Origin: Escherichia phage vB_EcoM-RPN242
Sequence record: OL656110.1
Reading direction: 5' to 3' (one strand)
DNA: 64,000 nt
Part shown: positions 1-64,000 of the stretch, piece after piece
How the letters are laid out: each line of letters begins with the position of its first letter
Numbering within the stretch: position 1 is the stretch's first letter
Notes under the pieces: model-generated
Told to the model about the DNA's origin: nothing
Database searches by the model: none
The model's input: only the letters and a program-made list of their open reading frames with translations
Translations under genes and position numbers: made by a program

Positions 1-1802
1 CCTTCCAACGCAGCGATAGAGTTCTCCAGGTCGGTGGTAGGTGTTGGCTGTACAGCCAGTTTACGCTCCAGATCGGCAATAGACGCCACGAGAGGAGCAC
101 GACGGGCTTTCAGCTCGGCGATCTTATCATCGACGGCTTTAATCCCGCTGACGGCATTCTCTCGCGTCTGTTGCAGCGAAGCAGTGATATCTTCAAAACG
201 AACGTTCAGTGCCTTACGGATGTCAAGGATCTTCTGTTGGCATTCACGGTTCAGCGAATTACACTCAATCGTGGCGGCATCATGAAAACCTTGAATATCA
301 CGGCGCAGCTGCTTGATGTTGTCAACGATTTCGTCGGCCTGCTTGCGCATGGCATCCAGTTCAGCATCCAACACAGCAATGTCAGCAACCAGCTTGTCGT
401 CCTGAGCCTTGTGATCATCGATCAGGACATTGATATCGGCGGTAACTTTGTCCAGTTGATCTAACTTCGACTGTAGTTCCTGGATCTGAGGATTGTACTC
501 ACTCTCAATCCGCGCCTTGGTGTCATCAGACACCAGTTGGGTACATGTTGGGCAAGTCCCCATATCGTGGAAGCGCTTGATGGCCGACTGATGCCCCTCC
601 ATTTCAGTCTGGAACTTGATACGGAAGTTCTCACCCTGCTGGCGGCGCTGAATAGCAGCGTTCAGGGTGTCCAGGTTTGTGTTGCGCTCGGTGAGCAGGG
701 TGTTCTTGCGTTCGGCCACTGTAAAGGCGCGGTCACGCAAGACCTGAAGATCATGCTCCGCAGTAGACACTTCGATGCGCTCATAATCGTCAGCCTTGTC
801 CTGCGCGGCGTCCTTCACCGCCTGGATCTTGGCATCAAAGTCTTTCTTGACAGCCTCGATCTCCACCATGGATTCATCATGCAGGCGGCTTTCTACCGTC
901 TTCATTTCCTGGGTGGCTTCAAACTCCACAGCCGTGAGGCGGGTGCGCTCTTCATTCTGGGCGGCGATGTCAGCGTCTAGGGAAGTCAGGGCTTCCTGTT
1001 GCTGTACAAGGATATCGGCCGACTGCTGTTGGATAAGGGCATTGGACCGCTCTATCTGCTGTAGCTGCGTCTTCTTGTTGGTGCGGTCAACAACCTTCAA
1101 CGCACATTCATTCGCGATCGTGTCCAGCTTTTCGTTCGCTTTCTTGATGGCAGCCTTGACATCTTCGTTCATCAGGCTGAAGAAGCCCAAATCCCAGATA
1201 GTCTCCACCATGGCGCGGCGGTCGGCTGTGTACATCTCCGTGAACGGAATGAACTTCTCTTTGCCCAGCACCAGAGAGTTCTCAAACATCTTCTGGTCCA
1301 CGCCGATGAGGTTCACGATGTACTTGTTCATGTCGGCTTTGGCTGCTTCGTTATCGATCTGCAACCACTTGCCGTCCACCATCTGGTAGACTTCAACAAA
1401 GTCAGGTTTAATGCCACGGCGAACCTTCCATTCGCTACCACGGCAGGCAAACTCCACCTCACCCACACATTCCTTGCGGCTCTGTGAGTTAACCAGACCT
1501 GCCTTCTTCTCCTTCTTGCTGTATGTGTCGTTGTACAGTACGAAAAACAGCAGCCATACCAGCATCGTGGATTTACCCGCGCCGTTGTCATCAGACGTAA
1601 CAAGGGTGGCCGGGTTGCGCTGATAATCAATCTCCATGAACTGATTGCCGATGGAGCGGAAGTTCTTGGCGCGGCCTTTGCGGAAGGTCAGTTTGTGTGT
1701 AACAACGTTACGCACTTCAAATGGGACTTCAACCTCGACCGGGGCGTCGGCTTCCTTCAAAAGATTACCAAATTTGGTCAAGATATCTGTGCTCTGAGTC
1801 AT
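1..1802 (-). CDS. 46: SbcC/Rad50-like recombination ATPase (T4 gp46-like), C-terminus beyond window edge
   Basis: Minus-strand frame opens at ATG 1800-1802 and is still open at position 1. N-terminal Walker A DDNGAGKST, long coiled-coil stretch, CPTC zinc-hook-like motif. Sits directly downstream of the SbcD-like gene. Confidence 0.8.
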   Translation of the reverse strand, partial: MTQSTDILTKFGNLLKEADAPVEVEVPFEVRNVVTHKLTFRKGRAKNFRSIGNQFMEIDYQRNPATLVTSDDNGAGKSTMLVWLLFFVLYNDTYSKKEKKAGLVNSQSRKECVGEVEFACRGSEWKVRRGIKPDFVEVYQMVDGKWLQIDNEAAKADMNKYIVNLIGVDQKMFENSLVLGKEKFIPFTEMYTADRRAMVETIWDLGFFSLMNEDVKAAIKKANEKLDTIANECALKVVDRTNKKTQLQQIERSNALIQQQSADILVQQQEALTSLDADIAAQNEERTRLTAVEFEATQEMKTVESRLHDESMVEIEAVKKDFDAKIQAVKDAAQDKADDYERIEVSTAEHDLQVLRDRAFTVAERKNTLLTERNTNLDTLNAAIQRRQQGENFRIKFQTEMEGHQSAIKRFHDMGTCPTCTQLVSDDTKARIESEYNPQIQELQSKLDQLDKVTADINVLIDDHKAQDDKLVADIAVLDAELDAMRKQADEIVDNIKQLRRDIQGFHDAATIECNSLNRECQQKILDIRKALNVRFEDITASLQQTRENAVSGIKAVDDKIAELKARRAPLVASIADLERKLAVQPTPTTDLENSIAALE

Positions 1803-1803
1803 G

Positions 1804-2919
1804 TTATGCATCCAGTTTGTTCAGGCGTTGTTGGGCAGCATTATAGAAGTGCTCTGCCAGTTTACAGACGTTGTCGGGGCGCTGAATGTTGTTCCCGGCG
1901 CGGATATCCTTCTTCAGGACTTCCACCGCATCGGTCGCCACCATCTCTTCGGTGACCTCAACCTTCTCGGCAGCAACAGTAATCGTCCGGTCGATGAAGT
2001 TGTAGTCAATGCACTTACAGCGCTTCATGGCATCACAGAACTTTTCATAATGCTTAGCATTGTCACGGTTCTGTACAATAACCTTAACAATTTGCCCTTC
2101 AATACCCAAGCCTGTGTTCAACCATTCCGGGTCGATCCAATTACCTTCTTCATCAGATGACAACTTGGTGTAATCATATTCCACATAGCGGAACAGCGTC
2201 TGGTGCTCGGCGTTCGGGATAAAGATCTCACCACCACGCATGTCGTCCACATAGAAGCCACGGTTAGTGCCGTCTTTGTAGTCTTCCCAGTTCAGGTGAT
2301 ATGGAGTCCCAATATATTGAATGTTACCTTCCATCGAACGGGTATGGAAATGGCCCGTGTCGACCCTGGTAAACTTGGAAAGCAGAGCAACGTCGATCTG
2401 ACCGTGATCACAAGTAGAAGACTGGTACATTTTGAACCCCGCCAGCTCCAGATGCGCAAAACAGTACTCGGCGTCTGTATCTTGTATCGCTTTAATAGAC
2501 GCATCATAGTTCTCCTTGTTGATCCAAGGCAGCAGCAGAGTCTTGACACCCTCGATCATCACTTCGGTCGGTTCGCTGTAATAGCAGTACACATCCGGGT
2601 CGAGTTCGTTCAGGTAGGATGGCCAGTTGATGCGGTTGGACTCTTCCAGGGTGATGTCATGGTTGCCCACGATGCCATTCCACTTGATACCAGCCGCTTT
2701 CAACGCAGGGGTGAGTTCATCCTTCAGCCAGTCTTTGTCGCGCCCGTACATGAATTTGCGGACATCAAACGTATCACCGAACTGCCAGACCTCTTTGATA
2801 TCAGAGTCGGCAAGTTCAGGAATGAAATAATTGATAAGATAGTTCTTGATGAAGTCGCGAACGTATCGAGAACCATTACGGCTCCCGATATGCAGATCGC
2901 CAATTTTAGCAATCGCCAT
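1804..2919 (-). CDS. 47: SbcD/Mre11-like recombination nuclease (T4 gp47-like)
   Basis: 371-aa ORF with calcineurin-like phosphoesterase motifs GDLHIG, GNHD and GHFH; SD GGGAGA upstream of ATG 2919. Confidence 0.85.
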   Translation of the reverse strand: MAIAKIGDLHIGSRNGSRYVRDFIKNYLINYFIPELADSDIKEVWQFGDTFDVRKFMYGRDKDWLKDELTPALKAAGIKWNGIVGNHDITLEESNRINWPSYLNELDPDVYCYYSEPTEVMIEGVKTLLLPWINKENYDASIKAIQDTDAEYCFAHLELAGFKMYQSSTCDHGQIDVALLSKFTRVDTGHFHTRSMEGNIQYIGTPYHLNWEDYKDGTNRGFYVDDMRGGEIFIPNAEHQTLFRYVEYDYTKLSSDEEGNWIDPEWLNTGLGIEGQIVKVIVQNRDNAKHYEKFCDAMKRCKCIDYNFIDRTITVAAEKVEVTEEMVATDAVEVLKKDIRAGNNIQRPDNVCKLAEHFYNAAQQRLNKLDA

Positions 2920-3697
2920 TGTTCTTTTTCTCCCGTTCTTCTAATCTTTGTTTGAGGGCTTCCCAATCTGGTTCCATCGCACAGATATCATCTTCCAGAT
3001 TGAATTGGGTTTTGCCGAAGTCTTGATCTGAATTGTCTTCGGCCTGCGCTGTTACCGTATTCTTAGCCTGCGCCATGTATTGAAGTATGCCTTTCGCAAT
3101 CTTTTTATTCGATTCTGCGAGACGAGCTGCCTCCACCTTCTCTCGCTCCTTCTGCCTTTGAGCGTCCTTTTTGTTCTCAAAGTTGCCGATACGTTCACGG
3201 AAGTCCATGCCAATTCCTGTAGCATCAACAAAGACCTCTTGTTGGAAGTCGGGATCGTCTGCCAGGCCTGCGAACCCACCCGCCTCTTCAAATGAGCGCA
3301 ATTTAATGTACGTGTGCTCTTCTTCGATATTCAGTTTACGAGCGAATGATCGATCAGCACACATGGTCACCCAAGAGAAGAAGTTGATCTTCCCTTTCTT
3401 TCCAATGTGTTCGACGTCAAATGTGTGGAGGTAGCGCAAGATGTTGACTATTGCTTCAGAGACCATGTCTTCACGGAAGGGATAGTCGCGATAGTTGTAG
3501 CGGGTGCTCATCTTGGTGATGATGCGCTGGACCTGTAGAGCAACATAGTTGGGGATCTTTGGAAGCCTGGTGCCTTCAGCCAGAGCCTTCTTACGAGCAG
3601 GGATCCAATCACGAAGGATACTGATGACACGCTCGTTATCTTCGTCTGTGAAATATTTGACGACATTCTCCCCTCTGTCCACGAAGTTCATTCCCAT
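2906..3697 (-). CDS. 55: late-transcription sigma factor (T4 gp55-like)
   Basis: 263-aa ORF; central region aligns by eye with T4 gp55 conserved blocks; SD GAGGGA 8 nt upstream of the ATG. Confidence 0.75.
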   Translation of the reverse strand: MGMNFVDRGENVVKYFTDEDNERVISILRDWIPARKKALAEGTRLPKIPNYVALQVQRIITKMSTRYNYRDYPFREDMVSEAIVNILRYLHTFDVEHIGKKGKINFFSWVTMCADRSFARKLNIEEEHTYIKLRSFEEAGGFAGLADDPDFQQEVFVDATGIGMDFRERIGNFENKKDAQRQKEREKVEAARLAESNKKIAKGILQYMAQAKNTVTAQAEDNSDQDFGKTQFNLEDDICAMEPDWEALKQRLEEREKKNNGDC

Positions 3698-3708
3698 TAT
3701 GAAATCCC

Positions 3709-4236
3709 TCAGATACCGATAAATTCATCAAAAGATCCAACAACCTTCTTCACCGAGATCTTGTCATTCTCAATCAGGAAGTTGCTGTCGTTTTTGGCTG
3801 CTGTGGCCCAGTCATCGGCAAGTTCGTTGCCTTCGTGCCCCGCATGACCCTTAACCCATTTTAGTTCAACATCACAAATTGAACAAACGAGATCATAGAT
3901 TCTGAACAGATCTTTGATGAGTTCAACGTTCTTTTCTGGGAAACCCTGATACTCCCACTTCGCTCGCCATTCGGTGACGCTCTTGATAGCATATTGGCTG
4001 TCAGACCAAATTGTTGCCTTTGGTATTCTGCGCTCACCCTTTCCTGAGAATGCCCACAGTAGCTTCAATGCGTTGGTCACACCCAACAACTCGGCGATAT
4101 TGTTAGTGGACGGGGGAGGTAGATGACCGAAGAACACCTTCCATTGCATACCCGTTATTGGCCTGATGACAAATGCCCATCCTGCGGCCTGGTTGGTCTT
4201 CGGGTTAGAACCCCCGTCAGAATAAATTTCTATCAT
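3709..4236 (-). CDS. ribonuclease HI (RnhA family)
   Basis: Motifs YSDGGS, NNIAEL, IWSDSQY and WVKGHAGHEGNELAD closely match E. coli RNase HI. Start trimmed to the internal ATG (MIEIYSDGG). Confidence 0.8.
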   Translation of the reverse strand: MIEIYSDGGSNPKTNQAAGWAFVIRPITGMQWKVFFGHLPPPSTNNIAELLGVTNALKLLWAFSGKGERRIPKATIWSDSQYAIKSVTEWRAKWEYQGFPEKNVELIKDLFRIYDLVCSICDVELKWVKGHAGHEGNELADDWATAAKNDSNFLIENDKISVKKVVGSFDEFIGI

Positions 4237-4281
4237 GATATAAATATCCCAAACTGGTTTTATAGAAAGAGGAATGAAACT

Positions 4282-5049
4282 ATGGCACCCCGCGCATATC
4301 GTTTCAGTCTCACCGCCCCGCAGATTGAGCAATTGCTCCTCTCTATCTATGATGCTATCAAGTCAGAAGATATCATCTATGATTATGCTGCAGGTGGGAC
4401 TGCTGGACAAGTCGCAGCAGCTTCTGCTGTCAAGAACATGTGGTTGAAGCTCAACGAGATGGTGACAGGCCAAGGTCTCAAAGATGCCATCAACGATGCA
4501 GAAGACAGCAACGTGTTCACCGACTATTATAAGTCTTTACTGGATCGCGAAGGTTGGAAATTTATTGGATCTCCAGCAGATGAACTTCAGCGAGGCGACA
4601 TCGATACCTCGAACTTCAAAGGTGGTGAGGTCATTCTACTTCAGAAGAACGCTTCGGGCAACCCAGAATTCCAATACTGGAAGCGAACCCCTGTTGCTGG
4701 GGGTGATCCTACCTTTGCATGGGCTTCGGTCTATGAAGGGAACTCCAATGATTCCAGCATAGAGATTCCCGTGGTTGGCACCAGCGTACTCAAGGACATC
4801 CCCAAGGCACTCTTCCATATGATCGAGTTCAGAGTGCATGTCTACGATGAGACACTGGGTCATTGGCAAGACACCGACGGGAAGGTAGGGTATCGTGGCG
4901 AGGATCTGATCTACAGTGTATACAACCATATTCAGACCAAACCTCTCGCCACCATTGACTTCAGCCAAGATACGGACAATATGACGGTTTCTGTAACGTC
5001 GTTGGAACCGAATGTCAAGTGCCATCTGTCCTTCGTTGCGGGTTACTAA
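4282..5049 (+). CDS. hypothetical protein (plus-strand gene, diverges from RNase H gene)
   Basis: 255-aa ORF with SD AAGAGGAA 8 nt upstream of ATG 4282; stop overlaps the convergent helicase gene. Confidence 0.6.
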   Translation: MAPRAYRFSLTAPQIEQLLLSIYDAIKSEDIIYDYAAGGTAGQVAAASAVKNMWLKLNEMVTGQGLKDAINDAEDSNVFTDYYKSLLDREGWKFIGSPADELQRGDIDTSNFKGGEVILLQKNASGNPEFQYWKRTPVAGGDPTFAWASVYEGNSNDSSIEIPVVGTSVLKDIPKALFHMIEFRVHVYDETLGHWQDTDGKVGYRGEDLIYSVYNHIQTKPLATIDFSQDTDNMTVSVTSLEPNVKCHLSFVAGY

Positions 5050-6764
5050 ACCTCAAACACGGCATCAGTGAACCAAGCGGGGAAGAACTCTGGGTTGCGC
5101 ATCATCAGTGATTCAAAAGAAGAATCAAGGATGTACGTCGCAGCCCAGTCATTCACACCCCTGACCGAACGCCCACACATCTGAACGATACGCAGTACCG
5201 CCATCCTGAAGTACGCCGATGGGTCCACGCTGTTGACGTGGGCCACCAGAGGATCACCAAGGTAATCATATGGCACCTTGATCAAGATCTGAAATCGACT
5301 ATAATCGCCTTTGAAGTCATACCCCTCTTCCATGGCCGGACTGGCGATGACACAAGGCGTCTTCGTCCTGAACGCGTGTTCCATGATGTCCATCAGAGCC
5401 TTACGAGTACGAGGAACGTGAATCATATTCCGGTACTTACTGAACTTTTGTAGAGCCAGGGCGCGGTCATAACTGACTGTGTGAATGATGCCAGACTGCC
5501 CAGGGTGGAACGCGATAATTTCATCCACGTATTCAGCCAGCTTCTTCATCTCGTAGTCGCCCATGTTCGCTGTCATCTTCATGATGGGCATGTAGTTGAC
5601 TTTCCGGTTCTCAATCGGGATAGGGTTGCCGATCTGTATCTTGTGGTACTCACCCTCGCGGATACCCAGTGACCGGGCGTACGAGTCAATCCCACAAATG
5701 GTAGCCGACATGTGGACGTGGTAGTCACCCTTGCGGAACAGACCGAACTGGGATACATCAGAGGCGATGACAGGCTTGAACTGAATCATACCCTTGTCCT
5801 TCTCCTGTACGATGAAAGTGCTGGCGTTGGTCTGCCCCATGATACCACAGTAGTCGCTGAGGTTGTGAAGATTATCAATAATATCAGACAGCTTCATCAC
5901 CTGGGCTTCAGTCAGGCGCTCGTCCTCTACCAGTTCCTCAAGAGTTTCCAATAGGGCTTCAACCTTGCCATACAGTTCATCAAATATCGCATGCATCTCA
6001 CCAGACAGGGAATACAGCTTGCCCAATTCGTAGTTCTCTGTGCGGATGATGATATCCTTGATGGTCTCCACGATAGGCACTCCCTCGGGGATCGTAAGCA
6101 ACCCTTCCACAGCCTTTATGTTGTATTCCATGATAGTATGCTCTAGGAGCGTAGAGGGCATCTTATGACACTCGTCAAGGATCAGCATATCGGCACGGTT
6201 TTCCGGCTTCATACAAATCGTCGTACACATCTCCACCATCATGGCGGCGTTGGTGCAGCGCAGGGAGGAGACGTCGGTCCACTGTCTACGCGCCTGAACA
6301 TATGGGCAACGATTCTTACTACAGTGGCCATCACGGCATGCCATACGGCACTGAATGGCGTTGTAGTATAGGTCGGGACTGATGTGGCAACGATAGTTCT
6401 TCTTGCCCTTCAGGATGTCTATCGCCACGGCTTTCTCTGCTGCATACTGATCCTGTAAACCTTTGGTCGGCGTCGTGATAGACGTGCGGAACTGACCATA
6501 CGGGTTGTGCTCAAGAACCAAATGGCGAAGCACGTTATGGATGGTAGTGCCGATGAGGGATTTACCTACACCAGTCGGAGCCTCGATGATCACGTGTTTG
6601 AATTTCTTATTCACAAGGGCATCGATGGCTTCAACGATGCATTCCATCTGGCCGGGGTTGGCGGTGTCATACGGGAAGAACTCAGTGGCAAGAGACTTGA
6701 TGCGGTCTATGCTGACTGGTCCGACGCCGTTAAGCGCCTTGGTATATTGGTTGAATGCTGTCAC
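5046..6764 (-). CDS. DinG/XPD (Rad3)-family Fe-S DNA helicase
   Basis: 572-aa ORF with Walker A EAPTGVGKS, DECH box and a Cys cluster between the motor motifs. GTG start preceded by a strong SD AGGAGG at 6 nt spacing. Confidence 0.8.
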   Translation of the reverse strand: MTAFNQYTKALNGVGPVSIDRIKSLATEFFPYDTANPGQMECIVEAIDALVNKKFKHVIIEAPTGVGKSLIGTTIHNVLRHLVLEHNPYGQFRTSITTPTKGLQDQYAAEKAVAIDILKGKKNYRCHISPDLYYNAIQCRMACRDGHCSKNRCPYVQARRQWTDVSSLRCTNAAMMVEMCTTICMKPENRADMLILDECHKMPSTLLEHTIMEYNIKAVEGLLTIPEGVPIVETIKDIIIRTENYELGKLYSLSGEMHAIFDELYGKVEALLETLEELVEDERLTEAQVMKLSDIIDNLHNLSDYCGIMGQTNASTFIVQEKDKGMIQFKPVIASDVSQFGLFRKGDYHVHMSATICGIDSYARSLGIREGEYHKIQIGNPIPIENRKVNYMPIMKMTANMGDYEMKKLAEYVDEIIAFHPGQSGIIHTVSYDRALALQKFSKYRNMIHVPRTRKALMDIMEHAFRTKTPCVIASPAMEEGYDFKGDYSRFQILIKVPYDYLGDPLVAHVNSVDPSAYFRMAVLRIVQMCGRSVRGVNDWAATYILDSSFESLMMRNPEFFPAWFTDAVFEV

Positions 6765-6809
6765 TTTCTTCCTCCTATGGGATTCGCCTTTAGTTTAACC
6801 GATTCCCAG

Positions 6810-6846
6810 GAACGAAAAAGCCGGAGCATTGTACTCCGGCTTTCTC
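6810..6846 (-). terminator. intrinsic terminator after HU gene
   Basis: 9-bp stem AAGCCGGAG/CTCCGGCTT with T-rich flanks on both strands. Confidence 0.55.
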
Positions 6847-6892
6847 TTTTGCCATACCCTGATTGCAGAGCCTGGCCGCGCGTCAGATAGAA

Positions 6893-7171
6893 TTACTTGC
6901 CGTTGGCAGCGTTCTTCAGACCTTCGCCCACTTTGAATTTCACAACGTTTTTCGCCGCGATCTGAATGGTCTGGCCGTTCAGAGGGTTGCGACCTTCACG
7001 CGCTTCTTGGTGTTTCACTTCGAACGCACCGAAGCCAACCAGCTGTACAGATGCGCCTGCAGCAACTGCAGTTTTAACACCGTCGATAAAGGATGCCACT
7101 ACTTTCTCCGCTTCGCCTTTGGTGATATTCTGGGTCGAAGCAATGTGGGCAACAAATTCAGTACGATTCAT
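6893..7171 (-). CDS. HU/IHF-family histone-like DNA-binding protein
   Basis: 92-aa ORF; NRTEFVAHIA...GRNPLNGQTIQIAAKNVVKFKVG matches the HU fold signature (RNP-G-T arm); SD GGAGA. Confidence 0.85.
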   Translation of the reverse strand: MNRTEFVAHIASTQNITKGEAEKVVASFIDGVKTAVAAGASVQLVGFGAFEVKHQEAREGRNPLNGQTIQIAAKNVVKFKVGEGLKNAANGK

Positions 7172-7264
7172 CTGGATTTCTCCGTTGGGTTAATGTTTAC
7201 TTTCATGTTCACTACAAGAGGACTACATCTTACCTAACAAAACATATTGAATAAAGCGAAATTA

Positions 7265-7513
7265 TTAGCCTTTCGCCACGTCTTCAGTCGTCATCGTGCC
7301 ATAACATCCACAGCGTTCACAAATCACTCTGACGCAAGGCTTAAAAGTCTGAATATTAGTCACAGGAACGTTCACCGCCTTTGAAGAAACTTGCATTTCG
7401 CGGACTTCAACCCGTTGTTCGGCCAGGCGCTCATCGTCCAAGAAGGTGATCGTCTTGTGAGAACAACGCATTGACGATTCACCAACCCAGATTATTGCCA
7501 TGTTGGGACTCAT
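7265..7513 (-). CDS. hypothetical small Cys-containing protein
   Basis: 82-aa ORF with strong SD GGAGGT; ATGA start/stop overlap with the upstream gene; C-terminal CERCGCYG. Confidence 0.55.
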   Translation of the reverse strand: MSPNMAIIWVGESSMRCSHKTITFLDDERLAEQRVEVREMQVSSKAVNVPVTNIQTFKPCVRVICERCGCYGTMTTEDVAKG

Positions 7514-7788
7514 GATTTGACCTCCGATTTGGAGATTAACGATTCCATCTCCTGACGACCAATGACAGTCTCAACTTTGTCTTCTTCAACCATCATTTCA
7601 TTCAGAAGATCGTACCCCAGGACTTGTACACCAAAAGACTTTTTGTTCAGTTCTGCCTCAATATTGAGAACTCGCTGAACCGTCAGGCCACCGGAAGAGA
7701 ACGGTACTGGATAGAAGGCGGAACGCACTTGGACACACCCATTTACGCTGTAACGAACCAGCAAGACATCACACCATACGCCAGCCAT
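7510..7788 (-). CDS. hypothetical protein
   Basis: 92-aa ORF with SD GGAGGTG upstream of ATG 7788. Confidence 0.5.
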   Translation of the reverse strand: MAGVWCDVLLVRYSVNGCVQVRSAFYPVPFSSGGLTVQRVLNIEAELNKKSFGVQVLGYDLLNEMMVEEDKVETVIGRQEMESLISKSEVKS

Positions 7789-7789
7789 G

Positions 7790-8452
7790 TCACACCTCCA
7801 CCGCGTGAGACTTCAGGAGTTCATCAATCTCTTTCTGCCCCATGTATGAGAACGGGGTGCGCTGGTAGAACGCCCAGAGTACTAACTGGACAACAGCACG
7901 GGAACGGGTTTCGGCCGTCATCACCAGGCCACTGAAATGAGGAGACTCAGCTGTCCATTGTATCTCTTCGCCCAGGTCTTGATTACAGGTCACCGAGATG
8001 CGGAACTTGTTGCACAGATTGTCGACTTCTTTGTACGCATCGGTAGACACACGAAGTTGTTCCGAATGTGCCCACGGAGTTGTGACGATTCTTTCACCCA
8101 TCACTTTATCAGAGATAAACCAATCAATACATTCGGTAAACTCACTAAAATGGTCTATACGATAAATGCAGTCTCCCCCTTCCATAGAACGCATGGCATG
8201 ATAGCGAGAGTCGATTTCGTTGTTGTGCATCGCGTTGAAGTCGATGAACACGCGACGCGCCAGCACAACGTCTTCTGGTTGAAGTGCCAGGAAATCGTTC
8301 AGGCGGCTATAATGGAGGATATTGGAACCGTCGTGGCCACGTGTGCAATATGCGTAATAGCTACCGATACGGGCGTGGGCAATATAAGACAACGGGGCGA
8401 AGAATAATCCGTCAGGATCAGGACCGACGATAATAGAATAAAGTTTTTCCAT
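7790..8452 (-). CDS. hypothetical protein
   Basis: 220-aa ORF from the first in-frame ATG (track ORF begins at an upstream TTG); tight packing with neighbours. Confidence 0.55.
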   Translation of the reverse strand: MEKLYSIIVGPDPDGLFFAPLSYIAHARIGSYYAYCTRGHDGSNILHYSRLNDFLALQPEDVVLARRVFIDFNAMHNNEIDSRYHAMRSMEGGDCIYRIDHFSEFTECIDWFISDKVMGERIVTTPWAHSEQLRVSTDAYKEVDNLCNKFRISVTCNQDLGEEIQWTAESPHFSGLVMTAETRSRAVVQLVLWAFYQRTPFSYMGQKEIDELLKSHAVEV

Positions 8453-8508
8453 GATATAGTCACTCAAATGAAAGGGCAGCTTTATGATAAGCCGCCCGAG
8501 GTTATTGA

Positions 8509-9375
8509 TTATTGGAAATCGCCAACATACATATTCAGCTTGTCGTCCCAGTTCAGAACGACACGGATCGTTCCAGTATCTTCTGGGAAGGTCAGTTTGT
8601 CACACATGGCGCGATTAACATAAGTCCCGCTCTGGTTGACGTTGTAGTCCTTGCCTTGCATGATACCAAAACGCTTGAAGTCGCGAGTGACCATCATGTT
8701 CAGAGTTGTCCAAGGGATTGCATCGCGCAGGGCTTTGCACAGGACGATCTTGCCATCCGACCTGAACGACACAAACAGCTCGTTGGCGACACGACGGCGA
8801 GTAGGCGGTTCAAGTTCACGCAGGGAAATGAATTGTGAATTCTTTACCTTTTCTGCCAGCGCCTGTACTTCTGCTGGATCCGGCTTGAACGGCTCCACTG
8901 AAGAGTCAGACTTCATCACAACGTCACCCTTGCGCTTCTCGACCAATTGCTCCACAGCCTTTTGACTCACGGGCGGGAGGTATTTGGACTTAGGAACAAC
9001 CGCTGGCTTGATGACAGGGCTTGCATCTGGTTTCGCCTTTGGGGTACTCCGAGCCGCACGCAGCTTTTCCTGGGCTTCCAGAATGCGCTCTTGACGAGAA
9101 AGCGGAGCCTTTGGGGTGATCTTCGTACTGAAGTCAGAAACGCCGACCCAGTCACCCTGGTCATTACGCTTGGCCACCAGAGTCAGTTTGTGGATGATAC
9201 CCTGAAGTTTGCTCTCACGTAAGTTGTCGGCATACCAGAACTTCGCGCCCATCTCGAACTTCTCGGCGAAGATCACGCGAGCGTCTTCGTGTACCAACAT
9301 AACTTTGGCTGCGTTGGGGGCAAAAGCCTTATTCTTTTCGATAATCGCCGCAGCGATTGTTTTGGTCAGGAGCAT
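8509..9375 (-). CDS. hypothetical protein with Pro/Lys-rich linker
   Basis: 288-aa ORF; SD AAGGAA upstream of ATG 9375; two globular halves joined by a PKAKPDASPVIKPAVVPK linker. Confidence 0.55.
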   Translation of the reverse strand: MLLTKTIAAAIIEKNKAFAPNAAKVMLVHEDARVIFAEKFEMGAKFWYADNLRESKLQGIIHKLTLVAKRNDQGDWVGVSDFSTKITPKAPLSRQERILEAQEKLRAARSTPKAKPDASPVIKPAVVPKSKYLPPVSQKAVEQLVEKRKGDVVMKSDSSVEPFKPDPAEVQALAEKVKNSQFISLRELEPPTRRRVANELFVSFRSDGKIVLCKALRDAIPWTTLNMMVTRDFKRFGIMQGKDYNVNQSGTYVNRAMCDKLTFPEDTGTIRVVLNWDDKLNMYVGDFQ

Positions 9376-9414
9376 CACAGTGTATTCCTTCAGTTCACAA
9401 TGTAGGGCTAAATT

Positions 9415-9741
9415 TTAACCCGAAACTTTATTTTGAAATCCGACAAAGTCCTGGGCAATCCCCCGGCAATACATCAGGTCTTTCTTCGTTTGTGGACTGT
9501 TGTCAGCCGCAGTCAGCATCATGGGAAGGTCCAGCGCATTCTCTATCTGATCAACACTGAACAGATCAAGGCGCTTCAGCTCTCCCTCGAAGTCAGACAG
9601 TAGGATAGATGTGTCTTTGTCATCTGGGTGGAACTGCTGATACGTCTCCATCCATGCCACACATGTGTTCAGTTTGGACGGCGGCGCAGCGTTTACACAC
9701 CCGGCTATCAGTACCATCAAGAGCAGGATTTTACATTTCAT
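9415..9741 (-). CDS. putative lipoprotein
   Basis: N-terminus MKCKILLLMVLIAGC is a signal peptide with lipobox LIAGC; SD AAGGAGA; start overlaps the upstream stop. Confidence 0.6.
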   Translation of the reverse strand: MKCKILLLMVLIAGCVNAAPPSKLNTCVAWMETYQQFHPDDKDTSILLSDFEGELKRLDLFSVDQIENALDLPMMLTAADNSPQTKKDLMYCRGIAQDFVGFQNKVSG

Positions 9742-10427
9742 CACTCGTTCTCCTTCATCATATTGTCGCAGTCAACACGAGTCTGCTGAAGTTCGCGCGA
9801 CATGCGAGGATCATCAAGGTTCACGCTCAGATTCGTGGCCAGGTCTTTCAGACCGTTCTGAACCCTGTCTTCAAAGTAATAATCGTTCTCAACCAGCCAG
9901 GCTCTGAGACCAAGAGCGCGGGTGCGCCATTCCTTCTTCAGGACGCGATCAGAGGTCTGCGTAGCGCTGTATTCGAATACTTTGATGCACTGGTTGCCAT
10001 CGTTGATAAGGTTCAGGTGGCGGCGACCAACCTGCACACCCTTCTGTAATGCCGGAGAAGGGAGCGAACGGCACTGTCTTACGGTCATTCGGCCTTGGGT
10101 GCCCATTCGGCCAGTCATGATCAAATCGCCAGCCTCCATGCCTCCACGGTTAAATTCGTCGTCATTGAGGTAGCCTTTGAGGTTATAGGCTCCCTGTTTG
10201 TAACGGTTGAACTCAATTCCGGCATTGACGACAGCAGTGGAGACGTTGCCTGTGTTCCAGAGTTCAGCGAAGTTCTCTATGGAACCAGACTTGTCGATGG
10301 CAACCGCCTGGGAGAACCCAGCACAATAGGAAAGGTCGGACCACAGTTTATCACCTGTGGAGTTCAGCTTGGCAGCGGCGGGTAATGCCAGACCAGCCAG
10401 CACAACCCCGAGGATTAAACGTTTCAT
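9741..10427 (-). CDS. secreted protein (signal peptide)
   Basis: Start trimmed to MKRLILGVVLAGLALPAAA (Sec signal, AAA-K cleavage site) with SD AAGGAGA; 228 aa. Confidence 0.6.
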   Translation of the reverse strand: MKRLILGVVLAGLALPAAAKLNSTGDKLWSDLSYCAGFSQAVAIDKSGSIENFAELWNTGNVSTAVVNAGIEFNRYKQGAYNLKGYLNDDEFNRGGMEAGDLIMTGRMGTQGRMTVRQCRSLPSPALQKGVQVGRRHLNLINDGNQCIKVFEYSATQTSDRVLKKEWRTRALGLRAWLVENDYYFEDRVQNGLKDLATNLSVNLDDPRMSRELQQTRVDCDNMMKENE

Positions 10428-10506
10428 GGCGATTCTCCTTATTTCATTGGATGAAATGATAGGCGGCTCACCATGATGAGTAAAGGGTTTCAATAAACTA
10501 TCGTAT

Positions 10507-10956
10507 TCAGAAACGGGTATCGCTGACCGTTCTGTATCGCACACCCTGAAACTGTTTAGCGAGTTTAACAAATTCCATCGCTGGCAAATCAACTTTGTAG
10601 ACCTTCATGCGCTGTTTGCCATCCATGTTCAACGCAGCGACAAATCGGTGAGAACCGTCAATAACGTAATTGTCAGAAGACACCCAAACTCGACCCATAG
10701 GTTTCTTATTTCTGATCTGCTTCATAATCTTCCAGACCTTCATTTTATTGATTTCGTTCTGGGTGAGACGAAGCATTTTGATGGGCACTTGCACAGCATC
10801 TATGGACACGCCGTTGTCTTCAAGATATTTGTGAAAATCTTCTTGTTTGTCGGCATCGATTTGTGGCATAGAAGAACGAGAAAGCCCGAGGTTCCCAACA
10901 GGAATCCTCAGGCCGTTAATGATGTTCAACCAGTCAATAAAGGATGTAAGGAACAT
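10507..10956 (-). CDS. ParB/Srx-like nuclease-domain protein (tentative)
   Basis: 149-aa ORF with VIDGSHRFVAA resembling the ParB N-terminal domain core; SD GAGGTG. Confidence 0.45.
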   Translation of the reverse strand: MFLTSFIDWLNIINGLRIPVGNLGLSRSSMPQIDADKQEDFHKYLEDNGVSIDAVQVPIKMLRLTQNEINKMKVWKIMKQIRNKKPMGRVWVSSDNYVIDGSHRFVAALNMDGKQRMKVYKVDLPAMEFVKLAKQFQGVRYRTVSDTRF

Positions 10957-10988
10957 GACACACCTCGGGATATAGGGTTATCCCTTAG

Positions 10989-11147
10989 TTAGCGCATCCA
11001 TCGATCCTTTCTCTCTTTCTCCTTGCGTTCGCGACGTTTCTGGTCGGATCGTAATAACCAATAGAAGAAGTTCCCACCCAAGATGAAAACCACCGCGATT
11101 ATTACTAGGACACCCTTCACAATTTCCCAAACCAATTCTTTATCCAA
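10989..11147 (-). CDS. small membrane protein (TTG start, tentative)
   Basis: No in-frame ATG. A TTG sits after SD GAGGTG; hydrophobic helix VLVIIAVVFILGG followed by a basic tail. Confidence 0.3.
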   Translation of the reverse strand: MDKELVWEIVKGVLVIIAVVFILGGNFFYWLLRSDQKRRERKEKERKDRWMR

Positions 11148-11148
11148 A

Positions 11149-11436
11149 TTACACCTCGTCTTCTTCAGGTCCACCGTCAATCAGGATACGAGCGGTGTCG
11201 AAAGTTTCCCCGCCCGTGTTCAGCAGCTTGGTCAGATCGTCAAGATATCGGACCGTACCAAGATCAGATGACCGCGATATAAACTCCAGCATGCCATACA
11301 ACGCTGTTTGGAATCGGCTGTTATCGATATCGTTCTTTATTACCATCAGGCGCAAGATGTTCTCTGACTGAGTATGGTCAACACACGCCTTGTCTCTGAT
11401 CATCTCCTTGATAGAACTTCTCTCTGATGGTGTCAT
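11149..11436 (-). CDS. hypothetical protein
   Basis: 95-aa ORF; SD GGGGGT; ATGA overlap with the upstream gene. Confidence 0.5.
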   Translation of the reverse strand: MTPSERSSIKEMIRDKACVDHTQSENILRLMVIKNDIDNSRFQTALYGMLEFISRSSDLGTVRYLDDLTKLLNTGGETFDTARILIDGGPEEDEV

Positions 11437-11807
11437 AACGTACCCCCGACAGAGATCAAGAACTCTTCTTGCATGGTCTTGACCGGGTGGTGGTTGCGGG
11501 TTTCGAACATGAAGCCCCAGCCACCGTCGGCGACGTTGCCAAAGGTCTTGACGCCAAAGGACTTCGTCCCGTTAGAGCAGGAATAGATGTCCAGGACGTA
11601 TGGGCTACCCTGATTGTCGATCCCACGATTCACGTCGTCTGATACGCAGCGCTCAATCATCTTCCCGTTCTTATACAGAACGAGGTCTTGGCCATACGCC
11701 TTGAAAGCATAAACACCGTTGGTAGACACTCCGGTGATGACAGGAGGGGCGGAAACAGCAGCAAAGGAAGCGCCCAGCAGAGCAACAGCGAGGATTAACT
11801 TTTTCAT
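11433..11807 (-). CDS. secreted protein (signal peptide)
   Basis: Start trimmed to MKKLILAVALLGASFAAVSA (Sec signal); SD AAGAGA. Confidence 0.6.
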   Translation of the reverse strand: MKKLILAVALLGASFAAVSAPPVITGVSTNGVYAFKAYGQDLVLYKNGKMIERCVSDDVNRGIDNQGSPYVLDIYSCSNGTKSFGVKTFGNVADGGWGFMFETRNHHPVKTMQEEFLISVGGTL

Positions 11808-11866
11808 GATATAGTCTCTTGGTTTCAAATGGGCGGGGTAATCATACCCCGCCCAAAGTTATAGAA

Positions 11867-12106
11867 TTAACTGATGTGCTTCAGAAGAGCGAAGAGGATC
11901 GCGGCCTTGGCCTTTACCTTTCCCACGATGCCTGTCTCGACATCAACTTCTTCAGCAACCCACTCTTTGCCTTTCTTGCTGATGATCACGTCACGGCGCT
12001 GTGCGTAGACTTCTTTGGTCGCATACACACGACGGAACCCTTTAGCGCGGAGCAATCCCCAATTACGATCAATTTCTACTGAGGTTTCTACCATTTTGTT
12101 CTTCAT
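11867..12106 (-). CDS. hypothetical protein
   Basis: 79-aa ORF followed by a hairpin at 11831-11854. Confidence 0.5.
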   Translation of the reverse strand: MKNKMVETSVEIDRNWGLLRAKGFRRVYATKEVYAQRRDVIISKKGKEWVAEEVDVETGIVGKVKAKAAILFALLKHIS

Positions 12107-12190
12107 GATATAATCTTACCTTTCAACCCGGTGAACCCATCGTTCGCCAGTTATTGAATAATAGGACATTCCTTAGAGGAAGTAAACCCC

Positions 12191-12222
12191 TAAAAGTAAA
12201 AATCCCCAACGTTTGTTGGGGA
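12191..12222 (-). terminator. intrinsic terminator after ACP-like gene
   Basis: Hairpin TCCCCAAC-gttt-GTTGGGGA followed on the minus strand by TTTTTACTTTT. Confidence 0.6.
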
Positions 12223-12228
12223 CTTCTG

Positions 12229-12552
12229 TTATTTGCGCAGGGCAACCACGAGTTCAGCGAGTTCACCAATGGTCGGGTCATCACCTTTACTACCCAGCCA
12301 ACCGTCGTCGATTTCGACCTGAAACTCTTCTTCTAGTTCCATTACGATTTCGATGGCATCCAGTTCGTCACCGCCGAGGTCTTTCTTGGTACGGAGACCA
12401 GCCAGCTTGTCCAGGGCGTCCTCGTTCTGAGATGCCACGTCGTCCAGCAATTTGCGCTTGTCATCGTCACGCCACAGATCCATATTCAGATTGTCAGTGG
12501 CGTACTGAGCCAGATGACGCATGACTTCAACATATGTTGGTTTACTGCTCAT
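12229..12552 (-). CDS. acyl-carrier-protein-like protein with Ser-to-Glu substitution at the phosphopantetheine site
   Basis: KKDLGGDELDAIEIVMELEEEFQVEIDD aligns with E. coli ACP [28 protein letters not shown]. The attachment Ser is encoded here as GAA (Glu), confirmed by reading the codon. SD GGGAGAA. Confidence 0.7.
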   Translation of the reverse strand: MSSKPTYVEVMRHLAQYATDNLNMDLWRDDDKRKLLDDVASQNEDALDKLAGLRTKKDLGGDELDAIEIVMELEEEFQVEIDDGWLGSKGDDPTIGELAELVVALRK

Positions 12553-12560
12553 GCTACTTC

Positions 12561-12587
12561 TCCCAAAGAAAGGCGGGTTGCCCCGCC
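12561..12587 (-). terminator. intrinsic terminator after vWA gene
   Basis: GGCGGG-ttgc-CCCGCC hairpin followed on the minus strand by TTTCTTT. Confidence 0.5.
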
Positions 12588-12594
12588 CGTTGGA

Positions 12595-14796
12595 TTAGAT
12601 TTTGATTTCTTTCTCTGTCAGTTCGGCAGTGACCTTGTACTTCACGCCATCCACTTCAACTTCCATGGTGGACTCTTCCAGGTCGAGGTCGGTGAACCAG
12701 CCGTGGCCAGCAACGATACCATACACCACTTTAGACAGTGTCTTGTTCAGGGCACGGACTTCGGTGATGGCCGCCTTGGCAGCAGCGTCGATCCAGTTTT
12801 CGATCAGCTGTTTCTGTAAGGCTTCAGGCACGGCAGTGATCATAGGAGACTTCACGAATGCTTCGTACTCTTTCAGAGCATTGGCGATGAACAAGTCACC
12901 AGCATTGAGTTTCTTGTTCTCTGCGATCTTCTTCTGTACTGCCGCGATGCTCGGTAGTGAAGACGCCCCGGCGATCTTCACGTTCAGCTCACGGCTCATG
13001 TAGAAGTCGGTAGACTCTTTGGTCTCAGTCTTCGGTGAGAAGCCGTAATCGCGGATGCCGTAGGAGGACAGGAACTCGGCCGCCTCAGCGCCGTACTGTA
13101 CTGCCAGGCCTTTGGCGTTACCCTTACCAACCAGGGCGTCTCGATAGAACTTCAGCACCTTCTGCTTGCCTTTCAGGGCTTCCAGACGGACATTATCCGC
13201 AAAGAACTGAGCAGCACTGATGTTCTTGACCATGGCGCGGTTGACCAGCGGTACGCTTTCCAGGTTCAGGACAAACACTTCCGGACCACCAAACACGTGG
13301 ACGCCCATTTCGATCAGCTTCTGTACAACTTCGATATCAGCCTTGAACGGCAGAGTCTTCACGTTAATGATACCGTCTTTGACGATGGTGTAGTTGCGCC
13401 ACTGGAAAGTATCCAGTTCTTCAGGCAGGCCAAACTTCTTCTGTGCGAATTCAGGCACAGCCACAGTACCGTGTTGAATTGTACGCACACTGATGTTCGG
13501 GCGCTCGGAGTTATAGACCAAATCACTGATTGGCACAACACCCAGATCGTTGGTAGGTTCGAACGTCGGGTTCCACTCTTCGTGCTCTGCCAGCTTGAGA
13601 GCCAGGGCTTTACGCTCTTCTTTGGACTGAGCATTCGCGATCTGTTCTGCCAGCTTGTCTTCGGTGTCGTCGGTTTTCTGCACAGTACCGCGCCCGATGC
13701 TCTTGTAGGAGAACATCGGATGCTTGGTAGCAACAGGCACACCAGCTTCAGCCAGGTACGTCAGAACATCAACGACGGTCGTCGCATCTTCGGCCGGAAC
13801 CAGGTCATAGTCAATACCGTCAACGCCGCGCAGCTGGTCATCAACGATGGCCTGGGTCAGATCGTTCTTGATGTTGGAGTAGTCCTGCTTGGTGAAGCAG
13901 TTGCTGTACTGTTTGATGAAGCGAACGTCGCCCGTCTTCTTCAGCGCAGCCCAAACCAGATCTGCGTCCATAGTGTGTACGCCGTAGAACGCCAGCACGT
14001 ATGCCGCCTGGATGTCCGCCAGGCTATCCATCTGGTCGATCATGTTAGGGTTTACAACCCACAGCTTGGTGACGCTCTCAGGGATGCTCACGTGGCCGAT
14101 AGGATGGTCTTCATCCGGCTGTACCGCCAGAACAGTTGCTACGCCGTTTTCAACATAGATAGCGTGGGTGTATAGCAGAGGCACATCAACAACCACCTTC
14201 GGTACTGATGACTTCAGCACGTTTTCCAGTTCGGTCTGGTATTCGGTCTGACCTTCGGCAAACACGTGAGTAGCACCAGAGCGTTCGGCCATCTGCGTCA
14301 GCAGTTCACGGTTACAGTGCCAGCCGTATTCGATAAATGTAATGTTATCGAAAGCAAATGGCAGGGTCTCAGCAACCAGTAGAATTTCGTTGGTACGCCA
14401 GCAGTTGTCATACCCGTCAGTCATGAACGCCAGGTTGTTGACGTAGCCAGGTTTCTTCAGGTCACGCGCAGTATCCATCGCCAGTTTCAATGGCTCAACG
14501 AATCCAGTACATCCGGACGGTTGCAGGAAGCGATCGATCAGTTTGTTCAGCTCGCTCAGGTCAGACGCAGCACCAACCTGGCGGCCAGCGAACACAGTGC
14601 CAAAGTCGCCTTTGGATGAGAAGTATAGAACACTTACAGTGTCTTCCGGTTTCACCAGGGAAGGCAGGTTCTCCTTCAGGTGCTTGCGGACTTCAGGAAG
14701 CGCACGGTACATAGAGCCGGAAATGTCTACAACGATTACATGGTTGGACGGAGCAGCAGTCGCAACCGCATTCTTAAATTCTAATGATTCAATCAT
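12595..14796 (-). CDS. von Willebrand factor A (vWA) domain protein, 733 aa
   Basis: N-terminal MIDAS motif VIVVDISGSM (DxSxS) followed by about 550 aa of unassigned sequence. Start taken at the ATG with an AAGAGA RBS (track start is further upstream). Confidence 0.7.
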   Translation of the reverse strand: MIESLEFKNAVATAAPSNHVIVVDISGSMYRALPEVRKHLKENLPSLVKPEDTVSVLYFSSKGDFGTVFAGRQVGAASDLSELNKLIDRFLQPSGCTGFVEPLKLAMDTARDLKKPGYVNNLAFMTDGYDNCWRTNEILLVAETLPFAFDNITFIEYGWHCNRELLTQMAERSGATHVFAEGQTEYQTELENVLKSSVPKVVVDVPLLYTHAIYVENGVATVLAVQPDEDHPIGHVSIPESVTKLWVVNPNMIDQMDSLADIQAAYVLAFYGVHTMDADLVWAALKKTGDVRFIKQYSNCFTKQDYSNIKNDLTQAIVDDQLRGVDGIDYDLVPAEDATTVVDVLTYLAEAGVPVATKHPMFSYKSIGRGTVQKTDDTEDKLAEQIANAQSKEERKALALKLAEHEEWNPTFEPTNDLGVVPISDLVYNSERPNISVRTIQHGTVAVPEFAQKKFGLPEELDTFQWRNYTIVKDGIINVKTLPFKADIEVVQKLIEMGVHVFGGPEVFVLNLESVPLVNRAMVKNISAAQFFADNVRLEALKGKQKVLKFYRDALVGKGNAKGLAVQYGAEAAEFLSSYGIRDYGFSPKTETKESTDFYMSRELNVKIAGASSLPSIAAVQKKIAENKKLNAGDLFIANALKEYEAFVKSPMITAVPEALQKQLIENWIDAAAKAAITEVRALNKTLSKVVYGIVAGHGWFTDLDLEESTMEVEVDGVKYKVTAELTEKEIKI

Positions 14797-15004
14797 TGTT
14801 CTCTTCGCCTTGTGCGTAAGGGTTAAGTTCAGACTCATCAGCGGCTTCGATGCGCGTCTTTACAGAGTCCAGCATATTGTTGATAAACTCACGAGACTGC
14901 TCCAGCTGAGCCAAGAGCACATCCTTTGGAGCATAGTTCTGAATGCAAGCCGGAATACTTTCAGACGTCGCCTTCAGGTCGGTAAAACATTCTTTCAGTA
15001 TCAT
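14789..15004 (-). CDS. hypothetical protein
   Basis: 71-aa ORF; its end overlaps the vWA gene start by 8 nt; weak SD. Confidence 0.45.
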   Translation of the reverse strand: MILKECFTDLKATSESIPACIQNYAPKDVLLAQLEQSREFINNMLDSVKTRIEAADESELNPYAQGEENND

Positions 15005-15086
15005 TTGATCTCACTTAACAGAGACGACACCCTGTTGGGATTTAATAGCGGTCTTCACGCGCCAGGGGTGATAGAATCACCGTAGA

Positions 15087-15320
15087 TCAGGCCGATGTGC
15101 TCATCCAACAGGAAGTGCCCAGTTTCAAAGATCTCCCACAGGCGCTGGATAGAGCCAACCGCTTCTGAACGTCTGATGATTTGATGTGAGCATCAATCAC
15201 CACGTTCTGAACATGGCCGATAGGGATACCAGATTTTTGAATCTTGATATGTTCCTCACCACCTGGGAAGGTGAAGTGTTTGTAGAACACATCTTGGTCG
15301 TTCAATTTCAAACGAAACAT
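15087..15320 (-). CDS. hypothetical protein (possible frameshifted gene continuing to about 15055)
   Basis: 77-aa ORF with SD GAGGT; the C-terminal 27 aa are low-complexity while another frame carries a more protein-like continuation. Confidence 0.4.
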   Translation of the reverse strand: MFRLKLNDQDVFYKHFTFPGGEEHIKIQKSGIPIGHVQNVVIDAHIKSSDVQKRLALSSACGRSLKLGTSCWMSTSA

Positions 15321-15428
15321 AATGTAACCTCATGGTGTATTGTACAGCCGTATTATACTGTGATGTACAAATTGAAACGCCCAGCATTTACGCTGGACGT
15401 TATTGATATTGAAAAGGTTTTGACAAAC

Positions 15429-15662
15429 TCAGGATTTGGAGGAAGCGCCCTTCCATGTCTGACGTTTGTAGTGGGAAGCCATGGCCATCGACCCGGCGTA
15501 TTGCGTTTCACCCCTGACCACCACAGCCACAACCAGCTTATGTCGTAACAGGAAGTCCAGACCTGACTTAGACGGGATATCGCCAATGCTCAGTGGACCA
15601 CGATTGTACAGGGCATACATGGTGTCAAGCGCCGCCCCGGTAAAGATAATCTCTTTAGACAT
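15429..15662 (-). CDS. hypothetical protein
   Basis: 77-aa ORF from the internal ATG (MSKEIIFTG...). Confidence 0.4.
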   Translation of the reverse strand: MSKEIIFTGAALDTMYALYNRGPLSIGDIPSKSGLDFLLRHKLVVAVVVRGETQYAGSMAMASHYKRQTWKGASSKS

Positions 15663-15669
15663 GGCGGTC

Positions 15670-15975
15670 TCACTTAAACGAGTCAACGATGGATGTAAGA
15701 ATTTCGGGGGTGGGTTTGGCGTCTTGTGGTTCACGGAAACCCACCTTTGCGATGCGGCCCAAGACATTGTACACTTCGCGCGGAAGGGTGTCTACGACCG
15801 TGTCCGACATGAACGCCACGTCTTCTTGGATGGCGTTGTATTCGGCCAGTTTAGCCAGTTCTGATTCTACCAGGGACTTCAGCTTTTGCAATGGGTCGTT
15901 GCAATAGTTGAGACGGTTGCAGTTGGTGAGCGCCTGAGTTAGATTCTCAAACGCTTCTTGTATTTCCTTTGACAT
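15670..15975 (-). CDS. hypothetical protein
   Basis: 101-aa ORF from ATG 15975 with SD GAGG (track start is an upstream TTG). Confidence 0.45.
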   Translation of the reverse strand: MSKEIQEAFENLTQALTNCNRLNYCNDPLQKLKSLVESELAKLAEYNAIQEDVAFMSDTVVDTLPREVYNVLGRIAKVGFREPQDAKPTPEILTSIVDSFK

Positions 15976-16357
15976 TGATATGTGCCTCGTATTGTTGACA
16001 GACAACAACTACTTTACGGCACATGTCGATATCGAACAAGCCAATATGACACTCACGCTTCTTTATCCCCAGCTTATGCGCCAGCCAACTATAAGCGTCG
16101 CTCCTGCTCCTCTCTCCGCTTTTCCACAATGGGTCAAACGATCTATGGGCTTCCTGCTTAGCAGCACGGAGAGCGGCATTCGCCATCCTTCCCAAAGGTT
16201 GTCTGCCGTCGCCATGGGTATGGCAACCGACACGGGCATCACATGGAGTGCACACCCAGAACTTCAGATTGCGGAGGTCAGGGCGATGAGGGTAGAGAAC
16301 ATCACCACCGACGAATTCGGCTGGGAGGCCGCAGTAATCACAAATGACAGGTTTCAT
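15947..16357 (-). CDS. Cys-rich zinc-ribbon protein
   Basis: MKPVICDYCGLPAEF...VCTPCDARVGCHTHGDG carries paired Cys motifs; the track start is a GTG, trimmed here to the ATG. Confidence 0.5.
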   Translation of the reverse strand: MKPVICDYCGLPAEFVGGDVLYPHRPDLRNLKFWVCTPCDARVGCHTHGDGRQPLGRMANAALRAAKQEAHRSFDPLWKSGERSRSDAYSWLAHKLGIKKRECHIGLFDIDMCRKVVVVCQQYEAHINVKGNTRSV

Positions 16358-16361
16358 ATTC

Positions 16362-16393
16362 TTTGTCCAAAAGAAACCCCGCACATGGCGGGG
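16362..16393 (-). terminator. intrinsic terminator after gene 16418..16789
   Basis: CCCCGC-acatg-GCGGGG hairpin followed on the minus strand by TTTCTTTT. Confidence 0.6.
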
Positions 16394-16417
16394 TTGCTCA
16401 GGCTGAGGTCAGACAGA

Positions 16418-16789
16418 TTATTTCAGGAGTGCTTCCAGTTCTTCAACAGATTTGCTTTCCAGCTCTTGCTGTTTCTTACGTTGGATCAGCTCCAGGATAA
16501 CCTGGTTGTTCGCCTTACGCTCTGCCGCTTCTCTGCTGTCGTCACGTTCTTTCAGCTTAACGCCGATGATGTGCTTGACAACGTCGAAGCGCAGCTGCAG
16601 TTCGGAGTCAACGTTGCTTTTGGTACCAATGAAATCTTCTTCATCGGTTTCTGCTGCTTTCACCTGACGGCTCAGACCTTTCGCCATTTCGTTCAGGGCA
16701 GTCAGGCTCAGGTCCCAGACCTGCTCAACAGACAGCAGACCTTTGTTAGACTCGAAGCGCAGTTTCATACGGGTTGCTTTATCAAACAT
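16418..16789 (-). CDS. hypothetical protein
   Basis: 123-aa ORF with SD GAGGA 8 nt upstream; followed by an intrinsic terminator. Confidence 0.55.
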   Translation of the reverse strand: MFDKATRMKLRFESNKGLLSVEQVWDLSLTALNEMAKGLSRQVKAAETDEEDFIGTKSNVDSELQLRFDVVKHIIGVKLKERDDSREAAERKANNQVILELIQRKKQQELESKSVEELEALLK

Positions 16790-16833
16790 TTTACTATCCT
16801 CAATGATGAATGGGTTACAATTTCAAATCAGGT

Positions 16834-18852
16834 TTAGAACACAACTTTCACAGTGCGGTTGAACGAACCGCTCACCTTCACGAACACGTGGTTGCGTTGG
16901 GTGGTAGAGAAGCCCAGACCGGACAGCTGCTCAGTGCTTGGCTGTACTTTAATCTTACCACCTAACATTTCAAAAACCTTGCGGTGTTTATCAAGTTCCG
17001 GCTTCAGATATTCGTTATAGAAACCACGGGTGCCGACAGGGTTAGCACAACCTTCCAGGATGAAGAACACGTGCTTGTTGCCAGTCTGCTCGCCGTCCCA
17101 ATGGTTTGGTGAGTTCAGAACCAGCTGTACCTTCTGGAAGACGGAGGTCTTGATGCCCCAGATTTCCTGAGAGCGAGCGTCGTCTTTCAGGGTAGAACTG
17201 ATGTCAACCACCTGACCAGCGCGAACCTGAACCACAACAGCCAACGTGCGATCTTTGTTGCCCAGGCCAGGGTGTGAGAAGCGCTTAGTCTGGCCTTTGT
17301 ATTCAACTTCGATTTCGAAACCAACGTCACAGGTTTCACGCTTGTTGAAGTTGGTGACATAGAACTCATAATTCCCGTCACGCAACTTGCGTTCATCGCT
17401 AAAGAAGATGTTCTCCACCGGACGGCGGTTTGGATCAATGCCGTCCATACCGTTCATGTCGATGTCCAGAGTTGCGCCAGTTGTCGAACGACGGTTGCGA
17501 AAATATACGTGGTTGTGAAGAGGATCGTTCATGCTCAGATCCAGGTCGTCGTTGTTATGCCAAGCCAGTGACACGCGGAGGAAGCTGTCGACATTGCCGC
17601 CTGCGGTCTTCACGCGCTCTTTGATGGAGTCGGCCACTTCGCCATTGTACGACCAGCTGAAGCCGTTGTTCCACTTGAACAGGTTAGGAGCGCCTGCGGT
17701 AGCCGGAGCGATCAGGGACATCAGGTTGCCAATGTGAGAGTTTTCGACCAGCACTTCTAGGGAATGCGCCTTTGGCAACACGTTGGTCAGGAAGTCGTCG
17801 ATCGTGATCTCTTCAACCTTGTCCAGGGACTTTGTCGGAGTCTTCACTTCAGACGCCAGCTGAGCAAACGGGTCCATCTTCTTCTGAGCTGCCAGATCGG
17901 CGAACAGAACGTTGTTGATGGTCAGATCGTCATACACGGCATAACGGCGACCCAGTGAATCAGTCAGACCCAGCGCTTCGACTTCTTTCTGCGCGTTTTC
18001 AATCATCGACTTCGTGACCAGCGCGGTTGGGCGCTTGTAGTTCGTCGGAGCGACTTTGGCTTCAAAGGACTTCACGGCGGTTTCCAGATCCCGGCCTTCA
18101 TTGAGGTCTACCAGCAGAGAGCCAATCACGGTATTACGAATGCCGTGAGGGGTATGACCGTTTGCACGGTAGCCAGTGCGCCAAGCCCACAGAGCGCGTT
18201 TCTCTTCTGCAGTTTGTTCGTACAGGGTCTTGTTCACCACGAACGCCTGCACTGCCGCTTTGTGCTCTTCACCGCGATACAGAGAATTCTGGTCGATCAA
18301 TTCCAGAACGATTTCAGCCGATTCCAGAGACAGTTCACGCAGGCCGCGCTCAAACACTTCAATCGCCTGGCGGATTTCACCCTTCTTAGAAGCGATGGTA
18401 TCTGCCCGCAGAACATAGCTGCTCAGCAGGTCGGTGTGGAAGTGGTTGTAGGTGCGGACAATACCGTCTTTCATTTCGTGATTCGACCCAACACCAACTT
18501 TCTTGGTGTCGTTGAAGTACACGTCGACGATTGCGTGCTGCTTAACATATGCTGACAGCGCCGCAGCGACAACGTCGTATTCGTTACCCAACTGAATGTT
18601 ATCCCAGATAGAGATCACGTTCAGGTCGGAGTCGATGGTGACCACACCGCCGATGTTACGGATGAATTGTTTACAGCAGGTGCAGTCGTGCTCGGTACGC
18701 TCACGATAAAGCGGGTTAGTGCCAGCAGGGAAAGAAGACAGATACAGATCCCACAGAGCATCTTTATCGATGTTGGTCATGAACAGACCAGTTGCTGACA
18801 TGGCCCGCACGTTATTGTTGACAGCTACTGCGAAGGACTTAAAATCTGACAT
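16834..18852 (-). CDS. hypothetical large protein (672 aa)
   Basis: Long ORF with SD AGGAAG; no motif I can assign. Confidence 0.65.
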   Translation of the reverse strand: MSDFKSFAVAVNNNVRAMSATGLFMTNIDKDALWDLYLSSFPAGTNPLYRERTEHDCTCCKQFIRNIGGVVTIDSDLNVISIWDNIQLGNEYDVVAAALSAYVKQHAIVDVYFNDTKKVGVGSNHEMKDGIVRTYNHFHTDLLSSYVLRADTIASKKGEIRQAIEVFERGLRELSLESAEIVLELIDQNSLYRGEEHKAAVQAFVVNKTLYEQTAEEKRALWAWRTGYRANGHTPHGIRNTVIGSLLVDLNEGRDLETAVKSFEAKVAPTNYKRPTALVTKSMIENAQKEVEALGLTDSLGRRYAVYDDLTINNVLFADLAAQKKMDPFAQLASEVKTPTKSLDKVEEITIDDFLTNVLPKAHSLEVLVENSHIGNLMSLIAPATAGAPNLFKWNNGFSWSYNGEVADSIKERVKTAGGNVDSFLRVSLAWHNNDDLDLSMNDPLHNHVYFRNRRSTTGATLDIDMNGMDGIDPNRRPVENIFFSDERKLRDGNYEFYVTNFNKRETCDVGFEIEVEYKGQTKRFSHPGLGNKDRTLAVVVQVRAGQVVDISSTLKDDARSQEIWGIKTSVFQKVQLVLNSPNHWDGEQTGNKHVFFILEGCANPVGTRGFYNEYLKPELDKHRKVFEMLGGKIKVQPSTEQLSGLGFSTTQRNHVFVKVSGSFNRTVKVVF

Positions 18853-18966
18853 GATGTAATCTTCCTGTTTCAGTTCAAATGTGCGCCCCGTTTGCCAGGG
18901 CGCTTCGTTTAAGTGAGGTCAGTATACGCTGGATTGAGTTATTGAAGAACGAAGTAAAGGGAATCT

Positions 18967-19896
18967 TTATTCAGAAGAACCATATCGTTCTGTCCATTTA
19001 GGACATTTCAAAGGTTCCCACCCTCTATTGAAACGTTCGATAATGCTGTTTGTCGCATTAAAAGCCTTCAGGTCTTTTGTTCTGTACACATGCATGAGGG
19101 CTTCCGCTCTTTTCATTGTTTTTATTGCTTCAAGGAATTTATCAGCTTTTGACCAATACGCATCATTGTCGGGGTTCCATTTACCCTTCTCCCAAGGCAT
19201 CTTAGCCAACATGCCTTTCTGAGCGTTTTCTTTCTGTTTGGCGCGTTGCTCTGGTGTGAATGAGTTGGTTAAGTCCTTCCCATAATTGGGATTGAGTTCC
19301 CCAAGTTTAGCTTTACTGGCACGTTCAGAAAATTGTTCTAAATCTATGTTGGCGCGGCGTTTCTCTAAAACCCGCCTTTTATATTCAGGATCAGAAGCCA
19401 TCCTTTCATGGATTTTCATCAATCCTTTGGTAATTTTCTTGACTTGCTCTGGGGTTCTCTTATATCCATATTGGGGATTATTCTTTCCTCTTCTCCCATA
19501 CATTGGGTTGTTTGCCCCGACGCATTTGGAGACACCCTTTGTGAGTTTGGATATTCTTTGTCCAAATTCTTTCCTTAACTTTTCGTAAAGGTGAGAATTA
19601 AATTTTATACCCGTTGGTGTATACCTACCCCCACGGCTCATCAAAAGAACAGCATATACCATATCAGAATTCGGGAAAGCCAAGGCCAAGCATACATGGA
19701 CAAGATAATGTTGTCTGCCTGTTAATCGAACCAAATTTATCTTATCTTTAGAATATTCAGGGAACATGCTCTTGGGAAGGATGTGGTGCAATTCAGTGTA
19801 GTCACCATCAGAATATTTGAAAGATTGAACCATCATCAAATACTTCTTGATGAAATGCGGTTTACCGCCTTTAGAAATCAATAATTCGTAAAACAT
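18967..19896 (-). CDS. HNH homing endonuclease with NUMOD-like repeats (free-standing)
   Basis: HNH core TELHHILPKSMFPEYSKDKINLVRLTGRQHYLVH plus repeated NPMYGRRGKNNPQYG motifs; sits between core genes. Confidence 0.8.
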   Translation of the reverse strand: MFYELLISKGGKPHFIKKYLMMVQSFKYSDGDYTELHHILPKSMFPEYSKDKINLVRLTGRQHYLVHVCLALAFPNSDMVYAVLLMSRGGRYTPTGIKFNSHLYEKLRKEFGQRISKLTKGVSKCVGANNPMYGRRGKNNPQYGYKRTPEQVKKITKGLMKIHERMASDPEYKRRVLEKRRANIDLEQFSERASKAKLGELNPNYGKDLTNSFTPEQRAKQKENAQKGMLAKMPWEKGKWNPDNDAYWSKADKFLEAIKTMKRAEALMHVYRTKDLKAFNATNSIIERFNRGWEPLKCPKWTERYGSSE

Positions 19897-19955
19897 AACA
19901 GGAACTCCAAATGAAAGTTCCTGTTATAATATACTTTCTTAACTCACAAAGTAAG

Positions 19956-21149
19956 TTACTTTTTAAATAAATTTAGTAGGTTTTTAGAACCAGATGTCGC
20001 TTTAGGTTGTCCTTCCCCATCGTATCCAACCTTCCCGCGCGGTTTTTTACCTTGCTGTACAGCCTCTACACAACGGGTATATTTCTGAAGTTCACAAAAC
20101 ATATTTTCTCCTGCCATTATATTTAAATGGCGATCCCAAGGCTCTTCCACAGACCAAAATTCTTCCCTGTTATACCCAAGAGGACCATAAACTGCGTCCT
20201 GGTTGTCCCGTAGCCAGAAGATGCATTCTTCGTGGGTCATACCGTCTTTGTTCAGGAACAGCAGATCAATACCTGCGCGACAGCCTGGTCCAGCAACCGT
20301 GAAGTGGTTCTCACTGAAAGGATATTCAGGAATGTAAGTGAAGTCTACCCAGATCTGATAGGCCAGGAATGGACCAAGCCCTTCGATGTCGTCATACATG
20401 CGCTGGTATACTTCCAAAGGAGTACCAAGGCGCAGCAGGTCATGGAAATAATTTGGATACTTGTTGACGAATGCCTTCAGGGAGCGGATGACACGCATTG
20501 GCATGTACGGTTCCCAACCTTCGATGGTGTAGAAGTCCGGCTCTGCTTCGGCTATCGCCTTGGCTTCTTTATAATCCATGTTCTGGGTTGAACCGTCTTT
20601 ACAGATCAGATTCACCATCATCCCACCGAAGCGCTGCTCCTTGTGGTTGACAACCATCTCAGGGAAAGCCAGGCATTGCTTCAGGCCGCCCGTGTTGAAG
20701 GCATTGGTGAATACCTTACCGCCGTCGGCCTCGAACTTCTGAAGTCGTTCGCGGGTTGCATCGAGGTTGATCTCGGCGAATTCTTTGATCGTCATCGCGC
20801 CGCCGATAGCCTGGATTGGATCCCAGAGGTTGAACATGCGGAACATCACGCAGTTGAACATCTTGTCGGCCATACCCAGAGCATCGTTGTTGACAATGTT
20901 GTTGATCAGGTTGAGAGACTGCCTGTCGTGCTCTCTCCGGACATTACAGAACTTGACCTGCCGTAGTATGGGATTATCAGTCCAAGGAGCAGGAAGGCGC
21001 TGGACGTCCTTCTTGACGTGGATCTGATAACGATCGCGCATCCATTCGTAAGACAGGCGGGTATGGGTCGGACTGAGAACCGGTTTGGCCGACTTTATCT
21101 TTTCTTCACGGACACCGCAGTACGGGACGTCTAGGGCTTTATCTTTCAT
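19956..21149 (-). CDS. hypothetical protein (397 aa)
   Basis: ORF with good SD AGAGGA 5 nt upstream; no assignable motif. Confidence 0.65.
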   Translation of the reverse strand: MKDKALDVPYCGVREEKIKSAKPVLSPTHTRLSYEWMRDRYQIHVKKDVQRLPAPWTDNPILRQVKFCNVRREHDRQSLNLINNIVNNDALGMADKMFNCVMFRMFNLWDPIQAIGGAMTIKEFAEINLDATRERLQKFEADGGKVFTNAFNTGGLKQCLAFPEMVVNHKEQRFGGMMVNLICKDGSTQNMDYKEAKAIAEAEPDFYTIEGWEPYMPMRVIRSLKAFVNKYPNYFHDLLRLGTPLEVYQRMYDDIEGLGPFLAYQIWVDFTYIPEYPFSENHFTVAGPGCRAGIDLLFLNKDGMTHEECIFWLRDNQDAVYGPLGYNREEFWSVEEPWDRHLNIMAGENMFCELQKYTRCVEAVQQGKKPRGKVGYDGEGQPKATSGSKNLLNLFKK

Positions 21150-21157
21150 GGTATCCT

Positions 21158-21195
21158 CTTAGAATACGAAAACAGAGGCCATTATAGCCTCTGTT
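21158..21195 (-). terminator. intrinsic terminator after gene 21218..22090
   Basis: 9-bp stem AACAGAGGC/GCCTCTGTT followed on the minus strand by TTCGTATTCT. Confidence 0.5.
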
Positions 21196-21217
21196 GTTTA
21201 GTGAATAACTGTATATC

Positions 21218-22090
21218 TTAATCGATACGGGTCAGTTGGGTGATAGATGATTGCACTGGGCTGGCCACATAGATACGGACGTTGGCTTTCCATTCACCCC
21301 AGATCAACGGCAGAGTTGGGAAGTTGTCTTCATTGAAAACAAACACGGGAATGTAGCTCTCGACTGTTTCGCCAGAGAACGCCTGAAAGCCCATCTTGGT
21401 GTATCCCATGATCTCGTCAATAAAATCGAACGGAGCGAAGGCAACACCAGCGTGTTCGTTAGAACCGAGCTGGCCTGGAATGGCCGTGCCCGTCAGAATG
21501 ATTTCGGTGATCTGGCGCTTAGGCTCGGTGGTCAACATATCAGAGAAGTCAGGCTCTTTGAAGGTTGCCATGTTCTTCAGGAACTTGCCAGCCGGGTACT
21601 CTTTGCCGTCGACAGTGATGGTGTCCACCACTTTGATGCACGCCTGAGGGAATTCCCCTTCGATGCGCAGACTTTCGCGTGGGAAGCCTTTGTTGTAGTA
21701 GTAATCCAGTGCAGGCACAACTTCACCTTCATTACGGATGAACTTGCTCATGTTAGAGGCATACACGCGCTGTAGGCATTCGTCACCGTCGAAACCAGCA
21801 ATATGAGCCACACCGTCGTTGACTGTTGTGATGTCGCCCTGGGCGTCCATGATCTGGCGCATGATGTCTTTGATGTCGACAACAACGGGTTCTTTCAGGA
21901 CTCGCGGAGATGCAGTGAACTCAATTTTCACCTCGTGGTCGAAATACGCCGCTTCCAGCAGTTCACGGGTTTCTTCCAGCACCAGTTTCGCCTGATTGCG
22001 GATCTTACCAAAGTCGGGCGATGTGACGTCGCCCTTTGCATTACCGAAAGCCAGATTCAGATTCACGTTCTTGGAAAATGTAGTTGTCAT
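21218..22090 (-). CDS. hypothetical protein (290 aa)
   Basis: ORF with SD GGAG; followed by a terminator hairpin at 21171-21195. Confidence 0.6.
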   Translation of the reverse strand: MTTTFSKNVNLNLAFGNAKGDVTSPDFGKIRNQAKLVLEETRELLEAAYFDHEVKIEFTASPRVLKEPVVVDIKDIMRQIMDAQGDITTVNDGVAHIAGFDGDECLQRVYASNMSKFIRNEGEVVPALDYYYNKGFPRESLRIEGEFPQACIKVVDTITVDGKEYPAGKFLKNMATFKEPDFSDMLTTEPKRQITEIILTGTAIPGQLGSNEHAGVAFAPFDFIDEIMGYTKMGFQAFSGETVESYIPVFVFNEDNFPTLPLIWGEWKANVRIYVASPVQSSITQLTRID

Positions 22091-22106
22091 AATATAGCGA
22101 CTCCAG

Positions 22107-22571
22107 TTATTCGCTTTTTGCCTTTGTAGGCCGGATGATGTATTTTGGAACCAGCTTCCATTCAGGAACCTGATCGTGTTTAACCACTTTAATGCGAGAC
22201 ATATCGGCTGCTTCGGTGACCTGCTCAGGATGAATGACCTTCACCATGTTCCACTGCTCCAGCAGCTTGATGATTCGGTTCATCCTCAGGACATCTTCGC
22301 GGTTAAATCCGTTGTAATGCCCGTCCAGCATAAATAGATGCTTAAAGTGGACGATATAATACTTACCACACTTATGAAGAATATGGCAAGTCTGATACAG
22401 AGTATTCGGCTCTTGGCGCGTGTTTACCCCAATTCGACTCAGTGTTTCCTTGATCCCCAGAAATATACCTGGCCGATCTTGGTTCAATTGAACTTCAACC
22501 ATACAATCAACGATGCTGGCCTCATCGTTGACTGCTGAAATATTCAATATGTCTAGCGTATTACGCGCCAT
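22107..22571 (-). CDS. regA: translational repressor RegA
   Basis: KETLSRIGV...LYQTCHILHKCGKYYIVHFKHLFMLDG...EWKLVPKYIIRP matches T4 RegA blocks; SD AAGGGGA upstream of ATG 22571. Has an N-terminal extension of about 30 aa relative to T4. Confidence 0.75.
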   Translation of the reverse strand: MARNTLDILNISAVNDEASIVDCMVEVQLNQDRPGIFLGIKETLSRIGVNTRQEPNTLYQTCHILHKCGKYYIVHFKHLFMLDGHYNGFNREDVLRMNRIIKLLEQWNMVKVIHPEQVTEAADMSRIKVVKHDQVPEWKLVPKYIIRPTKAKSE

Positions 22572-22600
22572 GACTCATTCCCCTTTTACAATAGTTTGAA

Positions 22601-23023
22601 CTATTTAGCCTTGCGCGGTTTCGCTTTGGCGTTCAGCTCAGTGCGTCTCATCTTCTCGCGTATCTCGGCCAGGACTTCCTTCGGCAAGAAACGGACGTAC
22701 TCCGATGCCTTCTCCATGCTGATGTAGAAGTACTCTGAGAGTAACTTCACGTCAGGATCAATCGGACCTTTCTTAGACCATTTATCGTAGCGTTTCCGAG
22801 CCGGAATGGTGTAAAAGGCATATGACCATTGCATCCATGGAGTGATAGCATGTAGCTTATTCATCTGTTGCGCAGCCACTAGAGTGTCTTTGCTCTGAGC
22901 TAAACCACGCCGCGTCATAAACGGGTCGAATCCTTTCAACACTTCTGGGTCATCAGACCGCAAAAGGTTTTCTTTGCTGCTGTTCAGAGCAGCCAGGTAA
23001 TCGAACAATCCAAGGGCGGCCAT
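22601..23023 (-). CDS. 62: clamp-loader small subunit (T4 gp62-like)
   Basis: IPARKRYDKWSKK resembles T4 gp62 VPRGKRYGKWAK; start overlaps the gp44 stop, as in T4. Confidence 0.65.
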   Translation of the reverse strand: MAALGLFDYLAALNSSKENLLRSDDPEVLKGFDPFMTRRGLAQSKDTLVAAQQMNKLHAITPWMQWSYAFYTIPARKRYDKWSKKGPIDPDVKLLSEYFYISMEKASEYVRFLPKEVLAEIREKMRRTELNAKAKPRKAK

Positions 23024-23027
23024 AATA

Positions 23028-24017
23028 TCACTTCCACTTGATGTTGAGCATGACATTGGTCAGGAAAAACACGGCATGCAGCCAGACATCGCCGACTTGA
23101 CGGTGTTCAATCTGAGACTGACCACATACGCATACCAGATCAGGGATAGACTCATTCTGAACCAACATTTGCTTCTCTTTATCCTGTGGTACACAGAACT
23201 GGAAGAAGCGGGAATAGAAGTCTTCAGTGATATAGTTCTGGTTGTCGGTCACCCACTGCTTCATCCCAGCCCAGTCATTATCCTTCAACATATCCACCAA
23301 CATGCCCATATCGGCCGATTTTAACACAGCCAGTGCACGTTCGTCAATCTTGCCGTAAGTGGTGACGTTATCCTGTAGAACACCCATGATGCGGCGGTTA
23401 TCAGGGAAATGGCGCTTGACAATAGCAGCCAACACAGGAGGGTCATACTCAACACCTTCGCAGCGAAGGATTTCAGCACAGCGGCGCATGAACTGAAGTT
23501 TGACCTCATCAGCCTCGGTCTCATTCCAGATAAAGTCGATTTCACGGCAACGAGAGCGCAGAGGTTCGTTCACACGTTGCTTGGCGTTGGTGGTCAGGAT
23601 GAATGAACAGTTCTTGGAGACCTTCTCCACAATACCCTTCAGCGACTCCTGTGCCGCCATAGACAGACGCTCTACTTCGTCGAGGATAACGACTTTGCGA
23701 CCACCGAATACGCTCACACCAGTAGAGTACTGAATCACGCGGTCACGGATAACGTCGATGCTGTTGTCCAGGGATGCGTTGATCATCAGTGGTTGCTTAC
23801 AACCGATTTCATTACACACGGCCAGGGCGGAGGTAGTCTTGCCAGTACCAGGCTGAGGGGAGTAGAACAGCATAGACGGGATGTTGCCGTTGCCGCTGGT
23901 GATGTAGCCATGGATTTTAGCGCGGACGTCTTGAGGGATGATAATCTCGTCCAGGTTGTCAGGGCGGAAGCGGTTTTCCCATGCATACTGGTCTTTTACA
24001 ATTGTGATATTAGACAT
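23028..24017 (-). CDS. 44: clamp-loader AAA+ ATPase (T4 gp44-like)
   Basis: Walker A SPQPGTGKTT, DEVE Walker B and sensor motifs; SD GAGG. Confidence 0.85.
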   Translation of the reverse strand: MSNITIVKDQYAWENRFRPDNLDEIIIPQDVRAKIHGYITSGNGNIPSMLFYSPQPGTGKTTSALAVCNEIGCKQPLMINASLDNSIDVIRDRVIQYSTGVSVFGGRKVVILDEVERLSMAAQESLKGIVEKVSKNCSFILTTNAKQRVNEPLRSRCREIDFIWNETEADEVKLQFMRRCAEILRCEGVEYDPPVLAAIVKRHFPDNRRIMGVLQDNVTTYGKIDERALAVLKSADMGMLVDMLKDNDWAGMKQWVTDNQNYITEDFYSRFFQFCVPQDKEKQMLVQNESIPDLVCVCGQSQIEHRQVGDVWLHAVFFLTNVMLNIKWK

Positions 24018-24037
24018 TTTCAGCCTCGTGTAGAAGA

Positions 24038-24068
24038 ATCATTTCAAATAGGCGGGGAACGCCCCGCC
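24038..24068 (-). terminator. hairpin/terminator between gp45 and gp44 genes
   Basis: GGCGGGG-aacg-CCCCGCC hairpin with a moderately T-rich tail. Confidence 0.4.
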
Positions 24069-24098
24069 CACACATTATAGCATCAGGCTGGAGATTGA

Positions 24099-24767
24099 TT
24101 ACTCAATCTGTGCGCCGACGAAGTAATTGATCGTCGCGTCGGATGATTGGAAGTTCACCATCTGTAGATCAGCACAGGCACGCAGAGTGTAGTTGCCTTC
24201 GATCATTTTCAGGTTGGCAACATCCAGCGGCATTACGAAGTCCGGCAGCGCGGTTTCGCCCAGCTCAACAGTGTAGTTGTTGGAGTTGTCCAAGGTAGTG
24301 GTGGTTGCAACCAGGCGAGTTTTGCCACCCTGAGCAACCAGGCGCACAGTCTTGTGTCCGAGGGTAGAGCAGGCGCGGGTCAGTTCTTTCATCTTCTCTG
24401 GAGTGATGATCGCTTCAAAGTCAACAGACGGCAGTTCAATGGTGTCAGCCGGGACAACCGTGAGTTCTTTAGCAGAACGCCAGAATTGCAGCTGAGAGCT
24501 TTCGCCTTTCAACAGGATGTAGTCCTGATGGAATTCGGCTTTGGCACCTTTGAAGGAAGGTAGGCGCTGGATGGCCAGAAGTTTGGTCAGGTCCAGAATC
24601 GGGAACTCAAACGGGAAGTCTTCTTCGATCTGCGCCACGGCGATCACAGTAGAAGAATCATTAATACTGCGCAGCATCTTACCCGGTGTCAGAACGATAG
24701 ATGGGTTGATGGTCTCAAAGTTGGCCAGCAACTGAAGTGTACGTTCGGAGAGAGTGATCTCTTGCAT
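24099..24767 (-). CDS. 45: sliding clamp (T4 gp45-like)
   Basis: 222 aa; N-terminus LLANFETINPSIVL parallels T4 gp45 LLKNFATINSGIML; gene order 45-44-62-regA matches T4. Confidence 0.8.
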   Translation of the reverse strand: MQEITLSERTLQLLANFETINPSIVLTPGKMLRSINDSSTVIAVAQIEEDFPFEFPILDLTKLLAIQRLPSFKGAKAEFHQDYILLKGESSQLQFWRSAKELTVVPADTIELPSVDFEAIITPEKMKELTRACSTLGHKTVRLVAQGGKTRLVATTTTLDNSNNYTVELGETALPDFVMPLDVANLKMIEGNYTLRACADLQMVNFQSSDATINYFVGAQIE

Positions 24768-24898
24768 TTGTATGTATCCTCAAAATATAGTGGGGGTTCA
24801 AGTCATGTTTGACGCAATCTAGTATCGCTGTGTTTTGTTTATAGAACAAGTGGCAAATTGCGCTACGCGTTATTAATAAATGCCTTCGGCATTTATGG

Positions 24899-24952
24899 AC
24901 TTTATTAAAGATAATAACCTTTATTAAAGATAATAATCTTTATTAATCCTAT
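24899..24952. repeat. tandem direct repeat (about 2.5 copies of a 20-bp AT-rich unit)
   Basis: ACTTTATTAAAGATAATAAC / CTTTATTAAAGATAATAATC / TTTATTAATCC, within a 360-bp AT-rich intergenic region. Confidence 0.7.
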
Positions 24953-24979
24953 TCGCTTCGCTCATAAAACAAATACTCG

Positions 24980-25009
24980 TTGTTCGCTAACGCTCACAAC
25001 TCGTATAAT
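24980..25009 (+). promoter_or_regulatory. sigma70-like promoter candidate for the plus-strand gene at 25129
   Basis: TTGTTC, 18-nt spacer, perfect TATAAT, about 120 nt upstream of the start. Confidence 0.4.
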
Positions 25010-25128
25010 ACCACGCCATTGTTCAACAAGAAAGCAGTTTTTATTCAACAGCAAAATTAATTTATTTGGTCTAAACATGCACGCGAAATAATATGTATGT
25101 CATGTTAACCAACACACGAGAGTAATAT

Positions 25129-25500
25129 ATGAAACAGTTCGTAGGTTTATACGCAGTCGGGTGTAGTAAGCCAGACGCCAACCTCACCACAGGTCAATTT
25201 ATCACAGGCACCCCAGTTTATCTGACACAGCTGGCGTCAGACAAGAACTTACCATCGGAACCGCGATTTGTCCCCCTTGGCTTGATGACAGGCCTGAAAG
25301 TTGGTCTGTATGTCGGCGTTGTGACGTTTGAAAACGGCATCGAAGCGAAGGTTCTGCCATTCAAATTGGGTAGTGAACAAATGCTGAAGGATACGATCAG
25401 TGAACACCTGAACTCACAATGTCTGGCTTCTCTGGATAAATTGTTCGGCGTAGTATCTGATGAAGGCGAGGCCACCCCCGCCTATGTGAATCAAGATTAA
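25129..25500 (+). CDS. hypothetical protein (plus strand; possible lipoprotein)
   Basis: 123-aa ORF with SD GAGAG; N-terminus MKQFVGLYAVGC carries a lipobox-like AVGC. Confidence 0.55.
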   Translation: MKQFVGLYAVGCSKPDANLTTGQFITGTPVYLTQLASDKNLPSEPRFVPLGLMTGLKVGLYVGVVTFENGIEAKVLPFKLGSEQMLKDTISEHLNSQCLASLDKLFGVVSDEGEATPAYVNQD

Positions 25501-27005
25501 TCGTGATTACCCAGCGCCACCTTCATGAACTCCACAGGGTGGCGCTCTGCCAGGTAAAACTTGTAACGCTCATGAGAGTGCCTAAGAGCGTGGTTCGTGC
25601 TGGCGTTATACGATGCATCATCCACTAAGTCCCATATCCACGCGACGTCCTTAGAGGAGTGCTGACGCATCAGACGACCCAATGTCTGTATGACGCGGAT
25701 ATATGACTTGCTCGGGTGTGCCAGTACAAGGTGGTGTAGCTTCTTGATCGACACTCCCTGCTGCATTGTCCCGTATGATGCCAACAGGGTGATGTCCTCT
25801 CCATCCTCCATCGCTTTCTGTATGCGGCGGCGGTCTTCGATCTTCACTTCCCCGTTGATGACAAACACGTTGGGCTTGACTGCGCTCAGCATATCATACA
25901 CGACCATCATGTGACCATCAATACGCTCGAACATGATGGCCACGTTTCCTTTCAGATTCAGTGCCATCTTGGCGATCAGTTCGTTGCGGGACTGGTGTGT
26001 AATAAGGTATTCTATTTCCTTGGAATAATCCCCGTCTAGACCAACAGCATCCGCCGGAGTGTGCTTCAGCTGGATCATCTTCACTTTGATGTCAGTGGCG
26101 TACCCGAGATTGATAAGATCGCGAGCCGTGATGATCTTATGGTACGCCCCGAAGTGAGCCACCACCTGAAGCCCGGCAACTTTGGTGTTCGCCAGCGTAC
26201 CTGTAACCCCCAGGCGCTGGTCGGCATAGATGCAGTTGTTCAGGATGTAAGACAGTTTCTCAGACTTGGAGGTGTGCACTTCATCCACCACGATATCACC
26301 GAACTGGTGGAACCATTCCTTCGGCTGGTCTTGAATGCCCTGCCATGTGCTGATGACGATTGGTTTGCTGATCTCCTTTGTCGCGCCCTCAAAAATCAGC
26401 TGGGTGTTAACAACGGGCTTCCAATCACTGCCATGAGCATACTCTTCGAAGTTGTCGTACAGCTGAGTGACTAGGTGGATTGACGGCACCACGATAAGCG
26501 TCTTCAGAGGACTTTCGAGAGCTTCTCTGCGCCGCCTGTAGTACCGCGCCATGACATACAGAATAAAGGACTTACCGGCACTCGTAGCCAGTTCACAGAC
26601 GCATCTGGTTTGACGCATAGCCTTGGCGATGGTGTCGTATTGGTAGTCACGAGTCTCGGCATCGATATATTCGTGATTTTCGGTGCGGATCTTTGGATGC
26701 AGACTGTCGATGAAGTCACGGATTTCTTCATCTGGGATGTCCTGAATGTACTTCAGTGCCGGATCCAGTTCAATGGTGTATCCGTTGTTCTTACAGAACT
26801 TAAATACCTCAAACAGCAGACCGATATCGATTAGACCAGATGACTTGGTAAATAGGCGGACAACCCCGTCCCATTTAGAAAAGGGGTTGGGAACGAAGTT
26901 CGGGTCTTCGAATTTGAAGTAGTCATTAAGTTCTTCCCTGATAGAAAGATCTGCGATGCAACGCATGCGGACTTCGTTAACCTTAACAATCTGAATGTCT
27001 GCCAT
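25497..27005 (-). CDS. uvsW: UvsW-like SF2 helicase
   Basis: Walker A ELATSAGKS, DEVH box and helicase C-terminal motifs; start trimmed to the ATG with SD GGGAGA. Confidence 0.8.
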   Translation of the reverse strand: MADIQIVKVNEVRMRCIADLSIREELNDYFKFEDPNFVPNPFSKWDGVVRLFTKSSGLIDIGLLFEVFKFCKNNGYTIELDPALKYIQDIPDEEIRDFIDSLHPKIRTENHEYIDAETRDYQYDTIAKAMRQTRCVCELATSAGKSFILYVMARYYRRRREALESPLKTLIVVPSIHLVTQLYDNFEEYAHGSDWKPVVNTQLIFEGATKEISKPIVISTWQGIQDQPKEWFHQFGDIVVDEVHTSKSEKLSYILNNCIYADQRLGVTGTLANTKVAGLQVVAHFGAYHKIITARDLINLGYATDIKVKMIQLKHTPADAVGLDGDYSKEIEYLITHQSRNELIAKMALNLKGNVAIMFERIDGHMMVVYDMLSAVKPNVFVINGEVKIEDRRRIQKAMEDGEDITLLASYGTMQQGVSIKKLHHLVLAHPSKSYIRVIQTLGRLMRQHSSKDVAWIWDLVDDASYNASTNHALRHSHERYKFYLAERHPVEFMKVALGNHD

Positions 27006-27030
27006 ACAAAATCTCCCAAGGATTATGGGG

Positions 27031-27037
27031 TATTTAG
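27031..27037 (-). promoter_or_regulatory. late-promoter-like motif CTAAATACCCC upstream of uvsW
   Basis: Minus-strand CTAAATA about 25 nt upstream of the start codon; T4 late consensus is TATAAATA. Confidence 0.45.
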
Positions 27038-27780
27038 TGATCCGGCCAGACTCCGTTTTGTTCTTTATCCATGCGATGATACAGACGAACACGCTCAAAC
27101 ATCTTTGTCAGAATGTCATCACGGTTGAACTCAATGACGGTTGGTAGAGGGGAAGACTCGTTGGCGATCACGTTGATGAGGCGGGTGATCTTGACGCCGA
27201 ACATCTGCTGGAACATGACCGAATATAAGCACAGCTGGATACTGTAATCCTCGATCATGCCCCGCGTCTTCATGGTGTTCGATGTCTTGAAGTCGATGAC
27301 AGCAGGTTTACCCTCATAAACCCCGATAAGGTCTACACGACCTGCAAGACCAAGCACCTCACTATATAATGGGATCTCCTGAGCATAGATCTTTGTCATC
27401 TTGTTCAGGTAAGGGAACAGCTGCTTGAACATGAACATGTATTCGCCAGCCGCTTCCAACACTTCTTTCATTGGGCGGTTCTTTAGATACAGTTCACACG
27501 CAAGGTGCAGCTTCTCCCCTCGGTCAGCACAGCGCATGGTCTCAAGATCAGCGGCCTCTGCGCCCAGCTTCTTCCTCCAAGACTCAAGCCATTCATGATC
27601 TCCAGTGCGTCCCAGCATAGTCGTGACGGATGTCAGTTTTACACCAGACGGTGAAACGTAATGACGACCATTCTCCGTCGTAACACACTCCAGTTCCTTA
27701 TGAGGAAGTTCGTATTGCTGGAATGTGTAATGACGGTTTTCGAAGTCATTCAGCTTGCGTAGATCCTGGAGAGATGCCAT
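27034..27780 (-). CDS. PD-(D/E)XK exonuclease-like protein (YqaJ/lambda-Exo-like)
   Basis: GRVDLIGV...AVIDFKTS...YSIQLCLY fits the D...(D/E)xK...QxxxY nuclease motif; SD GAGGA. Confidence 0.55.
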   Translation of the reverse strand: MASLQDLRKLNDFENRHYTFQQYELPHKELECVTTENGRHYVSPSGVKLTSVTTMLGRTGDHEWLESWRKKLGAEAADLETMRCADRGEKLHLACELYLKNRPMKEVLEAAGEYMFMFKQLFPYLNKMTKIYAQEIPLYSEVLGLAGRVDLIGVYEGKPAVIDFKTSNTMKTRGMIEDYSIQLCLYSVMFQQMFGVKITRLINVIANESSPLPTVIEFNRDDILTKMFERVRLYHRMDKEQNGVWPDH

Positions 27781-27795
27781 TATGTGTGATCCTCG

Positions 27796-28248
27796 TTATA
27801 CACCATCAATATATTTTCTCCACTCAATAGCATTTTTCACTTCGTATCCCAGTTTGTTCAGGCGATCCAAACAAGTCTCTATGAACTTGACTTTTGCTTT
27901 TTGTTCTTGTAACAGAACAGACAACTCCACATAGTCATCGTCTGCTTTGACCCATGTATCTAGGTCAGACTTCAGGGGGCGAACCTTCAGGGGGCGATCT
28001 GCGTAGATGTTAGGGGGTAACTCCCCTGCATAGTAGCGGCGCAGATAGAGATCGATTTGGCGGAAGCGCCCGTTGAGAAATTCAAGATAACGTCCCTCGC
28101 GCAGATAATGCCGCTGTACAGCCATCCAAGAGCGCCCGATTTTCAGTGAGATCTGGTCAAGGTTCATGTCTTCTGGGTCCACTGTGATCAGCGGCTCCAG
28201 TTCGTTCATGATGTCCTCGGTAGCCATTGTCTGTAGTTGTTCTTTCAT
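27796..28248 (-). CDS. UvsY-like recombination mediator (tentative)
   Basis: 150 aa, adjacent to uvsW as in T4; C-terminal region has a UvsY-like pattern but similarity is weak. Confidence 0.5.
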   Translation of the reverse strand: MKEQLQTMATEDIMNELEPLITVDPEDMNLDQISLKIGRSWMAVQRHYLREGRYLEFLNGRFRQIDLYLRRYYAGELPPNIYADRPLKVRPLKSDLDTWVKADDDYVELSVLLQEQKAKVKFIETCLDRLNKLGYEVKNAIEWRKYIDGV

Positions 28249-28290
28249 AAAATATCCCAGCTTGTCAATGTCATAGAATTATACCGCATT

Positions 28291-28791
28291 TCATGGATTA
28301 GAATCAATCGCCTTCCCAACAGATAGTGGAACCAGCTGTTGGAACTTGAAGGTCACTGTCGTCACCAGCTGAGGTACAGCCGCGTCTACGTCCACCAGTA
28401 CGTTGTCCAAAGCAGTCGGGCGGGCTTCCTCCAGCACTAGAGTGAGGCCAATCGGTCGGTTGAGGTTATCCAGCAATTCAATGGTAATGTCCTTGCTGAC
28501 AGGCAAATCCTTGCCGACGTTGCTGGTAATCCATTGGTGGATCTGTAACCATGATTTCCAGTCCTCGTCTATAACGAAAGTAAATACGACGGGATCATAG
28601 GTTAAACGCTCTGAAGGTATAGAAACCAACACGTCACCAGGAGACGGACCATCGATGCCTTCGGAGTACACCCCTGGTATACTGAAGTCGTGGATGTTAC
28701 GGGTTAGGAGTACAAGGTCTCCGATAGTCAGACGCCACTTATCGGACGCCGCGAAATTAGGGTTTTCGTTCTTGAATTGTACGTTGGACAT
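28291..28791 (-). CDS. hypothetical protein (possible baseplate/tail component)
   Basis: 166-aa ORF from the ATG with SD AAGGTG; the longer track ORF overlaps a plus-strand ORF and looks like a shadow extension. Confidence 0.45.
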   Translation of the reverse strand: MSNVQFKNENPNFAASDKWRLTIGDLVLLTRNIHDFSIPGVYSEGIDGPSPGDVLVSIPSERLTYDPVVFTFVIDEDWKSWLQIHQWITSNVGKDLPVSKDITIELLDNLNRPIGLTLVLEEARPTALDNVLVDVDAAVPQLVTTVTFKFQQLVPLSVGKAIDSNP

Positions 28792-29062
28792 AATAGCACC
28801 TTTGCTGTGGAGATATTTTGTGACCCTGATGCGCGGGATCAGTAGATTGTTGTTGGCATGCTCGATGCTCTTGTTTACGAGCTGTCGCATCTTTGTCACG
28901 CCAATAATTTCTGTTTCCGAACTCTGGAACCCAGAAGTGCGCACTGTACCTGTGACGTTGTCGGCCAGCGTTCCCACTTGTAACAAGGGTATGCTGGACA
29001 TCATCGTGCAAGAGTTCCAGCCCTTCCAGAAGCTCGTACCTTTAGGTTGCTTTGATGAGAAC

Positions 29063-29470
29063 ATGAGCACCCTCAAGCCATACTGGAAGACCACAATTCC
29101 TCTCCTGCGGCATGGCGATGAAGGGAAGATTCCATACCTATCAGCAAGTATTTATTACTCTCAGAACAACAGCATCATTATCACTTTTAATCCATCATTC
29201 CATGCCAAGCTGAAGCAACACATGGTTGGGCGACTGGATACAACATCAGATATAATCGTGACGTTCAAGATCATGAATGACTCGGATAAACCAGTACGAA
29301 TCGCAACTCAGGGTGTGTTCGTTAACAACGACGCGGTTGGAAATGGGATGAGTATCTTTGAAGTTAACCCAGGGGGAACGATCTTGATCAGACTGAGTAA
29401 TGTGGGTGTGAACTCCCTGCTGTTGGATGGCATCGAACCAGTGGGAGTTCTTCCGGCGCGGGAGCACTGA
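29063..29470 (+). CDS. hypothetical protein (plus strand inside the late module, tentative)
   Basis: A 375-nt stretch is open on plus with no convincing minus-strand alternative; weak RBS. Confidence 0.35.
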   Translation: MSTLKPYWKTTIPLLRHGDEGKIPYLSASIYYSQNNSIIITFNPSFHAKLKQHMVGRLDTTSDIIVTFKIMNDSDKPVRIATQGVFVNNDAVGNGMSIFEVNPGGTILIRLSNVGVNSLLLDGIEPVGVLPAREH

Positions 29471-30199
29471 TTACTTCAGCGCGTTCTTCAGATTATCGGA
29501 ACCAATGCTGTTGATGACACCTCCGGCGCAGATATCTTTCGCCCACTCTGAGATCACGTTGGCAAAAGAGAAGTTAAGACACTTACCAACCATGTCTTGG
29601 ATATGGGCTAACTCTGCTGCAATACCGTTCGTGATGTCCTGAGCAATAGAGGCTACTGATGCGACAGCAGTGTCGATGGCCTGAGTAACTTCAGCAGCCA
29701 GTGCCTGAATAGCATCAAGACCAGCACCGACGCCCTGAGCTACCAACTCAGCCAGCTCATTCATCTTGTTTGTGATAGTTGTGAGAACACTTTGCATGGT
29801 GTTGATCCACTGTTTGCCGAGGTTCTGAATAACCCCAAATGCATTATTGATCAGATCACAGTTGTTCGGTTCTCGACCTATAGACTTCAGGGCGGACTTA
29901 TACGACACAGATGTACCGATGCGGGAATATGCCTCGTTCACTGACTGGTCGCCATAGTTGTTCAAAGTAGTGATGCTGTTGTTGGCTGAGTTGAACATTG
30001 CTGTAGATTCGTTGAGTTTGGCTGTAGTCAACCCACCTGCCGTCAGCGCTTCCTGAATCTGCGCATTTCCGGTGTTAGCCAGTGACGCTGTAGTCGCCTT
30101 ACCACTGGTGATTAACCCCTGTGAGGCGCTGCTGAGGGACGGGAGAGGATTGGTAAAGGCGTTGCCCTGTGATAGGGCGTCATAGATCTGTGCGTTCAT
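29471..30199 (-). CDS. hypothetical Ala/Thr/Gly-rich structural protein
   Basis: ORF with a CTAAATAC motif 28 nt upstream of ATG 30199; an alternative start at 30241 would make an ATGA overlap with the upstream gene. Confidence 0.5.
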   Translation of the reverse strand: MNAQIYDALSQGNAFTNPLPSLSSASQGLITSGKATTASLANTGNAQIQEALTAGGLTTAKLNESTAMFNSANNSITTLNNYGDQSVNEAYSRIGTSVSYKSALKSIGREPNNCDLINNAFGVIQNLGKQWINTMQSVLTTITNKMNELAELVAQGVGAGLDAIQALAAEVTQAIDTAVASVASIAQDITNGIAAELAHIQDMVGKCLNFSFANVISEWAKDICAGGVINSIGSDNLKNALK

Positions 30200-30227
30200 A
30201 AGAAAATACCCCCATGGATGATGGGGG

Positions 30228-30234
30228 TATTTAG
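30228..30234 (-). promoter_or_regulatory. late-promoter-like motif CTAAATACCCCC
   Basis: 28 nt upstream of ATG 30199; embedded in a palindrome. Confidence 0.4.
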
Positions 30235-30237
30235 GGA

Positions 30238-30408
30238 TCATGGTAGTTTGTAAACGAAGTTGGACCAGAACTTACGAACAAACTTCTTGACATAAACCAT
30301 TCGGTTGGCGTATTCCCCATCCTTCAGGTCATTGTAGGTCTCGATCCCTACCGCGCCCAAGAAGTACGCCGTGAAGATATAGCAGAACAGATTGATGACG
30401 ACAAACAT
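30238..30408 (-). CDS. small membrane protein (56 aa)
   Basis: Below the 60-aa cutoff of the ORF track. SD GGAGATA 4 nt upstream of the ATG; hydrophobic N-terminus MFVVINLFCYIFTAYFLGAVGI. Confidence 0.4.
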   Translation of the reverse strand: MFVVINLFCYIFTAYFLGAVGIETYNDLKDGEYANRMVYVKKFVRKFWSNFVYKLP

Positions 30409-30448
30409 GATGTATCTCCGCTGTGTGTACTCAATTATTTATGGTATG

Positions 30449-30871
30449 TTACAAAAGGCGCTTGGTCTTCGGCTTACCCATTAGAGTGATATCCACAGGC
30501 AGGCCAGCTTTCTTGCAACGGTTGATCATGTCCAGGGTGCCAGTGGACGAACCATCCCACATCGCAATCGGATACACTTCCAGCTTGGTCTGTCTGACGA
30601 GATCCAATGCCTTGTCTAACATGTCCTGATTGCGTTTGTTGCCCATCCCTTTCCCATACTTTTCATAATAGCTCGGAGGTATTGGCATAGGAGTGATATG
30701 AACATAATTGATTTCAGCCCAGTCACGGCAAATCTTGTCCACACCAGAGGCTTCACCCTCAATCAGTGTATAGACCTCACGAGGATCGAGGAGTTCGTCC
30801 AGCTTGGCGAATACCTTATCCCGCTCGGTGATTGAGCGGGAACCCGTAATGAGAACGATATACTTCTTCAT
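30449..30871 (-). CDS. DprA/SLOG-like Rossmann-fold protein (tentative)
   Basis: IVLITGSR and EGEASGVD resemble the DprA/Smf VVGSR and GxARGID motifs; 141 aa. Confidence 0.4.
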   Translation of the reverse strand: MKKYIVLITGSRSITERDKVFAKLDELLDPREVYTLIEGEASGVDKICRDWAEINYVHITPMPIPPSYYEKYGKGMGNKRNQDMLDKALDLVRQTKLEVYPIAMWDGSSTGTLDMINRCKKAGLPVDITLMGKPKTKRLL

Positions 30872-30875
30872 AGAA

Positions 30876-31196
30876 TCACAGCGCCCCAAGATTGCCGATT
30901 ACGTACAGGGAGCACAGAGGAGTACCTGACGAACGAGGTTCGATCGTCATCCCGCTCAGGCGGATCAGTTCCAGTAAGCCGTCAGTGGTCTGATACGCGC
31001 GTGTCGAACCGTTCGGTCGATATAGCTCCAGCTCAGTTCGCCCTTCCTTTATTGCATTTCGAATGCGAGTGAACACACTGTGGTCGCCGAACTTCTGTTT
31101 CAGAAGATCCAGCTTGGTGGTCAGGCGGCGACGTGGTTTGCGCGCACGAGGGTTCTCTTTTACGACCGCTTCTAAAATCGGGATGCTGTTAGCCAT
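30876..31196 (-). CDS. hypothetical protein
   Basis: 106-aa ORF with SD AGAGGA. Confidence 0.5.
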   Translation of the reverse strand: MANSIPILEAVVKENPRARKPRRRLTTKLDLLKQKFGDHSVFTRIRNAIKEGRTELELYRPNGSTRAYQTTDGLLELIRLSGMTIEPRSSGTPLCSLYVIGNLGAL

Positions 31197-31398
31197 GATA
31201 AAGTCCTCTATTTGTAGGGGATAGGGTATGCGGTTAACATACCCTGTTCAAAGGTTTAGAACAAATTGCTGCAATGTTACTTTGTAACGAGAGTGGTGAT
31301 AGTTCCTTCATTTCAGAGTCAGTGTTGTGCTGCTTATGGAATGAAGTATACGGGGTTTATTGAAGAATTAAACCCCGTATATTGAATAAATTTAAAAT

Positions 31399-31635
31399 TT
31401 ATTTGAAGCGATCAGGAAGGGTGTCGTGAACCTCGGCGCTCAGCACCAGAAACTTACCATCCGTCGTTGGGAAGCAATAGTCTTTCTTGATGTGACGCAA
31501 GTGTTCAGCTACAGCTGCTACGCAGTCATCTGTCACGTCGGTCTTCTCACCAACCCACATGCTGGTTTTGGTGTTCAACCTGCCCTGGAATATAGTACCA
31601 GTGAGAGGACTTGCGCCGATCTTTTTGATAATCAT
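31399..31635 (-). CDS. hypothetical protein
   Basis: 78-aa ORF with SD GAGG. Confidence 0.5.
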   Translation of the reverse strand: MIIKKIGASPLTGTIFQGRLNTKTSMWVGEKTDVTDDCVAAVAEHLRHIKKDYCFPTTDGKFLVLSAEVHDTLPDRFK

Positions 31636-31643
31636 GTTTAACC

Positions 31644-32087
31644 TCAGTTGTTAACGCGGAATGCCGCCGGATACCCACCTGGATGCCCTTCTCCGGTCAC
31701 GAAGACCTCGTACCGGGCACCTTTAACCAAACCAGGCAAATTGCCTGAGTCAAGCAGATAGCGGATTTTATCCATAGTCTCCATCCAGGACTTAGCAGGT
31801 TCGGCCTCGGCCTCCCCACGGTTGATTTTGATCACACCCTCTGAATAATACTTCCCATTGTCCTTCATGTAGTACAGCTTGACATCGATAAACTGTGGGG
31901 ATGGAACTTCTGTCCAACCCTCATCGTTCAAATCCTGGCGATCATTGTCGAAACTCTGAAAATCAACATCACCGCATGCCAGGCGATAATCTTTGAATTT
32001 ACGGAAACCTTCCACCTTGTCCCCAACGGAGCTACGGAAGAACTGTTTCTTGGCGGGACTAATGAAAATGAAATTCTTGTCACACAT
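31644..32087 (-). CDS. hypothetical protein
   Basis: 147 aa from ATG 32087 with SD AAGGA (track start is an upstream TTG). Confidence 0.5.
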   Translation of the reverse strand: MCDKNFIFISPAKKQFFRSSVGDKVEGFRKFKDYRLACGDVDFQSFDNDRQDLNDEGWTEVPSPQFIDVKLYYMKDNGKYYSEGVIKINRGEAEAEPAKSWMETMDKIRYLLDSGNLPGLVKGARYEVFVTGEGHPGGYPAAFRVNN

Positions 32088-32104
32088 GATATAGATCCTT
32101 CCTT

Positions 32105-32329
32105 TCAAAGAATGTTGTGTTCGTCGATATCGGACTGCGTTGCAATCTCCCAGCGGACGATGTTCTCGGTTGTGACGAAATCACGGTTCAGGTGAGAGGC
32201 TGGCACATACACCATCGTGTCGACCATGAAGTAACACTGCTCATTGTTACAAGAATCAACGTAAACCTCGATGAGGCACACCTCGGCAACACCGGCTTTC
32301 GGCTTCTTCACGATCTTTTTCAAGTACAT
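32105..32329 (-). CDS. hypothetical protein
   Basis: 74-aa ORF with SD GAGGG; a 32-bp repeat element lies 26 nt upstream. Confidence 0.5.
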   Translation of the reverse strand: MYLKKIVKKPKAGVAEVCLIEVYVDSCNNEQCYFMVDTMVYVPASHLNRDFVTTENIVRWEIATQSDIDEHNIL

Positions 32330-32354
32330 GGTACAACCCTCGGATAAGTAGACG

Positions 32355-32386
32355 GGGCAATAATACCTCTCGCCCCGTTATTGAAA
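32355..32386 (-). repeat. 32-bp conserved intergenic element, copy B
   Basis: GGGCAATAATACCTCTCGCCCCGTTATTGAAA, identical to 32615-32646; ends about 26 nt upstream of the next start codon. Confidence 0.7.
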
Positions 32387-32389
32387 CTG

Positions 32390-32590
32390 TTATCCTTCTT
32401 GTTCTTCCCAACCCCATTCATCTTCCCAAGACTGGCGAGGGGTCTTGCCTGCTTCGTAATCATCACGCCAGGCGTCGGCGTCGGCGGCTGAACCGCCCTG
32501 GCTTTTCGCGACTTTGCATAATACGTCGTGCCACTCACGGAAAGTGGAGTTGGCGACTGTGGTGTTTACAGAATCTTCTTTCAGGCTCAT
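32390..32590 (-). CDS. hypothetical acidic Trp-rich protein
   Basis: 66 aa from the ATG with SD GAGGA; flanked on both sides by copies of the 32-bp repeat. Confidence 0.45.
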   Translation of the reverse strand: MSLKEDSVNTTVANSTFREWHDVLCKVAKSQGGSAADADAWRDDYEAGKTPRQSWEDEWGWEEQEG

Positions 32591-32614
32591 TGTGATTTCC
32601 TCGATTAATAGAGA

Positions 32615-32646
32615 GGGCAATAATACCTCTCGCCCCGTTATTGAAA
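32615..32646 (-). repeat. 32-bp conserved intergenic element, copy A
   Basis: Identical to 32355-32386; ends about 25 nt upstream of ATG 32590. Confidence 0.7.
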
Positions 32647-32653
32647 TGTTCTT

Positions 32654-34126
32654 TTAGTTCAAGACATATTTGATCAGTCCACAATTCCAAATCCTGACCA
32701 ACCCGGCTTCGGTTGCTAACTGGCTTTCTGTTTTGCCTTCTACGTCATACCCCATGCGAGCAAATGAACCTTTTCTGAAACCGAATTTGTGCTCACGCAT
32801 AAATGTGCCAGGCTTGTGATATTTGTAGTCTGGCTTCTGTACTTCCTCTTCTATGAATCCGTGGGATAGGTAAATGTTGGACAACCTGCTTACAACACAC
32901 CTATCCCCAAAGGAATAGATTTTGGTGTCGGCAAATTTTCTTCTGAAGTGTGAAAGAAGTTTACTGAATGCCCCGTGGCAATCATTAGAGGCAAATCTGA
33001 CTAATTCCAGGCCATCTTTCCTTTTAGTGAATAGCATCACGGCTTGTATGACCCCACTCTTGTCAATTAACGATAAATGGTGGGTGGAAGAAACGGAACC
33101 TTGTATGTGGTGGTTGTCTAAAAACTCCCTCAAGCCGCTTATATTTCCCCAAACGACTTTGTGTTGGCGAGCATATGACGCAGGCGTTTTAATGCCAAGT
33201 TTAGCTTTCAGAAGAGATTTGACCACTTCCTGTTTCTCAACCCATTCATCTTCCCAGATGTGGATCAACTGGATACCCTGAGATTCACATATTTCAGTCT
33301 TTTCCAGGTGATAATATTTCTCTTTAAAAACTTCTGAATGCCAGTACAGGCCATTAAATTCAATCGCCAATTTGTGTTCAGGGCAATAGATATCCAGTTG
33401 TTTACCGGATAATATACTGTAATCAGAAACAGTGTTTACAACTCCCATTGAGGTGAGAAACTCGGATATTTCCTTTTCATAAGAAGATTTCTTGTTCCTG
33501 ATAGAACCATTGCTGAACAACGCACGTTTTAGTATGTTCGAGTTTTTCATAGGGTTGTCAACACCATAACGTTCTTGTAACGTTGCCAACGCCTTCTCCC
33601 TCACACCAGGTAATTGTAGTGTGGAGCAGCTTCCGTATTTGGATATATTCGAAGTCTCTATGGCTTTCCGACCAATCCCACCTTTACACATAGAAACCTG
33701 ATAACATTCTTCAGAACAATATGTTCTGTAATCTTTATTATTGATATAAAAGTTGGTTTCCTTGGAACACACCGGGCATATTTTCACGGTTCTATTGTAC
33801 AGCCAAGCTGTGACTTTACAAGCCAAATCTTGTAGGGTGTTGTGGGTATTGGCGAACGCTAAAAGGTCTACATTGATGTGCTTCATAAGCAGTTCAGATT
33901 TGCATTTTTGGATATCCAATTTGTTGTTCTTGGTAAACATATATTTGTAGAAAAATTGGCGATATGATTCCTCGTCAGACAATTCATTCACTGCTTCAAG
34001 GAAACCTTCCGGGAGGTTCTTTAGGGTGTTCGATGCGAAGGTCTTGCAAGCATCTGAACAAAATTTCTTATCTTTCCTGGATGCTTTGAACTGTTCATGG
34101 CAGACACTACAGATTACCTGATACAT
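32654..34126 (-). CDS. zinc-ribbon plus restriction-endonuclease-like (Vsr/DUF559-type) protein; putative free-standing homing endonuclease
   Basis: N-terminal CxxC pairs; C-terminal LAIEFNGLYWHSE...IHIWEDEW resembles the Vsr/PD-(D/E)XK core. Strong SD GGAGGAGA upstream of ATG 34126. Inserted just downstream of the major capsid gene. Confidence 0.45.
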   Translation of the reverse strand: MYQVICSVCHEQFKASRKDKKFCSDACKTFASNTLKNLPEGFLEAVNELSDEESYRQFFYKYMFTKNNKLDIQKCKSELLMKHINVDLLAFANTHNTLQDLACKVTAWLYNRTVKICPVCSKETNFYINNKDYRTYCSEECYQVSMCKGGIGRKAIETSNISKYGSCSTLQLPGVREKALATLQERYGVDNPMKNSNILKRALFSNGSIRNKKSSYEKEISEFLTSMGVVNTVSDYSILSGKQLDIYCPEHKLAIEFNGLYWHSEVFKEKYYHLEKTEICESQGIQLIHIWEDEWVEKQEVVKSLLKAKLGIKTPASYARQHKVVWGNISGLREFLDNHHIQGSVSSTHHLSLIDKSGVIQAVMLFTKRKDGLELVRFASNDCHGAFSKLLSHFRRKFADTKIYSFGDRCVVSRLSNIYLSHGFIEEEVQKPDYKYHKPGTFMREHKFGFRKGSFARMGYDVEGKTESQLATEAGLVRIWNCGLIKYVLN

Positions 34127-34170
34127 AATTATTCTCCTCCATATGGTATCTAGTATAACCTGTTCGATAA

Positions 34171-34204
34171 TATGAACAAATAAAAACCCCGCCGAAGCGG
34201 GGTT
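34171..34204 (-). terminator. strong intrinsic terminator after major capsid gene
   Basis: AACCCCGC-cgaa-GCGGGGTT followed on the minus strand by TTTTTATTTG. Confidence 0.7.
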
Positions 34205-34230
34205 TGTCAGGGTTAAGGACAACTATTCGA

Positions 34231-35553
34231 TTAGAAAAGTCCCTTAATTAACCCTTTGCGGAAATACACGTTGCTGTCCTTGGCGATACCATCCGCAGTC
34301 ACATAGACCTGTGGATCCTGGTTCGCTGGGATCTGAACGAATGGGTTAGCACAAATCCCGTAGCGGGTCTTGAATGCCATACGTGGTGCGAAGGTGGTTT
34401 CACCCTGGGTGCGGTACATTTCCAGCGGTACATACGGTGCGAAGAAGATACCAGCGTCCAGCGCGGTTGCGCCTTTGTATGCCAGGGTGATGTATTCTGC
34501 TACTGCATACGGGTCGATGTAGACACGCATACCGTTAGACAGCACACCAGCGAAGGTCTGGCCAGTCGGATCAATCGCCAGCTTGGTGTTTTCCTGCAGC
34601 GCCGGAGCATAATCCAGCATGCCGGACATCGCCAGAGCGGATGCTACGTTCGGAGAACACAGAACACGGTTGCCTTTACCACGACGGGTATCAACACCGA
34701 TGCCGTTCGCTTCAACTTCCAGCATGAAAGTCATGTACTTCCATTTTTCCAGCGCCCAACGACCGGAGATGTCAGTGGAGATATCTACGATACCATTGGT
34801 GCCGAATTTTTTGAAGCGTACTGCGCTGAAGTTCATGGTGCGGATAAACTCACGGTTCATCTCTGCCTGAATTTCAGTTACCATCACGTCGGACAGGATG
34901 CTGTCAACGTCTTCGCCGTGGATCGCCATCATGTCCTGGCGCAGTTCGTGGCTGTAGTCAGCGTACAGGCCACGAGACTTCGCAGTCACGGTTGCTTTCT
35001 GAACGGTGATACCAACACGTGCCCATGGGTTGGTGGTGGTGCCCAGCAGTTCGGCGTCGGTAGTTGACATACCTTTACCGATGGTGGTAGCAGCGCCGGA
35101 ACCTTCGATCTCAGTCTGGGAGAAGCCAGATGGGTCGCCAGCCTGTGCAGTGTCGTCACCAGAGTAGCCAGAATCAGCTTCCTGCATGAACAGTTCTTTA
35201 CGGGAATGTTGGGTGTTGGAGCCGCCGTCTGAAATGCCCTGGCGAGCACGCAGTGCGAAGATCTGACCGTCAGGACCAGACAACGGCTGAACGCCGAAGA
35301 AGTCCATCGCGATGTTGACCGGAGCCAGACGTTTGGCCATGTCGATCAGGACTGGCTGCCATTTGCCCACAGAGGCGTTCACGGAGCCAGGAGCGTCAGA
35401 TTCGCCCAGGTTTTTGGCGTTCCACTCAGCCTGGTTTTGCAGCAGACGGACGGCAACGTTTTCGGCAGAAAGCGGCTGGATGCTTTCAGATTCTTTCTGA
35501 AGAACTGGCAGCCACTGCTCGCGCATTTGTTCGGTAACAAGTTTCTTAGCCAT
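34231..35553 (-). CDS. 23: major capsid protein (T4 gp23-like)
   Basis: 440-aa ORF with a gp23-type sequence pattern; SD AAGGAA 8 nt upstream of the second ATG; strong terminator downstream; sits in 20-21-22-23 synteny. Confidence 0.85.
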   Translation of the reverse strand: MAKKLVTEQMREQWLPVLQKESESIQPLSAENVAVRLLQNQAEWNAKNLGESDAPGSVNASVGKWQPVLIDMAKRLAPVNIAMDFFGVQPLSGPDGQIFALRARQGISDGGSNTQHSRKELFMQEADSGYSGDDTAQAGDPSGFSQTEIEGSGAATTIGKGMSTTDAELLGTTTNPWARVGITVQKATVTAKSRGLYADYSHELRQDMMAIHGEDVDSILSDVMVTEIQAEMNREFIRTMNFSAVRFKKFGTNGIVDISTDISGRWALEKWKYMTFMLEVEANGIGVDTRRGKGNRVLCSPNVASALAMSGMLDYAPALQENTKLAIDPTGQTFAGVLSNGMRVYIDPYAVAEYITLAYKGATALDAGIFFAPYVPLEMYRTQGETTFAPRMAFKTRYGICANPFVQIPANQDPQVYVTADGIAKDSNVYFRKGLIKGLF

Positions 35554-35644
35554 GATGGTCATTCCTTACATTGATATTCAGTTAAGTTGAAATTACTTAG
35601 TAGTTCAAAATCAAGCCCCCTTTCGAGGGCTGTGGCTGCTAAAA

Positions 35645-36496
35645 TTAGCCGTTGATGCCGAAGCGACGATTATAGTCGGCCAACTGACGCTTGATAGATT
35701 CTTTCAGCTCTTTGTCTGTTTCATCTTCATCGTCATCTTCATCGCCTTCTTTCTTAGGCTTTTTGCCTTCGGCTTTAACATCTTTGTTGTCGTCATCGCC
35801 GTCTTTACCGCCGACTTTGTCCTGGAAGTCATCGTCATCGTCATCGCCTTCTTTCTTCACGGACTTACCTTCTACCAGGTTGCGGAAGGTGTGTACGCGG
35901 GAAGCGAATTCGCTTTCGGTGGTGAACTGCACAGCTTCCAGCAGATTGACAACCGTTGCTTTCTTGGTGTCGACCATACCTTCACAGATACGGGCGATCA
36001 CAGAGTCACGCAGAGTCGCATTCGCGGCTTCTTTGATTTGACGGTTTTCGCTTTCGGCAATCGCAGCACGTCGTTCTGCTTCGGTCAGGCGGGCAGTCAG
36101 CGCAGCGATCTGGCCGTTTTCGTCGGTGGCAAAGTTGATACCAGCTTCTTTCAGAACACCAGTCAGGCCAGTCAGCAGATTTTCAGCCGCTTCACGTTTG
36201 ATCTGAGCATCGATTCCAGGAGCGTTCTTGTTAGCCCACTCTTCTACAACAGCATTCAGGAAGCCATCGACTTTGGTCGCGATTTCCATCAAGTGAGACT
36301 CTTTCAGCTGAGCAATCTCAGCCTGATGAGCTTCAACCAGACGCAGGCGCTCAATGTTGGCAGCGTTTTCGGTTTCTTGAATAGCGTTCAGGCGAGCGGC
36401 TTCTACTTTAGATTCCAGCAGACCAGACACTTTATCCAGGAAGTCGGTGCTGAGGCCGTTAACGCCCTCAAACAGTTTTTGCAATTCAGGTTTCAT
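35645..36496 (-). CDS. 22: prohead scaffold protein (T4 gp22-like)
   Basis: Coiled-coil, highly acidic protein with a DDDDDD/EDDDEDE C-terminal tail; located between protease and capsid genes. Confidence 0.7.
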   Translation of the reverse strand: MKPELQKLFEGVNGLSTDFLDKVSGLLESKVEAARLNAIQETENAANIERLRLVEAHQAEIAQLKESHLMEIATKVDGFLNAVVEEWANKNAPGIDAQIKREAAENLLTGLTGVLKEAGINFATDENGQIAALTARLTEAERRAAIAESENRQIKEAANATLRDSVIARICEGMVDTKKATVVNLLEAVQFTTESEFASRVHTFRNLVEGKSVKKEGDDDDDDFQDKVGGKDGDDDNKDVKAEGKKPKKEGDEDDDEDETDKELKESIKRQLADYNRRFGING

Positions 36497-36523
36497 GATT
36501 GTTTCCTTCTGAACGATTTTCAG

Positions 36524-36530
36524 TATTTAG
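36524..36530 (-). promoter_or_regulatory. late-promoter-like motif CTAAATAC upstream of scaffold gene
   Basis: About 27 nt upstream of ATG 36496. Confidence 0.45.
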
Positions 36531-36541
36531 TGAGGCTGAAT

Positions 36542-37207
36542 TCAGCCCAGATGTTTCAATGCGATATCGAGGCGGCGCAGGAAGTCGTCTTCTAACTGAA
36601 TATTGGTTTTCACCAATGAATCGACCACATGCCCCTTAATGTCCTTAGGAACCCAAATTCCTGAAGATTCATCAAGCTGCCATTCCACAGATTCGCTCAC
36701 AGCCTTTACATAACAAACTTGTCCAGAAGGACGGTCGACTGCATCAACAGCAGTGAGCATAAAGCCGGGTTGAACGTCATCATAGCCGTTCACTGACTTG
36801 GTCTCACCAAGGCCACGTGTAGACACGGCCAGGTTGAAGTCTGCTTCAGCCAGAGCACGAATGATCTGACCTTTCGGTGTATTCAGGATCCGCGCTCGAC
36901 CGATAGCGTTGGTGCCTTCCCAGCGCAAAGATTCGGTTTTGAGTGCAGCGTGTTCGATATCGGGGAAAGGATAATCCGGATGCTTGAGTTCACCGATTGC
37001 ACGACGATCCTGGATATACTCTTTGTCGTATGCTTCGACAGCAGGGATACCCACCTTTTGGAGATCGTAGTTGCGACCATTACGGTTCACCTGGTTACAC
37101 ATCACGAATGGACCTTCGATGTACATGGCCTTGCCGCCAGTAGCCGTGGCCGCTTCACCAATCTGAAGATCTTTCCCTATCGCAGTGATCTCACGCAACA
37201 GTTTCAT
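36542..37207 (-). CDS. 21: prohead core protease (T4 gp21-like)
   Basis: 221 aa at the gp21 position; SD AAGGAG. Confidence 0.75.
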   Translation of the reverse strand: MKLLREITAIGKDLQIGEAATATGGKAMYIEGPFVMCNQVNRNGRNYDLQKVGIPAVEAYDKEYIQDRRAIGELKHPDYPFPDIEHAALKTESLRWEGTNAIGRARILNTPKGQIIRALAEADFNLAVSTRGLGETKSVNGYDDVQPGFMLTAVDAVDRPSGQVCYVKAVSESVEWQLDESSGIWVPKDIKGHVVDSLVKTNIQLEDDFLRRLDIALKHLG

Positions 37208-37217
37208 CATTCGCTCC

Positions 37218-37523
37218 TTAACTCAGTCCCATCATACGACGGAACTTCATTGCTTTTTTCTTACGACGCTCGATTTTGCGCTGGTATCCCATACCCATGC
37301 GTTTCTTGGCTCGGATCGCCTTGCGGTTGCCCAGCTTGCGAGTACGGCGCTCACTGGCGACCATCACCTCACAACGGGAACCATCCGCAGACAGTTTGAA
37401 ACCAGGAGCACACTGAAGACGGCGACGGCGTTTGCCTTTTGCGTTCACCTTGTCAATGACTTTCTGCTCATCCATGCGGGAAGCCAGGAAATCAGCGAAC
37501 GTTGCAACTTCTTCGATTTCCAT
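37218..37523 (-). CDS. prohead core / internal basic protein (gp68-like by position)
   Basis: 101 aa with a very basic C-terminus (KGKRRRRL...RRKKKAMKFRR); SD AAGAGGAA. Confidence 0.5.
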   Translation of the reverse strand: MEIEEVATFADFLASRMDEQKVIDKVNAKGKRRRRLQCAPGFKLSADGSRCEVMVASERRTRKLGNRKAIRAKKRMGMGYQRKIERRKKKAMKFRRMMGLS

Positions 37524-37535
37524 GATACATTCCTC

Positions 37536-37706
37536 TTACTGGTCGTCGCCGAAAGGACCCATGTCTTGGCTCAGGGAGTTCAAGACATATTCAGTACCCT
37601 GCTGGACCAGTTCTTGGGCGCGAGCGGACAGCTCCATTTCGCATTCAGCAGCAGCGGCATCAGTATCACCAGCGATGATTGCTTTTACCAGATCGATAGC
37701 GGCCAT
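37536..37706 (-). CDS. small acidic prohead core protein (gp67-like by position)
   Basis: 56 aa from the ATG with SD AGAGGA at 7 nt; positioned between the portal and core genes. Confidence 0.4.
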   Translation of the reverse strand: MAAIDLVKAIIAGDTDAAAAECEMELSARAQELVQQGTEYVLNSLSQDMGPFGDDQ

Positions 37707-37743
37707 GTTCATATCCTCTAAATGTTTTCTATACTTAGTCGAA

Positions 37744-39438
37744 TTATTCTTCACCACCAGGAGGGTTAGTCGCTGGGATGACGTTAGGTCTGAATTTCAG
37801 TGGACTGACTTCCCCGCTGCCGAAGCCGCCGGACTCATCTGCCTGCACTTCAGGGTATTTGCCTTCTTTCTTCTCTTTCGCGATCTTCTCTTGCTGGTCT
37901 TTGATGTCTTCATCGGACATACGCAGCAAATTGCGTTGAGCAAAATCGATAGAGAAGAGAGTGCCGATATATGGTTCGATCTGACCGAGAGCCGCCATAC
38001 GCTGTGACAAGATTTCGTTCTCTTGTTGTTCACGGATGAAGCTGTCAGAAGTGAATTCGAACTTGACGAACGGCTTGATCTTCTCATTCCAGTCAGCCTG
38101 ATCTGTAATGCCTTTCAATATCAGTTGACGGCGCAGAAGTTCCAGGAAGATACCAGAAGAATAACGACGGCGCAGGCTCGCACAGAACTTGTTGAAGCGC
38201 AGTTCTTCCTGTGTGATTTCAGCAAGATTGGAACCACCGATGTTGATGGAACCTTCCTCTTGCAGGCGGCTCTTAGGGATCATCAGAGCCTCGTAGAGCT
38301 TCTCGCGGAAGTATACCACATGATCCATTTGACCCAGTTGATCGCCACCGCCTACGTTGGAGATCTCGGTTGCGTTCTGCCCTTCGCGACGTGGTAGCCA
38401 GTAGTCCTCAGCGATACCCATCAAATGAGTGTTACCAGCCACCTTACCAGTGGTGCGATCATACGCCAGGCGGTTCTTGAATTTGCCCATCATGGCTTGC
38501 ATGTATTCTTCGGCCGACTTCTTACCCAGCGTACCCACGTCGAGATAGAAAGCTCGCTTCTCAGGAGCACGTGTGATCGCATAGATCACCGTTGCATCTT
38601 CAGTTGTAACAAGGTTGTTCAGGGGACGGATAGCTGGGTTCAGCAGGCTTGGTACAACCCCATTCGCCAGAGGCTCTTCACCACTGTCCAGATACACTAT
38701 GCTCTCATCATCAAACACCAGCTCTTGCTGTGACGGTTGGAAGTTCTGAGACGTACCGGACTGGCCAGTGAATTGGTTGCGGTTGTAGTTCGGGTTGTAG
38801 TAGTATTGAAGTTTTACGTCATTGATGACTTCGATACCGTCGCGCATCGCCTTTTGAACGATGTACACTGGGCGGATACAGCGTGAGTCCATCATGATGA
38901 GTTTGGCGATACCCGCTTTCTTGTTCTTCGGGTCCACTACAACGTGGAATGCCTGACGGCCTTCAATATACCATTTGCGGATCTTCTGATACGCTGTGTT
39001 GTCAAAGTCAAGGAGATGCATGATCTCTTTGAATGCGTCAGTGATCTTCTCTTTGACTTCGTCTGTGATGCCATCTACCTTTTCCAGGTTGATGGTTACA
39101 GGAGTCTCTTCCTCTTCACAAGTGACGACGTCGTTGACAATGATATCCACAGCCTTACGAATCTCAGGCTGCTGAGCCATAGACTGGTACTCTTCGACCA
39201 GCTGTTTGACGTTGAGCAACTCATTCTCAACACCAACGAAATTGAATGTGTTCGCGCCGCCCTGGAGGATGATGGAACCATCCTGAGAATCGTCCAGCGC
39301 AACAACAGTCGCTTTTGAAAGCAACTTCTCTTCTTGGTTCGTGACCATCTTGTCGGTATCAATCGGCGCTTCTACTTTGCCGCCTCTGCCGAACAAGCCG
39401 AAGAACCCATTTCCGAATGCACCATTACCGAATGCCAT
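37744..39438 (-). CDS. 20: portal vertex protein (T4 gp20-like)
   Basis: 564 aa, Gly-rich N-terminus, SD TGAGGA; at the T4 gene 20 position. Confidence 0.8.
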   Translation of the reverse strand: MAFGNGAFGNGFFGLFGRGGKVEAPIDTDKMVTNQEEKLLSKATVVALDDSQDGSIILQGGANTFNFVGVENELLNVKQLVEEYQSMAQQPEIRKAVDIIVNDVVTCEEEETPVTINLEKVDGITDEVKEKITDAFKEIMHLLDFDNTAYQKIRKWYIEGRQAFHVVVDPKNKKAGIAKLIMMDSRCIRPVYIVQKAMRDGIEVINDVKLQYYYNPNYNRNQFTGQSGTSQNFQPSQQELVFDDESIVYLDSGEEPLANGVVPSLLNPAIRPLNNLVTTEDATVIYAITRAPEKRAFYLDVGTLGKKSAEEYMQAMMGKFKNRLAYDRTTGKVAGNTHLMGIAEDYWLPRREGQNATEISNVGGGDQLGQMDHVVYFREKLYEALMIPKSRLQEEGSINIGGSNLAEITQEELRFNKFCASLRRRYSSGIFLELLRRQLILKGITDQADWNEKIKPFVKFEFTSDSFIREQQENEILSQRMAALGQIEPYIGTLFSIDFAQRNLLRMSDEDIKDQQEKIAKEKKEGKYPEVQADESGGFGSGEVSPLKFRPNVIPATNPPGGEE

Positions 39439-39503
39439 GATTAAGTCCTCAACATTTTCTTGTAATTAGTGAGGGGGAATAAGATCCCCCAGCACTGAGG
39501 ACA

Positions 39504-40037
39504 TTAGAGAGACTTGTCTGAGATGGCCTGGAAGTAACGCAGGTCAACAGTGAACTGAGTATAAGAGTCCATTGCAGACATGTCCAGTTCCAGCTGACCG
39601 AGGTTCTGAGGCCAGGCACCCTGAAGGGTCCAGGTCTTGGTGACGTTGTCATTCGCATCCAACAGTTCCATGATTACATCACGGAAATAATCATCTGGGT
39701 TAGCAGACGCACGGTTGTTGTTGCTGCCGTTGATATACTGCTGCCAGACTTCGAATGCGTTGTACGGGGCGTTGTCCACGACGTTGATGAACGTCACAGG
39801 CAGAGCCTCGAAGCGGCGGTCACCTGGGAATGGAAGTTCACGACCACCCCATGGGACGAGTATTTCCCCGAGCTGGCCTGTTGGGGTATTTGTGGTCACC
39901 GCCAACAGCGAAACATCACGGATAGTATCGCTTCCAGCCACGAAGGAAGGGAAGTTAACAGTCACACGCCAACGGTGTTGGCGCTGAACGCCACCCCCGC
40001 GTGACATAGCTGCTCTGAATTCATTAACTGTAGCCAT
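39504..40037 (-). CDS. 19: tail tube protein (T4 gp19-like)
   Basis: 177 aa; C-terminal GAWPQNLGQLELDMSAMDSYTQFTVDL parallels T4 gp19 GLWPTNVGELQLDWDSNNEIQTFEVTL. Confidence 0.8.
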   Translation of the reverse strand: MATVNEFRAAMSRGGGVQRQHRWRVTVNFPSFVAGSDTIRDVSLLAVTTNTPTGQLGEILVPWGGRELPFPGDRRFEALPVTFINVVDNAPYNAFEVWQQYINGSNNNRASANPDDYFRDVIMELLDANDNVTKTWTLQGAWPQNLGQLELDMSAMDSYTQFTVDLRYFQAISDKSL

Positions 40038-40057
40038 TATAGATTCTCCAGAAAGAG

Positions 40058-40771
40058 TTACACAATTCTAATTAGCTGCCAACCCGTCGTGTTCAAACGC
40101 TCTGCGGTCGCAGTTTTCCTATGATACACAGACGGTGGTGGAACTGGAATACCCTTGTCGATGTAATCATAGAGTGCTGAATATTTAAGTCCCAACCTCT
40201 CCACGTATTCGCGACAATTCCCGTGGATTTCGTATTCTTCGCCGGATGGAGATACCAATTTGAATCGCTTGGCATGACCGTTGTTCTTGCCCTTTCTGAT
40301 TCCAGTTTCAATGCATTTTCGACTAAATGATAATTTACCTTCTTCTTTCCATTCAACCCCGATCCGACAGCTAATGATTTCTCCTGTTTTCCACCGTGGA
40401 TCATCGCAATCAACTAAACCGAGATGTTCACCAGTAGAAGTCAAAACTGCTCCGTGTTTATTGGAAAATGTGGACCCGTCTCCACCCCAGGTCTTGTTGT
40501 ACCCTTTCTGAGTTGACATGTGGGTTCCGTGTTGCTTTATAAGAATGATTTCCAATTCTTTTAGATCTTCCAGGGATTTGGTCTGGGCTAACACTTGAAC
40601 AGAAAAGGACTCTTCTCCGTACTTTCTTATTGCTTGGTGAATAAAGTAATCAGATCCCTTCTGAGCACTATTGCAGTGCTCCCACCACCTTTGCATAGGG
40701 TCTCTCGTCGTTATCCCAATATAGGCTTTCTGATTGACTAGATTTGTAATTTTGTAAACACTTCCGATCAT
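40058..40771 (-). CDS. GIY-YIG homing endonuclease (free-standing, between tail tube and sheath genes)
   Basis: N-terminal GSVYKITNLVNQKAYIGIT...RWWEH is a classic GIY-YIG module; 237 aa. Confidence 0.8.
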   Translation of the reverse strand: MIGSVYKITNLVNQKAYIGITTRDPMQRWWEHCNSAQKGSDYFIHQAIRKYGEESFSVQVLAQTKSLEDLKELEIILIKQHGTHMSTQKGYNKTWGGDGSTFSNKHGAVLTSTGEHLGLVDCDDPRWKTGEIISCRIGVEWKEEGKLSFSRKCIETGIRKGKNNGHAKRFKLVSPSGEEYEIHGNCREYVERLGLKYSALYDYIDKGIPVPPPSVYHRKTATAERLNTTGWQLIRIV

Positions 40772-40853
40772 TTCGATGCTCTCTCAGTAAAATCGTTCCA
40801 TTTTAACCCGCGAGAGACCATTGAAATGCCCTCCGAAGAGGGCATGGGGTAAA

Positions 40854-42749
40854 TTAAGAAGCGGCTACGATACCACCACCGGATTCGATCTCACTGAATT
40901 CCATGTCTGGACGCACGGAAGCAAAATCAAGATACACCCAATTTATACTGTACTCTGGTTTCAGCCAGATACCCGCGACCATGGTGTTGGCTGCGATAAC
41001 ATCAGCGGTGTTGTTGTCCTCGTCACACTTCACCATCCCGTCATAGATCGCGCCCATGTTGGCCAACTGGCGGATATATGGGCGGACAGCGTTGCTGAAC
41101 AACCCACGAGTGAATGCATCGTTGTTCTCACCAAGGTAGTATTTGGCGATGGCTGCGATATTCTGCTCTGCCATAATGAACAGACCACGAACGTTGATGC
41201 GGTCGAACGCAGATGGGCGGGTCAGGCCAGTCTTGTCGCCGTACAACACGATGCCTTCGTTGGAGAAGGTGACGATGCTGTTGATCTGGTTGCGATACAG
41301 CACAGCACGCTCATCAGAAGACGCAGACCACGCCATTCGATTATAGTTGTTGTATTTACCACGGTTGTGGAACGCCGGAGATTTGTAGATACCCGCGATT
41401 TCAATGCTTCGCGCCCAAACACCTGCGGTGCCGCCACAAGCCGGAATCCAACGCATTTTGTCGTTGTACTTGTCGTACACATACGCCCAGTTGTCATCCA
41501 TGAAGAAGTAGGAGGAGTCGCGAACAAGGCTTTCACGCCAGGCCACAACATCATCCATCTCACGGCCACGGTTTCCGACGACCGTATCGCGAAGAGGAGA
41601 CACGAAGGACACTGTGTCTTTACGCTCGGTGGACAGGTCGATCAGTGCCTGCTGCTCAATCAGTTCTTCACAGAAACCGAACACTGGCTTGGCATCATAC
41701 GCTTCGGCGTTGTTCAGTGCCTGGATAGCCGCAACACGGTTCCCAGTGTAATCGTCTACACCACCTTCGAGTTCAATCACACCAGCAGCCAGGGTAGTGG
41801 CGAAGGTGTACACCCAATTTGAGGTGCCGTTGATCACGTCTTTGAAGTACGCATTGGATCCATCAGATTTCTTAGAACCCTGAGCGGTCTGCACCAGTTC
41901 ATACTTCTCGATGATCGTACCGGAAGCACCAACAGTTGTGACGGCAGCGGTGGCAGTCAGACCATTCGCGTCTGGAACAATCGCAGTCGCAGCCTGAGGA
42001 CCGATTGCTTTGTGAGTGACGGTGACGGTGTTGGACTTCACGACAACAGAAGAATACACGTCAGACAGGGACGTCAGCGCGGTTCCGATCTTTGTCGCCA
42101 GAGTCGCCGGGGTGTCAGCGTCAGTGTACGCCACGGCTTCACCAGCAACAGAGATGGAACCAGCAGCGGTGGCAGTACCGGATACAGAGATACGATCAAC
42201 CTGACTAACAGCGCCAGAAGAGTCGGTAATGCGACCTACTTTGTCAACGATGGCGATATGGTACTCGCCATCCTGTGGAGCATATGCGAAGTTGTTACGG
42301 AATTCCCAGGTCGGGAACAGCGCAGCATCACAGATGTTCACAGCAATGTCGTTACCCAGAGAGCCAGCATAGCGGCCTGTCCAGGTAATAGACGCAGATG
42401 GGGACGCAGTTTCGAAGTCTAGTTTGTTGCGGATAAGGATTGCAGTCTGACCTTTGGTTACAGCGTTGCGTGCCGCCGGACCGACCACACGGGTCACCCA
42501 TGCAACAGAGCTGTAAGACAGGAAGTCAGCAATCACCAAGAAGTCGGTGGCAGTTGCATCGTTTGGCTTGAAGAATTTCTTCACCAGACCAGTTTCGCCA
42601 CCAGTGACCAACACAGGGAGTTCTGCTTCACCCCATTGGAATTTGCCGACAGTCGCACCCTGAACAACAACGGATGGAGACGTCTGAAGCGTGGCATCAC
42701 GCTCAGTCCACTGTACGGACGGCGCAACGCTGAAGCTTTGAGTTGCCAT
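40854..42749 (-). CDS. 18: tail sheath protein (T4 gp18-like)
   Basis: 631 aa from ATG 42749 with SD AAGGAA; CTAAATAT motif about 45 nt upstream; at the gene 18 position. Confidence 0.85.
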   Translation of the reverse strand: MATQSFSVAPSVQWTERDATLQTSPSVVVQGATVGKFQWGEAELPVLVTGGETGLVKKFFKPNDATATDFLVIADFLSYSSVAWVTRVVGPAARNAVTKGQTAILIRNKLDFETASPSASITWTGRYAGSLGNDIAVNICDAALFPTWEFRNNFAYAPQDGEYHIAIVDKVGRITDSSGAVSQVDRISVSGTATAAGSISVAGEAVAYTDADTPATLATKIGTALTSLSDVYSSVVVKSNTVTVTHKAIGPQAATAIVPDANGLTATAAVTTVGASGTIIEKYELVQTAQGSKKSDGSNAYFKDVINGTSNWVYTFATTLAAGVIELEGGVDDYTGNRVAAIQALNNAEAYDAKPVFGFCEELIEQQALIDLSTERKDTVSFVSPLRDTVVGNRGREMDDVVAWRESLVRDSSYFFMDDNWAYVYDKYNDKMRWIPACGGTAGVWARSIEIAGIYKSPAFHNRGKYNNYNRMAWSASSDERAVLYRNQINSIVTFSNEGIVLYGDKTGLTRPSAFDRINVRGLFIMAEQNIAAIAKYYLGENNDAFTRGLFSNAVRPYIRQLANMGAIYDGMVKCDEDNNTADVIAANTMVAGIWLKPEYSINWVYLDFASVRPDMEFSEIESGGGIVAAS

Positions 42750-42791
42750 AATCTTATTCCTTCTCTGTAGAGTTTCGCTCAATTTGAAAGA

Positions 42792-42798
42792 TATTTAG
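42792..42798 (-). promoter_or_regulatory. late-promoter-like motif CTAAATAT upstream of sheath gene
   Basis: About 45 nt upstream of ATG 42749. Confidence 0.45.
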
Positions 42799-42801
42799 TG
42801 A

Positions 42802-45012
42802 TCACCGTCTCAGCCATTCTTCCATAGACATACCAGAGCGTTCATCATAAACCTGAATTCCACCGAACCCTGGGATGTTCTCCACAGAGTGAGGATCTGG
42901 CGTCGTCATCATGCCCCCAAATGGTAGCATCTGTGATTCTTCCATCGCAGACAACCGTCCTCTCATATCCACAGAGATATTTGAATTGGTGAGATCACTA
43001 AACCATTCTTGTTTCACCGCCCATGCATACAACACGAGGGGCATTACACAGTCATCATGACAACCATCATCGGCTTCATACCTTGTTCCAGTCCATACGA
43101 ATGTACTGAGTTCATCTATCGTGTCCTGGTCATCTATCACCAGCATTTCACGTTCAATCAGGGCTTTCAGGTTGGCACAGCCGTTTGTGCGCACCTTCTT
43201 GTTGGTATTGATACCAGGCTCAGGACGGCGACCACCGATTCTCTTGCCTGTGCCCTTGGTATCTGTTGTAGTGAAGATGATCTCGGGATATTCAATTTCC
43301 TGGTATAGAATTGTGATTACCTGACCACCCACGTCGTTGTTGGTCTCGACTAGCATCGGGCACGTTCCATACTTCTCGCCCATATCGGCGATTGTGTACG
43401 CATACATCATTGGAGGTATCGTGTTATTTCGATACTTGGCTGCGATCTTGTGAGGATAGTCTGTGATGTCGATAATGGTCAGCACAGAATAATCCCCTTC
43501 GACACCCTTGCCTGTATCTGCGATACCCATATAGATGCGCTTAGGATCGTAGTCGTGATAAATCTTGGTGAACTCGTTCGGCTCCTGATACAGCTTCGAG
43601 GTCATCTTGTCCAGACACTTGGCAGGTATCAGTGATCCCACAGAACCACGGAACTTAATGCCAAATTCTTGATCGAAACGTGCATCACCCAGCTTCGCCC
43701 TTTGTTTGGATTCCCAGTCTGGATCTTTGGTGTACGTTGGAACACGATACCATGGGACCTCGGTGAGTTTGAAGTCGTTGTATTGTGGGTGTTCTGGGTT
43801 CGCCTTGGTGACGATGTCGTAGAACAACCCGCGCTGACCTTTCGGCGTACTGGTCAGAATACAACGTGAAGTCTCTGCAGATGCAATCGCCGGGAATGTA
43901 GACTCCCAGAATTCAAAGTCGTTTTCAATGAACGCCACTTCGTCCACATACAGGAGCGATACAGATCGACCACGGATGGAGTCGGAAGATGTCGCATAGG
44001 CGTAGATCTTTGATCCGTTTTCGAACTCTATCAGCGTGGAACCGAACTTCTCACAACCCTGTTGGAGGAAGAATGGCAAATCTTGATATGCTTTGCGAAT
44101 ACGATCTAGGATTTCAATCGCCTGCTTCTCTTTGTTCGCCAGTACTGCGATCTCTTTGTCGGAGTGGAACATCGCATACCAGAGCAGGAACGCTGCCACG
44201 ACAGTCGTGTTGTGGCTGAGGAAGCCGTTGGTGTAGTAGCGCTGATCACTAGATTTCACCTGTAGGTCATACATGTGATGCGTCTCACCAGTCTGCCAAA
44301 CCTCACGGATTTCTTCTGGACCTTCTGACGTCATGATGTATGACCCAGCATTCAGGTCTTTGGCAAATATCTCCTTCATTTCCGGAGTGAAGAATATATG
44401 TTCGTCGGCCACGTTAATTCGCCGCCCAGTAACAGTCACAATAACGAATTCCGCATATTTCTTCGTCTTATGCGCTGCGATAACCGGAACCCAGCCACTA
44501 TCGGATTGCACAAAGTAACGCTTGCCGAAGCGGCTGTCCACGAACTTGTCATGGTTGCCAATGGTATTCAGCGGCACGGCGTGATTGACGTCCTCGAAGC
44601 GACTGTGAAGCTCCCCTATGGTCAGGAGCAACTGCTCTTGGCTGAGAGTATCGTAAACTGTGACAAGCGTGTCACCTTTTACACATTTCCCAGACTGACG
44701 AGCCTGGACGACCGCATTGAATCGATAGTCCTGGAAGTCATGGAACAACTGCTTCTGGTAATCGTGCATGTCAAAGAGGATGAAGCCTTTATCGATGGTC
44801 GTGATCTTGTAGTAGTTGGCGGCGAAGTAATGGGCGTCCATCGCGCACTCGACGAACTCCGATTCTTGTTCGTCGGTTAGCATCAACTCCACACGAGGTG
44901 CACGCACAGACGGCTTGCGCATGAACGTTTGGTCCATACGCAGTCTGACGTCTTCTGTCTTAAACCCCGTCTTGAGCGGGGCGTATTCTACATCACGCTT
45001 CTGATACGCCAT
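42802..45012 (-). CDS. 17: terminase large subunit (T4 gp17-like) interrupted by a mini-intein
   Basis: Extein sequence QARQSGK|TTVVAAFLLWYAMF...YVDEVAFI aligns with T4 gp17 SRQLGKTTVVAIFLAHF...YIDECAFI. Start taken at the ATG with SD GGAGAAGG. Confidence 0.85.
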   Translation of the reverse strand: MAYQKRDVEYAPLKTGFKTEDVRLRMDQTFMRKPSVRAPRVELMLTDEQESEFVECAMDAHYFAANYYKITTIDKGFILFDMHDYQKQLFHDFQDYRFNAVVQARQSGKCVKGDTLVTVYDTLSQEQLLLTIGELHSRFEDVNHAVPLNTIGNHDKFVDSRFGKRYFVQSDSGWVPVIAAHKTKKYAEFVIVTVTGRRINVADEHIFFTPEMKEIFAKDLNAGSYIMTSEGPEEIREVWQTGETHHMYDLQVKSSDQRYYTNGFLSHNTTVVAAFLLWYAMFHSDKEIAVLANKEKQAIEILDRIRKAYQDLPFFLQQGCEKFGSTLIEFENGSKIYAYATSSDSIRGRSVSLLYVDEVAFIENDFEFWESTFPAIASAETSRCILTSTPKGQRGLFYDIVTKANPEHPQYNDFKLTEVPWYRVPTYTKDPDWESKQRAKLGDARFDQEFGIKFRGSVGSLIPAKCLDKMTSKLYQEPNEFTKIYHDYDPKRIYMGIADTGKGVEGDYSVLTIIDITDYPHKIAAKYRNNTIPPMMYAYTIADMGEKYGTCPMLVETNNDVGGQVITILYQEIEYPEIIFTTTDTKGTGKRIGGRRPEPGINTNKKVRTNGCANLKALIEREMLVIDDQDTIDELSTFVWTGTRYEADDGCHDDCVMPLVLYAWAVKQEWFSDLTNSNISVDMRGRLSAMEESQMLPFGGMMTTPDPHSVENIPGFGGIQVYDERSGMSMEEWLRR
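44209..44685 (-). mobile_element. mini-intein (159 aa) inserted in the terminase Walker A P-loop
   Basis: Insert begins with Cys (CVKGDTLV), ends ...YTNGFLSHN and is followed by Thr. Excising it restores SGKTTVVA. Blocks A and F/G are present; there is no endonuclease-sized central domain. Confidence 0.8.
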
Positions 45013-45694
45013 CGTCTTCACCTTCTCCATTCGGCTCTGCCTGAACGTCGATTACATCTTCTTCGGGATCAGGTCCTTTGGGCGCAGCTTTCGCTGCAGC
45101 ACGTTCTTCAGCACGTTTACGGGCGTCTTCGATGGTCTTCAGTAGATCACGGGAAGACCTGGCCTGTTTACCGACGTTGACCGTGGTTGTGCCATCAGGG
45201 GACGTGGTGACCTCGACGGTTGTTTCGTCTCCAGGAGGTGGCTCTCTGTCGCCCGTGACCGCCTTGATAGTTTTCTGGTTCTCCATCAGGTCTTTGTTCA
45301 GGCCGCGCATGAGTTCACCCAACTCTTTGAAGACTGTGAAGGCACGGGGTGCTTCAGTCGTCGTCGCGAGTTTGGCTGCCTGTCCCATCATGAACATCGT
45401 GGCTTCCTGCATGGCATAAGTCGTGTCACGGATGCGTTTGTAGTCGGTGGTGGCATCAGTGTCTTCGAAGTCTGGAACCTTAGACTCCTTGGGCTTCAGC
45501 TCTTCTGGGTCCAATGAAGGAGGAAACACCACAGGCTCATACCCCGCAGGCTTTTCACCCAACCATTCGCCTGTATCCGGATCGTAATTTTTTCCGGCCA
45601 TAGGCGAGGTCTTCTCCATGACTTCTTGAGCGACCTCATCCCGCGCTTGGATAGCACTGAGGGTGGATAATAGGCGTTCTGACATAGCACTCAT
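44993..45694 (-). CDS. putative terminase small subunit (gp16-like by position)
   Basis: 233 aa from the ATG with SD GGAGA; immediately upstream of and overlapping the large subunit gene. Confidence 0.5.
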   Translation of the reverse strand: MSAMSERLLSTLSAIQARDEVAQEVMEKTSPMAGKNYDPDTGEWLGEKPAGYEPVVFPPSLDPEELKPKESKVPDFEDTDATTDYKRIRDTTYAMQEATMFMMGQAAKLATTTEAPRAFTVFKELGELMRGLNKDLMENQKTIKAVTGDREPPPGDETTVEVTTSPDGTTTVNVGKQARSSRDLLKTIEDARKRAEERAAAKAAPKGPDPEEDVIDVQAEPNGEGEDDGVSEA

Positions 45695-45696
45695 AA

Positions 45697-46392
45697 TCAA
45701 TCTCCAGGATGATGTACACCGTCTTTGTCAACACGGAACCACTCCGGCAGTTCCGTCCACGGTGTTTTCAAATCATTAGACATTTCGATAATTATCTCTT
45801 TGATCCCGTTAGGATCCCCGCCTCCCTCGTTGTCCACCCAATAGTCATACCCGTAGATGAAGCCGCTCAGCTGGAACATGAAGGAGCAGTCGACGTGTGG
45901 TGAATCAGAAGCATCCCCTTCCCAGTTATCGGACATCTGGTGGCTGATCAGTTGGATCTTGATCTTCTGGTCTTGCTGTAGTGTATCGTTGTCCTTGATA
46001 CCACAGTCTAGAGAGGGAGTGAATACCGAATAAACCTGCTCTAGCACCTGTAACATCTCAACCAATTTCTTGGTTCGGATATTGTACTCAAAATCGATAA
46101 TCAGGGGGATTCGCTGCTTCGCCCCTGCTGTTGGTGTCGATTGTCGATTGTGGTACGTCTTCGTCACCTGTTTGTTGATCTCAAACTGGCCAAAAGAGAA
46201 TGTCGCAAATGGAAGCATGTTGGACGGCACGTTCCTGTTGAGGTCATTGCGTCTCCCGATGGCCATGTGTAATGGGACTTCCATAAGACCACGCTCTGTG
46301 TTCACCTTCAGATCAGACATAATGGTGGCAAACAGATTGATGTATTTCATCAATGAATCATGGTAGAAGTAATTTTCAAATGGTCTGGCCAT
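45697..46392 (-). CDS. 15: tail sheath stabiliser / completion protein (T4 gp15-like)
   Basis: N-terminus MARPFENYFYHDSLMKYINLFATIMSDL parallels T4 gp15 MFGYFYNSSFRRYATLMGDLFSNI; SD TGGAGAA. Confidence 0.65.
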   Translation of the reverse strand: MARPFENYFYHDSLMKYINLFATIMSDLKVNTERGLMEVPLHMAIGRRNDLNRNVPSNMLPFATFSFGQFEINKQVTKTYHNRQSTPTAGAKQRIPLIIDFEYNIRTKKLVEMLQVLEQVYSVFTPSLDCGIKDNDTLQQDQKIKIQLISHQMSDNWEGDASDSPHVDCSFMFQLSGFIYGYDYWVDNEGGGDPNGIKEIIIEMSNDLKTPWTELPEWFRVDKDGVHHPGD

Positions 46393-46394
46393 GA

Positions 46395-47045
46395 TTATTC
46401 TCCAAAGTCGATCTTCATATTGTCTGTTGCAAGCCCCTTCTCAAGATCATCTGCTAAAGCATTGTCGGTCTGCAGAGAAGAATCCTTGTACACGTCCGGT
46501 TCGTTCTCTTCGTCCAAGATGGACAGACGTTTGTCGATATCGTCGATCTCCGGAACGCCCGTATCGAAGTTTTCGTTGCCGTACTGGAACAACGTGCACG
46601 GCAGAGAGAACGTATACCATTTGCCAAATTGCATGAAGTCTTCATCGTTGTTCGGGTTGTTGACCTTGAAGATCTTGTTCGCCAGTGGTAGATAGATCAG
46701 GTCACCTTCCTGAGGTTGTTGTTCAAACCCAACACCGTTGCCTATCACCTCGGCAAATCGGCGGCGCGAGATAGAGAACGTCACTTCGTCTTGCAATTGG
46801 ATACCCCCAAACTTCTCCCACATCTGGGTGTTGAAGCCCTGATAATCCTGCATGTACGCTTCGATGTCGAACGCCTGGTCGAATCTGTGGTTAGCGTCGT
46901 TGGTGATAGGAAATTTTTCAACGATGGAACGGGGTATATACTTGATGTCTATCCCGCGCAACTCAATCATTTCCTGTACCAAATCTTCAATCAGCTTCTG
47001 TGTGCCTTGGTGATTGGTGGCGTTGAAATATTTAGAAGTGGCCAT
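46395..47045 (-). CDS. neck protein (gp14-like by synteny)
   Basis: 216-aa ORF between the gp15-like and gp13-like genes; SD GAGGG; CTAAATACC motif upstream. Confidence 0.5.
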   Translation of the reverse strand: MATSKYFNATNHQGTQKLIEDLVQEMIELRGIDIKYIPRSIVEKFPITNDANHRFDQAFDIEAYMQDYQGFNTQMWEKFGGIQLQDEVTFSISRRRFAEVIGNGVGFEQQPQEGDLIYLPLANKIFKVNNPNNDEDFMQFGKWYTFSLPCTLFQYGNENFDTGVPEIDDIDKRLSILDEENEPDVYKDSSLQTDNALADDLEKGLATDNMKIDFGE

Positions 47046-47068
47046 ATCAATACCCTCAATTTTGAAGG

Positions 47069-47075
47069 TATTTAG
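47069..47075 (-). promoter_or_regulatory. late-promoter-like motif CTAAATACC upstream of neck gene
   Basis: About 24 nt upstream of ATG 47045. Confidence 0.45.
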
Positions 47076-47104
47076 TCGAAGTTTATTCTTTTGAGGAATA
47101 GCTC

Positions 47105-47317
47105 ATGCAAGTGGAAGACATCAAAGAAGTTCGCAGCGGTCGTCGCGTCCGAATCATCTGTGTGGACGCCAAGATTGGAGGTGGTGATTACGACATCGTC
47201 GGTCTGGTGAAAGAAGTAGATGGCACAGACTTCATTGAATGGTGGAACTCCAAAGACAAGACAGAAGACGGTCTGCTGCGTGGTAGTGGCAACGGAAACC
47301 TGGATTTGAAAATCTAA
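47105..47317 (+). CDS. hypothetical small protein (plus strand)
   Basis: 70 aa with SD GAGGAA 7 nt upstream; followed by a 12-bp-stem bidirectional terminator. Confidence 0.5.
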   Translation: MQVEDIKEVRSGRRVRIICVDAKIGGGDYDIVGLVKEVDGTDFIEWWNSKDKTEDGLLRGSGNGNLDLKI

Positions 47318-47350
47318 AAGAAGGGCGGGAACCCGCCCTTCTTTTACCCC
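47305..47350. terminator. bidirectional terminator between convergent genes
   Basis: 12-bp stem AAGAAGGGCGGG/CCCGCCCTTCTT with T-runs on both strands. Confidence 0.65.
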
Positions 47351-48096
47351 ATGTAGAAGTCGATAGGGTACTGCTGACCAGTACGCAATTCTTCCTCTAA
47401 ACGCTCGATCTCCGCTTCAGCCTCACTGAACATACTATCGCCATCCAGCTCGATACCGCCAGGGAGACGGATGCCTCTTGCCTTCTTGAGCACTTCTGCC
47501 CAGCGGCGCTTGACCAACGCAGTTGCATATGCCTTCAGCCACATATCATTCCATGCTTCTTCATTACCCTCAACCTCTGGGTCGATGTTCTGGAAGCATT
47601 TGAACGCCAACACCTCGTCCTTTGTCAGGGCGAATTGTGGGTAGAGTTTGCGCTGGAATTTCTTGTAAACGAAGGTGCGTTTCACGTTCAGCACACTGGT
47701 GATGTCAGACAAACGCTGTTGCATTGAAACATAGTCGACCAAGCGGATGGAAACGAGGGCGGCCTTTGGTACCAACATGGCTTGGGCCATCTGCCATTGA
47801 GGGGTTGCCCAGTTACCGATCGATTCAATCGGAGGGCCAACGATGACTTCAACCACGTCGTCGATGTCTTTGGGGAATTCGATGTAACCGTTGGTGATAG
47901 TTTCTTCAGTCACCTGGTGAACAAAGAATGCGTCCTGACTGCCATCACGATGATACTCCCAAAACTTCTGTAGAGCATCGTCTACAGCATCCGAAACTTG
48001 CGTTGGGTCAAGGTTGATCTGAATTACAGGTGCCCCCAATTTCTTGAGAATGTAATTCATAAATCCTTTACGATCAACAATAGAATTAACGGCCAT
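47344..48096 (-). CDS. 13: neck protein (T4 gp13-like)
   Basis: MNYILKKLGAPVIQINLDPTQV...EYHRDG parallels T4 gp13 [22 protein letters not shown]...EYHFDG; C-terminal LPGG motif also shared. Confidence 0.75.
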   Translation of the reverse strand: MAVNSIVDRKGFMNYILKKLGAPVIQINLDPTQVSDAVDDALQKFWEYHRDGSQDAFFVHQVTEETITNGYIEFPKDIDDVVEVIVGPPIESIGNWATPQWQMAQAMLVPKAALVSIRLVDYVSMQQRLSDITSVLNVKRTFVYKKFQRKLYPQFALTKDEVLAFKCFQNIDPEVEGNEEAWNDMWLKAYATALVKRRWAEVLKKARGIRLPGGIELDGDSMFSEAEAEIERLEEELRTGQQYPIDFYMG

Positions 48097-48424
48097 TGCC
48101 ATTCCCCTTGTTGCTCTGGATATCAGCGACGGTGATACGTAAAGTGCGAACGTCATCGGATAGACTGTTGCTATTGAGTTTCAACTCAGCAACGTTCTGC
48201 TTGACGTAGTTAACGTCTGTGTTTAACACAGCAATCTTCTCATTCATATCGTTCACCTTGGTGAGGATTAGGTTGACCTTGTTGGAGTCACGCTCAACCA
48301 CATCAAGGCGATTCTCAAATTTACCCATCATCCAAACAACCGAGCCAACAGAGACTATCGTCGCCGTCAGCACCCCGGTGAGGATCGCTTTCACATCGAT
48401 CACAGTGTCAGTTTGGGCTGCCAT
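48086..48424 (-). CDS. membrane-anchored coiled-coil protein
   Basis: 112 aa from the ATG with SD AGGAGG; N-terminal TM helix ILTGVLTATIVSVGSVVWMM followed by coiled-coil. Confidence 0.5.
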   Translation of the reverse strand: MAAQTDTVIDVKAILTGVLTATIVSVGSVVWMMGKFENRLDVVERDSNKVNLILTKVNDMNEKIAVLNTDVNYVKQNVAELKLNSNSLSDDVRTLRITVADIQSNKGNGNGR

Positions 48425-48656
48425 CTTGGCCTCCTGACGGGAGTTCAATCCCGAGGTGTTCCGCCATGAGTTGTACCATCGCTGTCAGTTGATCTATTTG
48501 CGCTGCCTGCGCTGCAATAGTTCTGTCCTTTTCTTCCTGATTTCGACGAGCGTTCAATGCTGCCAAACCGGCAGCATTGTCTGTGCAGATGATAGCCCCA
48601 GGGCAAGAGCTACTTCTCATCATCGATGCATGCCCTTGTACTTTTACACCACGCAT
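48408..48656 (-). CDS. hypothetical small protein
   Basis: 82-aa ORF with SD AGAGGA 8 nt upstream. Confidence 0.45.
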   Translation of the reverse strand: MRGVKVQGHASMMRSSSCPGAIICTDNAAGLAALNARRNQEEKDRTIAAQAAQIDQLTAMVQLMAEHLGIELPSGGQDGSPN

Positions 48657-48705
48657 GATAATATCCTCTGTTAATGGCGGGGCAACCCCGCCTTGTTAAT
48701 ACTAC

Positions 48706-51700
48706 TTATGCCAGAGCAATCAAACGGAAATCTTTGAATGACGGCGGTGCTATGCGGTTGCCTCTGACCAGCAGGCGGATCTTCAGACCAACGAAAGGAT
48801 TGGTGCTGTCTACAGTCTTGTCATACTCATATTCGAAGAATGCAGAACCGTCATTGACCAGAGGGGATGTCGGTGTCACAGTTTCCCATGCCACATTATC
48901 CATCTCCTGACCTGCGCGCAGCAGTTTAACCTGCACAGTCATTGAAGACTGAGAAGGTAGCATCGCGCCGAAGTATTGCTTCAGAGTGGTGCAAGGGTTA
49001 TCGAATCCGATATCCTTGGTCACATAGCTGAACACATCTTCAAACGGATCCACACCGTAGGTGTTGAAGATGATAGTGAAATCATCACCGTCGATCATTG
49101 GAGCCGTGTAGACATTACTCTCGTTGCGAGTCATGGTTGCACGAACCTGGAAGTCGCCCACCTGACGATAGATACCTTCCGTCGGCAGAGACACGTCCGT
49201 ATCGGATTCGAACTCAACCCAATCAGAGAATGAGTTGGAGGTCGCATCGCGATAGCGGTATTCCAGTTTCAATACAGATCCTTCTAGGGCTGAATTGGTG
49301 ACGCTTGCGTAGAACATGTCTACCAAGTAGTTGCCTAGGAAAGAAGCCGCTTCACCACCAATCTGACCGTCGGAGTCGGCGTTGGAACTCAGAACGAATT
49401 TGAACGTCGTGAACGTCGCATCAGTCACAGTGTGTTGAGCGTTCAGTTGCTCAGGAGTGAAACCGCAACCACCCGTCAACCCAGACAGAGTAACACTTTC
49501 ACCCGCAGTCAGGCCATGCCCCGGAGCGTACACAGTAACAGTTGAAGAACCGTTGACACATTTCACGGTGTTCAGACCCAGAGGGCGGATCTTCGGACCG
49601 ACTTTAGCATCGAAGGTCACGATGTTTGAACCAGCGGAGAAGTTACAGCGATACACACGGAACTTCATATCGGCAGTCTGGTTTGGAGTCCAGGTCGTAC
49701 CATTTGAAGATGTGAAGAACACGCCAGTGTACGGCTGTTTGGCAATGAACTCGTTGGTCAGCAAGTTCTTCTTACCCATCTCTGCGATGTATGCGTTGTA
49801 GTCCTGAGTGTTGGCCAAGAGAACAATCGCGAACTCAGTCTGCGCCTGCAGATACACAGGATAATCAAACTTGAACATCGTCGGCACAGAAGAGTCTGTG
49901 GAGATGGAAACTTCTGATGGATTCAGAGTCTTACGAGTGACGACAGTCGTCGCTGGCAGACCATTGCTCATCTCACGGATTTCCAGAGTGATCGGGATAT
50001 CACGGGACTTGGTAGAGAAGAACACTTCAATACCTTCGATGTATTCGCCGCCGATATTGGTGGCAACCATGAAGGACTGGGCGATAGGATCTTTCCACTT
50101 CGCGACTTCAACCGTCTCTGTTTTGTTTTCCGTAGACTTGGTCGCAGTGTATCCCAGGACGCGAGTGTTGACATAAGTCTTCTGGATGCCCTGTTTCTTG
50201 CCGAAGGACTTATGAACAGCCTCGGCATTGGTCAGGGTATCATCAGCAGACTTGCTATCCACAGGACTGTCAGTCAGACGGAAGACGTTGTCGCCCGTGT
50301 TAAACTTGATAGTCTCGTTCTGAGGAACCGCAAACACACCTTTGATGTTACCGTTGGCATCAGTGTTCAACGCACCACCCAGTACACCACCGTTTGGGGT
50401 ACAGTACGCGCTCACATCACGCCCAGAGAAGAACGGATACACACGAGTAAATGGACGCAGGCCTGTGGCTTCGAAGTTGATGTTCGTTTTGCGCATGTAT
50501 GGGATAACCTGCGTTTCAACGATCTGCTCGCCAGTCAGGGTAGTGGTCGTCTTGTCGGTGTACGTGTACGTGGTGACGTCACGGGTAGACACAGTCGTGC
50601 GGTAGCGATAGCCCCACCATACACCACCTGCACCATGCGGTTCCCACACACGCTCAGACACAGACACAGTACGCCATGTGCCATACACAGAACCTTCTTT
50701 GATCGCACCACGGGTGTTGATCGTTTCGTTGACCACACGTGGGGTGACATAGTAGTTCTCAAACCAGTAATCAGTAGTTGGGTTCAGCTTCAAGAAACCT
50801 TCCCAGTTGAACACCGCATACGGGTTCACGTTGATGGTCGTGGTTGCATAGTCCTGGCGGACAGAGATCTCACGGGTGTAGTTGCATACAACCATGCCAT
50901 CCTGAACGTTGTTCCAACCGACTGGCGTCAGGTCAATCGCGTTCTGCTGAACAAACGGGCGTAGGCGACCATTGTCAGTGTCGATTGAACCCACCCAGTC
51001 TGCAGACAAATCGTCGATCAGACGGAAGTCTTTGAACGGGTCTGCTGCGATACCGTTCTTGAAGCGCGGGTTGCCAGTAATTGGATCGAACACCTGTTGT
51101 GACATCGCCGAGGATTCCAGCTGAGACAGTGAGGTGTAATATTCGACATTGGAGATACGGGTCTCCAGTTTACCGATATCGCGCATCGTGTAGCGGCGGT
51201 TGTCGATAGTACGAATCTGGATGTCGTCAATGTTGGCCGTGTATGGTGGGATCATCAATTCATACAGGCGCATGCCGTTGTCTGGGATCGCAGGGGAAGC
51301 CAGGTTGTTGGAACTCACACCACGAGCAACGTTGAACACGCCGTTGTCTGCCAGATACACAGCATCAATACGAGGCAGATAGTACTCTGCATCTAGGATG
51401 ATCGCGGTGTTCGGGCGAACCATGTCCGTGTCAGACGCTCCGCTGGTGATCTTGGGACGGAAGTCCAGACTGTCGGCCAACCCATACACAGTACCAGAAC
51501 TGGATGAAACATAGTTCGGGATGTCTGGGTAGTTGATGGACGAATAGGAGTCCGCTGTGAAGAAATCACCAGAGCTGTGAGCGAAATACTGATACACCAC
51601 CGTGAACGTCCCTGAAATGGCTCCTGTGGACGATATGAGGTTAGAAAGGTAGTATGCAGCATCACGCTGACCGCCGTCCAGAGTGAAGTTAGAGGTGACG

Positions 51701-53544
51701 TCAGCGCCATTTGCGTTCTTCACGCTGATCAGCTTGTAACCATCATGGTTCCCAAGTTGTGCGCTGGCCGCCGCAGTAAACGTCACAGTCTCGGTGACTT
51801 CGGTAACAGTCTTGGTCTTGATCGTCGCTGTGGTGCGGACCATCAATGCCAACAGGTTGATAGACTGGTTGGCGTACCCCGCGCCCAGGGAAATCTGTAG
51901 TGCTGAACCAACCGGAGTACCAGCCAGGGACAGTCCCGAAGAGATATCAAACTGAGCTGCAGTGCCATCTGCCTTCGCTGCGGAGTACAGTGAAAACTCA
52001 GGGCTGAAGCTGTAACCCAGAGGAGCAGAAATTGAGCCTGCACCAGCGGCGTTCAACGTGATCTTGTTTGACCGCAGGACAGTGTAGTTGATGTCGATGG
52101 TGCCTGTAGGTGCTAGAGTCTTCACACCAAATACAGGCAGAGGGAAGATCAGGTCAATCGCCGAACTCTGGCTGAACTGATTGGACTCCAGTTCGCAAGA
52201 GAACATCGTTGTACCGCTTTCTTCATAAGCGACTTTGGTCACCGTGCCCATGTCCCCAGTCACAACCAGGTCGCGCATATACAGACGGAATTCAGTACCA
52301 GAGCGCTCTGCCGAAATCAACAGGGCGGTGGCCTGCACATCGCTGGATGCGTTCAGGAACTTGTAGCGGATTGTGCGGGAGACAACCGGAACCCCTTTGG
52401 AGTTCTTGGACACCAGATAGTTTCCAGTCGAAACAGCCACAGGGTTGTTGTTCAGGATATCAGTGTCACGGGCTTTGTCAATTATGACCAGCTCTTCGCC
52501 GAGGTTTTCGATACGACGACCACGAACGTAGGAAATGCCTGGCTTCATAACCGCCACGAATTTGCTTTCATCACCGCCTTCAGCCGGAGTGTAAACGCCG
52601 CCGTTGTTGTTCTGTTTCAGATGTTCACGCAGGTCGATCTGGTGAGTAGAGACGTTGTAGTCACCATTGGTCTCATAGGTACGCTGAGCCATGGCGTCTT
52701 CGAGGATGTTGTACGTTGACTGGGTGACCATGGACTGAATGCGACCGTCTTTCACCTTCGCCAGTTCGACGAAGTCGGCCACTTCTTCATCATAACCGTA
52801 GCGAGACAACACGAGGTCGACGCGCAGGCGATGCGCACCAGGGGCTTTAGAGTTCGGAGTACCCTGAGCATTGGAGAACAGACTTTCATCTTCTGCTTCG
52901 GTCACGATTGTTTCTGTAACTTTGAAGCCAATGCGGTGAGATGTAGAGTTCGATGCGTTGTCTACGATCAGAGTGGCTGGTTCAACATCCAGGAACATAC
53001 CACGAACGAAATAAACACCCTTTGTCATGCGAGCGACAATCGAACCACCAACAGTATCGGCCACACCATAGCCGACACGGATGAAGTTATCGTTCACGTC
53101 ATAGGTGTTGAAATATAGATTGTCGCCAGCTTCGAAACCGTCTGAACTACCACTTTCAGTCATCTCTAAGATGGCATACATTGTATCTGGCTCAGCTGGA
53201 TAACGTTCCAAGGACAGGACGCGTGCTTTCGCATTGTTGTCCTTGCCCAGAACATAGAGTTCGGAGATACCTTCCAGATCAGTGAACTCACTACCACCAG
53301 CCAGAGTGAACTTCATGGACACAGCAGTGTTGGTGATCGTTAGGCCGCCGGGGATAACCATTGAACCGTCTTTGAACAGATGGTTGCCAAGTTTCTCCAG
53401 TTGATCCTGGAAGATGGTCTGCATCTGGTTCAGTTCACGCGTCTGAACTTTGATAGGTGCCGGACGGAATAGGATGCGCGAAAAACGCTTCTCTGGATTC
53501 CAGTCATCCCAATATGGGCGGCGGTTGAGGTTCATTTCTTGCAT
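48706..53544 (-). CDS. large tail/baseplate-associated structural protein (1612 aa)
   Basis: Very long ORF; start trimmed to the ATG with SD GGAG (MQEMNLN...); CTAAATAT motif 35 nt upstream; lies upstream of the tailspike cluster. Confidence 0.7.
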   Translation of the reverse strand: MQEMNLNRRPYWDDWNPEKRFSRILFRPAPIKVQTRELNQMQTIFQDQLEKLGNHLFKDGSMVIPGGLTITNTAVSMKFTLAGGSEFTDLEGISELYVLGKDNNAKARVLSLERYPAEPDTMYAILEMTESGSSDGFEAGDNLYFNTYDVNDNFIRVGYGVADTVGGSIVARMTKGVYFVRGMFLDVEPATLIVDNASNSTSHRIGFKVTETIVTEAEDESLFSNAQGTPNSKAPGAHRLRVDLVLSRYGYDEEVADFVELAKVKDGRIQSMVTQSTYNILEDAMAQRTYETNGDYNVSTHQIDLREHLKQNNNGGVYTPAEGGDESKFVAVMKPGISYVRGRRIENLGEELVIIDKARDTDILNNNPVAVSTGNYLVSKNSKGVPVVSRTIRYKFLNASSDVQATALLISAERSGTEFRLYMRDLVVTGDMGTVTKVAYEESGTTMFSCELESNQFSQSSAIDLIFPLPVFGVKTLAPTGTIDINYTVLRSNKITLNAAGAGSISAPLGYSFSPEFSLYSAAKADGTAAQFDISSGLSLAGTPVGSALQISLGAGYANQSINLLALMVRTTATIKTKTVTEVTETVTFTAAASAQLGNHDGYKLISVKNANGADVTSNFTLDGGQRDAAYYLSNLISSTGAISGTFTVVYQYFAHSSGDFFTADSYSSINYPDIPNYVSSSSGTVYGLADSLDFRPKITSGASDTDMVRPNTAIILDAEYYLPRIDAVYLADNGVFNVARGVSSNNLASPAIPDNGMRLYELMIPPYTANIDDIQIRTIDNRRYTMRDIGKLETRISNVEYYTSLSQLESSAMSQQVFDPITGNPRFKNGIAADPFKDFRLIDDLSADWVGSIDTDNGRLRPFVQQNAIDLTPVGWNNVQDGMVVCNYTREISVRQDYATTTINVNPYAVFNWEGFLKLNPTTDYWFENYYVTPRVVNETINTRGAIKEGSVYGTWRTVSVSERVWEPHGAGGVWWGYRYRTTVSTRDVTTYTYTDKTTTTLTGEQIVETQVIPYMRKTNINFEATGLRPFTRVYPFFSGRDVSAYCTPNGGVLGGALNTDANGNIKGVFAVPQNETIKFNTGDNVFRLTDSPVDSKSADDTLTNAEAVHKSFGKKQGIQKTYVNTRVLGYTATKSTENKTETVEVAKWKDPIAQSFMVATNIGGEYIEGIEVFFSTKSRDIPITLEIREMSNGLPATTVVTRKTLNPSEVSISTDSSVPTMFKFDYPVYLQAQTEFAIVLLANTQDYNAYIAEMGKKNLLTNEFIAKQPYTGVFFTSSNGTTWTPNQTADMKFRVYRCNFSAGSNIVTFDAKVGPKIRPLGLNTVKCVNGSSTVTVYAPGHGLTAGESVTLSGLTGGCGFTPEQLNAQHTVTDATFTTFKFVLSSNADSDGQIGGEAASFLGNYLVDMFYASVTNSALEGSVLKLEYRYRDATSNSFSDWVEFESDTDVSLPTEGIYRQVGDFQVRATMTRNESNVYTAPMIDGDDFTIIFNTYGVDPFEDVFSYVTKDIGFDNPCTTLKQYFGAMLPSQSSMTVQVKLLRAGQEMDNVAWETVTPTSPLVNDGSAFFEYEYDKTVDSTNPFVGLKIRLLVRGNRIAPPSFKDFRLIALA

Positions 53545-53578
53545 TTTGATGCTCCATCGATAGGTGCCATTATAGAGA

Positions 53579-53585
53579 TATTTAG
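53579..53585 (-). promoter_or_regulatory. late-promoter-like motif CTAAATAT upstream of 1612-aa tail protein gene
   Basis: About 35 nt upstream of ATG 53544. Confidence 0.45.
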
Positions 53586-53947
53586 TATACAACCAACCGA
53601 GGAATAGAAAGAAATAAGCCCGAAGGGGCTTTGATTATCTTTCTGTGGTTATGGTCATGGATTCAAGACCTCCGCATTCTTCAGGAACTATTGCAGGGGT
53701 GCTGGTACAGCCAGGGAATGGAGAACGCAAACAAGGCGAACCAATGGAACCACAGTAGTAGGTTCAGATGCTAGTGTTAAGGTACAGGGTACAGACATTG
53801 CCAACAGAGATAACGTATTAGCCACTTACACACTTGGTTCGACAGACCCTTTCATGGTAGAAGGTATTCAATTGGGTATGTTTAATATCTCTGGGCAAGT
53901 AATCACCTTAACAGCAGTATCAATTAGGGTAATGCAAACAGTAAATT

Positions 53948-53978
53948 CTATATAAGAAAAGACCCCAAATGGGGTCTT
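53948..53978 (-). terminator. intrinsic terminator after tailspike 1
   Basis: AAGACCCCA/TGGGGTCTT hairpin followed on the minus strand by TTTTCTTATATAG. Confidence 0.6.
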
Positions 53979-53995
53979 AGTTTTACAGTTATAAG

Positions 53996-56221
53996 TCACG
54001 CTTCTGGCGAGGGGATAGTAAACCAATCGGACGCTGTTCCTGTTGTAGTGCCTTTATGCCTCCAGCCACTAACAGTTCTTTTTACCGTAGGGCTATCCTG
54101 CCAACCTGTTGCCGGGAGAAAGAAATTCCTCACTGGGGCGGGGTTTAACGCTCCAGTAGCTGGCGTGGCGGTTCCAGTCTGAGATGATACGAAGGTGGTT
54201 ACTGTTGAGTAATCTATTACGTTATCATCATGAAACGCATTCGTGTATAGATTTGCGGGTGCTGAGTTAACGAAGAATGCCGTAGTAACCCCGCTAACCT
54301 TGTTTCTATATACGTTGTTCCATCTACAGTTACCACCAAGGCGTATACCCTCAGAATCAGAAGCCCCCGCAATGGTGTTACTATCTATGTCACAATATTG
54401 GAAACTTTGAGCTACTAAAAACCGGCAACTATTACGCGTAACCCTGCCGTAAGTAGACGTACCATTGGCATAGTAAACTGTTATATTGCCAGATGTTAAA
54501 CAGTCTTTAATCGAGAAATTGGTCATAGGGCTAGTAAGGTATACACTGCCAGTACCTTTCACTGTAATGTTTATATTTTTTCTAACTGTCAGGGTGTATG
54601 CGGGCGCGCTATACATACTGACTATATACCCGTTCGCCCCTGTATTTACAGGGACATTTGCATCCACTGTCACATAATCACAGTCCTTAATTAATATCGC
54701 AGCGGTTGTTTGAGCGCCAGTCTTTACGAATCTAATAGACGGGTTTGTGATGGTAAAGTTCTGGCATTGCTCCATAAAGATAACGCCTGATACTTGATCG
54801 TCTGCCGCCAGCGAGTCTACAACAATACGCTGAGCACCAAATGCCCCCATAACCCCATACTTTCCGCCTTTAATATAATCAGCATGGGTGTTGCAGTCGA
54901 AGCATTTTGCACCAAAATATATACCTCCGTTGTTGGCCGTAGGTTTTAGGGTGTTATGGGATGTACGGATGTTACGGCAGCCAGCATAAGATATTATTTG
55001 CGCATCCCCACCGGTCCCTCCAATGTGGGTCGTACCTGTAACAGTACAATCTGTAGATCCGTAACCAAAAAATATATTACCATTTCCGACACGCCCGGTA
55101 TGGGTAGTGTTGTGGTACACCACACCGTACGCGTTATCATGCCTTGAACCGCCATTTCCATTATAATCAAAAACAGTACCATGGAACTCTATAAGCGAAG
55201 CCCCCACAGATTGGTACATGTAGCTAGACCCTGACGCAGAATTTTTTAAGATTCCCCCGATGAACTTAGTAGCGTTGCCTTTTATAAGATAAATAACCGA
55301 ATTGGTGGTAGTTAGGTCCCACGGTAAAGCCGTTGCTAAATTTACGGTAGCACCTGATATGGACGAGATTAAAAAAGATTCGCCTTGGTATCCGGTTACA
55401 TCCGGATTCTGTGCGTTGGCAATATACCAAGCGTCACTTGTGTCCTCAGTGCGTATTACCAACGCCCGAGTATACCCAGTTCCTGCCACCTCAGATGTTA
55501 ATGTGATGGACGTTGCTCCGGAAGCCGCAGGGGAAAGCAAGCTGAATTGGCTCTCGCTGACGAAATTAAGAGCATTAGCGGTCAATGATGTCAACCCAGC
55601 ACCGTGACCGAAAGTAAAAATCGTACCTTTTGGTATGTTGACTTGTGAATGGGAAATTGTCATGCCCGGAGGAACAAAAACATTCCCCGAGTTAATGGCT
55701 AACTGTAAACTAGATGCCTCATCAGACCCATCACCGACAACCCCAAAAGCACGCACGTCCCGTAAATTAGGATCTGTCTGCGGCTTCCAGTCAGCGTTAC
55801 CAACTGGGTTAGTTCCTGCGACAATAGTTACAGGTAAGGAACCTAAGTAGGTGTAACCTATGCCATTATAAAATAGTAATTCATTTCTAGTATTCACAAC
55901 TAAACCAGTAGCAAACGAGTCGGATAGGTTCACGAACTCTCTACGTGTAGCAGCCAGTTCCCCCAAATCAACTGTGCCTGCGGAATGAACCAGGACTGCA
56001 TGTTTATTGAGGCTTACGGCAGTGGTTCCTACTGGAAGTACAGGTAATGAGTAAGCACGTTGGGTAGACTTGTCATAGATTACTTTGTAGCCACCCAAGT
56101 CCACTCCCACAGCAAAGTAGACTACTTCATTTTGCTTAACACCAAACTTACGAGCAATGGCTTGCTTATTGGTAAGAATACCAGTAGAGCCTTTACCGCC
56201 TTGTGAGAACATTTCGTTCAT
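53996..56221 (-). CDS. tailspike protein 1 (beta-helix type)
   Basis: 741 aa; N-terminal module NKQAIARKFGVKQNEVVYF...VLVHSAGTVDLGELA is shared with the other tailspikes; C-terminus is repetitive and Gly/Asn/Thr-rich, typical of a parallel beta-helix. Confidence 0.75.
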   Translation of the reverse strand: MNEMFSQGGKGSTGILTNKQAIARKFGVKQNEVVYFAVGVDLGGYKVIYDKSTQRAYSLPVLPVGTTAVSLNKHAVLVHSAGTVDLGELAATRREFVNLSDSFATGLVVNTRNELLFYNGIGYTYLGSLPVTIVAGTNPVGNADWKPQTDPNLRDVRAFGVVGDGSDEASSLQLAINSGNVFVPPGMTISHSQVNIPKGTIFTFGHGAGLTSLTANALNFVSESQFSLLSPAASGATSITLTSEVAGTGYTRALVIRTEDTSDAWYIANAQNPDVTGYQGESFLISSISGATVNLATALPWDLTTTNSVIYLIKGNATKFIGGILKNSASGSSYMYQSVGASLIEFHGTVFDYNGNGGSRHDNAYGVVYHNTTHTGRVGNGNIFFGYGSTDCTVTGTTHIGGTGGDAQIISYAGCRNIRTSHNTLKPTANNGGIYFGAKCFDCNTHADYIKGGKYGVMGAFGAQRIVVDSLAADDQVSGVIFMEQCQNFTITNPSIRFVKTGAQTTAAILIKDCDYVTVDANVPVNTGANGYIVSMYSAPAYTLTVRKNINITVKGTGSVYLTSPMTNFSIKDCLTSGNITVYYANGTSTYGRVTRNSCRFLVAQSFQYCDIDSNTIAGASDSEGIRLGGNCRWNNVYRNKVSGVTTAFFVNSAPANLYTNAFHDDNVIDYSTVTTFVSSQTGTATPATGALNPAPVRNFFLPATGWQDSPTVKRTVSGWRHKGTTTGTASDWFTIPSPEA

Positions 56222-56497
56222 AATGACCTCTTTGTTTTTCTAAGTAAGCCTCCCAACGTGGGGAGGCATGTAAGTAAAGTTATTTACCGATTCTCAATTC
56301 AGCTAACCAACCTAGAATTTGTTTATTGATTCTAGACGGGTAAGCAGCCTCTAACCATGCACATCGGTCTGGTATTAAACCTCACCTTGAACCAGCAGGA
56401 GTAACAAATTCTTTCCATCCTTTCTGTAGAACTCAGGTATACGCTTCTTTAATACCATTATTACCAACAATACTTGCATACACAACAGACACTAAAC

Positions 56498-56530
56498 TCT
56501 ATATAAGAAAAGGTCCCGAATGGGACCTTT
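56498..56530 (-). terminator. intrinsic terminator after tailspike 2
   Basis: AGGTCCC-gaat-GGGACCT hairpin followed on the minus strand by TTTCTTATATAG; the same flanking motif CTATATAAGAAAAG as at 53948. Confidence 0.55.
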
Positions 56531-56539
56531 ATAATAAAA

Positions 56540-58963
56540 TTAAGGGCTAACCCGATACCACCCGTCGTAGCTAATATACAAACGTTTACCGGACACAACT
56601 GCATCAATGCGAAGCGTTTTTTCACCTTCAGTAAAGAACGCTCCTCCAGTGTTCCCGATGTTCATTCGAAAGCTGGCTGGAATATTTCCAGAGGTAAAAC
56701 CGATGTCCCCGTTGTTCACCCCTGTTACTGCTATGTATGCGTAATCCCGCGCGACAGGAAATCCTGTCACAGATATGAACTGACTGGTGCCGGAACTCCA
56801 TTCAATTGTCACATCAAACACACCGAATATATGAGCAAAATCTCCGACATAATTTATGTTATGTACGGTATACTCGCCGTATGATATCACCGCATTGGTG
56901 CCTGATTGAACTGTAATTTCAGGCGAACCGGGGTCATTCGCTAAGAAAGTACGGTCTGGTCTGATTTTGGCGGATGAATTCGCCACCGTTCTGGTAACGT
57001 TGTTGAGCCAACCGGCCTCCACCGGATCCCCATTTCGCGTAGACCTTACAATGTTGTTACGCAATATTGCGTTAAAAAACGTAATATCGGAGATGTAAAT
57101 ATTATGGTGCTGCCCGGCTACGGCCCCGCCAAACAACATCCCATTAGAGTTGTACTCATAAGATACGTTGTTCTCAATGATGCTGTTGCGCGCCACTCCA
57201 TTTAATTCTAGCCATGATATGTTAGACGGGCCTGTGTAATCAGAACCAAGTCTAATACTGGTGTTATTGGTGAATGAGCTATGGTCGAAATTATCCAATC
57301 TCCAGTTAATACCCAGAGTGCCTTCTTGACCATTCCCAGTTACCGTTACCCCTAGCAGGTTCTGTAATATATAGCCATAACACACTCTTGTCCTGTCCGG
57401 ATAATAGTCGTTCCTGTTAGTGTGATCACAGGCATTAGCCTCTATAACAGAGTATTTAAGATCCCGATAGCAATGCCCATAATCACGGCAACTATTACTA
57501 TAGTTAGTAGATATTACGCATGAAGTGCCGTTGTTTATAAATATCCCACCGAGACATGCGGTAACGCGGTTGTTTCCTACTCGCGACGCAAATACAACAG
57601 GGAGAATTAGCCCATACTTGCAATCGTAAATATAGACGTCTTCTATCGTGGCGTCGGATACCACGCCTGCATTTACGATACCAAATTCTACCGCGTGGTT
57701 TTCCGTTGTAGTTTTTGTCCCATGCAGAGTAACCCCTGTGATGACACCGGACCATCTTGAACTACTAGAATCCCCTAAACAAATAACCGCATTCATATCT
57801 GTAGGCAGGGTTCCGGTATATCCTCCAGATAGTGCAGGCGCCGTCACCAGAACTGTAACGGTAGTGGATGTCGTTTTCGTTATAGTAACTGATTCGCGAC
57901 TTCTCCCTATTACTGATACATTCGATGGTAGAGCAAGAGTACTGCTTATTTTATAGTTACCATCCGGGAAATAAACCACGCCTTTTGTGGTGCTGGCATA
58001 AGCTATAGCTGCTTTTATAGCTACCGTATCATCAGTAGCTCCGTCACCAACAGCACCAAAATCTTTAACGTTATAGTAGTCTTTAAAATGGCTATCAATG
58101 GTTCGCTTAATTGCAGAAGAAACACCAGATAAGCCAGAATTTACTAATGTTCCCCCATCAGTAACCATAGCCGTTTTATATACCTGCAACTCATTCTCCA
58201 CTGGAGTTACATCATTGGGTGCAGGGAGCAGGTCAACAACAATCCCACCAGGATTGTATGTTAGTTGGTCACCATTAACGGAAGAAATATATACGTTAGT
58301 AGGCAATGTAGGCAACCCATATGCCTTCTGCTCACTAACAGAATAAATAATCTTCTTACCATTGAGGGACTGAGTAGTATCGGTGCTAAGAATTACTTCA
58401 CTATCTTTAACGTTAGTAGCACGAGCGATTTCTTGAATACTTCGGTCAAACAACGGACTGATATTCGGTTGTTTAACAGACATTTCAGCGACTACCCAAA
58501 CGCCTGCTGTCAGCGCAGTTTGTAAAGACACTTTCCCTGTCGTGCTGTCATAGGAATATTCAATTTCGGGTGTTTTGTACTCACCACCGATATAAAGAGA
58601 TTGGACTCCATAAGATGTGTAATCAGGAGTGAACTCGGTTTCACCTCCTATAGCCTGAAACTTATAGATTCGAATCCCAGTTTTATAATCTTCTGGAGAC
58701 AGAATCTTATCAAACAGACAGAACACAACGTCACCTTTGGATAATGCGCGTCCGAGATTTAACGTATTTCCATCGATTTCAAAGTTGTCTAACGGAACTT
58801 GCATACCACCGTTGATTGTGACTATACCAGTGACAGGGTAGAAAGGGAGGGAGATAAACTTCTCTCCGCCCGTTGCTGTGTAAGTGTATGGAATCTGGTG
58901 CGGAGCTGTTACGACCGCTCCAAAGATGCTCTCGACGTTTCTGGTCATTTGAAAATACCCCAT
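56540..58963 (-). CDS. tailspike protein 2 with extended N-terminal anchor and pectate-lyase-like beta-helix
   Basis: 807 aa; an N-terminal region of about 200 aa precedes the shared ARATNVKDSEV module; YNVKDFGAVGDGATDDT is the pectate-lyase-superfamily signature. Confidence 0.8.
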   Translation of the reverse strand: MGYFQMTRNVESIFGAVVTAPHQIPYTYTATGGEKFISLPFYPVTGIVTINGGMQVPLDNFEIDGNTLNLGRALSKGDVVFCLFDKILSPEDYKTGIRIYKFQAIGGETEFTPDYTSYGVQSLYIGGEYKTPEIEYSYDSTTGKVSLQTALTAGVWVVAEMSVKQPNISPLFDRSIQEIARATNVKDSEVILSTDTTQSLNGKKIIYSVSEQKAYGLPTLPTNVYISSVNGDQLTYNPGGIVVDLLPAPNDVTPVENELQVYKTAMVTDGGTLVNSGLSGVSSAIKRTIDSHFKDYYNVKDFGAVGDGATDDTVAIKAAIAYASTTKGVVYFPDGNYKISSTLALPSNVSVIGRSRESVTITKTTSTTVTVLVTAPALSGGYTGTLPTDMNAVICLGDSSSSRWSGVITGVTLHGTKTTTENHAVEFGIVNAGVVSDATIEDVYIYDCKYGLILPVVFASRVGNNRVTACLGGIFINNGTSCVISTNYSNSCRDYGHCYRDLKYSVIEANACDHTNRNDYYPDRTRVCYGYILQNLLGVTVTGNGQEGTLGINWRLDNFDHSSFTNNTSIRLGSDYTGPSNISWLELNGVARNSIIENNVSYEYNSNGMLFGGAVAGQHHNIYISDITFFNAILRNNIVRSTRNGDPVEAGWLNNVTRTVANSSAKIRPDRTFLANDPGSPEITVQSGTNAVISYGEYTVHNINYVGDFAHIFGVFDVTIEWSSGTSQFISVTGFPVARDYAYIAVTGVNNGDIGFTSGNIPASFRMNIGNTGGAFFTEGEKTLRIDAVVSGKRLYISYDGWYRVSP

Positions 58964-58984
58964 AAAGGATTTGCCAATATGGGG

Positions 58985-58991
58985 TATTTAG
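58985..58991 (-). promoter_or_regulatory. late-promoter-like motif CTAAATACCCC upstream of tailspike 2
   Basis: Part of a conserved cassette repeated at 61647. Confidence 0.45.
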
Positions 58992-59014
58992 TCTGAACTA
59001 ATAAATTTATAAAC

Positions 59015-59044
59015 AAATGTATAGAGAAACCCCGCCGAAGCGGG
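59015..59044 (-). terminator. intrinsic terminator after tailspike 3
   Basis: CCCCGC-cgaa-GCGGGG hairpin, the same core as at 34187 and 61693; T-rich on both sides. Confidence 0.6.
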
Positions 59045-59066
59045 GCTAGTTTTTATTTGTGGTGTG

Positions 59067-61616
59067 TCAATTGAGTTTTGATATCTCTACAGTTATACCG
59101 AATACGTTATTCGGTCTACTTGTGGTTGTAGCTATAGTTAGCTCAAAGAAATGCGCGTTTATATCTGGTGACTGTGTGTATCCCGCAGAATTAGTTAATG
59201 TTACATTGAGTGATATGTCCGAATCTGTTACGCCGTTTATGCGAATTTCATTCACAGGTCCTGATAGCGACGCGGCGGAAGTTGCACCTATCTTATGATT
59301 TACCAGGTACGTCTTCTCAATATAAGCAACGGATCCCCCATTATTATATGAAGAGCACGACTTAACTTTTACCAGTAGGTTTTGCGATTCTAATGTTCCA
59401 TAGTTATCAAAAATCTTTAAAACTTTGTTAGCAGATGCACCAGAAATGCTTCCACAGTTCACTTCCCATAATGTAGTTCTATTCGCATTCGGTGCGTTCT
59501 CATACATGTAGAAACTACCATCTGGAATTACCCTGTTGTTTATTAATGTTTTCAGATTTCCGCAGTTACCTATTAGTCTCACGTGGGCATTGATGTTTGT
59601 TAATGTTACTGTTTTTATTTTTGATTCTGTGTTTGCGCACCTAATAGAACCACCCATGCAGTTAATATTTTCGTAATAGACATTACCAGCTTGCCACGGT
59701 AACGCGAAAATATCGTCCGCCCGGTTTTTATAATTGAGCGCAACATTAGCAGCAATCCAGTCTCGGTGCATAGAAGAATCACCAGTAAATGTGACGATAC
59801 CTATTTGAGGGTCTTCTGCTGGGGTTGTGCCCAAACTGGCAACTATATTGATATCTGTCAGCTCACCACCAAGACATCTTATATTTGGCATATCATATTC
59901 TTCGGTGGCAAATACGTTACGCCATTTAGCATCAAAACCAGCGTGCGAGTCCATCGTGGCGAAGTTATTATAACCGAAGCACTTTTTAACCTCGAACTTG
60001 TTGAACCATGTTGTTGGGGAGGCAGCATGTCTACAGAATGATGCTGTGATGCTATCAACAACTGTATCGTAAGTGCCCGCCGCAGGGCTGATAGGATACT
60101 GACACCTATTAGCAACTACATTGCCAATCCTTGGCATATAGCAAGCTATTAATAAGTACGAGGAACCACCACTGGTTTCCACGTCACCAGAAAAGACTGG
60201 CATATAAAAACCACGGAACCATGAAGATGAAACCCCAAATGATGCGGTGCCTATATTAACAAAAGATGAGTTATCACGGTTGTTAAAGTGCTCCATCTTG
60301 AAGTTATTGAAAATCAACCTTACCGGTTTGTACCTGTTAACCTTAACGTTGTTTGCTACTAGATGATCGAATAGCGCTGGCCTATCAACTTTCATATTAG
60401 AACCAGATTCACGCTCTGCAATAAACAACTCCCTTGAGTTAAAATTCCACTGAGTCTCGTACGTCTTGTTGTCCTCTATATAAATCAAATCACCCTCTAC
60501 AGCCCCAGCCACCCGCGCAACTGTGGAGCCGCTTACCATATCAGCTAGAAGTGAAGACTGAATCTCGGTTGATGACAGGTGCATTTCCACCCCATCAGAG
60601 GCCCCGAACAGCTTTATGCCAGACCAATCAACAACTAAGTTTTTATCAATCGACAATAGTTCTATATTACTGGTTACAGTAACCTCACCGACTGACCTGA
60701 AGTATCCACGGCACCCGGATGTGTAAGCTACAGTCAGGAATTCAGATATAGTCTGGCCTGATACAGACCCTCCAGCGGTTATGCCGAAATCATCTCCGCA
60801 AATCGCGCTTATAGGGGTAAATGATGTTAATGCCGGCTGGGAAGCAGACCTGACCCACATTGTACCGCCGGTTGAGCATACCGAATCTACAGGTAACTCT
60901 GCCTCCGTGGACGCAATCATCTCGTAAAAAGAGGAGAAATGTTTGTATATTCCAGCAACTTTGTAACCACCAGTTATAGGATTAGTCCCAGCGACAACTA
61001 TACCAGCAGGACCGGAGAACGCCTTACCAGTGCGTTCTTGTAGTAGCACATCGTTGGCGTTCACTAGTGTACCGCCCGACTCAAAGCTACCATCTACTAG
61101 ATTATAGCCTGCTGTTGCATAGCTACGGCGCAACGCCTCACGGGTCTGTGTACTTGTGAACTGATTGGAGCACCTAATATAACCACTCCCTGGAAGAGTA
61201 GGGTCTGTGCCAGCAGGAACTACTTTAGGTAATGCCCCATCCCAACGGTACTTCCCATCTGTAAAGACAACTAATTCATTCTTGGTATTAACTGTTACAC
61301 CGGTATCAAATGACCCAGACAATGTGACGTACTCTTCACGAGATACAGCCAATTCCCCGAGATCTACAGAACCTGCTGAATGTACCAGGATTGCCTGTTC
61401 GTTCAGACTTATCGCAGTCGTTCCTGAAACAATACCTGAAGGAAGAGAATAAGCCCGTTGGGTAGACTCATCATAAATTACTTTAAATCCACTGAGATCA
61501 ATACCAGCAGTGAAATAAATGACTTCGTCTTCTTTGACACCGAAATTTCGAGCGATAGATTGTTTGTTAACTTCTATGGAAGTGGAGCCGCGTGGTTGAT
61601 TGAATTGAGAAATCAT
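59067..61616 (-). CDS. tailspike protein 3
   Basis: 849 aa; N-terminus VNKQSIARNFGVKEDEVIYF and a 60-aa block nearly identical to tailspike 4. Confidence 0.75.
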   Translation of the reverse strand: MISQFNQPRGSTSIEVNKQSIARNFGVKEDEVIYFTAGIDLSGFKVIYDESTQRAYSLPSGIVSGTTAISLNEQAILVHSAGSVDLGELAVSREEYVTLSGSFDTGVTVNTKNELVVFTDGKYRWDGALPKVVPAGTDPTLPGSGYIRCSNQFTSTQTREALRRSYATAGYNLVDGSFESGGTLVNANDVLLQERTGKAFSGPAGIVVAGTNPITGGYKVAGIYKHFSSFYEMIASTEAELPVDSVCSTGGTMWVRSASQPALTSFTPISAICGDDFGITAGGSVSGQTISEFLTVAYTSGCRGYFRSVGEVTVTSNIELLSIDKNLVVDWSGIKLFGASDGVEMHLSSTEIQSSLLADMVSGSTVARVAGAVEGDLIYIEDNKTYETQWNFNSRELFIAERESGSNMKVDRPALFDHLVANNVKVNRYKPVRLIFNNFKMEHFNNRDNSSFVNIGTASFGVSSSWFRGFYMPVFSGDVETSGGSSYLLIACYMPRIGNVVANRCQYPISPAAGTYDTVVDSITASFCRHAASPTTWFNKFEVKKCFGYNNFATMDSHAGFDAKWRNVFATEEYDMPNIRCLGGELTDINIVASLGTTPAEDPQIGIVTFTGDSSMHRDWIAANVALNYKNRADDIFALPWQAGNVYYENINCMGGSIRCANTESKIKTVTLTNINAHVRLIGNCGNLKTLINNRVIPDGSFYMYENAPNANRTTLWEVNCGSISGASANKVLKIFDNYGTLESQNLLVKVKSCSSYNNGGSVAYIEKTYLVNHKIGATSAASLSGPVNEIRINGVTDSDISLNVTLTNSAGYTQSPDINAHFFELTIATTTSRPNNVFGITVEISKLN
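61239..61385 (-). repeat. near-identical coding repeat in tailspike 3 N-terminal module
   Basis: About 145 bp with only a few mismatches against 63519-63665; encodes the shared VLVHSAGSVDLGELAVSREEYVTLSGSFDTGVTVNTKNELVVFTDGKYRWDG block. Confidence 0.8.
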
Positions 61617-61646
61617 GATAATACCCCAAGAATGACCAATATGGGG

Positions 61647-61653
61647 TATTTAG
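61647..61653 (-). promoter_or_regulatory. late-promoter-like motif CTAAATACCCC upstream of tailspike 3
   Basis: Part of a conserved cassette repeated at 58985. Confidence 0.45.
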
Positions 61654-61675
61654 TCTGAACTAATAAATTTATGAA

Positions 61676-61710
61676 CAAAGTTATAATAAGAACCCCGCCG
61701 AAGCGGGGTT
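61676..61710 (-). terminator. intrinsic terminator after tailspike 4
   Basis: AACCCCGC-cgaa-GCGGGGTT hairpin with T-rich flanks. Confidence 0.6.
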
Positions 61711-61715
61711 TATTG

Positions 61716-64000
61716 TTATGATGCATTTGCTGATTTGTTTAAATACCATCCGTAGTTCGTTTTTATTAACTCTACAATCTCCCCGTTTGTCTTGTATTTT
61801 GTCTTCCCGGTTTCTGTATTATACATAATTCTGTCGGTGACAGAGACGCCGGACGCTTGTTTTGAAAGCGTCACAACAGTGTTGCCGGATAACGGAAGTA
61901 TTGATATCCTTTGTCCGATATATCCACCAGTGATTGACGTTATCACTGATCCATTACTTCCAGCGTCGAGATAAAATACGTCGCAAGAGTTGGCATCTAA
62001 TGTAGTTGTTTCAGTTGTTAGCGTTTTCGTTGGCGACGAAATACCAAGCACAAATGATGAACCGTTCCATGTATATTCTTTGCCGTCAGCAAGACCAATC
62101 ACTCGCTCGTTGATTCTTAAATCGGGTGCAAAAGTCTTTCTAATGTCAACAATTTTAATAGTGCCACAAAACGGGACAGGGATAATCACGTTACCTGCAA
62201 GCCTGTTAATAGTGTAAATTGAATTGCTGATCGTCCACTGTCTACCGTTCCACATACTCATAAATGAACCAGAAGATAGAAGCACGGTTGAACTGTAACC
62301 TGCTTCCAAAGCATTTGTGTCTGTTATCATGCCGCGATCAATAGGATTGCTAAAATCGTCAGAGCAGTCGAATACTCTAATGTTTGCACGTCCTTCATAA
62401 TTACCTGATTGACCAACAGGTGCGATAACAAAGAGATAATCCTTATCAAAACCATAATCAGGGCCAACGCGTAAGAACGACGCCATACAGTTAGTGGTAG
62501 GGAACTGTCCTTTTACAACCCACTTTCCACTAGAATCTTGCATCAATAGCTTTTGAATGGCTATTTTGTACGGCTTAGTGGTCGTATCTGCTGCGCGCTC
62601 AATGGCAAACGGTGTTCCGTCATAAAAATTTCCGAAACCAATTTCACCGCCAGATGTACCGAGAGTATCGGTATCCGTGTCTTTCCTGACATCTTCACCG
62701 TAGGTGTAGTTACCGCTATCATCAACTGTGATATACCCCTCAACTATTCCGGTAGATAGTTGAGTTAAATAATAATAAGGAATTGCAGGCTTGCCATTTA
62801 TGTACCCGACTTGTGTAGGTGCAATTGATGAGAAGTAAGCACCAGATGGTTTAACCAATGGCGTAATATCAACAGGGGTGCTCCATGTATTGCCACCATC
62901 CTTTGATATGACATATTCAATAGTTGATGTTGTGTCAGGGTTAGTTCCTTGTTGTGCATGCCCCCACCCAGTAATCCCCTTCATTGATGTAAAGAAACAA
63001 TACAAATATCCATCAAGATTATTTAGGAATAGTACCGTTTCAGAAGTGGCATATCCTGGCCCTTTGTTAACAACAGTTCCAGTGGTCCAGTTCACACCGT
63101 TATCATCAGATATTAGGTAATCAATGTGCATAGGTGTGCCGTCCTGTCCTGGGTCAATATTAGCACCATCCTTCACTGTGTAGATACATACCACCCGCCC
63201 ACTTGGAAGTGACACCGCTTTTGGTGCAAAGTTAAATACATTCTCCACATAAGTTTGCAACTGTAAGCGCAAATTATTGTTAAAGCTTCTTGAGTATTTA
63301 TTCCCAAAAGCGAAATTAAATCTATTTTTTGCAATTGATTGCCTTTTGTAAAGCTCAAAATCTTTATCCTTGACTGCTCCGTTAACTAAATCAACTCCGT
63401 CATCATCAGCCAGGTCACTTCTTAAACTTACATCACCAACACTTAACCATTTTCCTGCACCAGTACCACCAGCACTCCCTGGGGTTGAGCCAGCAGAAAC
63501 CTCTTTAGGCAATTCCCCATCCCAGCGATACTTCCCATCTGTAAAGACAACTAATTCATTCTTGGTATTAACTGTTACACCGGTATCAAATGACCCGGAC
63601 AATGTGACGTACTCTTCACGAGATACAGCCAATTCCCCGAGATCTACAGAACCCGCTGAATGCACAAGTACAGCGGAAGGACTAAGACTGACAGCAGTAG
63701 TACCAGGGGCAATATCAGCAGGCAAGGGATAAGCCCTTTGCGTCTCCTTGTCATAAATAACTTTATACCCACTTAACGCAGCACCAACACTAAAATAAAC
63801 GACCTCTGTATCTTTAACATTGGTTACACGAGCAACTTCCCGCAAAGTATAATCAATTTGATTGTAGATGTTTGGTGTTCCATTGATAATTACAACAACT
63901 TCATCCTCTGGTTCCAGTTCTTGCGCAAGAGTGATTTTACTGGTTGATGGATCGAATGTGAATCCCAGATTTTTATACTGGCGACTTCCGTTTATATCAA
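61716..64000 (-). CDS. tailspike protein 4 with BNR/Asp-box repeats, N-terminus beyond window edge
   Basis: Frame remains open upstream of the track start (a TTG) to position 64000; the upstream translation matches the tailspike 2 linker. Two Asp-boxes, SDDNGVNWT and SKDGGNTWS. Confidence 0.75.
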   Translation of the reverse strand, partial: DINGSRQYKNLGFTFDPSTSKITLAQELEPEDEVVVIINGTPNIYNQIDYTLREVARVTNVKDTEVVYFSVGAALSGYKVIYDKETQRAYPLPADIAPGTTAVSLSPSAVLVHSAGSVDLGELAVSREEYVTLSGSFDTGVTVNTKNELVVFTDGKYRWDGELPKEVSAGSTPGSAGGTGAGKWLSVGDVSLRSDLADDDGVDLVNGAVKDKDFELYKRQSIAKNRFNFAFGNKYSRSFNNNLRLQLQTYVENVFNFAPKAVSLPSGRVVCIYTVKDGANIDPGQDGTPMHIDYLISDDNGVNWTTGTVVNKGPGYATSETVLFLNNLDGYLYCFFTSMKGITGWGHAQQGTNPDTTSTIEYVISKDGGNTWSTPVDITPLVKPSGAYFSSIAPTQVGYINGKPAIPYYYLTQLSTGIVEGYITVDDSGNYTYGEDVRKDTDTDTLGTSGGEIGFGNFYDGTPFAIERAADTTTKPYKIAIQKLLMQDSSGKWVVKGQFPTTNCMASFLRVGPDYGFDKDYLFVIAPVGQSGNYEGRANIRVFDCSDDFSNPIDRGMITDTNALEAGYSSTVLLSSGSFMSMWNGRQWTISNSIYTINRLAGNVIIPVPFCGTIKIVDIRKTFAPDLRINERVIGLADGKEYTWNGSSFVLGISSPTKTLTTETTTLDANSCDVFYLDAGSNGSVITSITGGYIGQRISILPLSGNTVVTLSKQASGVSVTDRIMYNTETGKTKYKTNGEIVELIKTNYGWYLNKSANAS
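63519..63665 (-). repeat. near-identical coding repeat in tailspike 4 N-terminal module
   Basis: Pairs with 61239-61385. Confidence 0.8.

Follow-up and report, generated by a model that had tools for sequence, protein, structure and literature searches.

A paired 32-bp repeat resembling PeSL-type promoter/stem-loop cassettes flanks a variably present small gene in Ackermannviridae phages

In T4-type phages (RB49/phi1, T4/PST and KVP40/nt-1), PeSLs (promoter-early stem-loops) have been described (Arbiol et al. 2010, PMC2839356; Comeau et al. 2014, PMC4122927). In these cassettes, which lie between small ORFs, an early promoter of the sigma-70 type is accompanied by an AT-rich tract and a G(n)...C(n) stem-loop (PMC2839356, PMC4122927). 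Promoter and terminator activities of PeSLs were demonstrated by lacZ fusions, an ORF between two copies was found to be excised as a mini-circle, and PeSLs have been linked to the indels by which close relatives differ (PMC2839356, PMC4122927). The 'PmSLs' of nt-1 carry a Mot box together with a TATTAT -10 (PMC4122927). In the middle promoters of T4, a MotA box (TGCTT) lies about 12 nt upstream of TAnnnT, and sigma is appropriated by MotA and AsiA (PMC2988021, PMC4122927). For ViI-like phages, it was reported that early and middle promoters were not identifiable and that MotA, AsiA, Alt and ModA were absent (PMC3184105), and other ViI-like genome papers predicted promoters only through similarity to the E. 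coli or T4 consensus (PMC3121705, PMC3296691). The CBA120 authors noted that such pre-replicative promoters could not be found. In the literature that we searched, which included few subscription journals, we found no transcriptomes or promoter descriptions for Ackermannviridae, Kuttervirus or Viunalikevirus.

Here we analysed a 64-kb stretch of phage DNA (the window), which belongs to the Ackermannviridae (ViI-like), Aglimvirinae, and whose closest records are the Escherichia phages LHE287, A221, YX22 and ZQ1. An initial annotation had described two identical 32-bp copies of an element that bracket a 66-aa gene, each copy lying between a stop codon and a point about 25 nt before the next start. 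This observation is real and non-random. An exact search returned GGGCAATAATACCTCTCGCCCCGTTATTGAAA twice in the window, at the same two sites (Table 1), whereas 100 dinucleotide-preserving shuffles contained no match to the 32-mer, and no further copies were present in the window at up to three mismatches. Similarity between the copies reaches 44 nt at 91% identity, the 12 extra bases being less identical. The 66-aa gene had been placed correctly, the spacing of about 25 nt was right, and every copy is located at a gene boundary. What had been overlooked in describing the element is its strand: the local genes and the element all read on the minus strand, on which the element has the form TTTCAATAACGGGGCGAGAGGTATTATTGCCC. 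Each copy starts 3–7 nt past a stop codon and stops 24–25 nt short of the next ATG. Copy 2 begins 7 nt past the stop of a free-standing homing endonuclease gene (HEG; stop at 32654) and ends 24 nt ahead of the ATG of the 66-aa gene; copy 1, referred to as cassette E, begins 3 nt after the stop of the 66-aa gene and ends 25 nt ahead of the ATG of a 74-aa gene. Both of these ATGs have a GAGG Shine-Dalgarno sequence (SD). Read along the minus strand, the order at the locus is major capsid gene, terminator, HEG, copy 2, 66-aa gene, copy 1, 74-aa gene and 147-aa gene.

Table 1. Positions in the window of the two repeat copies, their parts, sibling cassettes and neighbouring genes.
Feature	Position	Strand	Description
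Copy 1 (cassette E)	32355..32386	minus	upstream of 74-aa gene
Copy 1 box	32385..32378	minus	TTCAATAA
Copy 1 spacer	32377..32366	minus	12 nt
Copy 1 -10-like hexamer	32365..32360	minus	TATTAT
Copy 1 hairpin, 5' arm	32378..32370	minus	ACGGGGCGA
Copy 1 hairpin, 3' arm	32360..32352	minus	UUGCCCCGU
Copy 2	32615..32646	minus	upstream of 66-aa gene
Copy 2 box	32645..32638	minus	
Copy 2 spacer	32637..32626	minus	
Copy 2 -10-like hexamer	32625..32620	minus	TATTAT
Sibling cassette A	11825..11866	minus	TTCTATAA-N12-TATGAT; hexamer in loop of 9–11-bp hairpin, -24.8 kcal/mol, z -5.3
Sibling cassette B	8474..8509	minus	ATCAATAA-N12-TATCAT inside 9-bp hairpin, then TTTCATTT; terminator-like (independent scan)
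Sibling cassette C	21171..21205	minus	TTCACTAA-N11-TATAAT in loop of 11-bp hairpin, then T-run; terminator-like
Sibling cassette D	18921..18946	minus	TTCAATAA-N12-TATACT; without hairpin
Sibling cassette F	7227..7251	minus	TTCAATAT-N11-TAAGAT; upstream of homolog of Ag3 orf127 (HU-like DNA-binding protein)
66-aa gene	32590..32390	minus	phrog_519, function unknown; between the repeats
74-aa gene	32329..32105	minus	phrog_7113, function unknown; constant right neighbour of cassette E wherever the element occurs
Free-standing HEG, 490 aa	34126..32654	minus	phrog_3339; directly left of copy 2
Major capsid gene	35553..34231	minus	ATG chosen; longest ORF begins 35562
Intrinsic terminator after major capsid gene	34205..34184	minus	AAACCCCGCTTCGGCGGGGTTT + T-run; strong

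PeSLs are the nearest of the known systems. Like them, the element fills the spacer between small non-essential ORFs, from past one stop through to the SD and ATG that follow, combines a -10-type element with a G-run/C-run stem-loop, and belongs to a family that is repeated in the genome. It also shares with PeSLs the indels between relatives, recombination of the flanking copies being expected to lose the intervening ORF. The two differ in several respects. The host family of the element is the Ackermannviridae rather than the Straboviridae; it has no -35 at N17 but a TTCAATAA box 12 nt from the -10; its stem-loop encloses the -10, whereas that of PeSLs lies just upstream of the promoter; and the AT-rich upstream tract is weak (AT content upstream of the cassettes is 0.61, against 0.50 for the genome). 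In addition, cassette E lacks a U-tract, and activities and mini-circles have been demonstrated for PeSLs, whereas the evidence presented here is that of sequence comparison. Taking the results below together, we think it probable that the element is a PeSL-like promoter/stem-loop cassette, of which copy 1 is the ancestral and copy 2 a recombinant form, and that the pair of repeats leads to deletion of the 66-aa gene.

On its coding strand, the element consists of an 8-nt box, TTCAATAA, and a -10-like TATTAT 12 nt downstream. We defined a class of sites by the rule TTCAATAA with at most one mismatch, a spacer of N11–13 and then TAnnnT, and cassette E (TTCAATAA-N12-TATTAT) is a perfect consensus member of it. 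The window contained 9 matches, compared with 2.06±1.43 in shuffles, and 7 of these were on the coding strand. The complete genome of Ag3 contained 29 matches (2.87±1.89 in shuffles), 23 of them co-oriented with the local genes, which corresponds to an enrichment over chance of about tenfold. Matches in the syntenic regions of CBA120 (45 kb) and May (46 kb) numbered 9 (3.57±1.50 in shuffles; 9 coding, 0 other) and 8 (1.93±1.36 in shuffles; 7 coding, 1 other), respectively. All seven coding-strand matches in the window fall in intergenic spacers just 5' of a start codon, and in Ag3 the strand of the matches flips with gene orientation in both strand domains. One Ag3 member, at 134996, is situated between divergent genes, an arrangement that requires a promoter. 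In most members, the hexamer ends 28–41 nt before the start codon and the spacer is 12 nt long, being otherwise 11 or 13 nt. The family comprises the two identical copies and at least five siblings in the window, and about 25 cassettes per genome. The initial annotation had overlooked that the element is one of so many cassettes, as well as the chimeric structure of copy 2.

Sequence conservation in this class is concentrated in the two blocks. The box is invariant or has at most one mismatch across class members. The paralogues and orthologues of the locus in May, phiEa2809 and CBA120 have in common only TTCAATAA and a TAnnnT 12–13 nt downstream. In cassettes D and F, the box, TAnnnT and the distance between them are retained in orthologues from four genera, but the spacer sequence is not. 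Cassette D also retains its downstream leader in the four genera, its orthologues reading TTCAATAA, then ctcaatccagcg, cttttttcaacg, atcttttcagcg or ctgtaatcgggg, then TATAyT. A diverged paralogue is found upstream of the 66-aa gene in Ag3 and PhiSH19, with the form TTCAATGT-ttaggatgaggg-TATTAT-tgccctctctattaat in PhiSH19. Copy 2 of YX22 has three substitutions, yet its box, spacing and TAnnnT are intact.

This pattern bears on whether the element could instead be an operator, that is, a site at which a regulator represses or activates nearby genes without the site itself being a promoter. Such a site would be compatible with the conservation of the 32-mer in 45 records, with its inverted repeat and with the invariance of the TTCAATAA box, which may well bind a protein. 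However, the arms of the inverted repeat are wholly different between class members, so the class has no common dimer site; the conserved parts are the box and a -10-like hexamer at promoter geometry; and a coding-strand site 28–41 nt ahead of a start codon is where a promoter lies. We consider an operator of this kind very unlikely.

We infer that the class is the signature of promoters for non-structural genes, because it is enriched, strand-correct, intergenic, conserved across genera and different from the motif of the structural genes, which carry CTAAATAY (9 matches, all on the coding strand, compared with 2.35 expected). Among the functions that had been suggested for the element at the outset, that of a promoter is thus the best supported, cassette E being a perfect-consensus member of this predicted class. 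One class member carries the label 'putative extended -10' in the Ag3 record, and LIMEstone1 has another, related in form, that is labelled an early promoter. In the proposed promoter, the TTCAATAA box would be followed exactly 12 nt downstream by the -10-type TATTAT, and transcription would start about 7 nt after the hexamer, giving a leader of about 20 nt that carries the SD of the next gene. For copy 1, the start is predicted at about 32353±2 on the minus strand. Promoter activity, the start site, a reader of the box and an attenuator role for the hairpin of cassette E are all predictions made from the sequence.

The predicted promoter is not of the standard host type. Canonical TTGACA-N17-TATAAT sigma-70 promoters are not enriched in this genome, and a sigma-70 scan did not call the element, in which there is no -35 at N16–18; a standard host promoter was rejected on these two grounds. 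TTTCAA was considered as a -35 with a 15-nt spacer and was dropped once the paralogues revealed the 8-mer box with its constant spacing of 12 nt. The box, at -32 to -25, is unlike the sigma-70 -35 hexamer and lies 3 nt too near the -10 for a standard -35, and host RNA polymerase alone may therefore not use it. Similar to T4 middle promoters, the box is centred near -29 to -30, at 12±1 nt from TAnnnT, and there is no usable -35; similar to the nt-1 PmSLs, the -10 is TATTAT. By contrast, TTCAATAA is unrelated to the MotA box, (a/t)(a/t)(a/t)TGCTTtA, and MotA and AsiA have been reported absent from ViI-like phages (PMC3184105), so any reader of the box would be another protein. We offer, as a tentative proposal that is possible rather than probable, a broader model in which TTCAATAA-N12-TAnnnT marks the pre-replicative (early/middle) promoter class of ViI-like phages. 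In this model, because the box occupies the site of the MotA box and is unusable as a sigma-70 -35, its reader would be a phage-encoded factor. A -10 set in the loop of a terminator hairpin would be a general means of insulation, stopping transcripts from upstream but not those of the cassette, and the cassettes would serve as linkers in gene shuffling. The motif class as such is undescribed in the literature that we searched, most of it outside subscription journals, which is weak evidence that it is new.

The element had been noted to contain a GGGGC...GCCCC hairpin. This hairpin is complete in copy 1, where it has 9 bp, -15.6 kcal/mol and a z score of -2.2 in RNA folding against shuffles, but incomplete in copy 2, whose 3' arm reads GCCCT and which folds no better than shuffles (z -0.9). 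In both copies, the stem encloses the -10. The loop of cassette E is 9–13 nt long, CUACUUAUCC or CUAUUAAUCG follows, and there is no U-tract at either copy; a terminator scan did not call the element, in agreement with the earlier remark that the lack of a T-tract makes it untypical of a terminator. An H-type pseudoknot (CAAUAA/UUAUUG with GGGGC/GCCCC) was also considered and rejected, as its AU stem amounts to an overlap of the box with the -10 flank and shows no conservation among the siblings. Cassette E resembles a Rho-independent terminator in having a GC-rich hairpin immediately past a stop, with a U-run in several siblings, but differs from one in its loop of 9–13 nt and in having no U-tract. 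With a moderate hairpin in copy 1, a non-significant one in copy 2 and no U-tract, the case for a terminator role of cassette E itself is weak.

Hairpins of several siblings are much stronger. In Ag3, the -10 lies within a hairpin of z ≤ -2 in 11 of 23 class members, one example being AGGGGGA-TATAAT-TCCCCCT directly past the stop of the DNA polymerase gene. Sibling hairpins fold at z -3.6 to -7, and those of the window cassettes 11866, 8509 and 21205 at z -3.6 to -5.3. Three class members were terminator-like in an independent scan, with a T-run after each, and the siblings at 8497-8474 and 21195-21171 have the GC-rich stem, short loop and U-tract of an intrinsic terminator. We compared cassette A in four sequences from four genera and found that 10 pairs were kept; two GC-to-AU changes were compensatory and three others preserved pairing as G.U, which indicates that this hairpin is selected at the RNA level. 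The cassette E orthologues are nearly invariant, the sole common stem variant being a C to T change that gives G.U, and covariation within them is therefore uninformative.

These hairpins raise the question of whether the element acts only in RNA, as a stem-loop between the cistrons of a polycistronic transcript, which it ends, pauses, stabilizes or directs to processing, the promoter-like hexamers being incidental. The 9-bp fold of copy 1, the G.U-tolerant covariation of a sibling, which fits RNA pairing, the resemblance of several siblings to intrinsic terminators and the marking of some of these sites as terminators by the annotators of phage May would all agree with this. On the other hand, the box, the 12-nt spacing and TAnnnT are also found in the half or so of the class that has no hairpin; copy 2 and the May orthologue have no significant hairpin, and both blocks are kept in them; the fixed distance from the 8-mer to TA...T is foreign to terminators and known RNase sites; and cassette E is followed by no U-tract and has no Rfam match. 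We regard a purely RNA-level element as unlikely, and the RNA processing site that the initial annotation had listed among its options found no support; Rfam gave no covariance-model match to the element with a cutoff of E ≤ 1.

Hairpins that contain a promoter are found at the T4 genes e, soc and I-TevI, where shorter transcripts escape the structure, and such a hairpin hides the ribosome-binding site. The cassettes resemble these in that the predicted start lies inside the 3' arm, so that the cassette's own transcript would be without the hairpin. They differ in the position of the SD, which is outside the hairpin at cassette E; it is hidden in the neighbouring P183 cassette of Ag3 and CBA120. 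In every hairpin-bearing member, the 3' arm begins 1–3 nt after the hexamer, and a start about 7 nt downstream would thus fall inside the arm and make the hairpin impossible. RNA reading through from upstream would fold the hairpin, by which the upstream transcript may be attenuated or ended, and RNA from the cassette's own promoter, starting inside the 3' arm, would form no hairpin. Such a logic would let the cassettes act as insulating terminator/promoter units.

We next consider where the element occurs. It was present in 45 phage records; the clear matches were all Ackermannviridae, with 94–100% identity and nearly always in single copy, and the carriers include Agtrevirus, some Kuttervirus, Dickeya phage RC-2014, and Yersinia and Enterobacter phages. 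No match was found in 185,579 bacterial species genomes or in 5,426 E. coli genomes, which rules out a bacterial or host origin. Pattern and protein scans of IMG/VR gave 3 loci and 1 locus, respectively, and a metagenome scan gave 2; as these were too few for covariation, GenBank phage records were used for that purpose. A single copy at the position of cassette E is found in Ag3, PhiSH19, RC-2014, CAU_YEP3, EspM4VN and pSal-SNUABM-02. In the single-copy genomes that have no HEG (Ag3, PhiSH19, CAU_YEP3 and EspM4VN), the copy is always immediately upstream of the 74-aa gene, and we conclude from this arrangement that copy 1 (cassette E) is in the ancestral position. The same distribution speaks to the idea that the repeat is a neutral recent duplication without a function of its own. 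The identity of the two copies in the window and in A221 does point to recent exchange rather than to selection on every base, and the copies differ at 1–4 positions in other genomes. The single-copy element, however, occupies the same boundary between genes in several genera with 94–100% identity, and both of its blocks fit a class enriched about tenfold over chance, so we give a functionless duplicate very little credence.

In copy 2, a chimera, 32 nt of the cassette E type on the left are joined to a right flank, TCTCTATTAATCGAGG (32614..32599, minus strand), that is the one of the native cassette upstream of the 66-aa gene; the flank segment TCTCTATTAATCGAGGAAATCACA is identical to that native cassette in Ag3. 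The two parental cassettes have GGTATTATTGCCC in common (in the PhiSH19 form). The crossover lies between tgccc and tctctatt in the window and A221, and between tgccccgtcta and ttaatc in PC3 and fGh-Ecl02; the junction in YX22 reads taccctctc, with two other substitutions. As the crossover points differ between genomes, exchange occurred more than once or conversion tracts were of different length. Copy 2 probably arose by recombination or gene conversion of cassette E with the paralogous 66-aa cassette across GGTATTATTGCCC, in a lineage bearing a HEG at this site. In all two-copy genomes, a HEG lies directly left of copy 2, but the HEGs themselves vary (490, 508, 622 and 662 aa). The HEG of the window has weak matches to Vsr, DUF559 and MTES_1575 nucleases and is a homolog of F-LimVII ('Hef-like') of LIMEstone1. 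Double-strand-break repair in homing is a plausible trigger for the duplicate.

Given this association, the element might be thought to be the target site of the HEG or a homing footprint, duplicated during double-strand-break repair. A HEG stands 7 nt from copy 2, one occupies this site in every two-copy genome, and break repair with a crossover in a paralogous cassette would yield exactly the chimera observed. Yet the element is intact and identical in genomes with and without the HEG, whereas a homing site would be disrupted, most of the roughly 25 cassettes per genome are far from any HEG, and the two-copy genomes carry different HEGs. Homing may thus explain the origin of the duplicate but not the nature of the element, and there is only a slim chance that the element is itself a homing footprint.

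The two copies form 32-bp direct repeats, which would be available as substrates to the phage recombination machinery, and crossing-over between them would remove the 66-aa gene. The 66-aa gene and one repeat are absent from five relatives (LHE287, ZQ1, AV101, CECAV_050 and ChubbyThor), in which the order is HEG, cassette E and 74-aa gene; the first of these is 99% identical to the window. Alignment of LHE287, ZQ1, AV101 and CECAV_050 showed an indel of 260–261 bp, the length of one repeat and the 66-aa gene, with its boundaries inside the repeat, and the arrangement in ChubbyThor is alike. The IMG/VR contig L008 also has the order HEG, cassette E and 74-aa gene. An indel of 260 bp is the product expected of crossing-over between the direct repeats, and the reverse order of events would also be possible. 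The initial annotation's suggestion of the footprint of a small mobile cassette holds to the extent that the 66-aa gene and one repeat vary as a unit; the repeat itself behaves as a recombination substrate and not as a transposon end.

The sequence to the left of cassette E differs in almost every genome, including 66-aa, 104-aa, 285-aa and 64-aa genes, different HEGs and, in L009, an unrelated flank, whereas to the right there are always the 74-aa and 147-aa genes. With one side hypervariable and the other constant, cassette E marks the fixed edge of a hyperplastic segment. The locus offers a clean natural example, as the two-copy, one-copy and chimeric states have all been sampled. If the proposed reading is true, it provides a testable candidate for the early/middle promoters of Ackermannviridae, signals that were unidentified in the founding genome papers (PMC3184105), in a family widely used in biocontrol of Salmonella, E. 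coli O157, Shigella, Klebsiella and Dickeya. It would also mean that PeSL-type regulatory cassettes acting as recombination linkers are not confined to the T4-like Straboviridae and can take a more compact form with the -10 in the hairpin. For phage engineering, the cassettes would mark sites at which genes are naturally gained and lost with the neighbours undisturbed, and a transgene flanked by identical cassettes should be lost more readily. Within the locus, the HEG and the cluster of small genes are set apart from the late transcript of the capsid gene by the strong terminator that follows the major capsid gene.

Different homing endonucleases, of Hef-like, NUMOD3 and GIY-YIG types, have repeatedly landed in the interval that separates the capsid and 147-aa genes. 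A GIY-YIG gene occupies it in Salmonella phage Maynard, which lacks cassette E (the 32-bp element upstream of the 74-aa gene) as well as every one of the small genes. In the window, a homing endonuclease gene stands in place of a cassette that lies upstream of the orf183 homolog in Ag3, CBA120 and RC-2014. This cassette, of the form TTCAATAC-N12-TATGCT, carries an 11-bp hairpin (CCTGTTGTATG...CATACAACAGG), and AGGAG, the Shine-Dalgarno sequence, overlaps its 3' arm. The ribosome site would be hidden in read-through transcripts and free in transcripts begun at the cassette.

The 104-aa orf183-like gene of RC-2014 and pSal-SNUABM-02 and the 66-aa gene have identical last bases (GAAGGATAACAGT). 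This common end suggests that in both phages another deletion joined orf183 and the 3' end of the 66-aa gene, and therefore suggests a further, independent loss of the 66-aa gene. A 200-nt non-coding spacer in the window takes the position that holds a 93-aa gene (orf178) in Ag3. Because the leader and tail of the orf178 region remain in the spacer, the orf178 counterpart has been deleted in the window phage, as in A221 and LHE287, with deletion ends that do not lie at cassettes.

Coordinates of the features (those marked local are positions in the extracted locus)
Feature	Genome	Position	Strand	Location
Cassette upstream of orf183 homolog	Ag3 (local)	1812-1903
	CBA120 (local)	2117-2203
	RC-2014 (local)	2090-2181
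104-aa orf183-like gene	RC-2014 (local)	2182-2496
	pSal-SNUABM-02 (local)	2282-2596
GIY-YIG homing endonuclease gene	Maynard (local)	2095-2940		between capsid gene and 147-aa gene
Non-coding spacer	window	31197-31398
Hairpin TTCAATATACGGGGTTTAATTCTTCAATAAACCCCGTATACT, 10 bp	window	31340-31385	minus
CTAAATAY, first base	window	27037, 30234, 36530, 42798, 47035, 47075, 53585, 58991, 61653	minus
~75-nt repeated cassette	window	58974-59048, 61636-61711; also 53935-53991, 56486-56542		tailspike region
Divergent intergenic region	window	24768-25128		upstream of sliding-clamp homolog

The 10-bp hairpin has one TTCAATA box in its flank and a second in the loop and 3' arm. It does not follow the 12-nt spacing of the cassette class; it is kept in Ag3, CBA120, Maynard and LIMEstone1, and in LIMEstone1 it carries an early-promoter annotation.

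The CBA120 genome paper (PMC3184105) left the late signal of ViI-like phages unidentified. CTAAATAY, which is comparable to T4 TATAAATA, matches nine times in the window against 2.35 expected, always on the coding strand, and the sites examined directly precede structural (late) genes. The motif is a likely late-promoter signal. In the tailspike region, assigned by synteny with Ag3, a cassette of ~75 nt is repeated with 94-96% identity between copies. In each copy a UUCG-loop terminator (CCCCGCTTCGGCGGGG) precedes a late-type motif, ACTAAATACCCC, and the downstream end lies ~20 nt 5' of the next large gene. These copies may serve as linkers for the exchange of tailspike modules.

The divergent region near the sliding-clamp homolog, which contains a tandem TAAAG(A/G)TTATTATCTTTAATAAAG repeat and a hairpin (CCATAAATGCCGAAGGCATTTATT), could be regulatory or origin-like.

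Follow-up and report, generated by a model that had tools for sequence, protein, structure and literature searches.

The stretch of DNA analysed, 64,000 nt of Escherichia phage vB_EcoM-RPN242 (the window), carries on its minus strand the gene for the large terminase subunit, TerL. The open reading frame of the precursor is 42802..45030 (−), with its stop codon at 42802-42804, and encodes 742 amino acids if decoding is counted from the first ATG. The true start is probably the second ATG, at 45012, from which the precursor has 736 aa; this ATG has GGAGAAGGTGA just upstream, and annotated relatives all use the equivalent one, also with a 736-aa product. The small subunit gene, TerS, of T4 gp16 type (PF11053 DNA_Packaging), is at 44993..45700 (−) and overlaps the TerL start, and the other neighbours are homologues of gp13, gp14 and gp15, the tail sheath gene and a tail-spike cluster. 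Between the two terminase genes RPN242 encodes no free-standing homing endonuclease. TerL is a large terminase of the T4 gp17 type (Terminase_6), with 6N and 6C domains (Pfam on the precursor: Terminase_6N 63.5 bits, Terminase_6C 29 bits), a Walker A motif, SGKT, and TerS as neighbour. At the nucleotide level its gene is 99% identical to those of Escherichia phages LHE287, YX22 and A221, 98% to that of AV101 and 88% to that of Shigella phage Ag3 (Agtrevirus, Ackermannviridae), and RPN242 is an Agtrevirus-like phage of the Ackermannviridae.

Between the Lys and the Thr of the TerL Walker A motif there is an in-frame insert of 159 aa, 44209..44685 (−), which begins CVKGDTLV, ends YTNGFLSHN and is followed by TTVVAAFLL. 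The N-extein, 44686..45030 (−), ends with the first half of Walker A, ARQSGK (44686-44703), and the C-extein, 42802..44208 (−), begins with the Thr at position +1 (44206-44208), and so the second half of the motif (GK|TT), and contains the remainder of the ATPase domain and an RNaseH-like nuclease domain. Excision gives ARQSGK|TTVVAAF. The original prediction, of a 159-aa mini-intein splitting Walker A at 44209-44685, was exact to the base; its spliced length of about 583 aa is right when numbering is from the first ATG (insert at residues 116-274 of 742), and it is the likely start at 45012 that departs from it, as the insert is then residues 110-268 of 736 and spliced TerL has 577 aa. When the insert is deleted in silico, the Terminase_6N score rises from 63.5 to 80.8 bits, with Terminase_6C at 29.8 bits and both above cut-off, and the 6N match, which with the insert present covers residues 275-467, i.e., only what comes after it, now extends from 109 to 308 and crosses the junction. 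Spliced TerL matches T4 gp17 (PDB 3ezk/3cpe) with E 3e-72, and the junction aligns ungapped, arqsgkttvvaafl facing srqlgkttvvaifl.

Because it has 159 residues, within the range of about 130–200 aa for mini-inteins, with no LAGLIDADG, HNH, GIY-YIG or other endonuclease family found in it and only about 40 residues from H96 of block B to D140 of block F, the insert is a mini-intein. Its features are those of class 1. The codon for Cys1, the block A nucleophile and the single Cys of the insert, is 44683..44685 (−), and block A, CVKGDTLV, is 44662-44685; block B, A93-D94-E95-H96, is at 44398..44409 (−); blocks F and G, HMYDLQVKSSDQRYYTNGFLSHN, are at 44209..44277 (−), with the Asp140 codon of block F at 44266-44268 (−) and those of His158-Asn159 at 44209-44214 (−). 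The N-terminal Cys, the C-terminal His-Asn followed by Thr, and blocks A and F/G that had been recognised from the letters are thus all present, as is block B. In the TxxH of block B the His is kept, and the Thr position, Thr in most inteins, is an invariant Ala; the related Cat intein has SDNH. The block F/G region can be aligned with those of the Cat, VidaL and gp41-1 inteins.

By curated cut-offs the intein profile evidence is borderline. For the insert alone, Pfam Intein_splicing (PF14890) has E 1.6e-8 and 35.0 bits, to be set against a gathering score of 35.8, and of the two NCBIfam profiles, intein_Nterm (TIGR01445) at 25.1 is above its cut-off of 24.5 and intein_Cterm (TIGR01443) at 11.9 is below its 15.6. 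With phmmer the PDB sequences matched were exclusively inteins (the engineered Cat consensus, PabCDC21-1, VidaL, gp41-1 and Mxe GyrA), the Cat match, 6dsl, having E 0.009. An AlphaFold2 (AF2) model of the insert, for which the input alignment had 23 sequences, consists of one compact, beta-rich domain and has mean pLDDT 95.4 and pTM 0.88. With it Foldseek found 70 PDB matches at E ≤ 0.001, and every one of the best 50 is an intein or bacterial intein-like (BIL) domain with probability 1.00; the top one is the VidaL intein, 6vgv (E 1e-11, TM 0.76/0.83). On the strength of the model the insert can confidently be predicted to have the Hint fold; the Hint-profile search that had been proposed as a check gave the borderline scores above. 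Neither Pfam, with which only Hint families were found, nor the AF2 model reveals a homing-endonuclease domain in the insert, as had been foreseen.

What else might such a segment be? Class 3 inteins, characterised by a WCT triplet and an obligate Cys nucleophile in block F, usually with no Cys1, are excluded since Cys1 is here the sole Cys. For Pretoxin-HINT (PF07591) the score of 16.2 falls well below the gathering threshold of 27.7, and the segment resides in a terminase rather than in a polymorphic toxin; the pretoxin HINT label on the orthologue in the Dickeya phage records KJ716335 and KM209228 is a mis-annotation. A BIL domain is rejected by score, by context and by the Thr+1 in a conserved host site. 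An intron is excluded as the insert is open, in frame and conserved as protein; neither ARAGORN nor Rfam detected a tRNA or structured RNA anywhere in the 64,000 nt.

Among 5.8 billion proteins searched for homologues, there are 12 clusters with the 159-aa insert, 70–99% identical overall, and 5 close clusters without it (P0013-P0017), which have 575–581 aa and 73–85% identity across what can be aligned of TerL. Intein-free orthologues that are more distant are many, and an uninterrupted RQSGK|TTVV is found in P0013-P0017 and more than 25 others. Alignment to intein-free orthologues, where the sequence reads RQSGK|TTVVAAF, leaves a gap of residues 116-274, exact to the residue, and TerL without the insert aligns ungapped at the junction with T4 gp17, both being alignments that had been suggested with the original prediction. 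One of the insert-free sequences, P0014, is on a 118-kb contig whose gene order, gp13-gp14-gp15-TerS-TerL-sheath-tube-portal, is that of RPN242, and around its empty site 73 of 90 nt match the RPN242 flanks. On a neighbour-joining extein tree built from BLOSUM distances without support values, which is crude and serves to show interleaving only and not to count gains and losses, intein-bearing and intein-free sequences interleave; this is the sporadic distribution expected for an intein. In a set of 25 inteins at the TerL site, 150–181 aa long, the residues C1, A93, D94, H96, D140, S157, H158 and N159 are invariant in all 25, down to about 35% identity, and every aligned sequence has Thr at +1 (Thr275, from GKT). 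The Nei-Gojobori dN/dS is 0.03–0.22 for the intein and 0.01–0.10 for the exteins, and the intein is under purifying selection. Coverage of at least 80% of the 742 residues is found in 321 phage records, and an intein with 60% or more identity to that of RPN242 in 278; among cultured phages the intein is effectively fixed in Kuttervirus, Agtrevirus, Limestonevirus, Taipeivirus and Miltonvirus.

We have few reservations in regarding 44209-44685 (−) as a class 1 mini-intein that is spliced from the TerL precursor by the canonical pathway, with restoration of active TerL. From the sequence we infer the chemistry, that splicing occurs and that packaging needs it. The precursor, of 736/742 aa, would be translated with its ATP-binding loop broken. 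Cys1, with assistance from block B His96, would carry out an N-S acyl shift at the Lys-Cys bond, and the hydroxyl of Thr+1, assisted by Asp140 of block F, would then attack the thioester and so create a branched intermediate. Cyclisation of Asn159, helped by His158, would release the 159-aa intein, and a final O-N shift would leave a Lys-Thr peptide bond, i.e., SGKTTVVA in an active TerL of 577/583 aa. Since phages whose gene is 99% identical have been isolated and grown in culture, a functional terminase must come from the gene despite its interruption. For the RPN242 intein, or any Ackermannviridae TerL intein, the searchable literature has in-silico mentions only and no experimental splicing data. 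Other TerL inteins have been shown to splice, and splicing was argued to be necessary for TerL activity and oligomerisation (Kelley et al. 2016, PMC5050341). In the same work insertion at Lys|Thr is called the ‘classic’ P-loop one, in keeping with the remark in the original prediction that terminase P-loop inteins are known from other phages. An intein that has no endonuclease could persist in such an essential site because its loss needs a precise deletion.

The RPN242 allele has a composite history. Sliding windows and informative sites delimit a tract of the type of Kuttervirus PhiSH19 at 44306..44728 (−), about 420 nt (gene nt about 303-725), that comprises the final ~15 codons of the N-extein together with intein codons 1 to ~127. 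Informative sites are of PhiSH19 type at 100 of 111 positions inside the tract as against 64 of 371 outside it (Fisher p 5e-46). The somewhat wider region of aa 91-240 has 95% nucleotide identity to PhiSH19 and about 76% to Agtrevirus Ag3, whereas the gene outside it has 90–95% to Ag3 and 75–82% to PhiSH19. In comparison with Ag3, the C-extein is 97% identical in amino acids and 90% in nucleotides, and the intein 75% and 78%; in comparison with PhiSH19 the corresponding values are 86% and 75.5% for the C-extein, and 96% and 92% for the intein. Since intein residues 1-127 are PhiSH19-type and the last ~32 codons (residues 128-159) are Agtrevirus-type, so that the tract ends inside the intein, the sequences indicate that one intein allele was partly overwritten by another rather than having homed into an empty site. 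With the 3′ breakpoint inside the intein, homing of a whole intein into an empty site is rejected as the source of the mosaic. The TerL of ISTP3 is a further mosaic. Within Kuttervirus, PhiSH19 and Mooltan have near-identical exteins (dN 0.008) and inteins that are far apart (dN 0.16), and at least three intein alleles, mutually 70–78% identical in nucleotides, circulate across genera. No compositional sign of recent foreign origin was detected, the GC content being 49.7% for the intein, as against 49.2% for the extein and 48.4% for the window as a whole. The alleles are probably swapped between co-infecting relatives through ordinary homologous recombination.

Is the insert instead actively mobile, homing with the aid of a free-standing endonuclease that acts in trans, such that the mosaic tract is one of co-conversion? 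The sporadic distribution on the extein tree would suit such mobility, as would a tract of ~420 nt that lies over the N-terminal junction and is common, at 95% nucleotide identity, to a phage of a different subfamily, the existence of a second mosaic in ISTP3, and the NUMOD3/homing-endonuclease gene that is immediately upstream of TerL in Limestonevirus and SKML-39. However, the tract stops within the intein ~100 nt short of its 3′ end, which is partial overwriting and not the filling of an empty site, RPN242 TerL has no adjoining endonuclease gene, and the pattern is accounted for by ordinary recombination during co-infection, all of which makes homing in trans improbable.

If splicing of the class 1 mini-intein is accepted, does the phage benefit from it? 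Cys and Ser are stronger nucleophiles than Thr, and therefore with Thr at +1 splicing could be slow or conditional. A spliced intein could then have been retained as a useful conditional switch that gates the packaging ATPase/nuclease in response to, e.g., temperature, redox or metal ions, and a rate-limiting splicing step due to Thr+1 would be in keeping with this, as are retention throughout the family and, in some pairs, purifying selection like that of the extein (Ag3 versus RC-2014, dN/dS 0.04 vs 0.04). Sensor roles have been proposed for P-loop inteins (PMC5050341). Yet purifying selection would act in any case on an intein at an essential site, the lone Cys gives no scope for an internal disulfide trap, and any such switch is dispensable since intein-free relatives share the gene order. 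No direct evidence was found for a conditional-switch role of the TerL intein, and we consider it an unlikely one. It would be similarly venturesome to see in the intein more than a selfish remnant that is trapped, and to propose either that it gates terminase activation, with slow or conditional splicing at Thr+1 timing packaging, or that its coding region is a recurrent hotspot of recombination between genera from which functional chimeric inteins, that of RPN242 among them, emerge, with exchange perhaps promoted by the free-standing nucleases of co-infecting Ackermannviridae.

There remains the notion that nothing is spliced. Both the Lys and the Thr of GKT are required for ATP binding in P-loop ATPases, T4 gp17 included. 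The same argument has been made for TerL (PMC5050341). That the Hint segment is a degenerate domain kept in TerL, with the ATPase working despite it or with cleavage at only the N- or C-terminus, might be thought of as the segment is in ~280 of ~280 cultured close relatives at a constant 159 aa and narrowly misses two curated intein cut-offs (PF14890 and TIGR01443), but it scarcely merits belief when the insert splits the Lys and Thr of GKT apart, when all catalytic splicing residues, for which a non-splicing domain would have no need, are invariant over deep divergence, and when syntenic orthologues lack precisely this segment. A conserved non-excised domain in orthologues is what the original prediction had considered damaging to it; invariant catalytic residues and syntenic intein-less alleles are what was found.

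The mini-intein is not new to the family, and its novelty in this lineage was overrated. In GenBank MH688040 (Salmonella phage Mooltan) the gene is labelled ‘intein-containing terminase large subunit precursor’, and its mat_peptide ‘intein’ of 477 nt is the base-for-base homologue of RPN242 44209-44685. In the genome announcement for Salmonella phage Marshall, of 2013, the large terminase is said to be ‘interrupted by an intein’ (PMC3853055), and a terminase intein was likewise reported in the one for Klebsiella phage Magnus, of 2019 (PMC6763660). For close relatives the intein is therefore already known, by annotation for Mooltan and by publication for Marshall and Magnus, and the mosaic allele is a modest addition. 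Being an ordinary class 1 mini-intein in the classic P-loop position, it also leaves the current understanding of inteins unchanged.

There are practical consequences all the same. In the nearest deposited genomes the gene bears no more than the label ‘terminase large subunit’ or ‘hypothetical protein’, and in many deposited relatives its product is entered as ‘hypothetical protein’ or as ‘pretoxin HINT domain protein’. We suggest ‘intein-containing terminase large subunit precursor’, under which the intein and the mature TerL, of 577 aa if the start is at 45012, are each entered as a product of their own. In phylogenetics TerL serves as a standard marker, and an intein that is not removed, with its different and mosaic history, distorts Ackermannviridae trees. 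Phages of the family are candidates for therapy and biocontrol, and their packaging would rely on the putative splicing step. The family is also a convenient system, in which a single site has natural alleles with and without the intein as well as chimeric and split ones.

Comparison with known systems begins with the TerL intein of other Ackermannviridae (Vi01-like) phages, Mooltan, Marshall and Magnus, which is in the same gene at the same insertion point, with the same 477 nt/159 aa and the same catalytic residues. The RPN242 intein has, however, only 76% amino acid identity to that of Mooltan and is a mosaic of PhiSH19-type and Agtrevirus-type. The TerL1-a inteins of mycobacteriophages (PMC5050341) are alike in interrupting the Lys|Thr of Walker A of a large terminase, in being class 1 and in having Thr+1, and for them too splicing was inferred to be necessary for ATPase activity and oligomerisation. 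Their host is terminase_1, whereas that of RPN242 is terminase_6/T4 gp17-type, and beyond the Hint blocks no sequence relationship is detectable; the terminase_6 inteins in the same study occupy the C-motif and the RPN242 intein the P-loop. TerL1-b and TerL1-c, the mycobacteriophage inteins tested there for cleavage, have an identifiable active endonuclease domain, unlike the RPN242 intein.

The best PDB matches are to the family of atypically split TerL inteins of T4-like metagenomic phages (gp17-like ‘Terminase’, Dassa et al. 2009, PMC2677866; AceL-TerL) and the engineered Cat and VidaL (6dsl, 6vgv). With these the RPN242 intein has in common the block F/G signature YDL...YYTNG(I/F)(L/V)SHN, but it is contiguous, an arrangement for splicing in cis, and has neither a break behind block A nor an endonuclease gene in between. 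Metagenomic TerL homologues (P0042, P0044, P0053 and P0118) start with Met and ~120 intein residues, followed by HN|TT at the same site. Further afield, with the RPN242 intein as query, tblastn matches at 31–38% identity were found to the TerL of Campylobacter phages IBB_35, CP20 and CP21, Delftia phage PhiW-14 and Vibrio phage VAP7. For IBB_35 a terminase intein was reported in 2012 (PMC3322345), and its TerL also holds an intron with an HNH endonuclease. The TerL inteins of the Campylobacter phages, PhiW-14 and VAP7 are far more divergent, that of VAP7 being 179 aa long.

The intein-bearing gene for the large terminase, TerL, is not of a single descent when compared with its counterparts in PhiSH19 (a Kuttervirus), Ag3 (an Agtrevirus) and ISTP3, as a recombinant patch lies within it at 44306-44728 on the minus strand. 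The N-terminal splice junction and intein codons 1-127 are of PhiSH19 type, with 95% nucleotide identity to that phage over the wider region of amino acids 91-240, and outside the patch the gene is of Agtrevirus type. The TerL of ISTP3 is also a mosaic, but unlike that of the window, and on these comparisons at least three intein alleles are being shuffled between genera.

Where does TerL begin? Of the two ATGs in its start region (45010-45030, minus strand), the ORF, the sequence upstream and the annotation of relatives indicate that the first, at 45030, is probably not the true start. Upstream of the second, at 45012, is the Shine-Dalgarno-like GGAGAAGGTGA, and it is this ATG that is the annotated start in all relatives, giving a product of 736 aa. 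The start falls within the overlap with the ORF for the small terminase, TerS (44993-45700, minus strand). In six public records (KJ716335, KM209228 and KM209320 from Dickeya phages; OR776998, ON184125 and ON184126 from Escherichia phages) the intein-containing orthologues are named 'pretoxin HINT domain protein' or 'hypothetical protein'. Since PF07591 scores only 16.2 on the window insert, versus a cut-off of 27.7, the toxin label is a mis-annotation.

Elsewhere in the window, four large ORFs of 709-849 aa follow in succession (53996-63845, minus strand), two having a Tail_spike_N (TSP1/Gp66) domain, one a pectate-lyase-like domain and one a BNR/sialidase-like match; together they make up the multi-tailspike cluster that is typical for Ackermannviridae. 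The entire 64 kb contains no hit to an Rfam family and no predicted tRNA gene.

Limestonevirus and Salmonella phage SKML-39 have TerS and TerL separated by a gene for a free-standing homing endonuclease of NUMOD3 type, located at 1309-2187 in the loci of both Dickeya phage RC-2014 and SKML-39; the window has none there, TerS and TerL overlapping. In the homologues P0071 (TerL of Vibrio phage VP-1, 738 aa), P0050, P0065 and P0096, the reading frame runs on from the ATPase domain, which may or may not hold a P-loop intein, into a GIY-YIG endonuclease domain, and that polypeptide lacks the Terminase_6C nuclease domain. A homing endonuclease appears to have fractured the terminase. Four metagenomic homologues, P0042, P0044, P0053 and P0118, start with Met and some 120 intein residues, all those beyond block A, and then continue through HN|TT, the intein end and C-extein start, into the C-extein. 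Judged from sequence, these look like TerL inteins that are naturally split in the atypical manner of the AceL-TerL type, at the same P-loop site as that of the window.

Follow-up and report, generated by a model that had tools for sequence, protein, structure and literature searches.

The segment 53996-64000 of the window, by which we mean the whole 64,000-nucleotide stretch of Escherichia phage vB_EcoM-RPN242 (OL656110.1) that was analysed, is very probably the standard tsp1-tsp4 tailspike cluster of an Agtrevirus-type (CBA120/ViI-type) E. coli phage; and, on sequence evidence, a stretch of about 134 bp in its tsp3 gene is a recent tsp4-to-tsp3 gene conversion that is missing in the closest relative. 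The four-spike layout, a patch of nucleotide identity and the role of this patch in recombination have already been published for Agtrevirus (Sørensen 2021, 2023, 2024; PMC8432352, PMC10791037, PMC11414711). Finding the cluster is a correct rediscovery of what is mostly known, the uncharacterised TSP4 propeller being its sole mildly new part, and what we add to the earlier, qualitative reports is the apparent polarity (tsp4 to tsp3), extent (~134 bp, D2) and recency (absent from PC3) of the patch.

Four minus-strand ORFs lie in a row (Table 1), with 741, 807 and 849 codons and, for the last, at least 761 and an open end at the window edge, just as the preliminary description had them in strand and lengths; we take them for the tsp1, tsp2, tsp3 and tsp4 genes of a phage in the Aglimvirinae (Ackermannviridae). 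The backbone shares 96-99% DNA identity with Agtrevirus genomes, and the four genes, all in the same orientation, stand directly upstream of a VriC-like ORF, whose A221 orthologue is annotated as a virulence-associated VriC protein. The published position of the cluster is 'between VriC and baseplate wedge genes' (PMC10791037). The baseplate side falls outside the window; at the syntenic CBA120 locus, there are two conserved ORFs followed by the gp6 baseplate-wedge gene, and ORFs of matching size occupy this position in YX22.

Compared with crystal structures, the N-terminal modules hit CBA120 TSP1, TSP2, TSP3 and TSP4 (E 1e-37 to 1e-127), and the layout that had been likened to the multi-spike systems of ViI/CBA120-like phages is that of a phage of this very family. 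An N-terminal module had been ascribed to all four proteins: this holds for TSP1, TSP3 and TSP4, which have about 140 aa in common at 54-70% amino-acid identity, but TSP2 lacks the full module, sharing a weaker stretch (30-44%) with the other three and a gp10-like stretch (35%) with TSP4. As in the CBA120 type, nothing precedes the D1-D2 head in TSP1 and TSP3 (TSP3 aligning with 5w6f/6nw9 from residue 1, E 1.3e-71), and TSP2 consists of XD2-XD3 and a single D1, its residues 6-257 aligning with residues 1-253 of full-length CBA120 TSP2 (6w4q, E 2.9e-127). A search for PF18668 (D2) in TSP2 found none, and CBA120 TSP2 likewise has D1 without D2, as published. About 293 N-terminal residues of TSP4 lie outside the window, as judged from PHROG profile positions (start 294) and from a 1053-aa UniProt entry that is 99% identical to its C-terminal part; the full length is about 1053 aa, that of both this entry and the PC3 orthologue. 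In the CBA120 type, TSP4 has an N-terminal anchor and gp10-like domains XD1-XD3 ahead of D1-D2; of these, the window covers the last 45 residues of XD3 and D1-D2.

Table 1. Features of the tailspike cluster and its flanks (positions in the window; aa, residues of the protein).
Feature	Position	Residues	Strand	Remarks
VriC-like ORF	48706..53592		-	1628 aa; downstream boundary of the tsp cluster
Truncated 3' ORF fragment	53698..53955		+	85 codons, without start codon; from a 208-aa ORF
Terminator-like hairpin after tsp1	53959..53978		-	in 57-nt repeat D2
tsp1	53996..56221		-	ORF, 741 aa
tsp1 receptor-binding domain	53996-55759	155-741	-	starts with DVRAFGVVGDGSDE; FGVVGDGSDE at 55718-55747
tsp1 D1-D2 head	55760-56221	1 to ~154	-	match to CBA120 TSP1 (4oj5), E 7.5e-53
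Paralogous hairpin after tsp2	56509-56530			also in 57-nt repeat D2
tsp2	56540..58963		-	ORF, 807 aa
tsp2 predicted pectate-lyase-like beta-helix, PF12708	57488-58075	297-492	-	Pfam E 1.8e-19
DFGAVGDGATDDT motif in tsp2	58025-58063	301-313	-	within the PF12708 match
tsp2 gp10-like XD2-XD3 and D1		1 to ~257	-	match to CBA120 TSP2 (6w4q)
Second cassette copy, upstream of tsp2	58964-59066			direct repeats D3 (94%), D6 (86%)
tsp3	59067..61616		-	ORF, 849 aa
tsp3 predicted beta-helix receptor-binding domain	59070-60869	250-849	-	
tsp3 third D2-like module	60963-61163	152-218	-	
tsp3 D1-D2 head		1-139	-	match to 5w6f/6nw9
Putative gene-conversion tract, tsp3 D2	61250..61383		-	between GTTAISL (61404-61424) and YRWDG (61236-61250) motifs
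tsp4-tsp3 intergenic cassette	61617..61715		-	GC hairpin CCCCGCTTCGGCGGGG, then CATAAATTTATTAGTTCAGACTAAATACCCCATATTGG
tsp4, 3' part	61716..64000		-	frame open to 63998; 760 aa and stop codon; start outside window
tsp4 C-terminal beta domain	61719-62201		-	
tsp4 sialidase-type six-bladed propeller	~62202-63269		-	
Asp-box SKDGGNTW in tsp4	62883-62906		-	canonical
Asp-box SDDNGVNW in tsp4	63087-63110		-	canonical
tsp4 D1-D2 head	~63420-63863		-	match to 5w6h, E 1.7e-66
Donor-type tract copy, tsp4 D2	63530..63663		-	2280 bp from tsp3 copy
tsp4 end of XD3	63864-63998		-	last 45 XD3 residues; 7rej residues 294-338, E 7e-18

A near-identical DNA segment had been reported in two of the genes, and the copies (61239-61385 and 63519-63665), which cover head domain D2, indeed agree at 142 of 147 positions, with one mismatch in the core (61249-61374) and only ~65-70% identity in the homologous sequence on their flanks. 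Inside the tract, the window tsp3 differs from the window tsp4 at 3 of 134 positions and from PC3 tsp3 at 23 of 134; outside it, the corresponding counts are 65 of 208 and 5 of 208. PC3 lacks the tsp4-type tract in its tsp3 (identity to the window 91.8% over 61201-61540 and 94.4% over 61100-61620), and its own tsp3 and tsp4 differ at 25 of the 134 tract positions. Over the first 160 codons of tsp3, 25 codons differ between the window and PC3, 23 synonymously and 2 non-synonymously, and all but one of them (24/25) are within codons 74-121; the first 150 nt show 0 differences. Because the tsp3 genes of outgroups (YX22, CBA120) bear the PC3-type bases in the tract, its polarity is set as tsp4 to tsp3: a non-reciprocal exchange, after the split from PC3/PH4, probably wrote tsp4-type sequence over the part of tsp3 that encodes D2. 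The conversion would also have created a direct repeat with a spacing of 2.28 kb, which could promote more swaps or deletions.

It is possible, but doubtful, that the tract was instead imported from a co-infecting relative with this allele of D2 in its tsp3 or tsp4. Exchange between phages is clear in this cluster, with receptor-binding domains common to Gamaleyavirus, Sashavirus and AV126, and one of the three residual differences fits the PC3 tsp4 allele and not the window tsp4. However, the closest donor among the sequences compared is the window tsp4 itself, the tsp4 of A221 differing from the window tsp3 tract at 11 of 134 positions, and the two copies are just 2.28 kb apart in a type of phage that probably replicates in a recombination-dependent manner.

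An error of assembly or polishing, by which tsp4 reads were put on tsp3, is highly improbable; an assembly artefact had also been considered in the preliminary description. It would fit with the strings spanning the tract junctions, which searches of metagenome contigs in IMG/VR and JGI did not find; this leaves the patch known from one sequence and its junctions in no other public contig, and with our having found no record of the exact window TSP3 protein; but if the true sequence were PC3-like, the tract would have diverged by ~19% (25/134), too much for k-mer collapse or read mis-mapping. Moreover, the patch is in frame with tsp3-specific sequence on either side, one of its residual differences from tsp4 is an allele of PC3 tsp4, and the same kind of identity patch has been reported in independent Agtrevirus genomes. 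Finally, that it was selection, acting on the protein or else on some RNA or DNA element, and not recombination that maintained the identity has next to no probability: the D2 amino acids of TSP3 and TSP4 are near-identical in PC3 too, indicating strong protein constraint, but PC3 encodes this same protein with the 25 nucleotide differences noted above where the window has 3, the tract edges are sharp, and selection at the protein level cannot homogenise synonymous sites, at which nearly all of the changes between the window and PC3 tsp3 occur.

Conversion of tsp3 by tsp4 agrees with the earlier suggestion that the repeat is a recombination substrate, as do the breakpoints of the receptor-binding domains shared with other phages: these (55761, 61210 and 63524) fall at the edge of the D2 module, and 63524, delimiting the tsp4 domain common to nithesis, abuts the donor-type tract. 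In Agtrevirus, the identity patch in tsp1/3/4 was reported and read as a site of recombination between receptor-binding domains (Sørensen 2023, PMC10791037), and the GTTAVSL motif was described (Sørensen 2021, PMC8432352). Published experiments have also shown tsp4/tsp5 recombination and tsp3 deletion.

The receptor-binding-domain DNA of tsp1 is 98.6% identical to that of phage A221 and, with its breakpoint at 55761, 95.5% identical to that of nithesis, a Gamaleyavirus (G7C-like podovirus), to which the tsp4 domain is 95.8% identical; at the protein level, the TSP4 domain has 98.8% identity to this Gamaleyavirus and 83% to a Sashavirus protein. Both domains are also found after N-termini of the P22 head-binding, T7 fibre and PF18668 kinds, and the phage lineages or adaptor types in which the TSP4 module circulates number five or more (Agtrevirus, Gamaleyavirus, Sashavirus, T7-type and P22-type adaptors). 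The TSP3 domain recurs at ~92% identity in AV126 and Serratia phage KKP_3264, and that of TSP2, among isolated phages, in PC3/PH4 only (99.1%). The conserved head, D2 above all, would serve as a homology arm by which paralogues, and also unrelated phages, exchange receptor-binding domains.

The identity of tsp1 to nithesis is continuous from 53681 to 55761 and takes in the ORF fragment between tsp1 and the VriC-like gene. This ORF, downstream of the gp63.1-like gene, is intact at 208 aa beside the homologous tailspike gene of nithesis, whereas the window has only the fragment, which is 96% identical in amino acids to residues 124-208 (L005:4430-5056) and where only a 33-aa ORF can be called; we read it as the scar of the DNA block that brought in the tsp1 receptor-binding domain. 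Terminator-like hairpins were detected in the intergenic cassettes.

The C-terminal parts of the four proteins diverge and are predicted to be mutually distinct, glycan-degrading receptor-binding enzymes. When their folds were checked, as the preliminary description had proposed, TSP1, TSP2 and TSP3 came out as beta-helices and TSP4 as a beta-propeller. The pectate-lyase-type signature that the preliminary description had pointed out, DFGAVGDGATDDT, is in TSP2, inside its PF12708 match. For TSP1, it is profile homology to the TSP3 domain (hhalign probability 98.4%, E 5e-15) that suggests a beta-helix distantly related to that of TSP3. The BNR/Asp-box repeats mentioned for the last ORF correspond to two canonical Asp-boxes, and although the Pfam BNR_2 score of TSP4 (27.7 bits) is below the gathering threshold (31.4), the fold evidence for a six-bladed beta-propeller with Asp-boxes, the combination looked for in GH33, is strong.

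Of the sialidase triad, the first Arg, that of (F/Y)RIP, is absent in an HMM alignment to 4fj6: TSP4 reads F-A-P and its relatives Y-A-P, and Ala15 and Pro16 at this position are invariant among relatives. Since Phe or Tyr stands in place of this Arg, the propeller may be no sialidase, or not enzymatic at all. Invariant motifs (AIER, GRxNxR) are candidates for the other two Arg of the triad, the second and the third, with no solved sialidase aligning there; an invariant Asp (NIDPGQ), the candidate acid/base residue, aligns with the Asp in the 'SSVDL' stretch of 4fj6, at the canonical +25 offset. The GGE...ER and GYSS motifs, where the Tyr-Glu nucleophile pair may lie, are also invariant, and their spacing would suit a sialidase; an alignment search gave no match. 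Tentatively, the domain might represent an uncharacterised class of phage depolymerase, a GH33-like propeller without the first triad Arg that apparently keeps the Asp, Glu, Tyr and two Arg, carries a C-terminal beta domain and perhaps targets an acidic sugar of an E. coli O- or K-antigen, e.g., a nonulosonic acid or Kdo. A comparison of the receptor-domain DNA of TSP4 with 5,426 complete E. coli genomes gave no match.

If they behave like their CBA120 homologues, the four spikes, each a trimer, would assemble as one branched receptor-binding complex at the baseplate. TSP4 would provide the attachment, by means of an anchor at its N-terminus and its gp10-like XD domains, TSP2 would dock to TSP4 by XD2, the D1-D2 head of TSP1 to XD3 of TSP4, and the head of TSP3 to XD3 of TSP2. 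The model draws on CBA120 biochemistry (Chao 2022, PMC8825819) and on electron microscopy of AV101 (PMC10791037). Homology and prediction suggest that each C-terminal domain, whether one of the three right-handed beta-helices or the sialidase-type propeller, binds or cleaves a different polysaccharide; with a distinct enzyme on each spike, as many as four surface glycans could thus be open to a single virion.

Among known systems, PC3 and PH4 (ON184125/6) have the same gene order and three complete genes of the same lengths (741, 807 and 849 aa), and the AV101 paper states that vB_EcoM-RPN242 has the same cluster as PC3/PH4 (PMC10791037). The two have 97-98.5% DNA identity (for PC3, across 53000-64000) and all four receptor-binding domains in common with the window, but protein identity in the TSP3 domain reaches just 94%, and the tsp3-tsp2 intergenic region is ~170 nt shorter in the window (103 vs. 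275 nt). AV101 agrees with the window in its genus-level backbone (97.1% over 23.6 kb) and in the identity-patch phenomenon, but has other receptor-binding domains.

Kuttervirus CBA120 (Plattner 2019; Chao 2022, PMC8825819) shares the architecture, with D1-D2 in TSP1 and TSP3, XD2-XD3-D1 in TSP2 and XD (in the window, the end of XD3) plus D1-D2 in TSP4; its genes adjoin VriC, as in the window, and the N-terminal DNA is 81-85% identical. Its four receptor-binding domains, however, are all unlike those of the window, whose TSP3 has an extra D2-like module and whose TSP4 ends in a sialidase-type propeller where that of CBA120 has a beta-helix. The phage nithesis (PV252060), a G7C-like N4 phage with the gp63.1/gp66 two-spike system, has spikes that bear the TSP1 and TSP4 receptor-binding domains of the window on homologous D1/D2 heads. 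The window head matches 4qnl, which we take to be G7C gp63.1, at E 7e-52. Yet nithesis is a podovirus with two spikes as opposed to four, and between its N-terminal adaptors and those of the window, identity reaches just 68-86%.

By position and N-terminal homology, the four ORFs, which are present and co-oriented as a preliminary description of this region had reported, are the tailspike genes tsp1, tsp2, tsp3 and tsp4 (see table), and the VriC-like gene marks the boundary of the tailspike cluster in this phage family (PMC10791037). The 10-kb region, together with the adjoining 23.6 kb, is 96-99% identical to phages of the Agtrevirus group (Ackermannviridae, Aglimvirinae). In direct comparison with the window, Escherichia phage PC3 is 98.5% identical over 53000-59045 and 97.0% identical over 59030-64000; its record labels tsp1 'tail spike protein', tsp2 'tail spike protein 2', tsp3 'tail spike 3' and tsp4 'hypothetical protein'. 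Because the first match of PHROG profiles to TSP4 lies at profile position 294, and its homologues (the PC3 tsp4 product and a UniProt entry, C-terminal part 99% identical to TSP4) are 1053 aa long, some 293 N-terminal residues of TSP4 lie beyond the window. At its start (58948-58963), the tsp2 ORF runs five codons further upstream than the position matching Met1 of TSP2 from the Kuttervirus CBA120 (6w4q), and the second Met, at 58948, may be the true start. The cluster is a real feature, correctly read at the outset and ordinary for its family.

Features of the tailspike region, in window coordinates
Feature	Position	Strand	Description
VriC-like gene	48706-53592		1628-aa ORF, downstream of tsp cluster
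ORF remnant	53698-53955	plus	no start codon; last 85 codons of 208-aa ORF (phrog_17779), within 403-nt tsp1-VriC intergenic region
Second hairpin, after tsp1	53935-53991		hairpin + TTCTTATATAGA
tsp1	53996-56221	minus	741-aa ORF
Second hairpin, after tsp2	56486-56542		hairpin + TTCTTATATAGA
tsp2	56540-58963	minus	807-aa ORF
Cassette upstream of tsp2	58964-59066		GC hairpin CCCCGCTTCGGCGGGG + [C/T]ATAAATTTATTAGTTCAGACTAAATACCCCATATTGG
tsp3	59067-61616	minus	849-aa ORF
YRWDG motif	61236-61250		end of D2, tract flank
GTTAISL motif	61404-61424		end of D1, tract flank
Cassette upstream of tsp3	61617-61715		GC hairpin CCCCGCTTCGGCGGGG + [C/T]ATAAATTTATTAGTTCAGACTAAATACCCCATATTGG
tsp4, partial	from 61716, open to last complete codon of window	minus	760 aa + stop codon

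Two of these genes had been said to carry a near-identical DNA segment, and as first delimited this segment is indeed identical at 142 of 147 positions. A repeat finder places it in a family of three (61201-61388; 63481-63668, 93%; and 55806-55993, 61%), and its core, 61249-61374, contains one mismatch, with homologous DNA on either side about 65-70% identical. In a joint alignment of the tsp3 and tsp4 coding DNA for head domains D1 and D2, covering the window, PC3, YX22, CBA120 and A221, the tract corresponds to columns 49-182 (window 61250-61383). Within the window, tsp3 and tsp4 differ at 3/134 sites inside the tract and 65/208 outside it; the corresponding values are 25/134 and 65/208 for PC3, 33/134 and 63/208 for YX22, and 45/134 and 78/208 for CBA120. 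Between the tsp3 genes of the window and PC3 there are 23/134 differences inside the tract and 5/208 outside. Across the half of the tract nearer to D1, tsp3 of YX22 and of CBA120 carries the PC3-type bases, so the tsp3 state in the window is derived. Over the first 160 codons, window and PC3 tsp3 differ in 25, 23 of them synonymously; all but one of the 25 lie between codons 74 and 121, and no difference occurs in the first 150 nt of the gene. The D2 protein sequence is nearly alike in TSP3 and TSP4 in both the window and PC3, and only synonymous sites have been homogenised between the two D2 copies. Judged from these alignments, we regard the near-identical segment as a tsp4-to-tsp3 gene-conversion tract: a clean natural case of a short tract between tailspike paralogues, dated against a sister phage that is 97-98% identical.

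The tract may alternatively have been imported from a co-infecting relative. The closest available donor is the window's own tsp4, with 3 differences versus 11 for A221 tsp4; the exact recombinant TSP3 protein was not found in the protein collection, nor were exact recombinant junction strings in IMG/VR or in JGI metagenomes, and the best phage record for the recombinant tsp3 is PC3, at 94.4%. Assembly collapse, which would also yield an identical tract, is unlikely, since a PC3-like genome would have ~19% divergence there. Selection on the protein is ruled out as an explanation for the identical DNA, because only synonymous sites were homogenised. The putative conversion tract lies between the GTTAISL and YRWDG motifs and so spans D2 without reaching D1, which fits a role for D2 as an interchangeable spacer and for D1 as a partner-specific, paralogue-specific docking surface.

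The preliminary description saw in such shared DNA a recombination substrate for swapping receptor-binding domains (i.e., the C-terminal part of each spike), and steps in identity with other phages at this junction (55761, 61210 and 63524) bear it out. Breakpoints were obtained by mapping the window onto the DNA of relatives, and the steps are sharp. Taken together with its 3' flank (53681-55761), the tsp1 receptor-binding domain matches nithesis, a Gamaleyavirus (G7C-like podovirus) with two spikes, at 95.5% identity and A221 at 98.6%, whereas the tsp1 head reaches only about 86% against each of them. For the tsp4 receptor-binding domain (61691-63524), identity to the second nithesis spike is 95.8%, and the breakpoint of this domain at 63524 falls within the YRWDG codons at the end of the conversion tract; the similarity of tsp3 to YX22 and CBA120 ends at 61210. 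At the protein level, the TSP4 domain has 83% identity to a Sashavirus protein, and in metagenomic proteins both it and the TSP1 domain occur behind PF18668, T7-fibre (PF03906) or P22 head-binding (PF09008) N-termini. Escherichia phage AV126 and Serratia phage KKP_3264 both have the TSP3 domain, with identity of about 92%, and the TSP2 domain is so far seen only in PC3 and PH4, the closest relatives.

The 85-codon remnant just downstream of tsp1 has 96% protein identity to an ORF of nithesis, where the full 208-aa frame survives and converges on the homologous tailspike gene. This arrangement points to a G7C-like phage as the source from which the Agtrevirus lineage acquired the tsp1 receptor-binding block, in which case the remnant would be a scar of the transfer. 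TSP3 has, in addition, a third D2-like unit (residues 152-218; 60963-61163; QFTSTQTREALRRSYATAGYNLVDGSFESGGTLVNANDVLLQERTGKAFSGPAG...), with 78-79% identity to two spikes compared directly, one of them bearing a P22-type head-binding domain. In a homology search with TSP3, many further spikes match this short unit, with 45-90% identity over ~10% of the query, and it may serve as another junction module, more universal than the first.

Variation in the cluster comes from indels of whole genes and of intergenic DNA in addition to domain swaps. Phage A221 (positions 5442-11478 of its locus, L004) has three tsp genes and lacks tsp3, of which a search in A221 found no remnants; between its genes, A221 is more like PC3, where the longer tsp3-tsp2 interval (L001 9064-9340) exceeds that of the window by ~170 nt. 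A GC-rich hairpin follows each tsp gene, and the cassettes upstream of tsp2 and tsp3 are 86-94% identical, with a TATAAAT-like element whose likeness to a T4-type late promoter is only a resemblance; a sigma-70 promoter scan was uninformative (19 sites vs 23.7 expected). The repeated cassettes could be per-gene terminator and promoter units, and they may give additional homology arms through which whole genes are exchanged or lost.

That the C-terminal domains might be neither beta-helix nor propeller was checked for this cluster and is not what we found. The pectate-lyase-type signature reported earlier, DFGAVGDGATDDT, lies at aa 301-313 of the 807-aa TSP2, which has a pectate-lyase-like match at aa 297-492 (PF12708, E 1.8e-19). 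The TSP3 receptor-binding domain has no Pfam match; full-length homologues number only six (72-91% identity), an exhaustive HMMER search yields 69 distant relatives, and PF12708 is present in 10 of the 43 TSP3 relatives that were aligned. The TSP1 receptor-binding domain, which opens with DVRAFGVVGDGSDE, shows no BLAST-level similarity to that of TSP3 (53999-55759 vs 59070-60869), and profile alignment with the TSP3 family (hhalign) gives a probability of 98.4% and E 5e-15 over 242 columns. Because a TSP1 receptor-domain profile matched PDB and Pfam in the N-terminal head region only, we infer its fold by way of TSP3: most likely, it is the same kind of beta-helix. Given this profile homology, two of the four 'different' domains would belong to one beta-helix superfamily.

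As had been described, TSP4 carries BNR/Asp-box repeats, seen as two canonical Asp-boxes (SDDNGVNW and SKDGGNTW). In the HMM alignment register, the invariant Asp of NIDPGQ aligns with the Asp of the sialidase 'SSVDL' stretch and lies at the canonical offset of 25 residues from the RIP position. That position reads F-A-P in TSP4 and Y-A-P in relatives, so the sialidase triad lacks its first arginine. The other invariant motifs (GGEIGF...AIER, GRxNxR and GYSS) have what we take to be the spacing of the sialidase Glu, Arg2, Arg3 and Tyr; because a profile of propeller blades 4-6 had no match among PDB sequences even at E 10, we can only infer this mapping. We file the domain under the sialidase fold and, given the missing arginine and the tentative catalytic mapping, not as a sialidase proper. 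The receptor-domain DNA has no match in 5,426 complete E. coli genomes, searched for lysogens that would point to a target serotype. Behind the propeller, the C-terminal ~160 aa (61719-62201) are modelled at moderate confidence as an all-beta domain (pLDDT about 55-85), which could serve trimerisation or act as a lectin or intramolecular chaperone. Propeller spikes are not new to the Ackermannviridae. The TSP4 propeller is a candidate enzyme type found in more than one phage family, and this uncharacterised domain is the only part of the cluster with some potential.

Because the cluster determines which surface glycans of E. coli are usable, it matters for host-range prediction and therapeutic phage engineering. 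The scientific gain is nevertheless small, since both the layout of the cluster and its recombination hotspot were known before. Both the initial observation and its interpretation are correct and already published for this phage group: tsp clusters of 14 Agtrevirus phages, PC3, PH4 and RPN242 among them, are compared in the AV101 paper (PMC10791037); the GTTAVSL motif was defined in the 2021 subtype paper, which also documented that TSP4 has receptor-binding domains in common with TSP1 or TSP3 (PMC8432352); and the 2024 engineering paper reported, in the laboratory, tsp4/tsp5 recombination and tsp3 deletion with tsp4 truncation (PMC11414711). Added here are the direction of one natural conversion event, how far it extends and how recent it is; a fold assigned to each of the four receptor-binding domains in the cluster; and the finding that two domains are in common with one G7C-like podovirus.

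The N-terminal module said to be common to all four spikes is clear in three and faint in the fourth: about 140 aa are shared by TSP1, TSP3 and TSP4 (BLASTP identity 59% for TSP1/TSP3, 54% for TSP1/TSP4 and 70% for TSP3/TSP4), and TSP2 has a weaker stretch in common with these (30-44%) and another with TSP4 (35%). The comparison with ViI/CBA120-like branched spikes stands, as the modules match the CBA120 structures: TSP1 residues 1-155 align to CBA120 TSP1 (4oj5, E 7.5e-53), TSP2 residues 6-257 to residues 1-253 of full-length TSP2 (6w4q, E 2.9e-127), and TSP3 residues 1-143 to TSP3 (5w6f/6nw9, E 1.3e-71). For the TSP4 fragment, the alignment begins in the last part of the CBA120 TSP4 N-terminal structure (7rej residues 294-338, E 7e-18) and continues in the TSP4 head (5w6h, E 1.7e-66). 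PF18668 (Tail_spike_N, the D2 domain) is matched by TSP3 and TSP4. This is the layout published for CBA120 TSP1-4, with D1 in all four spikes, D2 in TSP1, TSP3 and TSP4, and T4-gp10-like XD domains in front of TSP2 and TSP4 (PMC8432352, PMC8825819). In the CBA120 complex, TSP4 is the baseplate anchor, XD2 of TSP2 binds TSP4, the TSP1 head sits on XD3 of TSP4, and the TSP3 head sits on XD3 of TSP2 in the TSP2:TSP4 complex (PMC8825819); by homology, the spikes encoded here would assemble into a branched complex of the same type.
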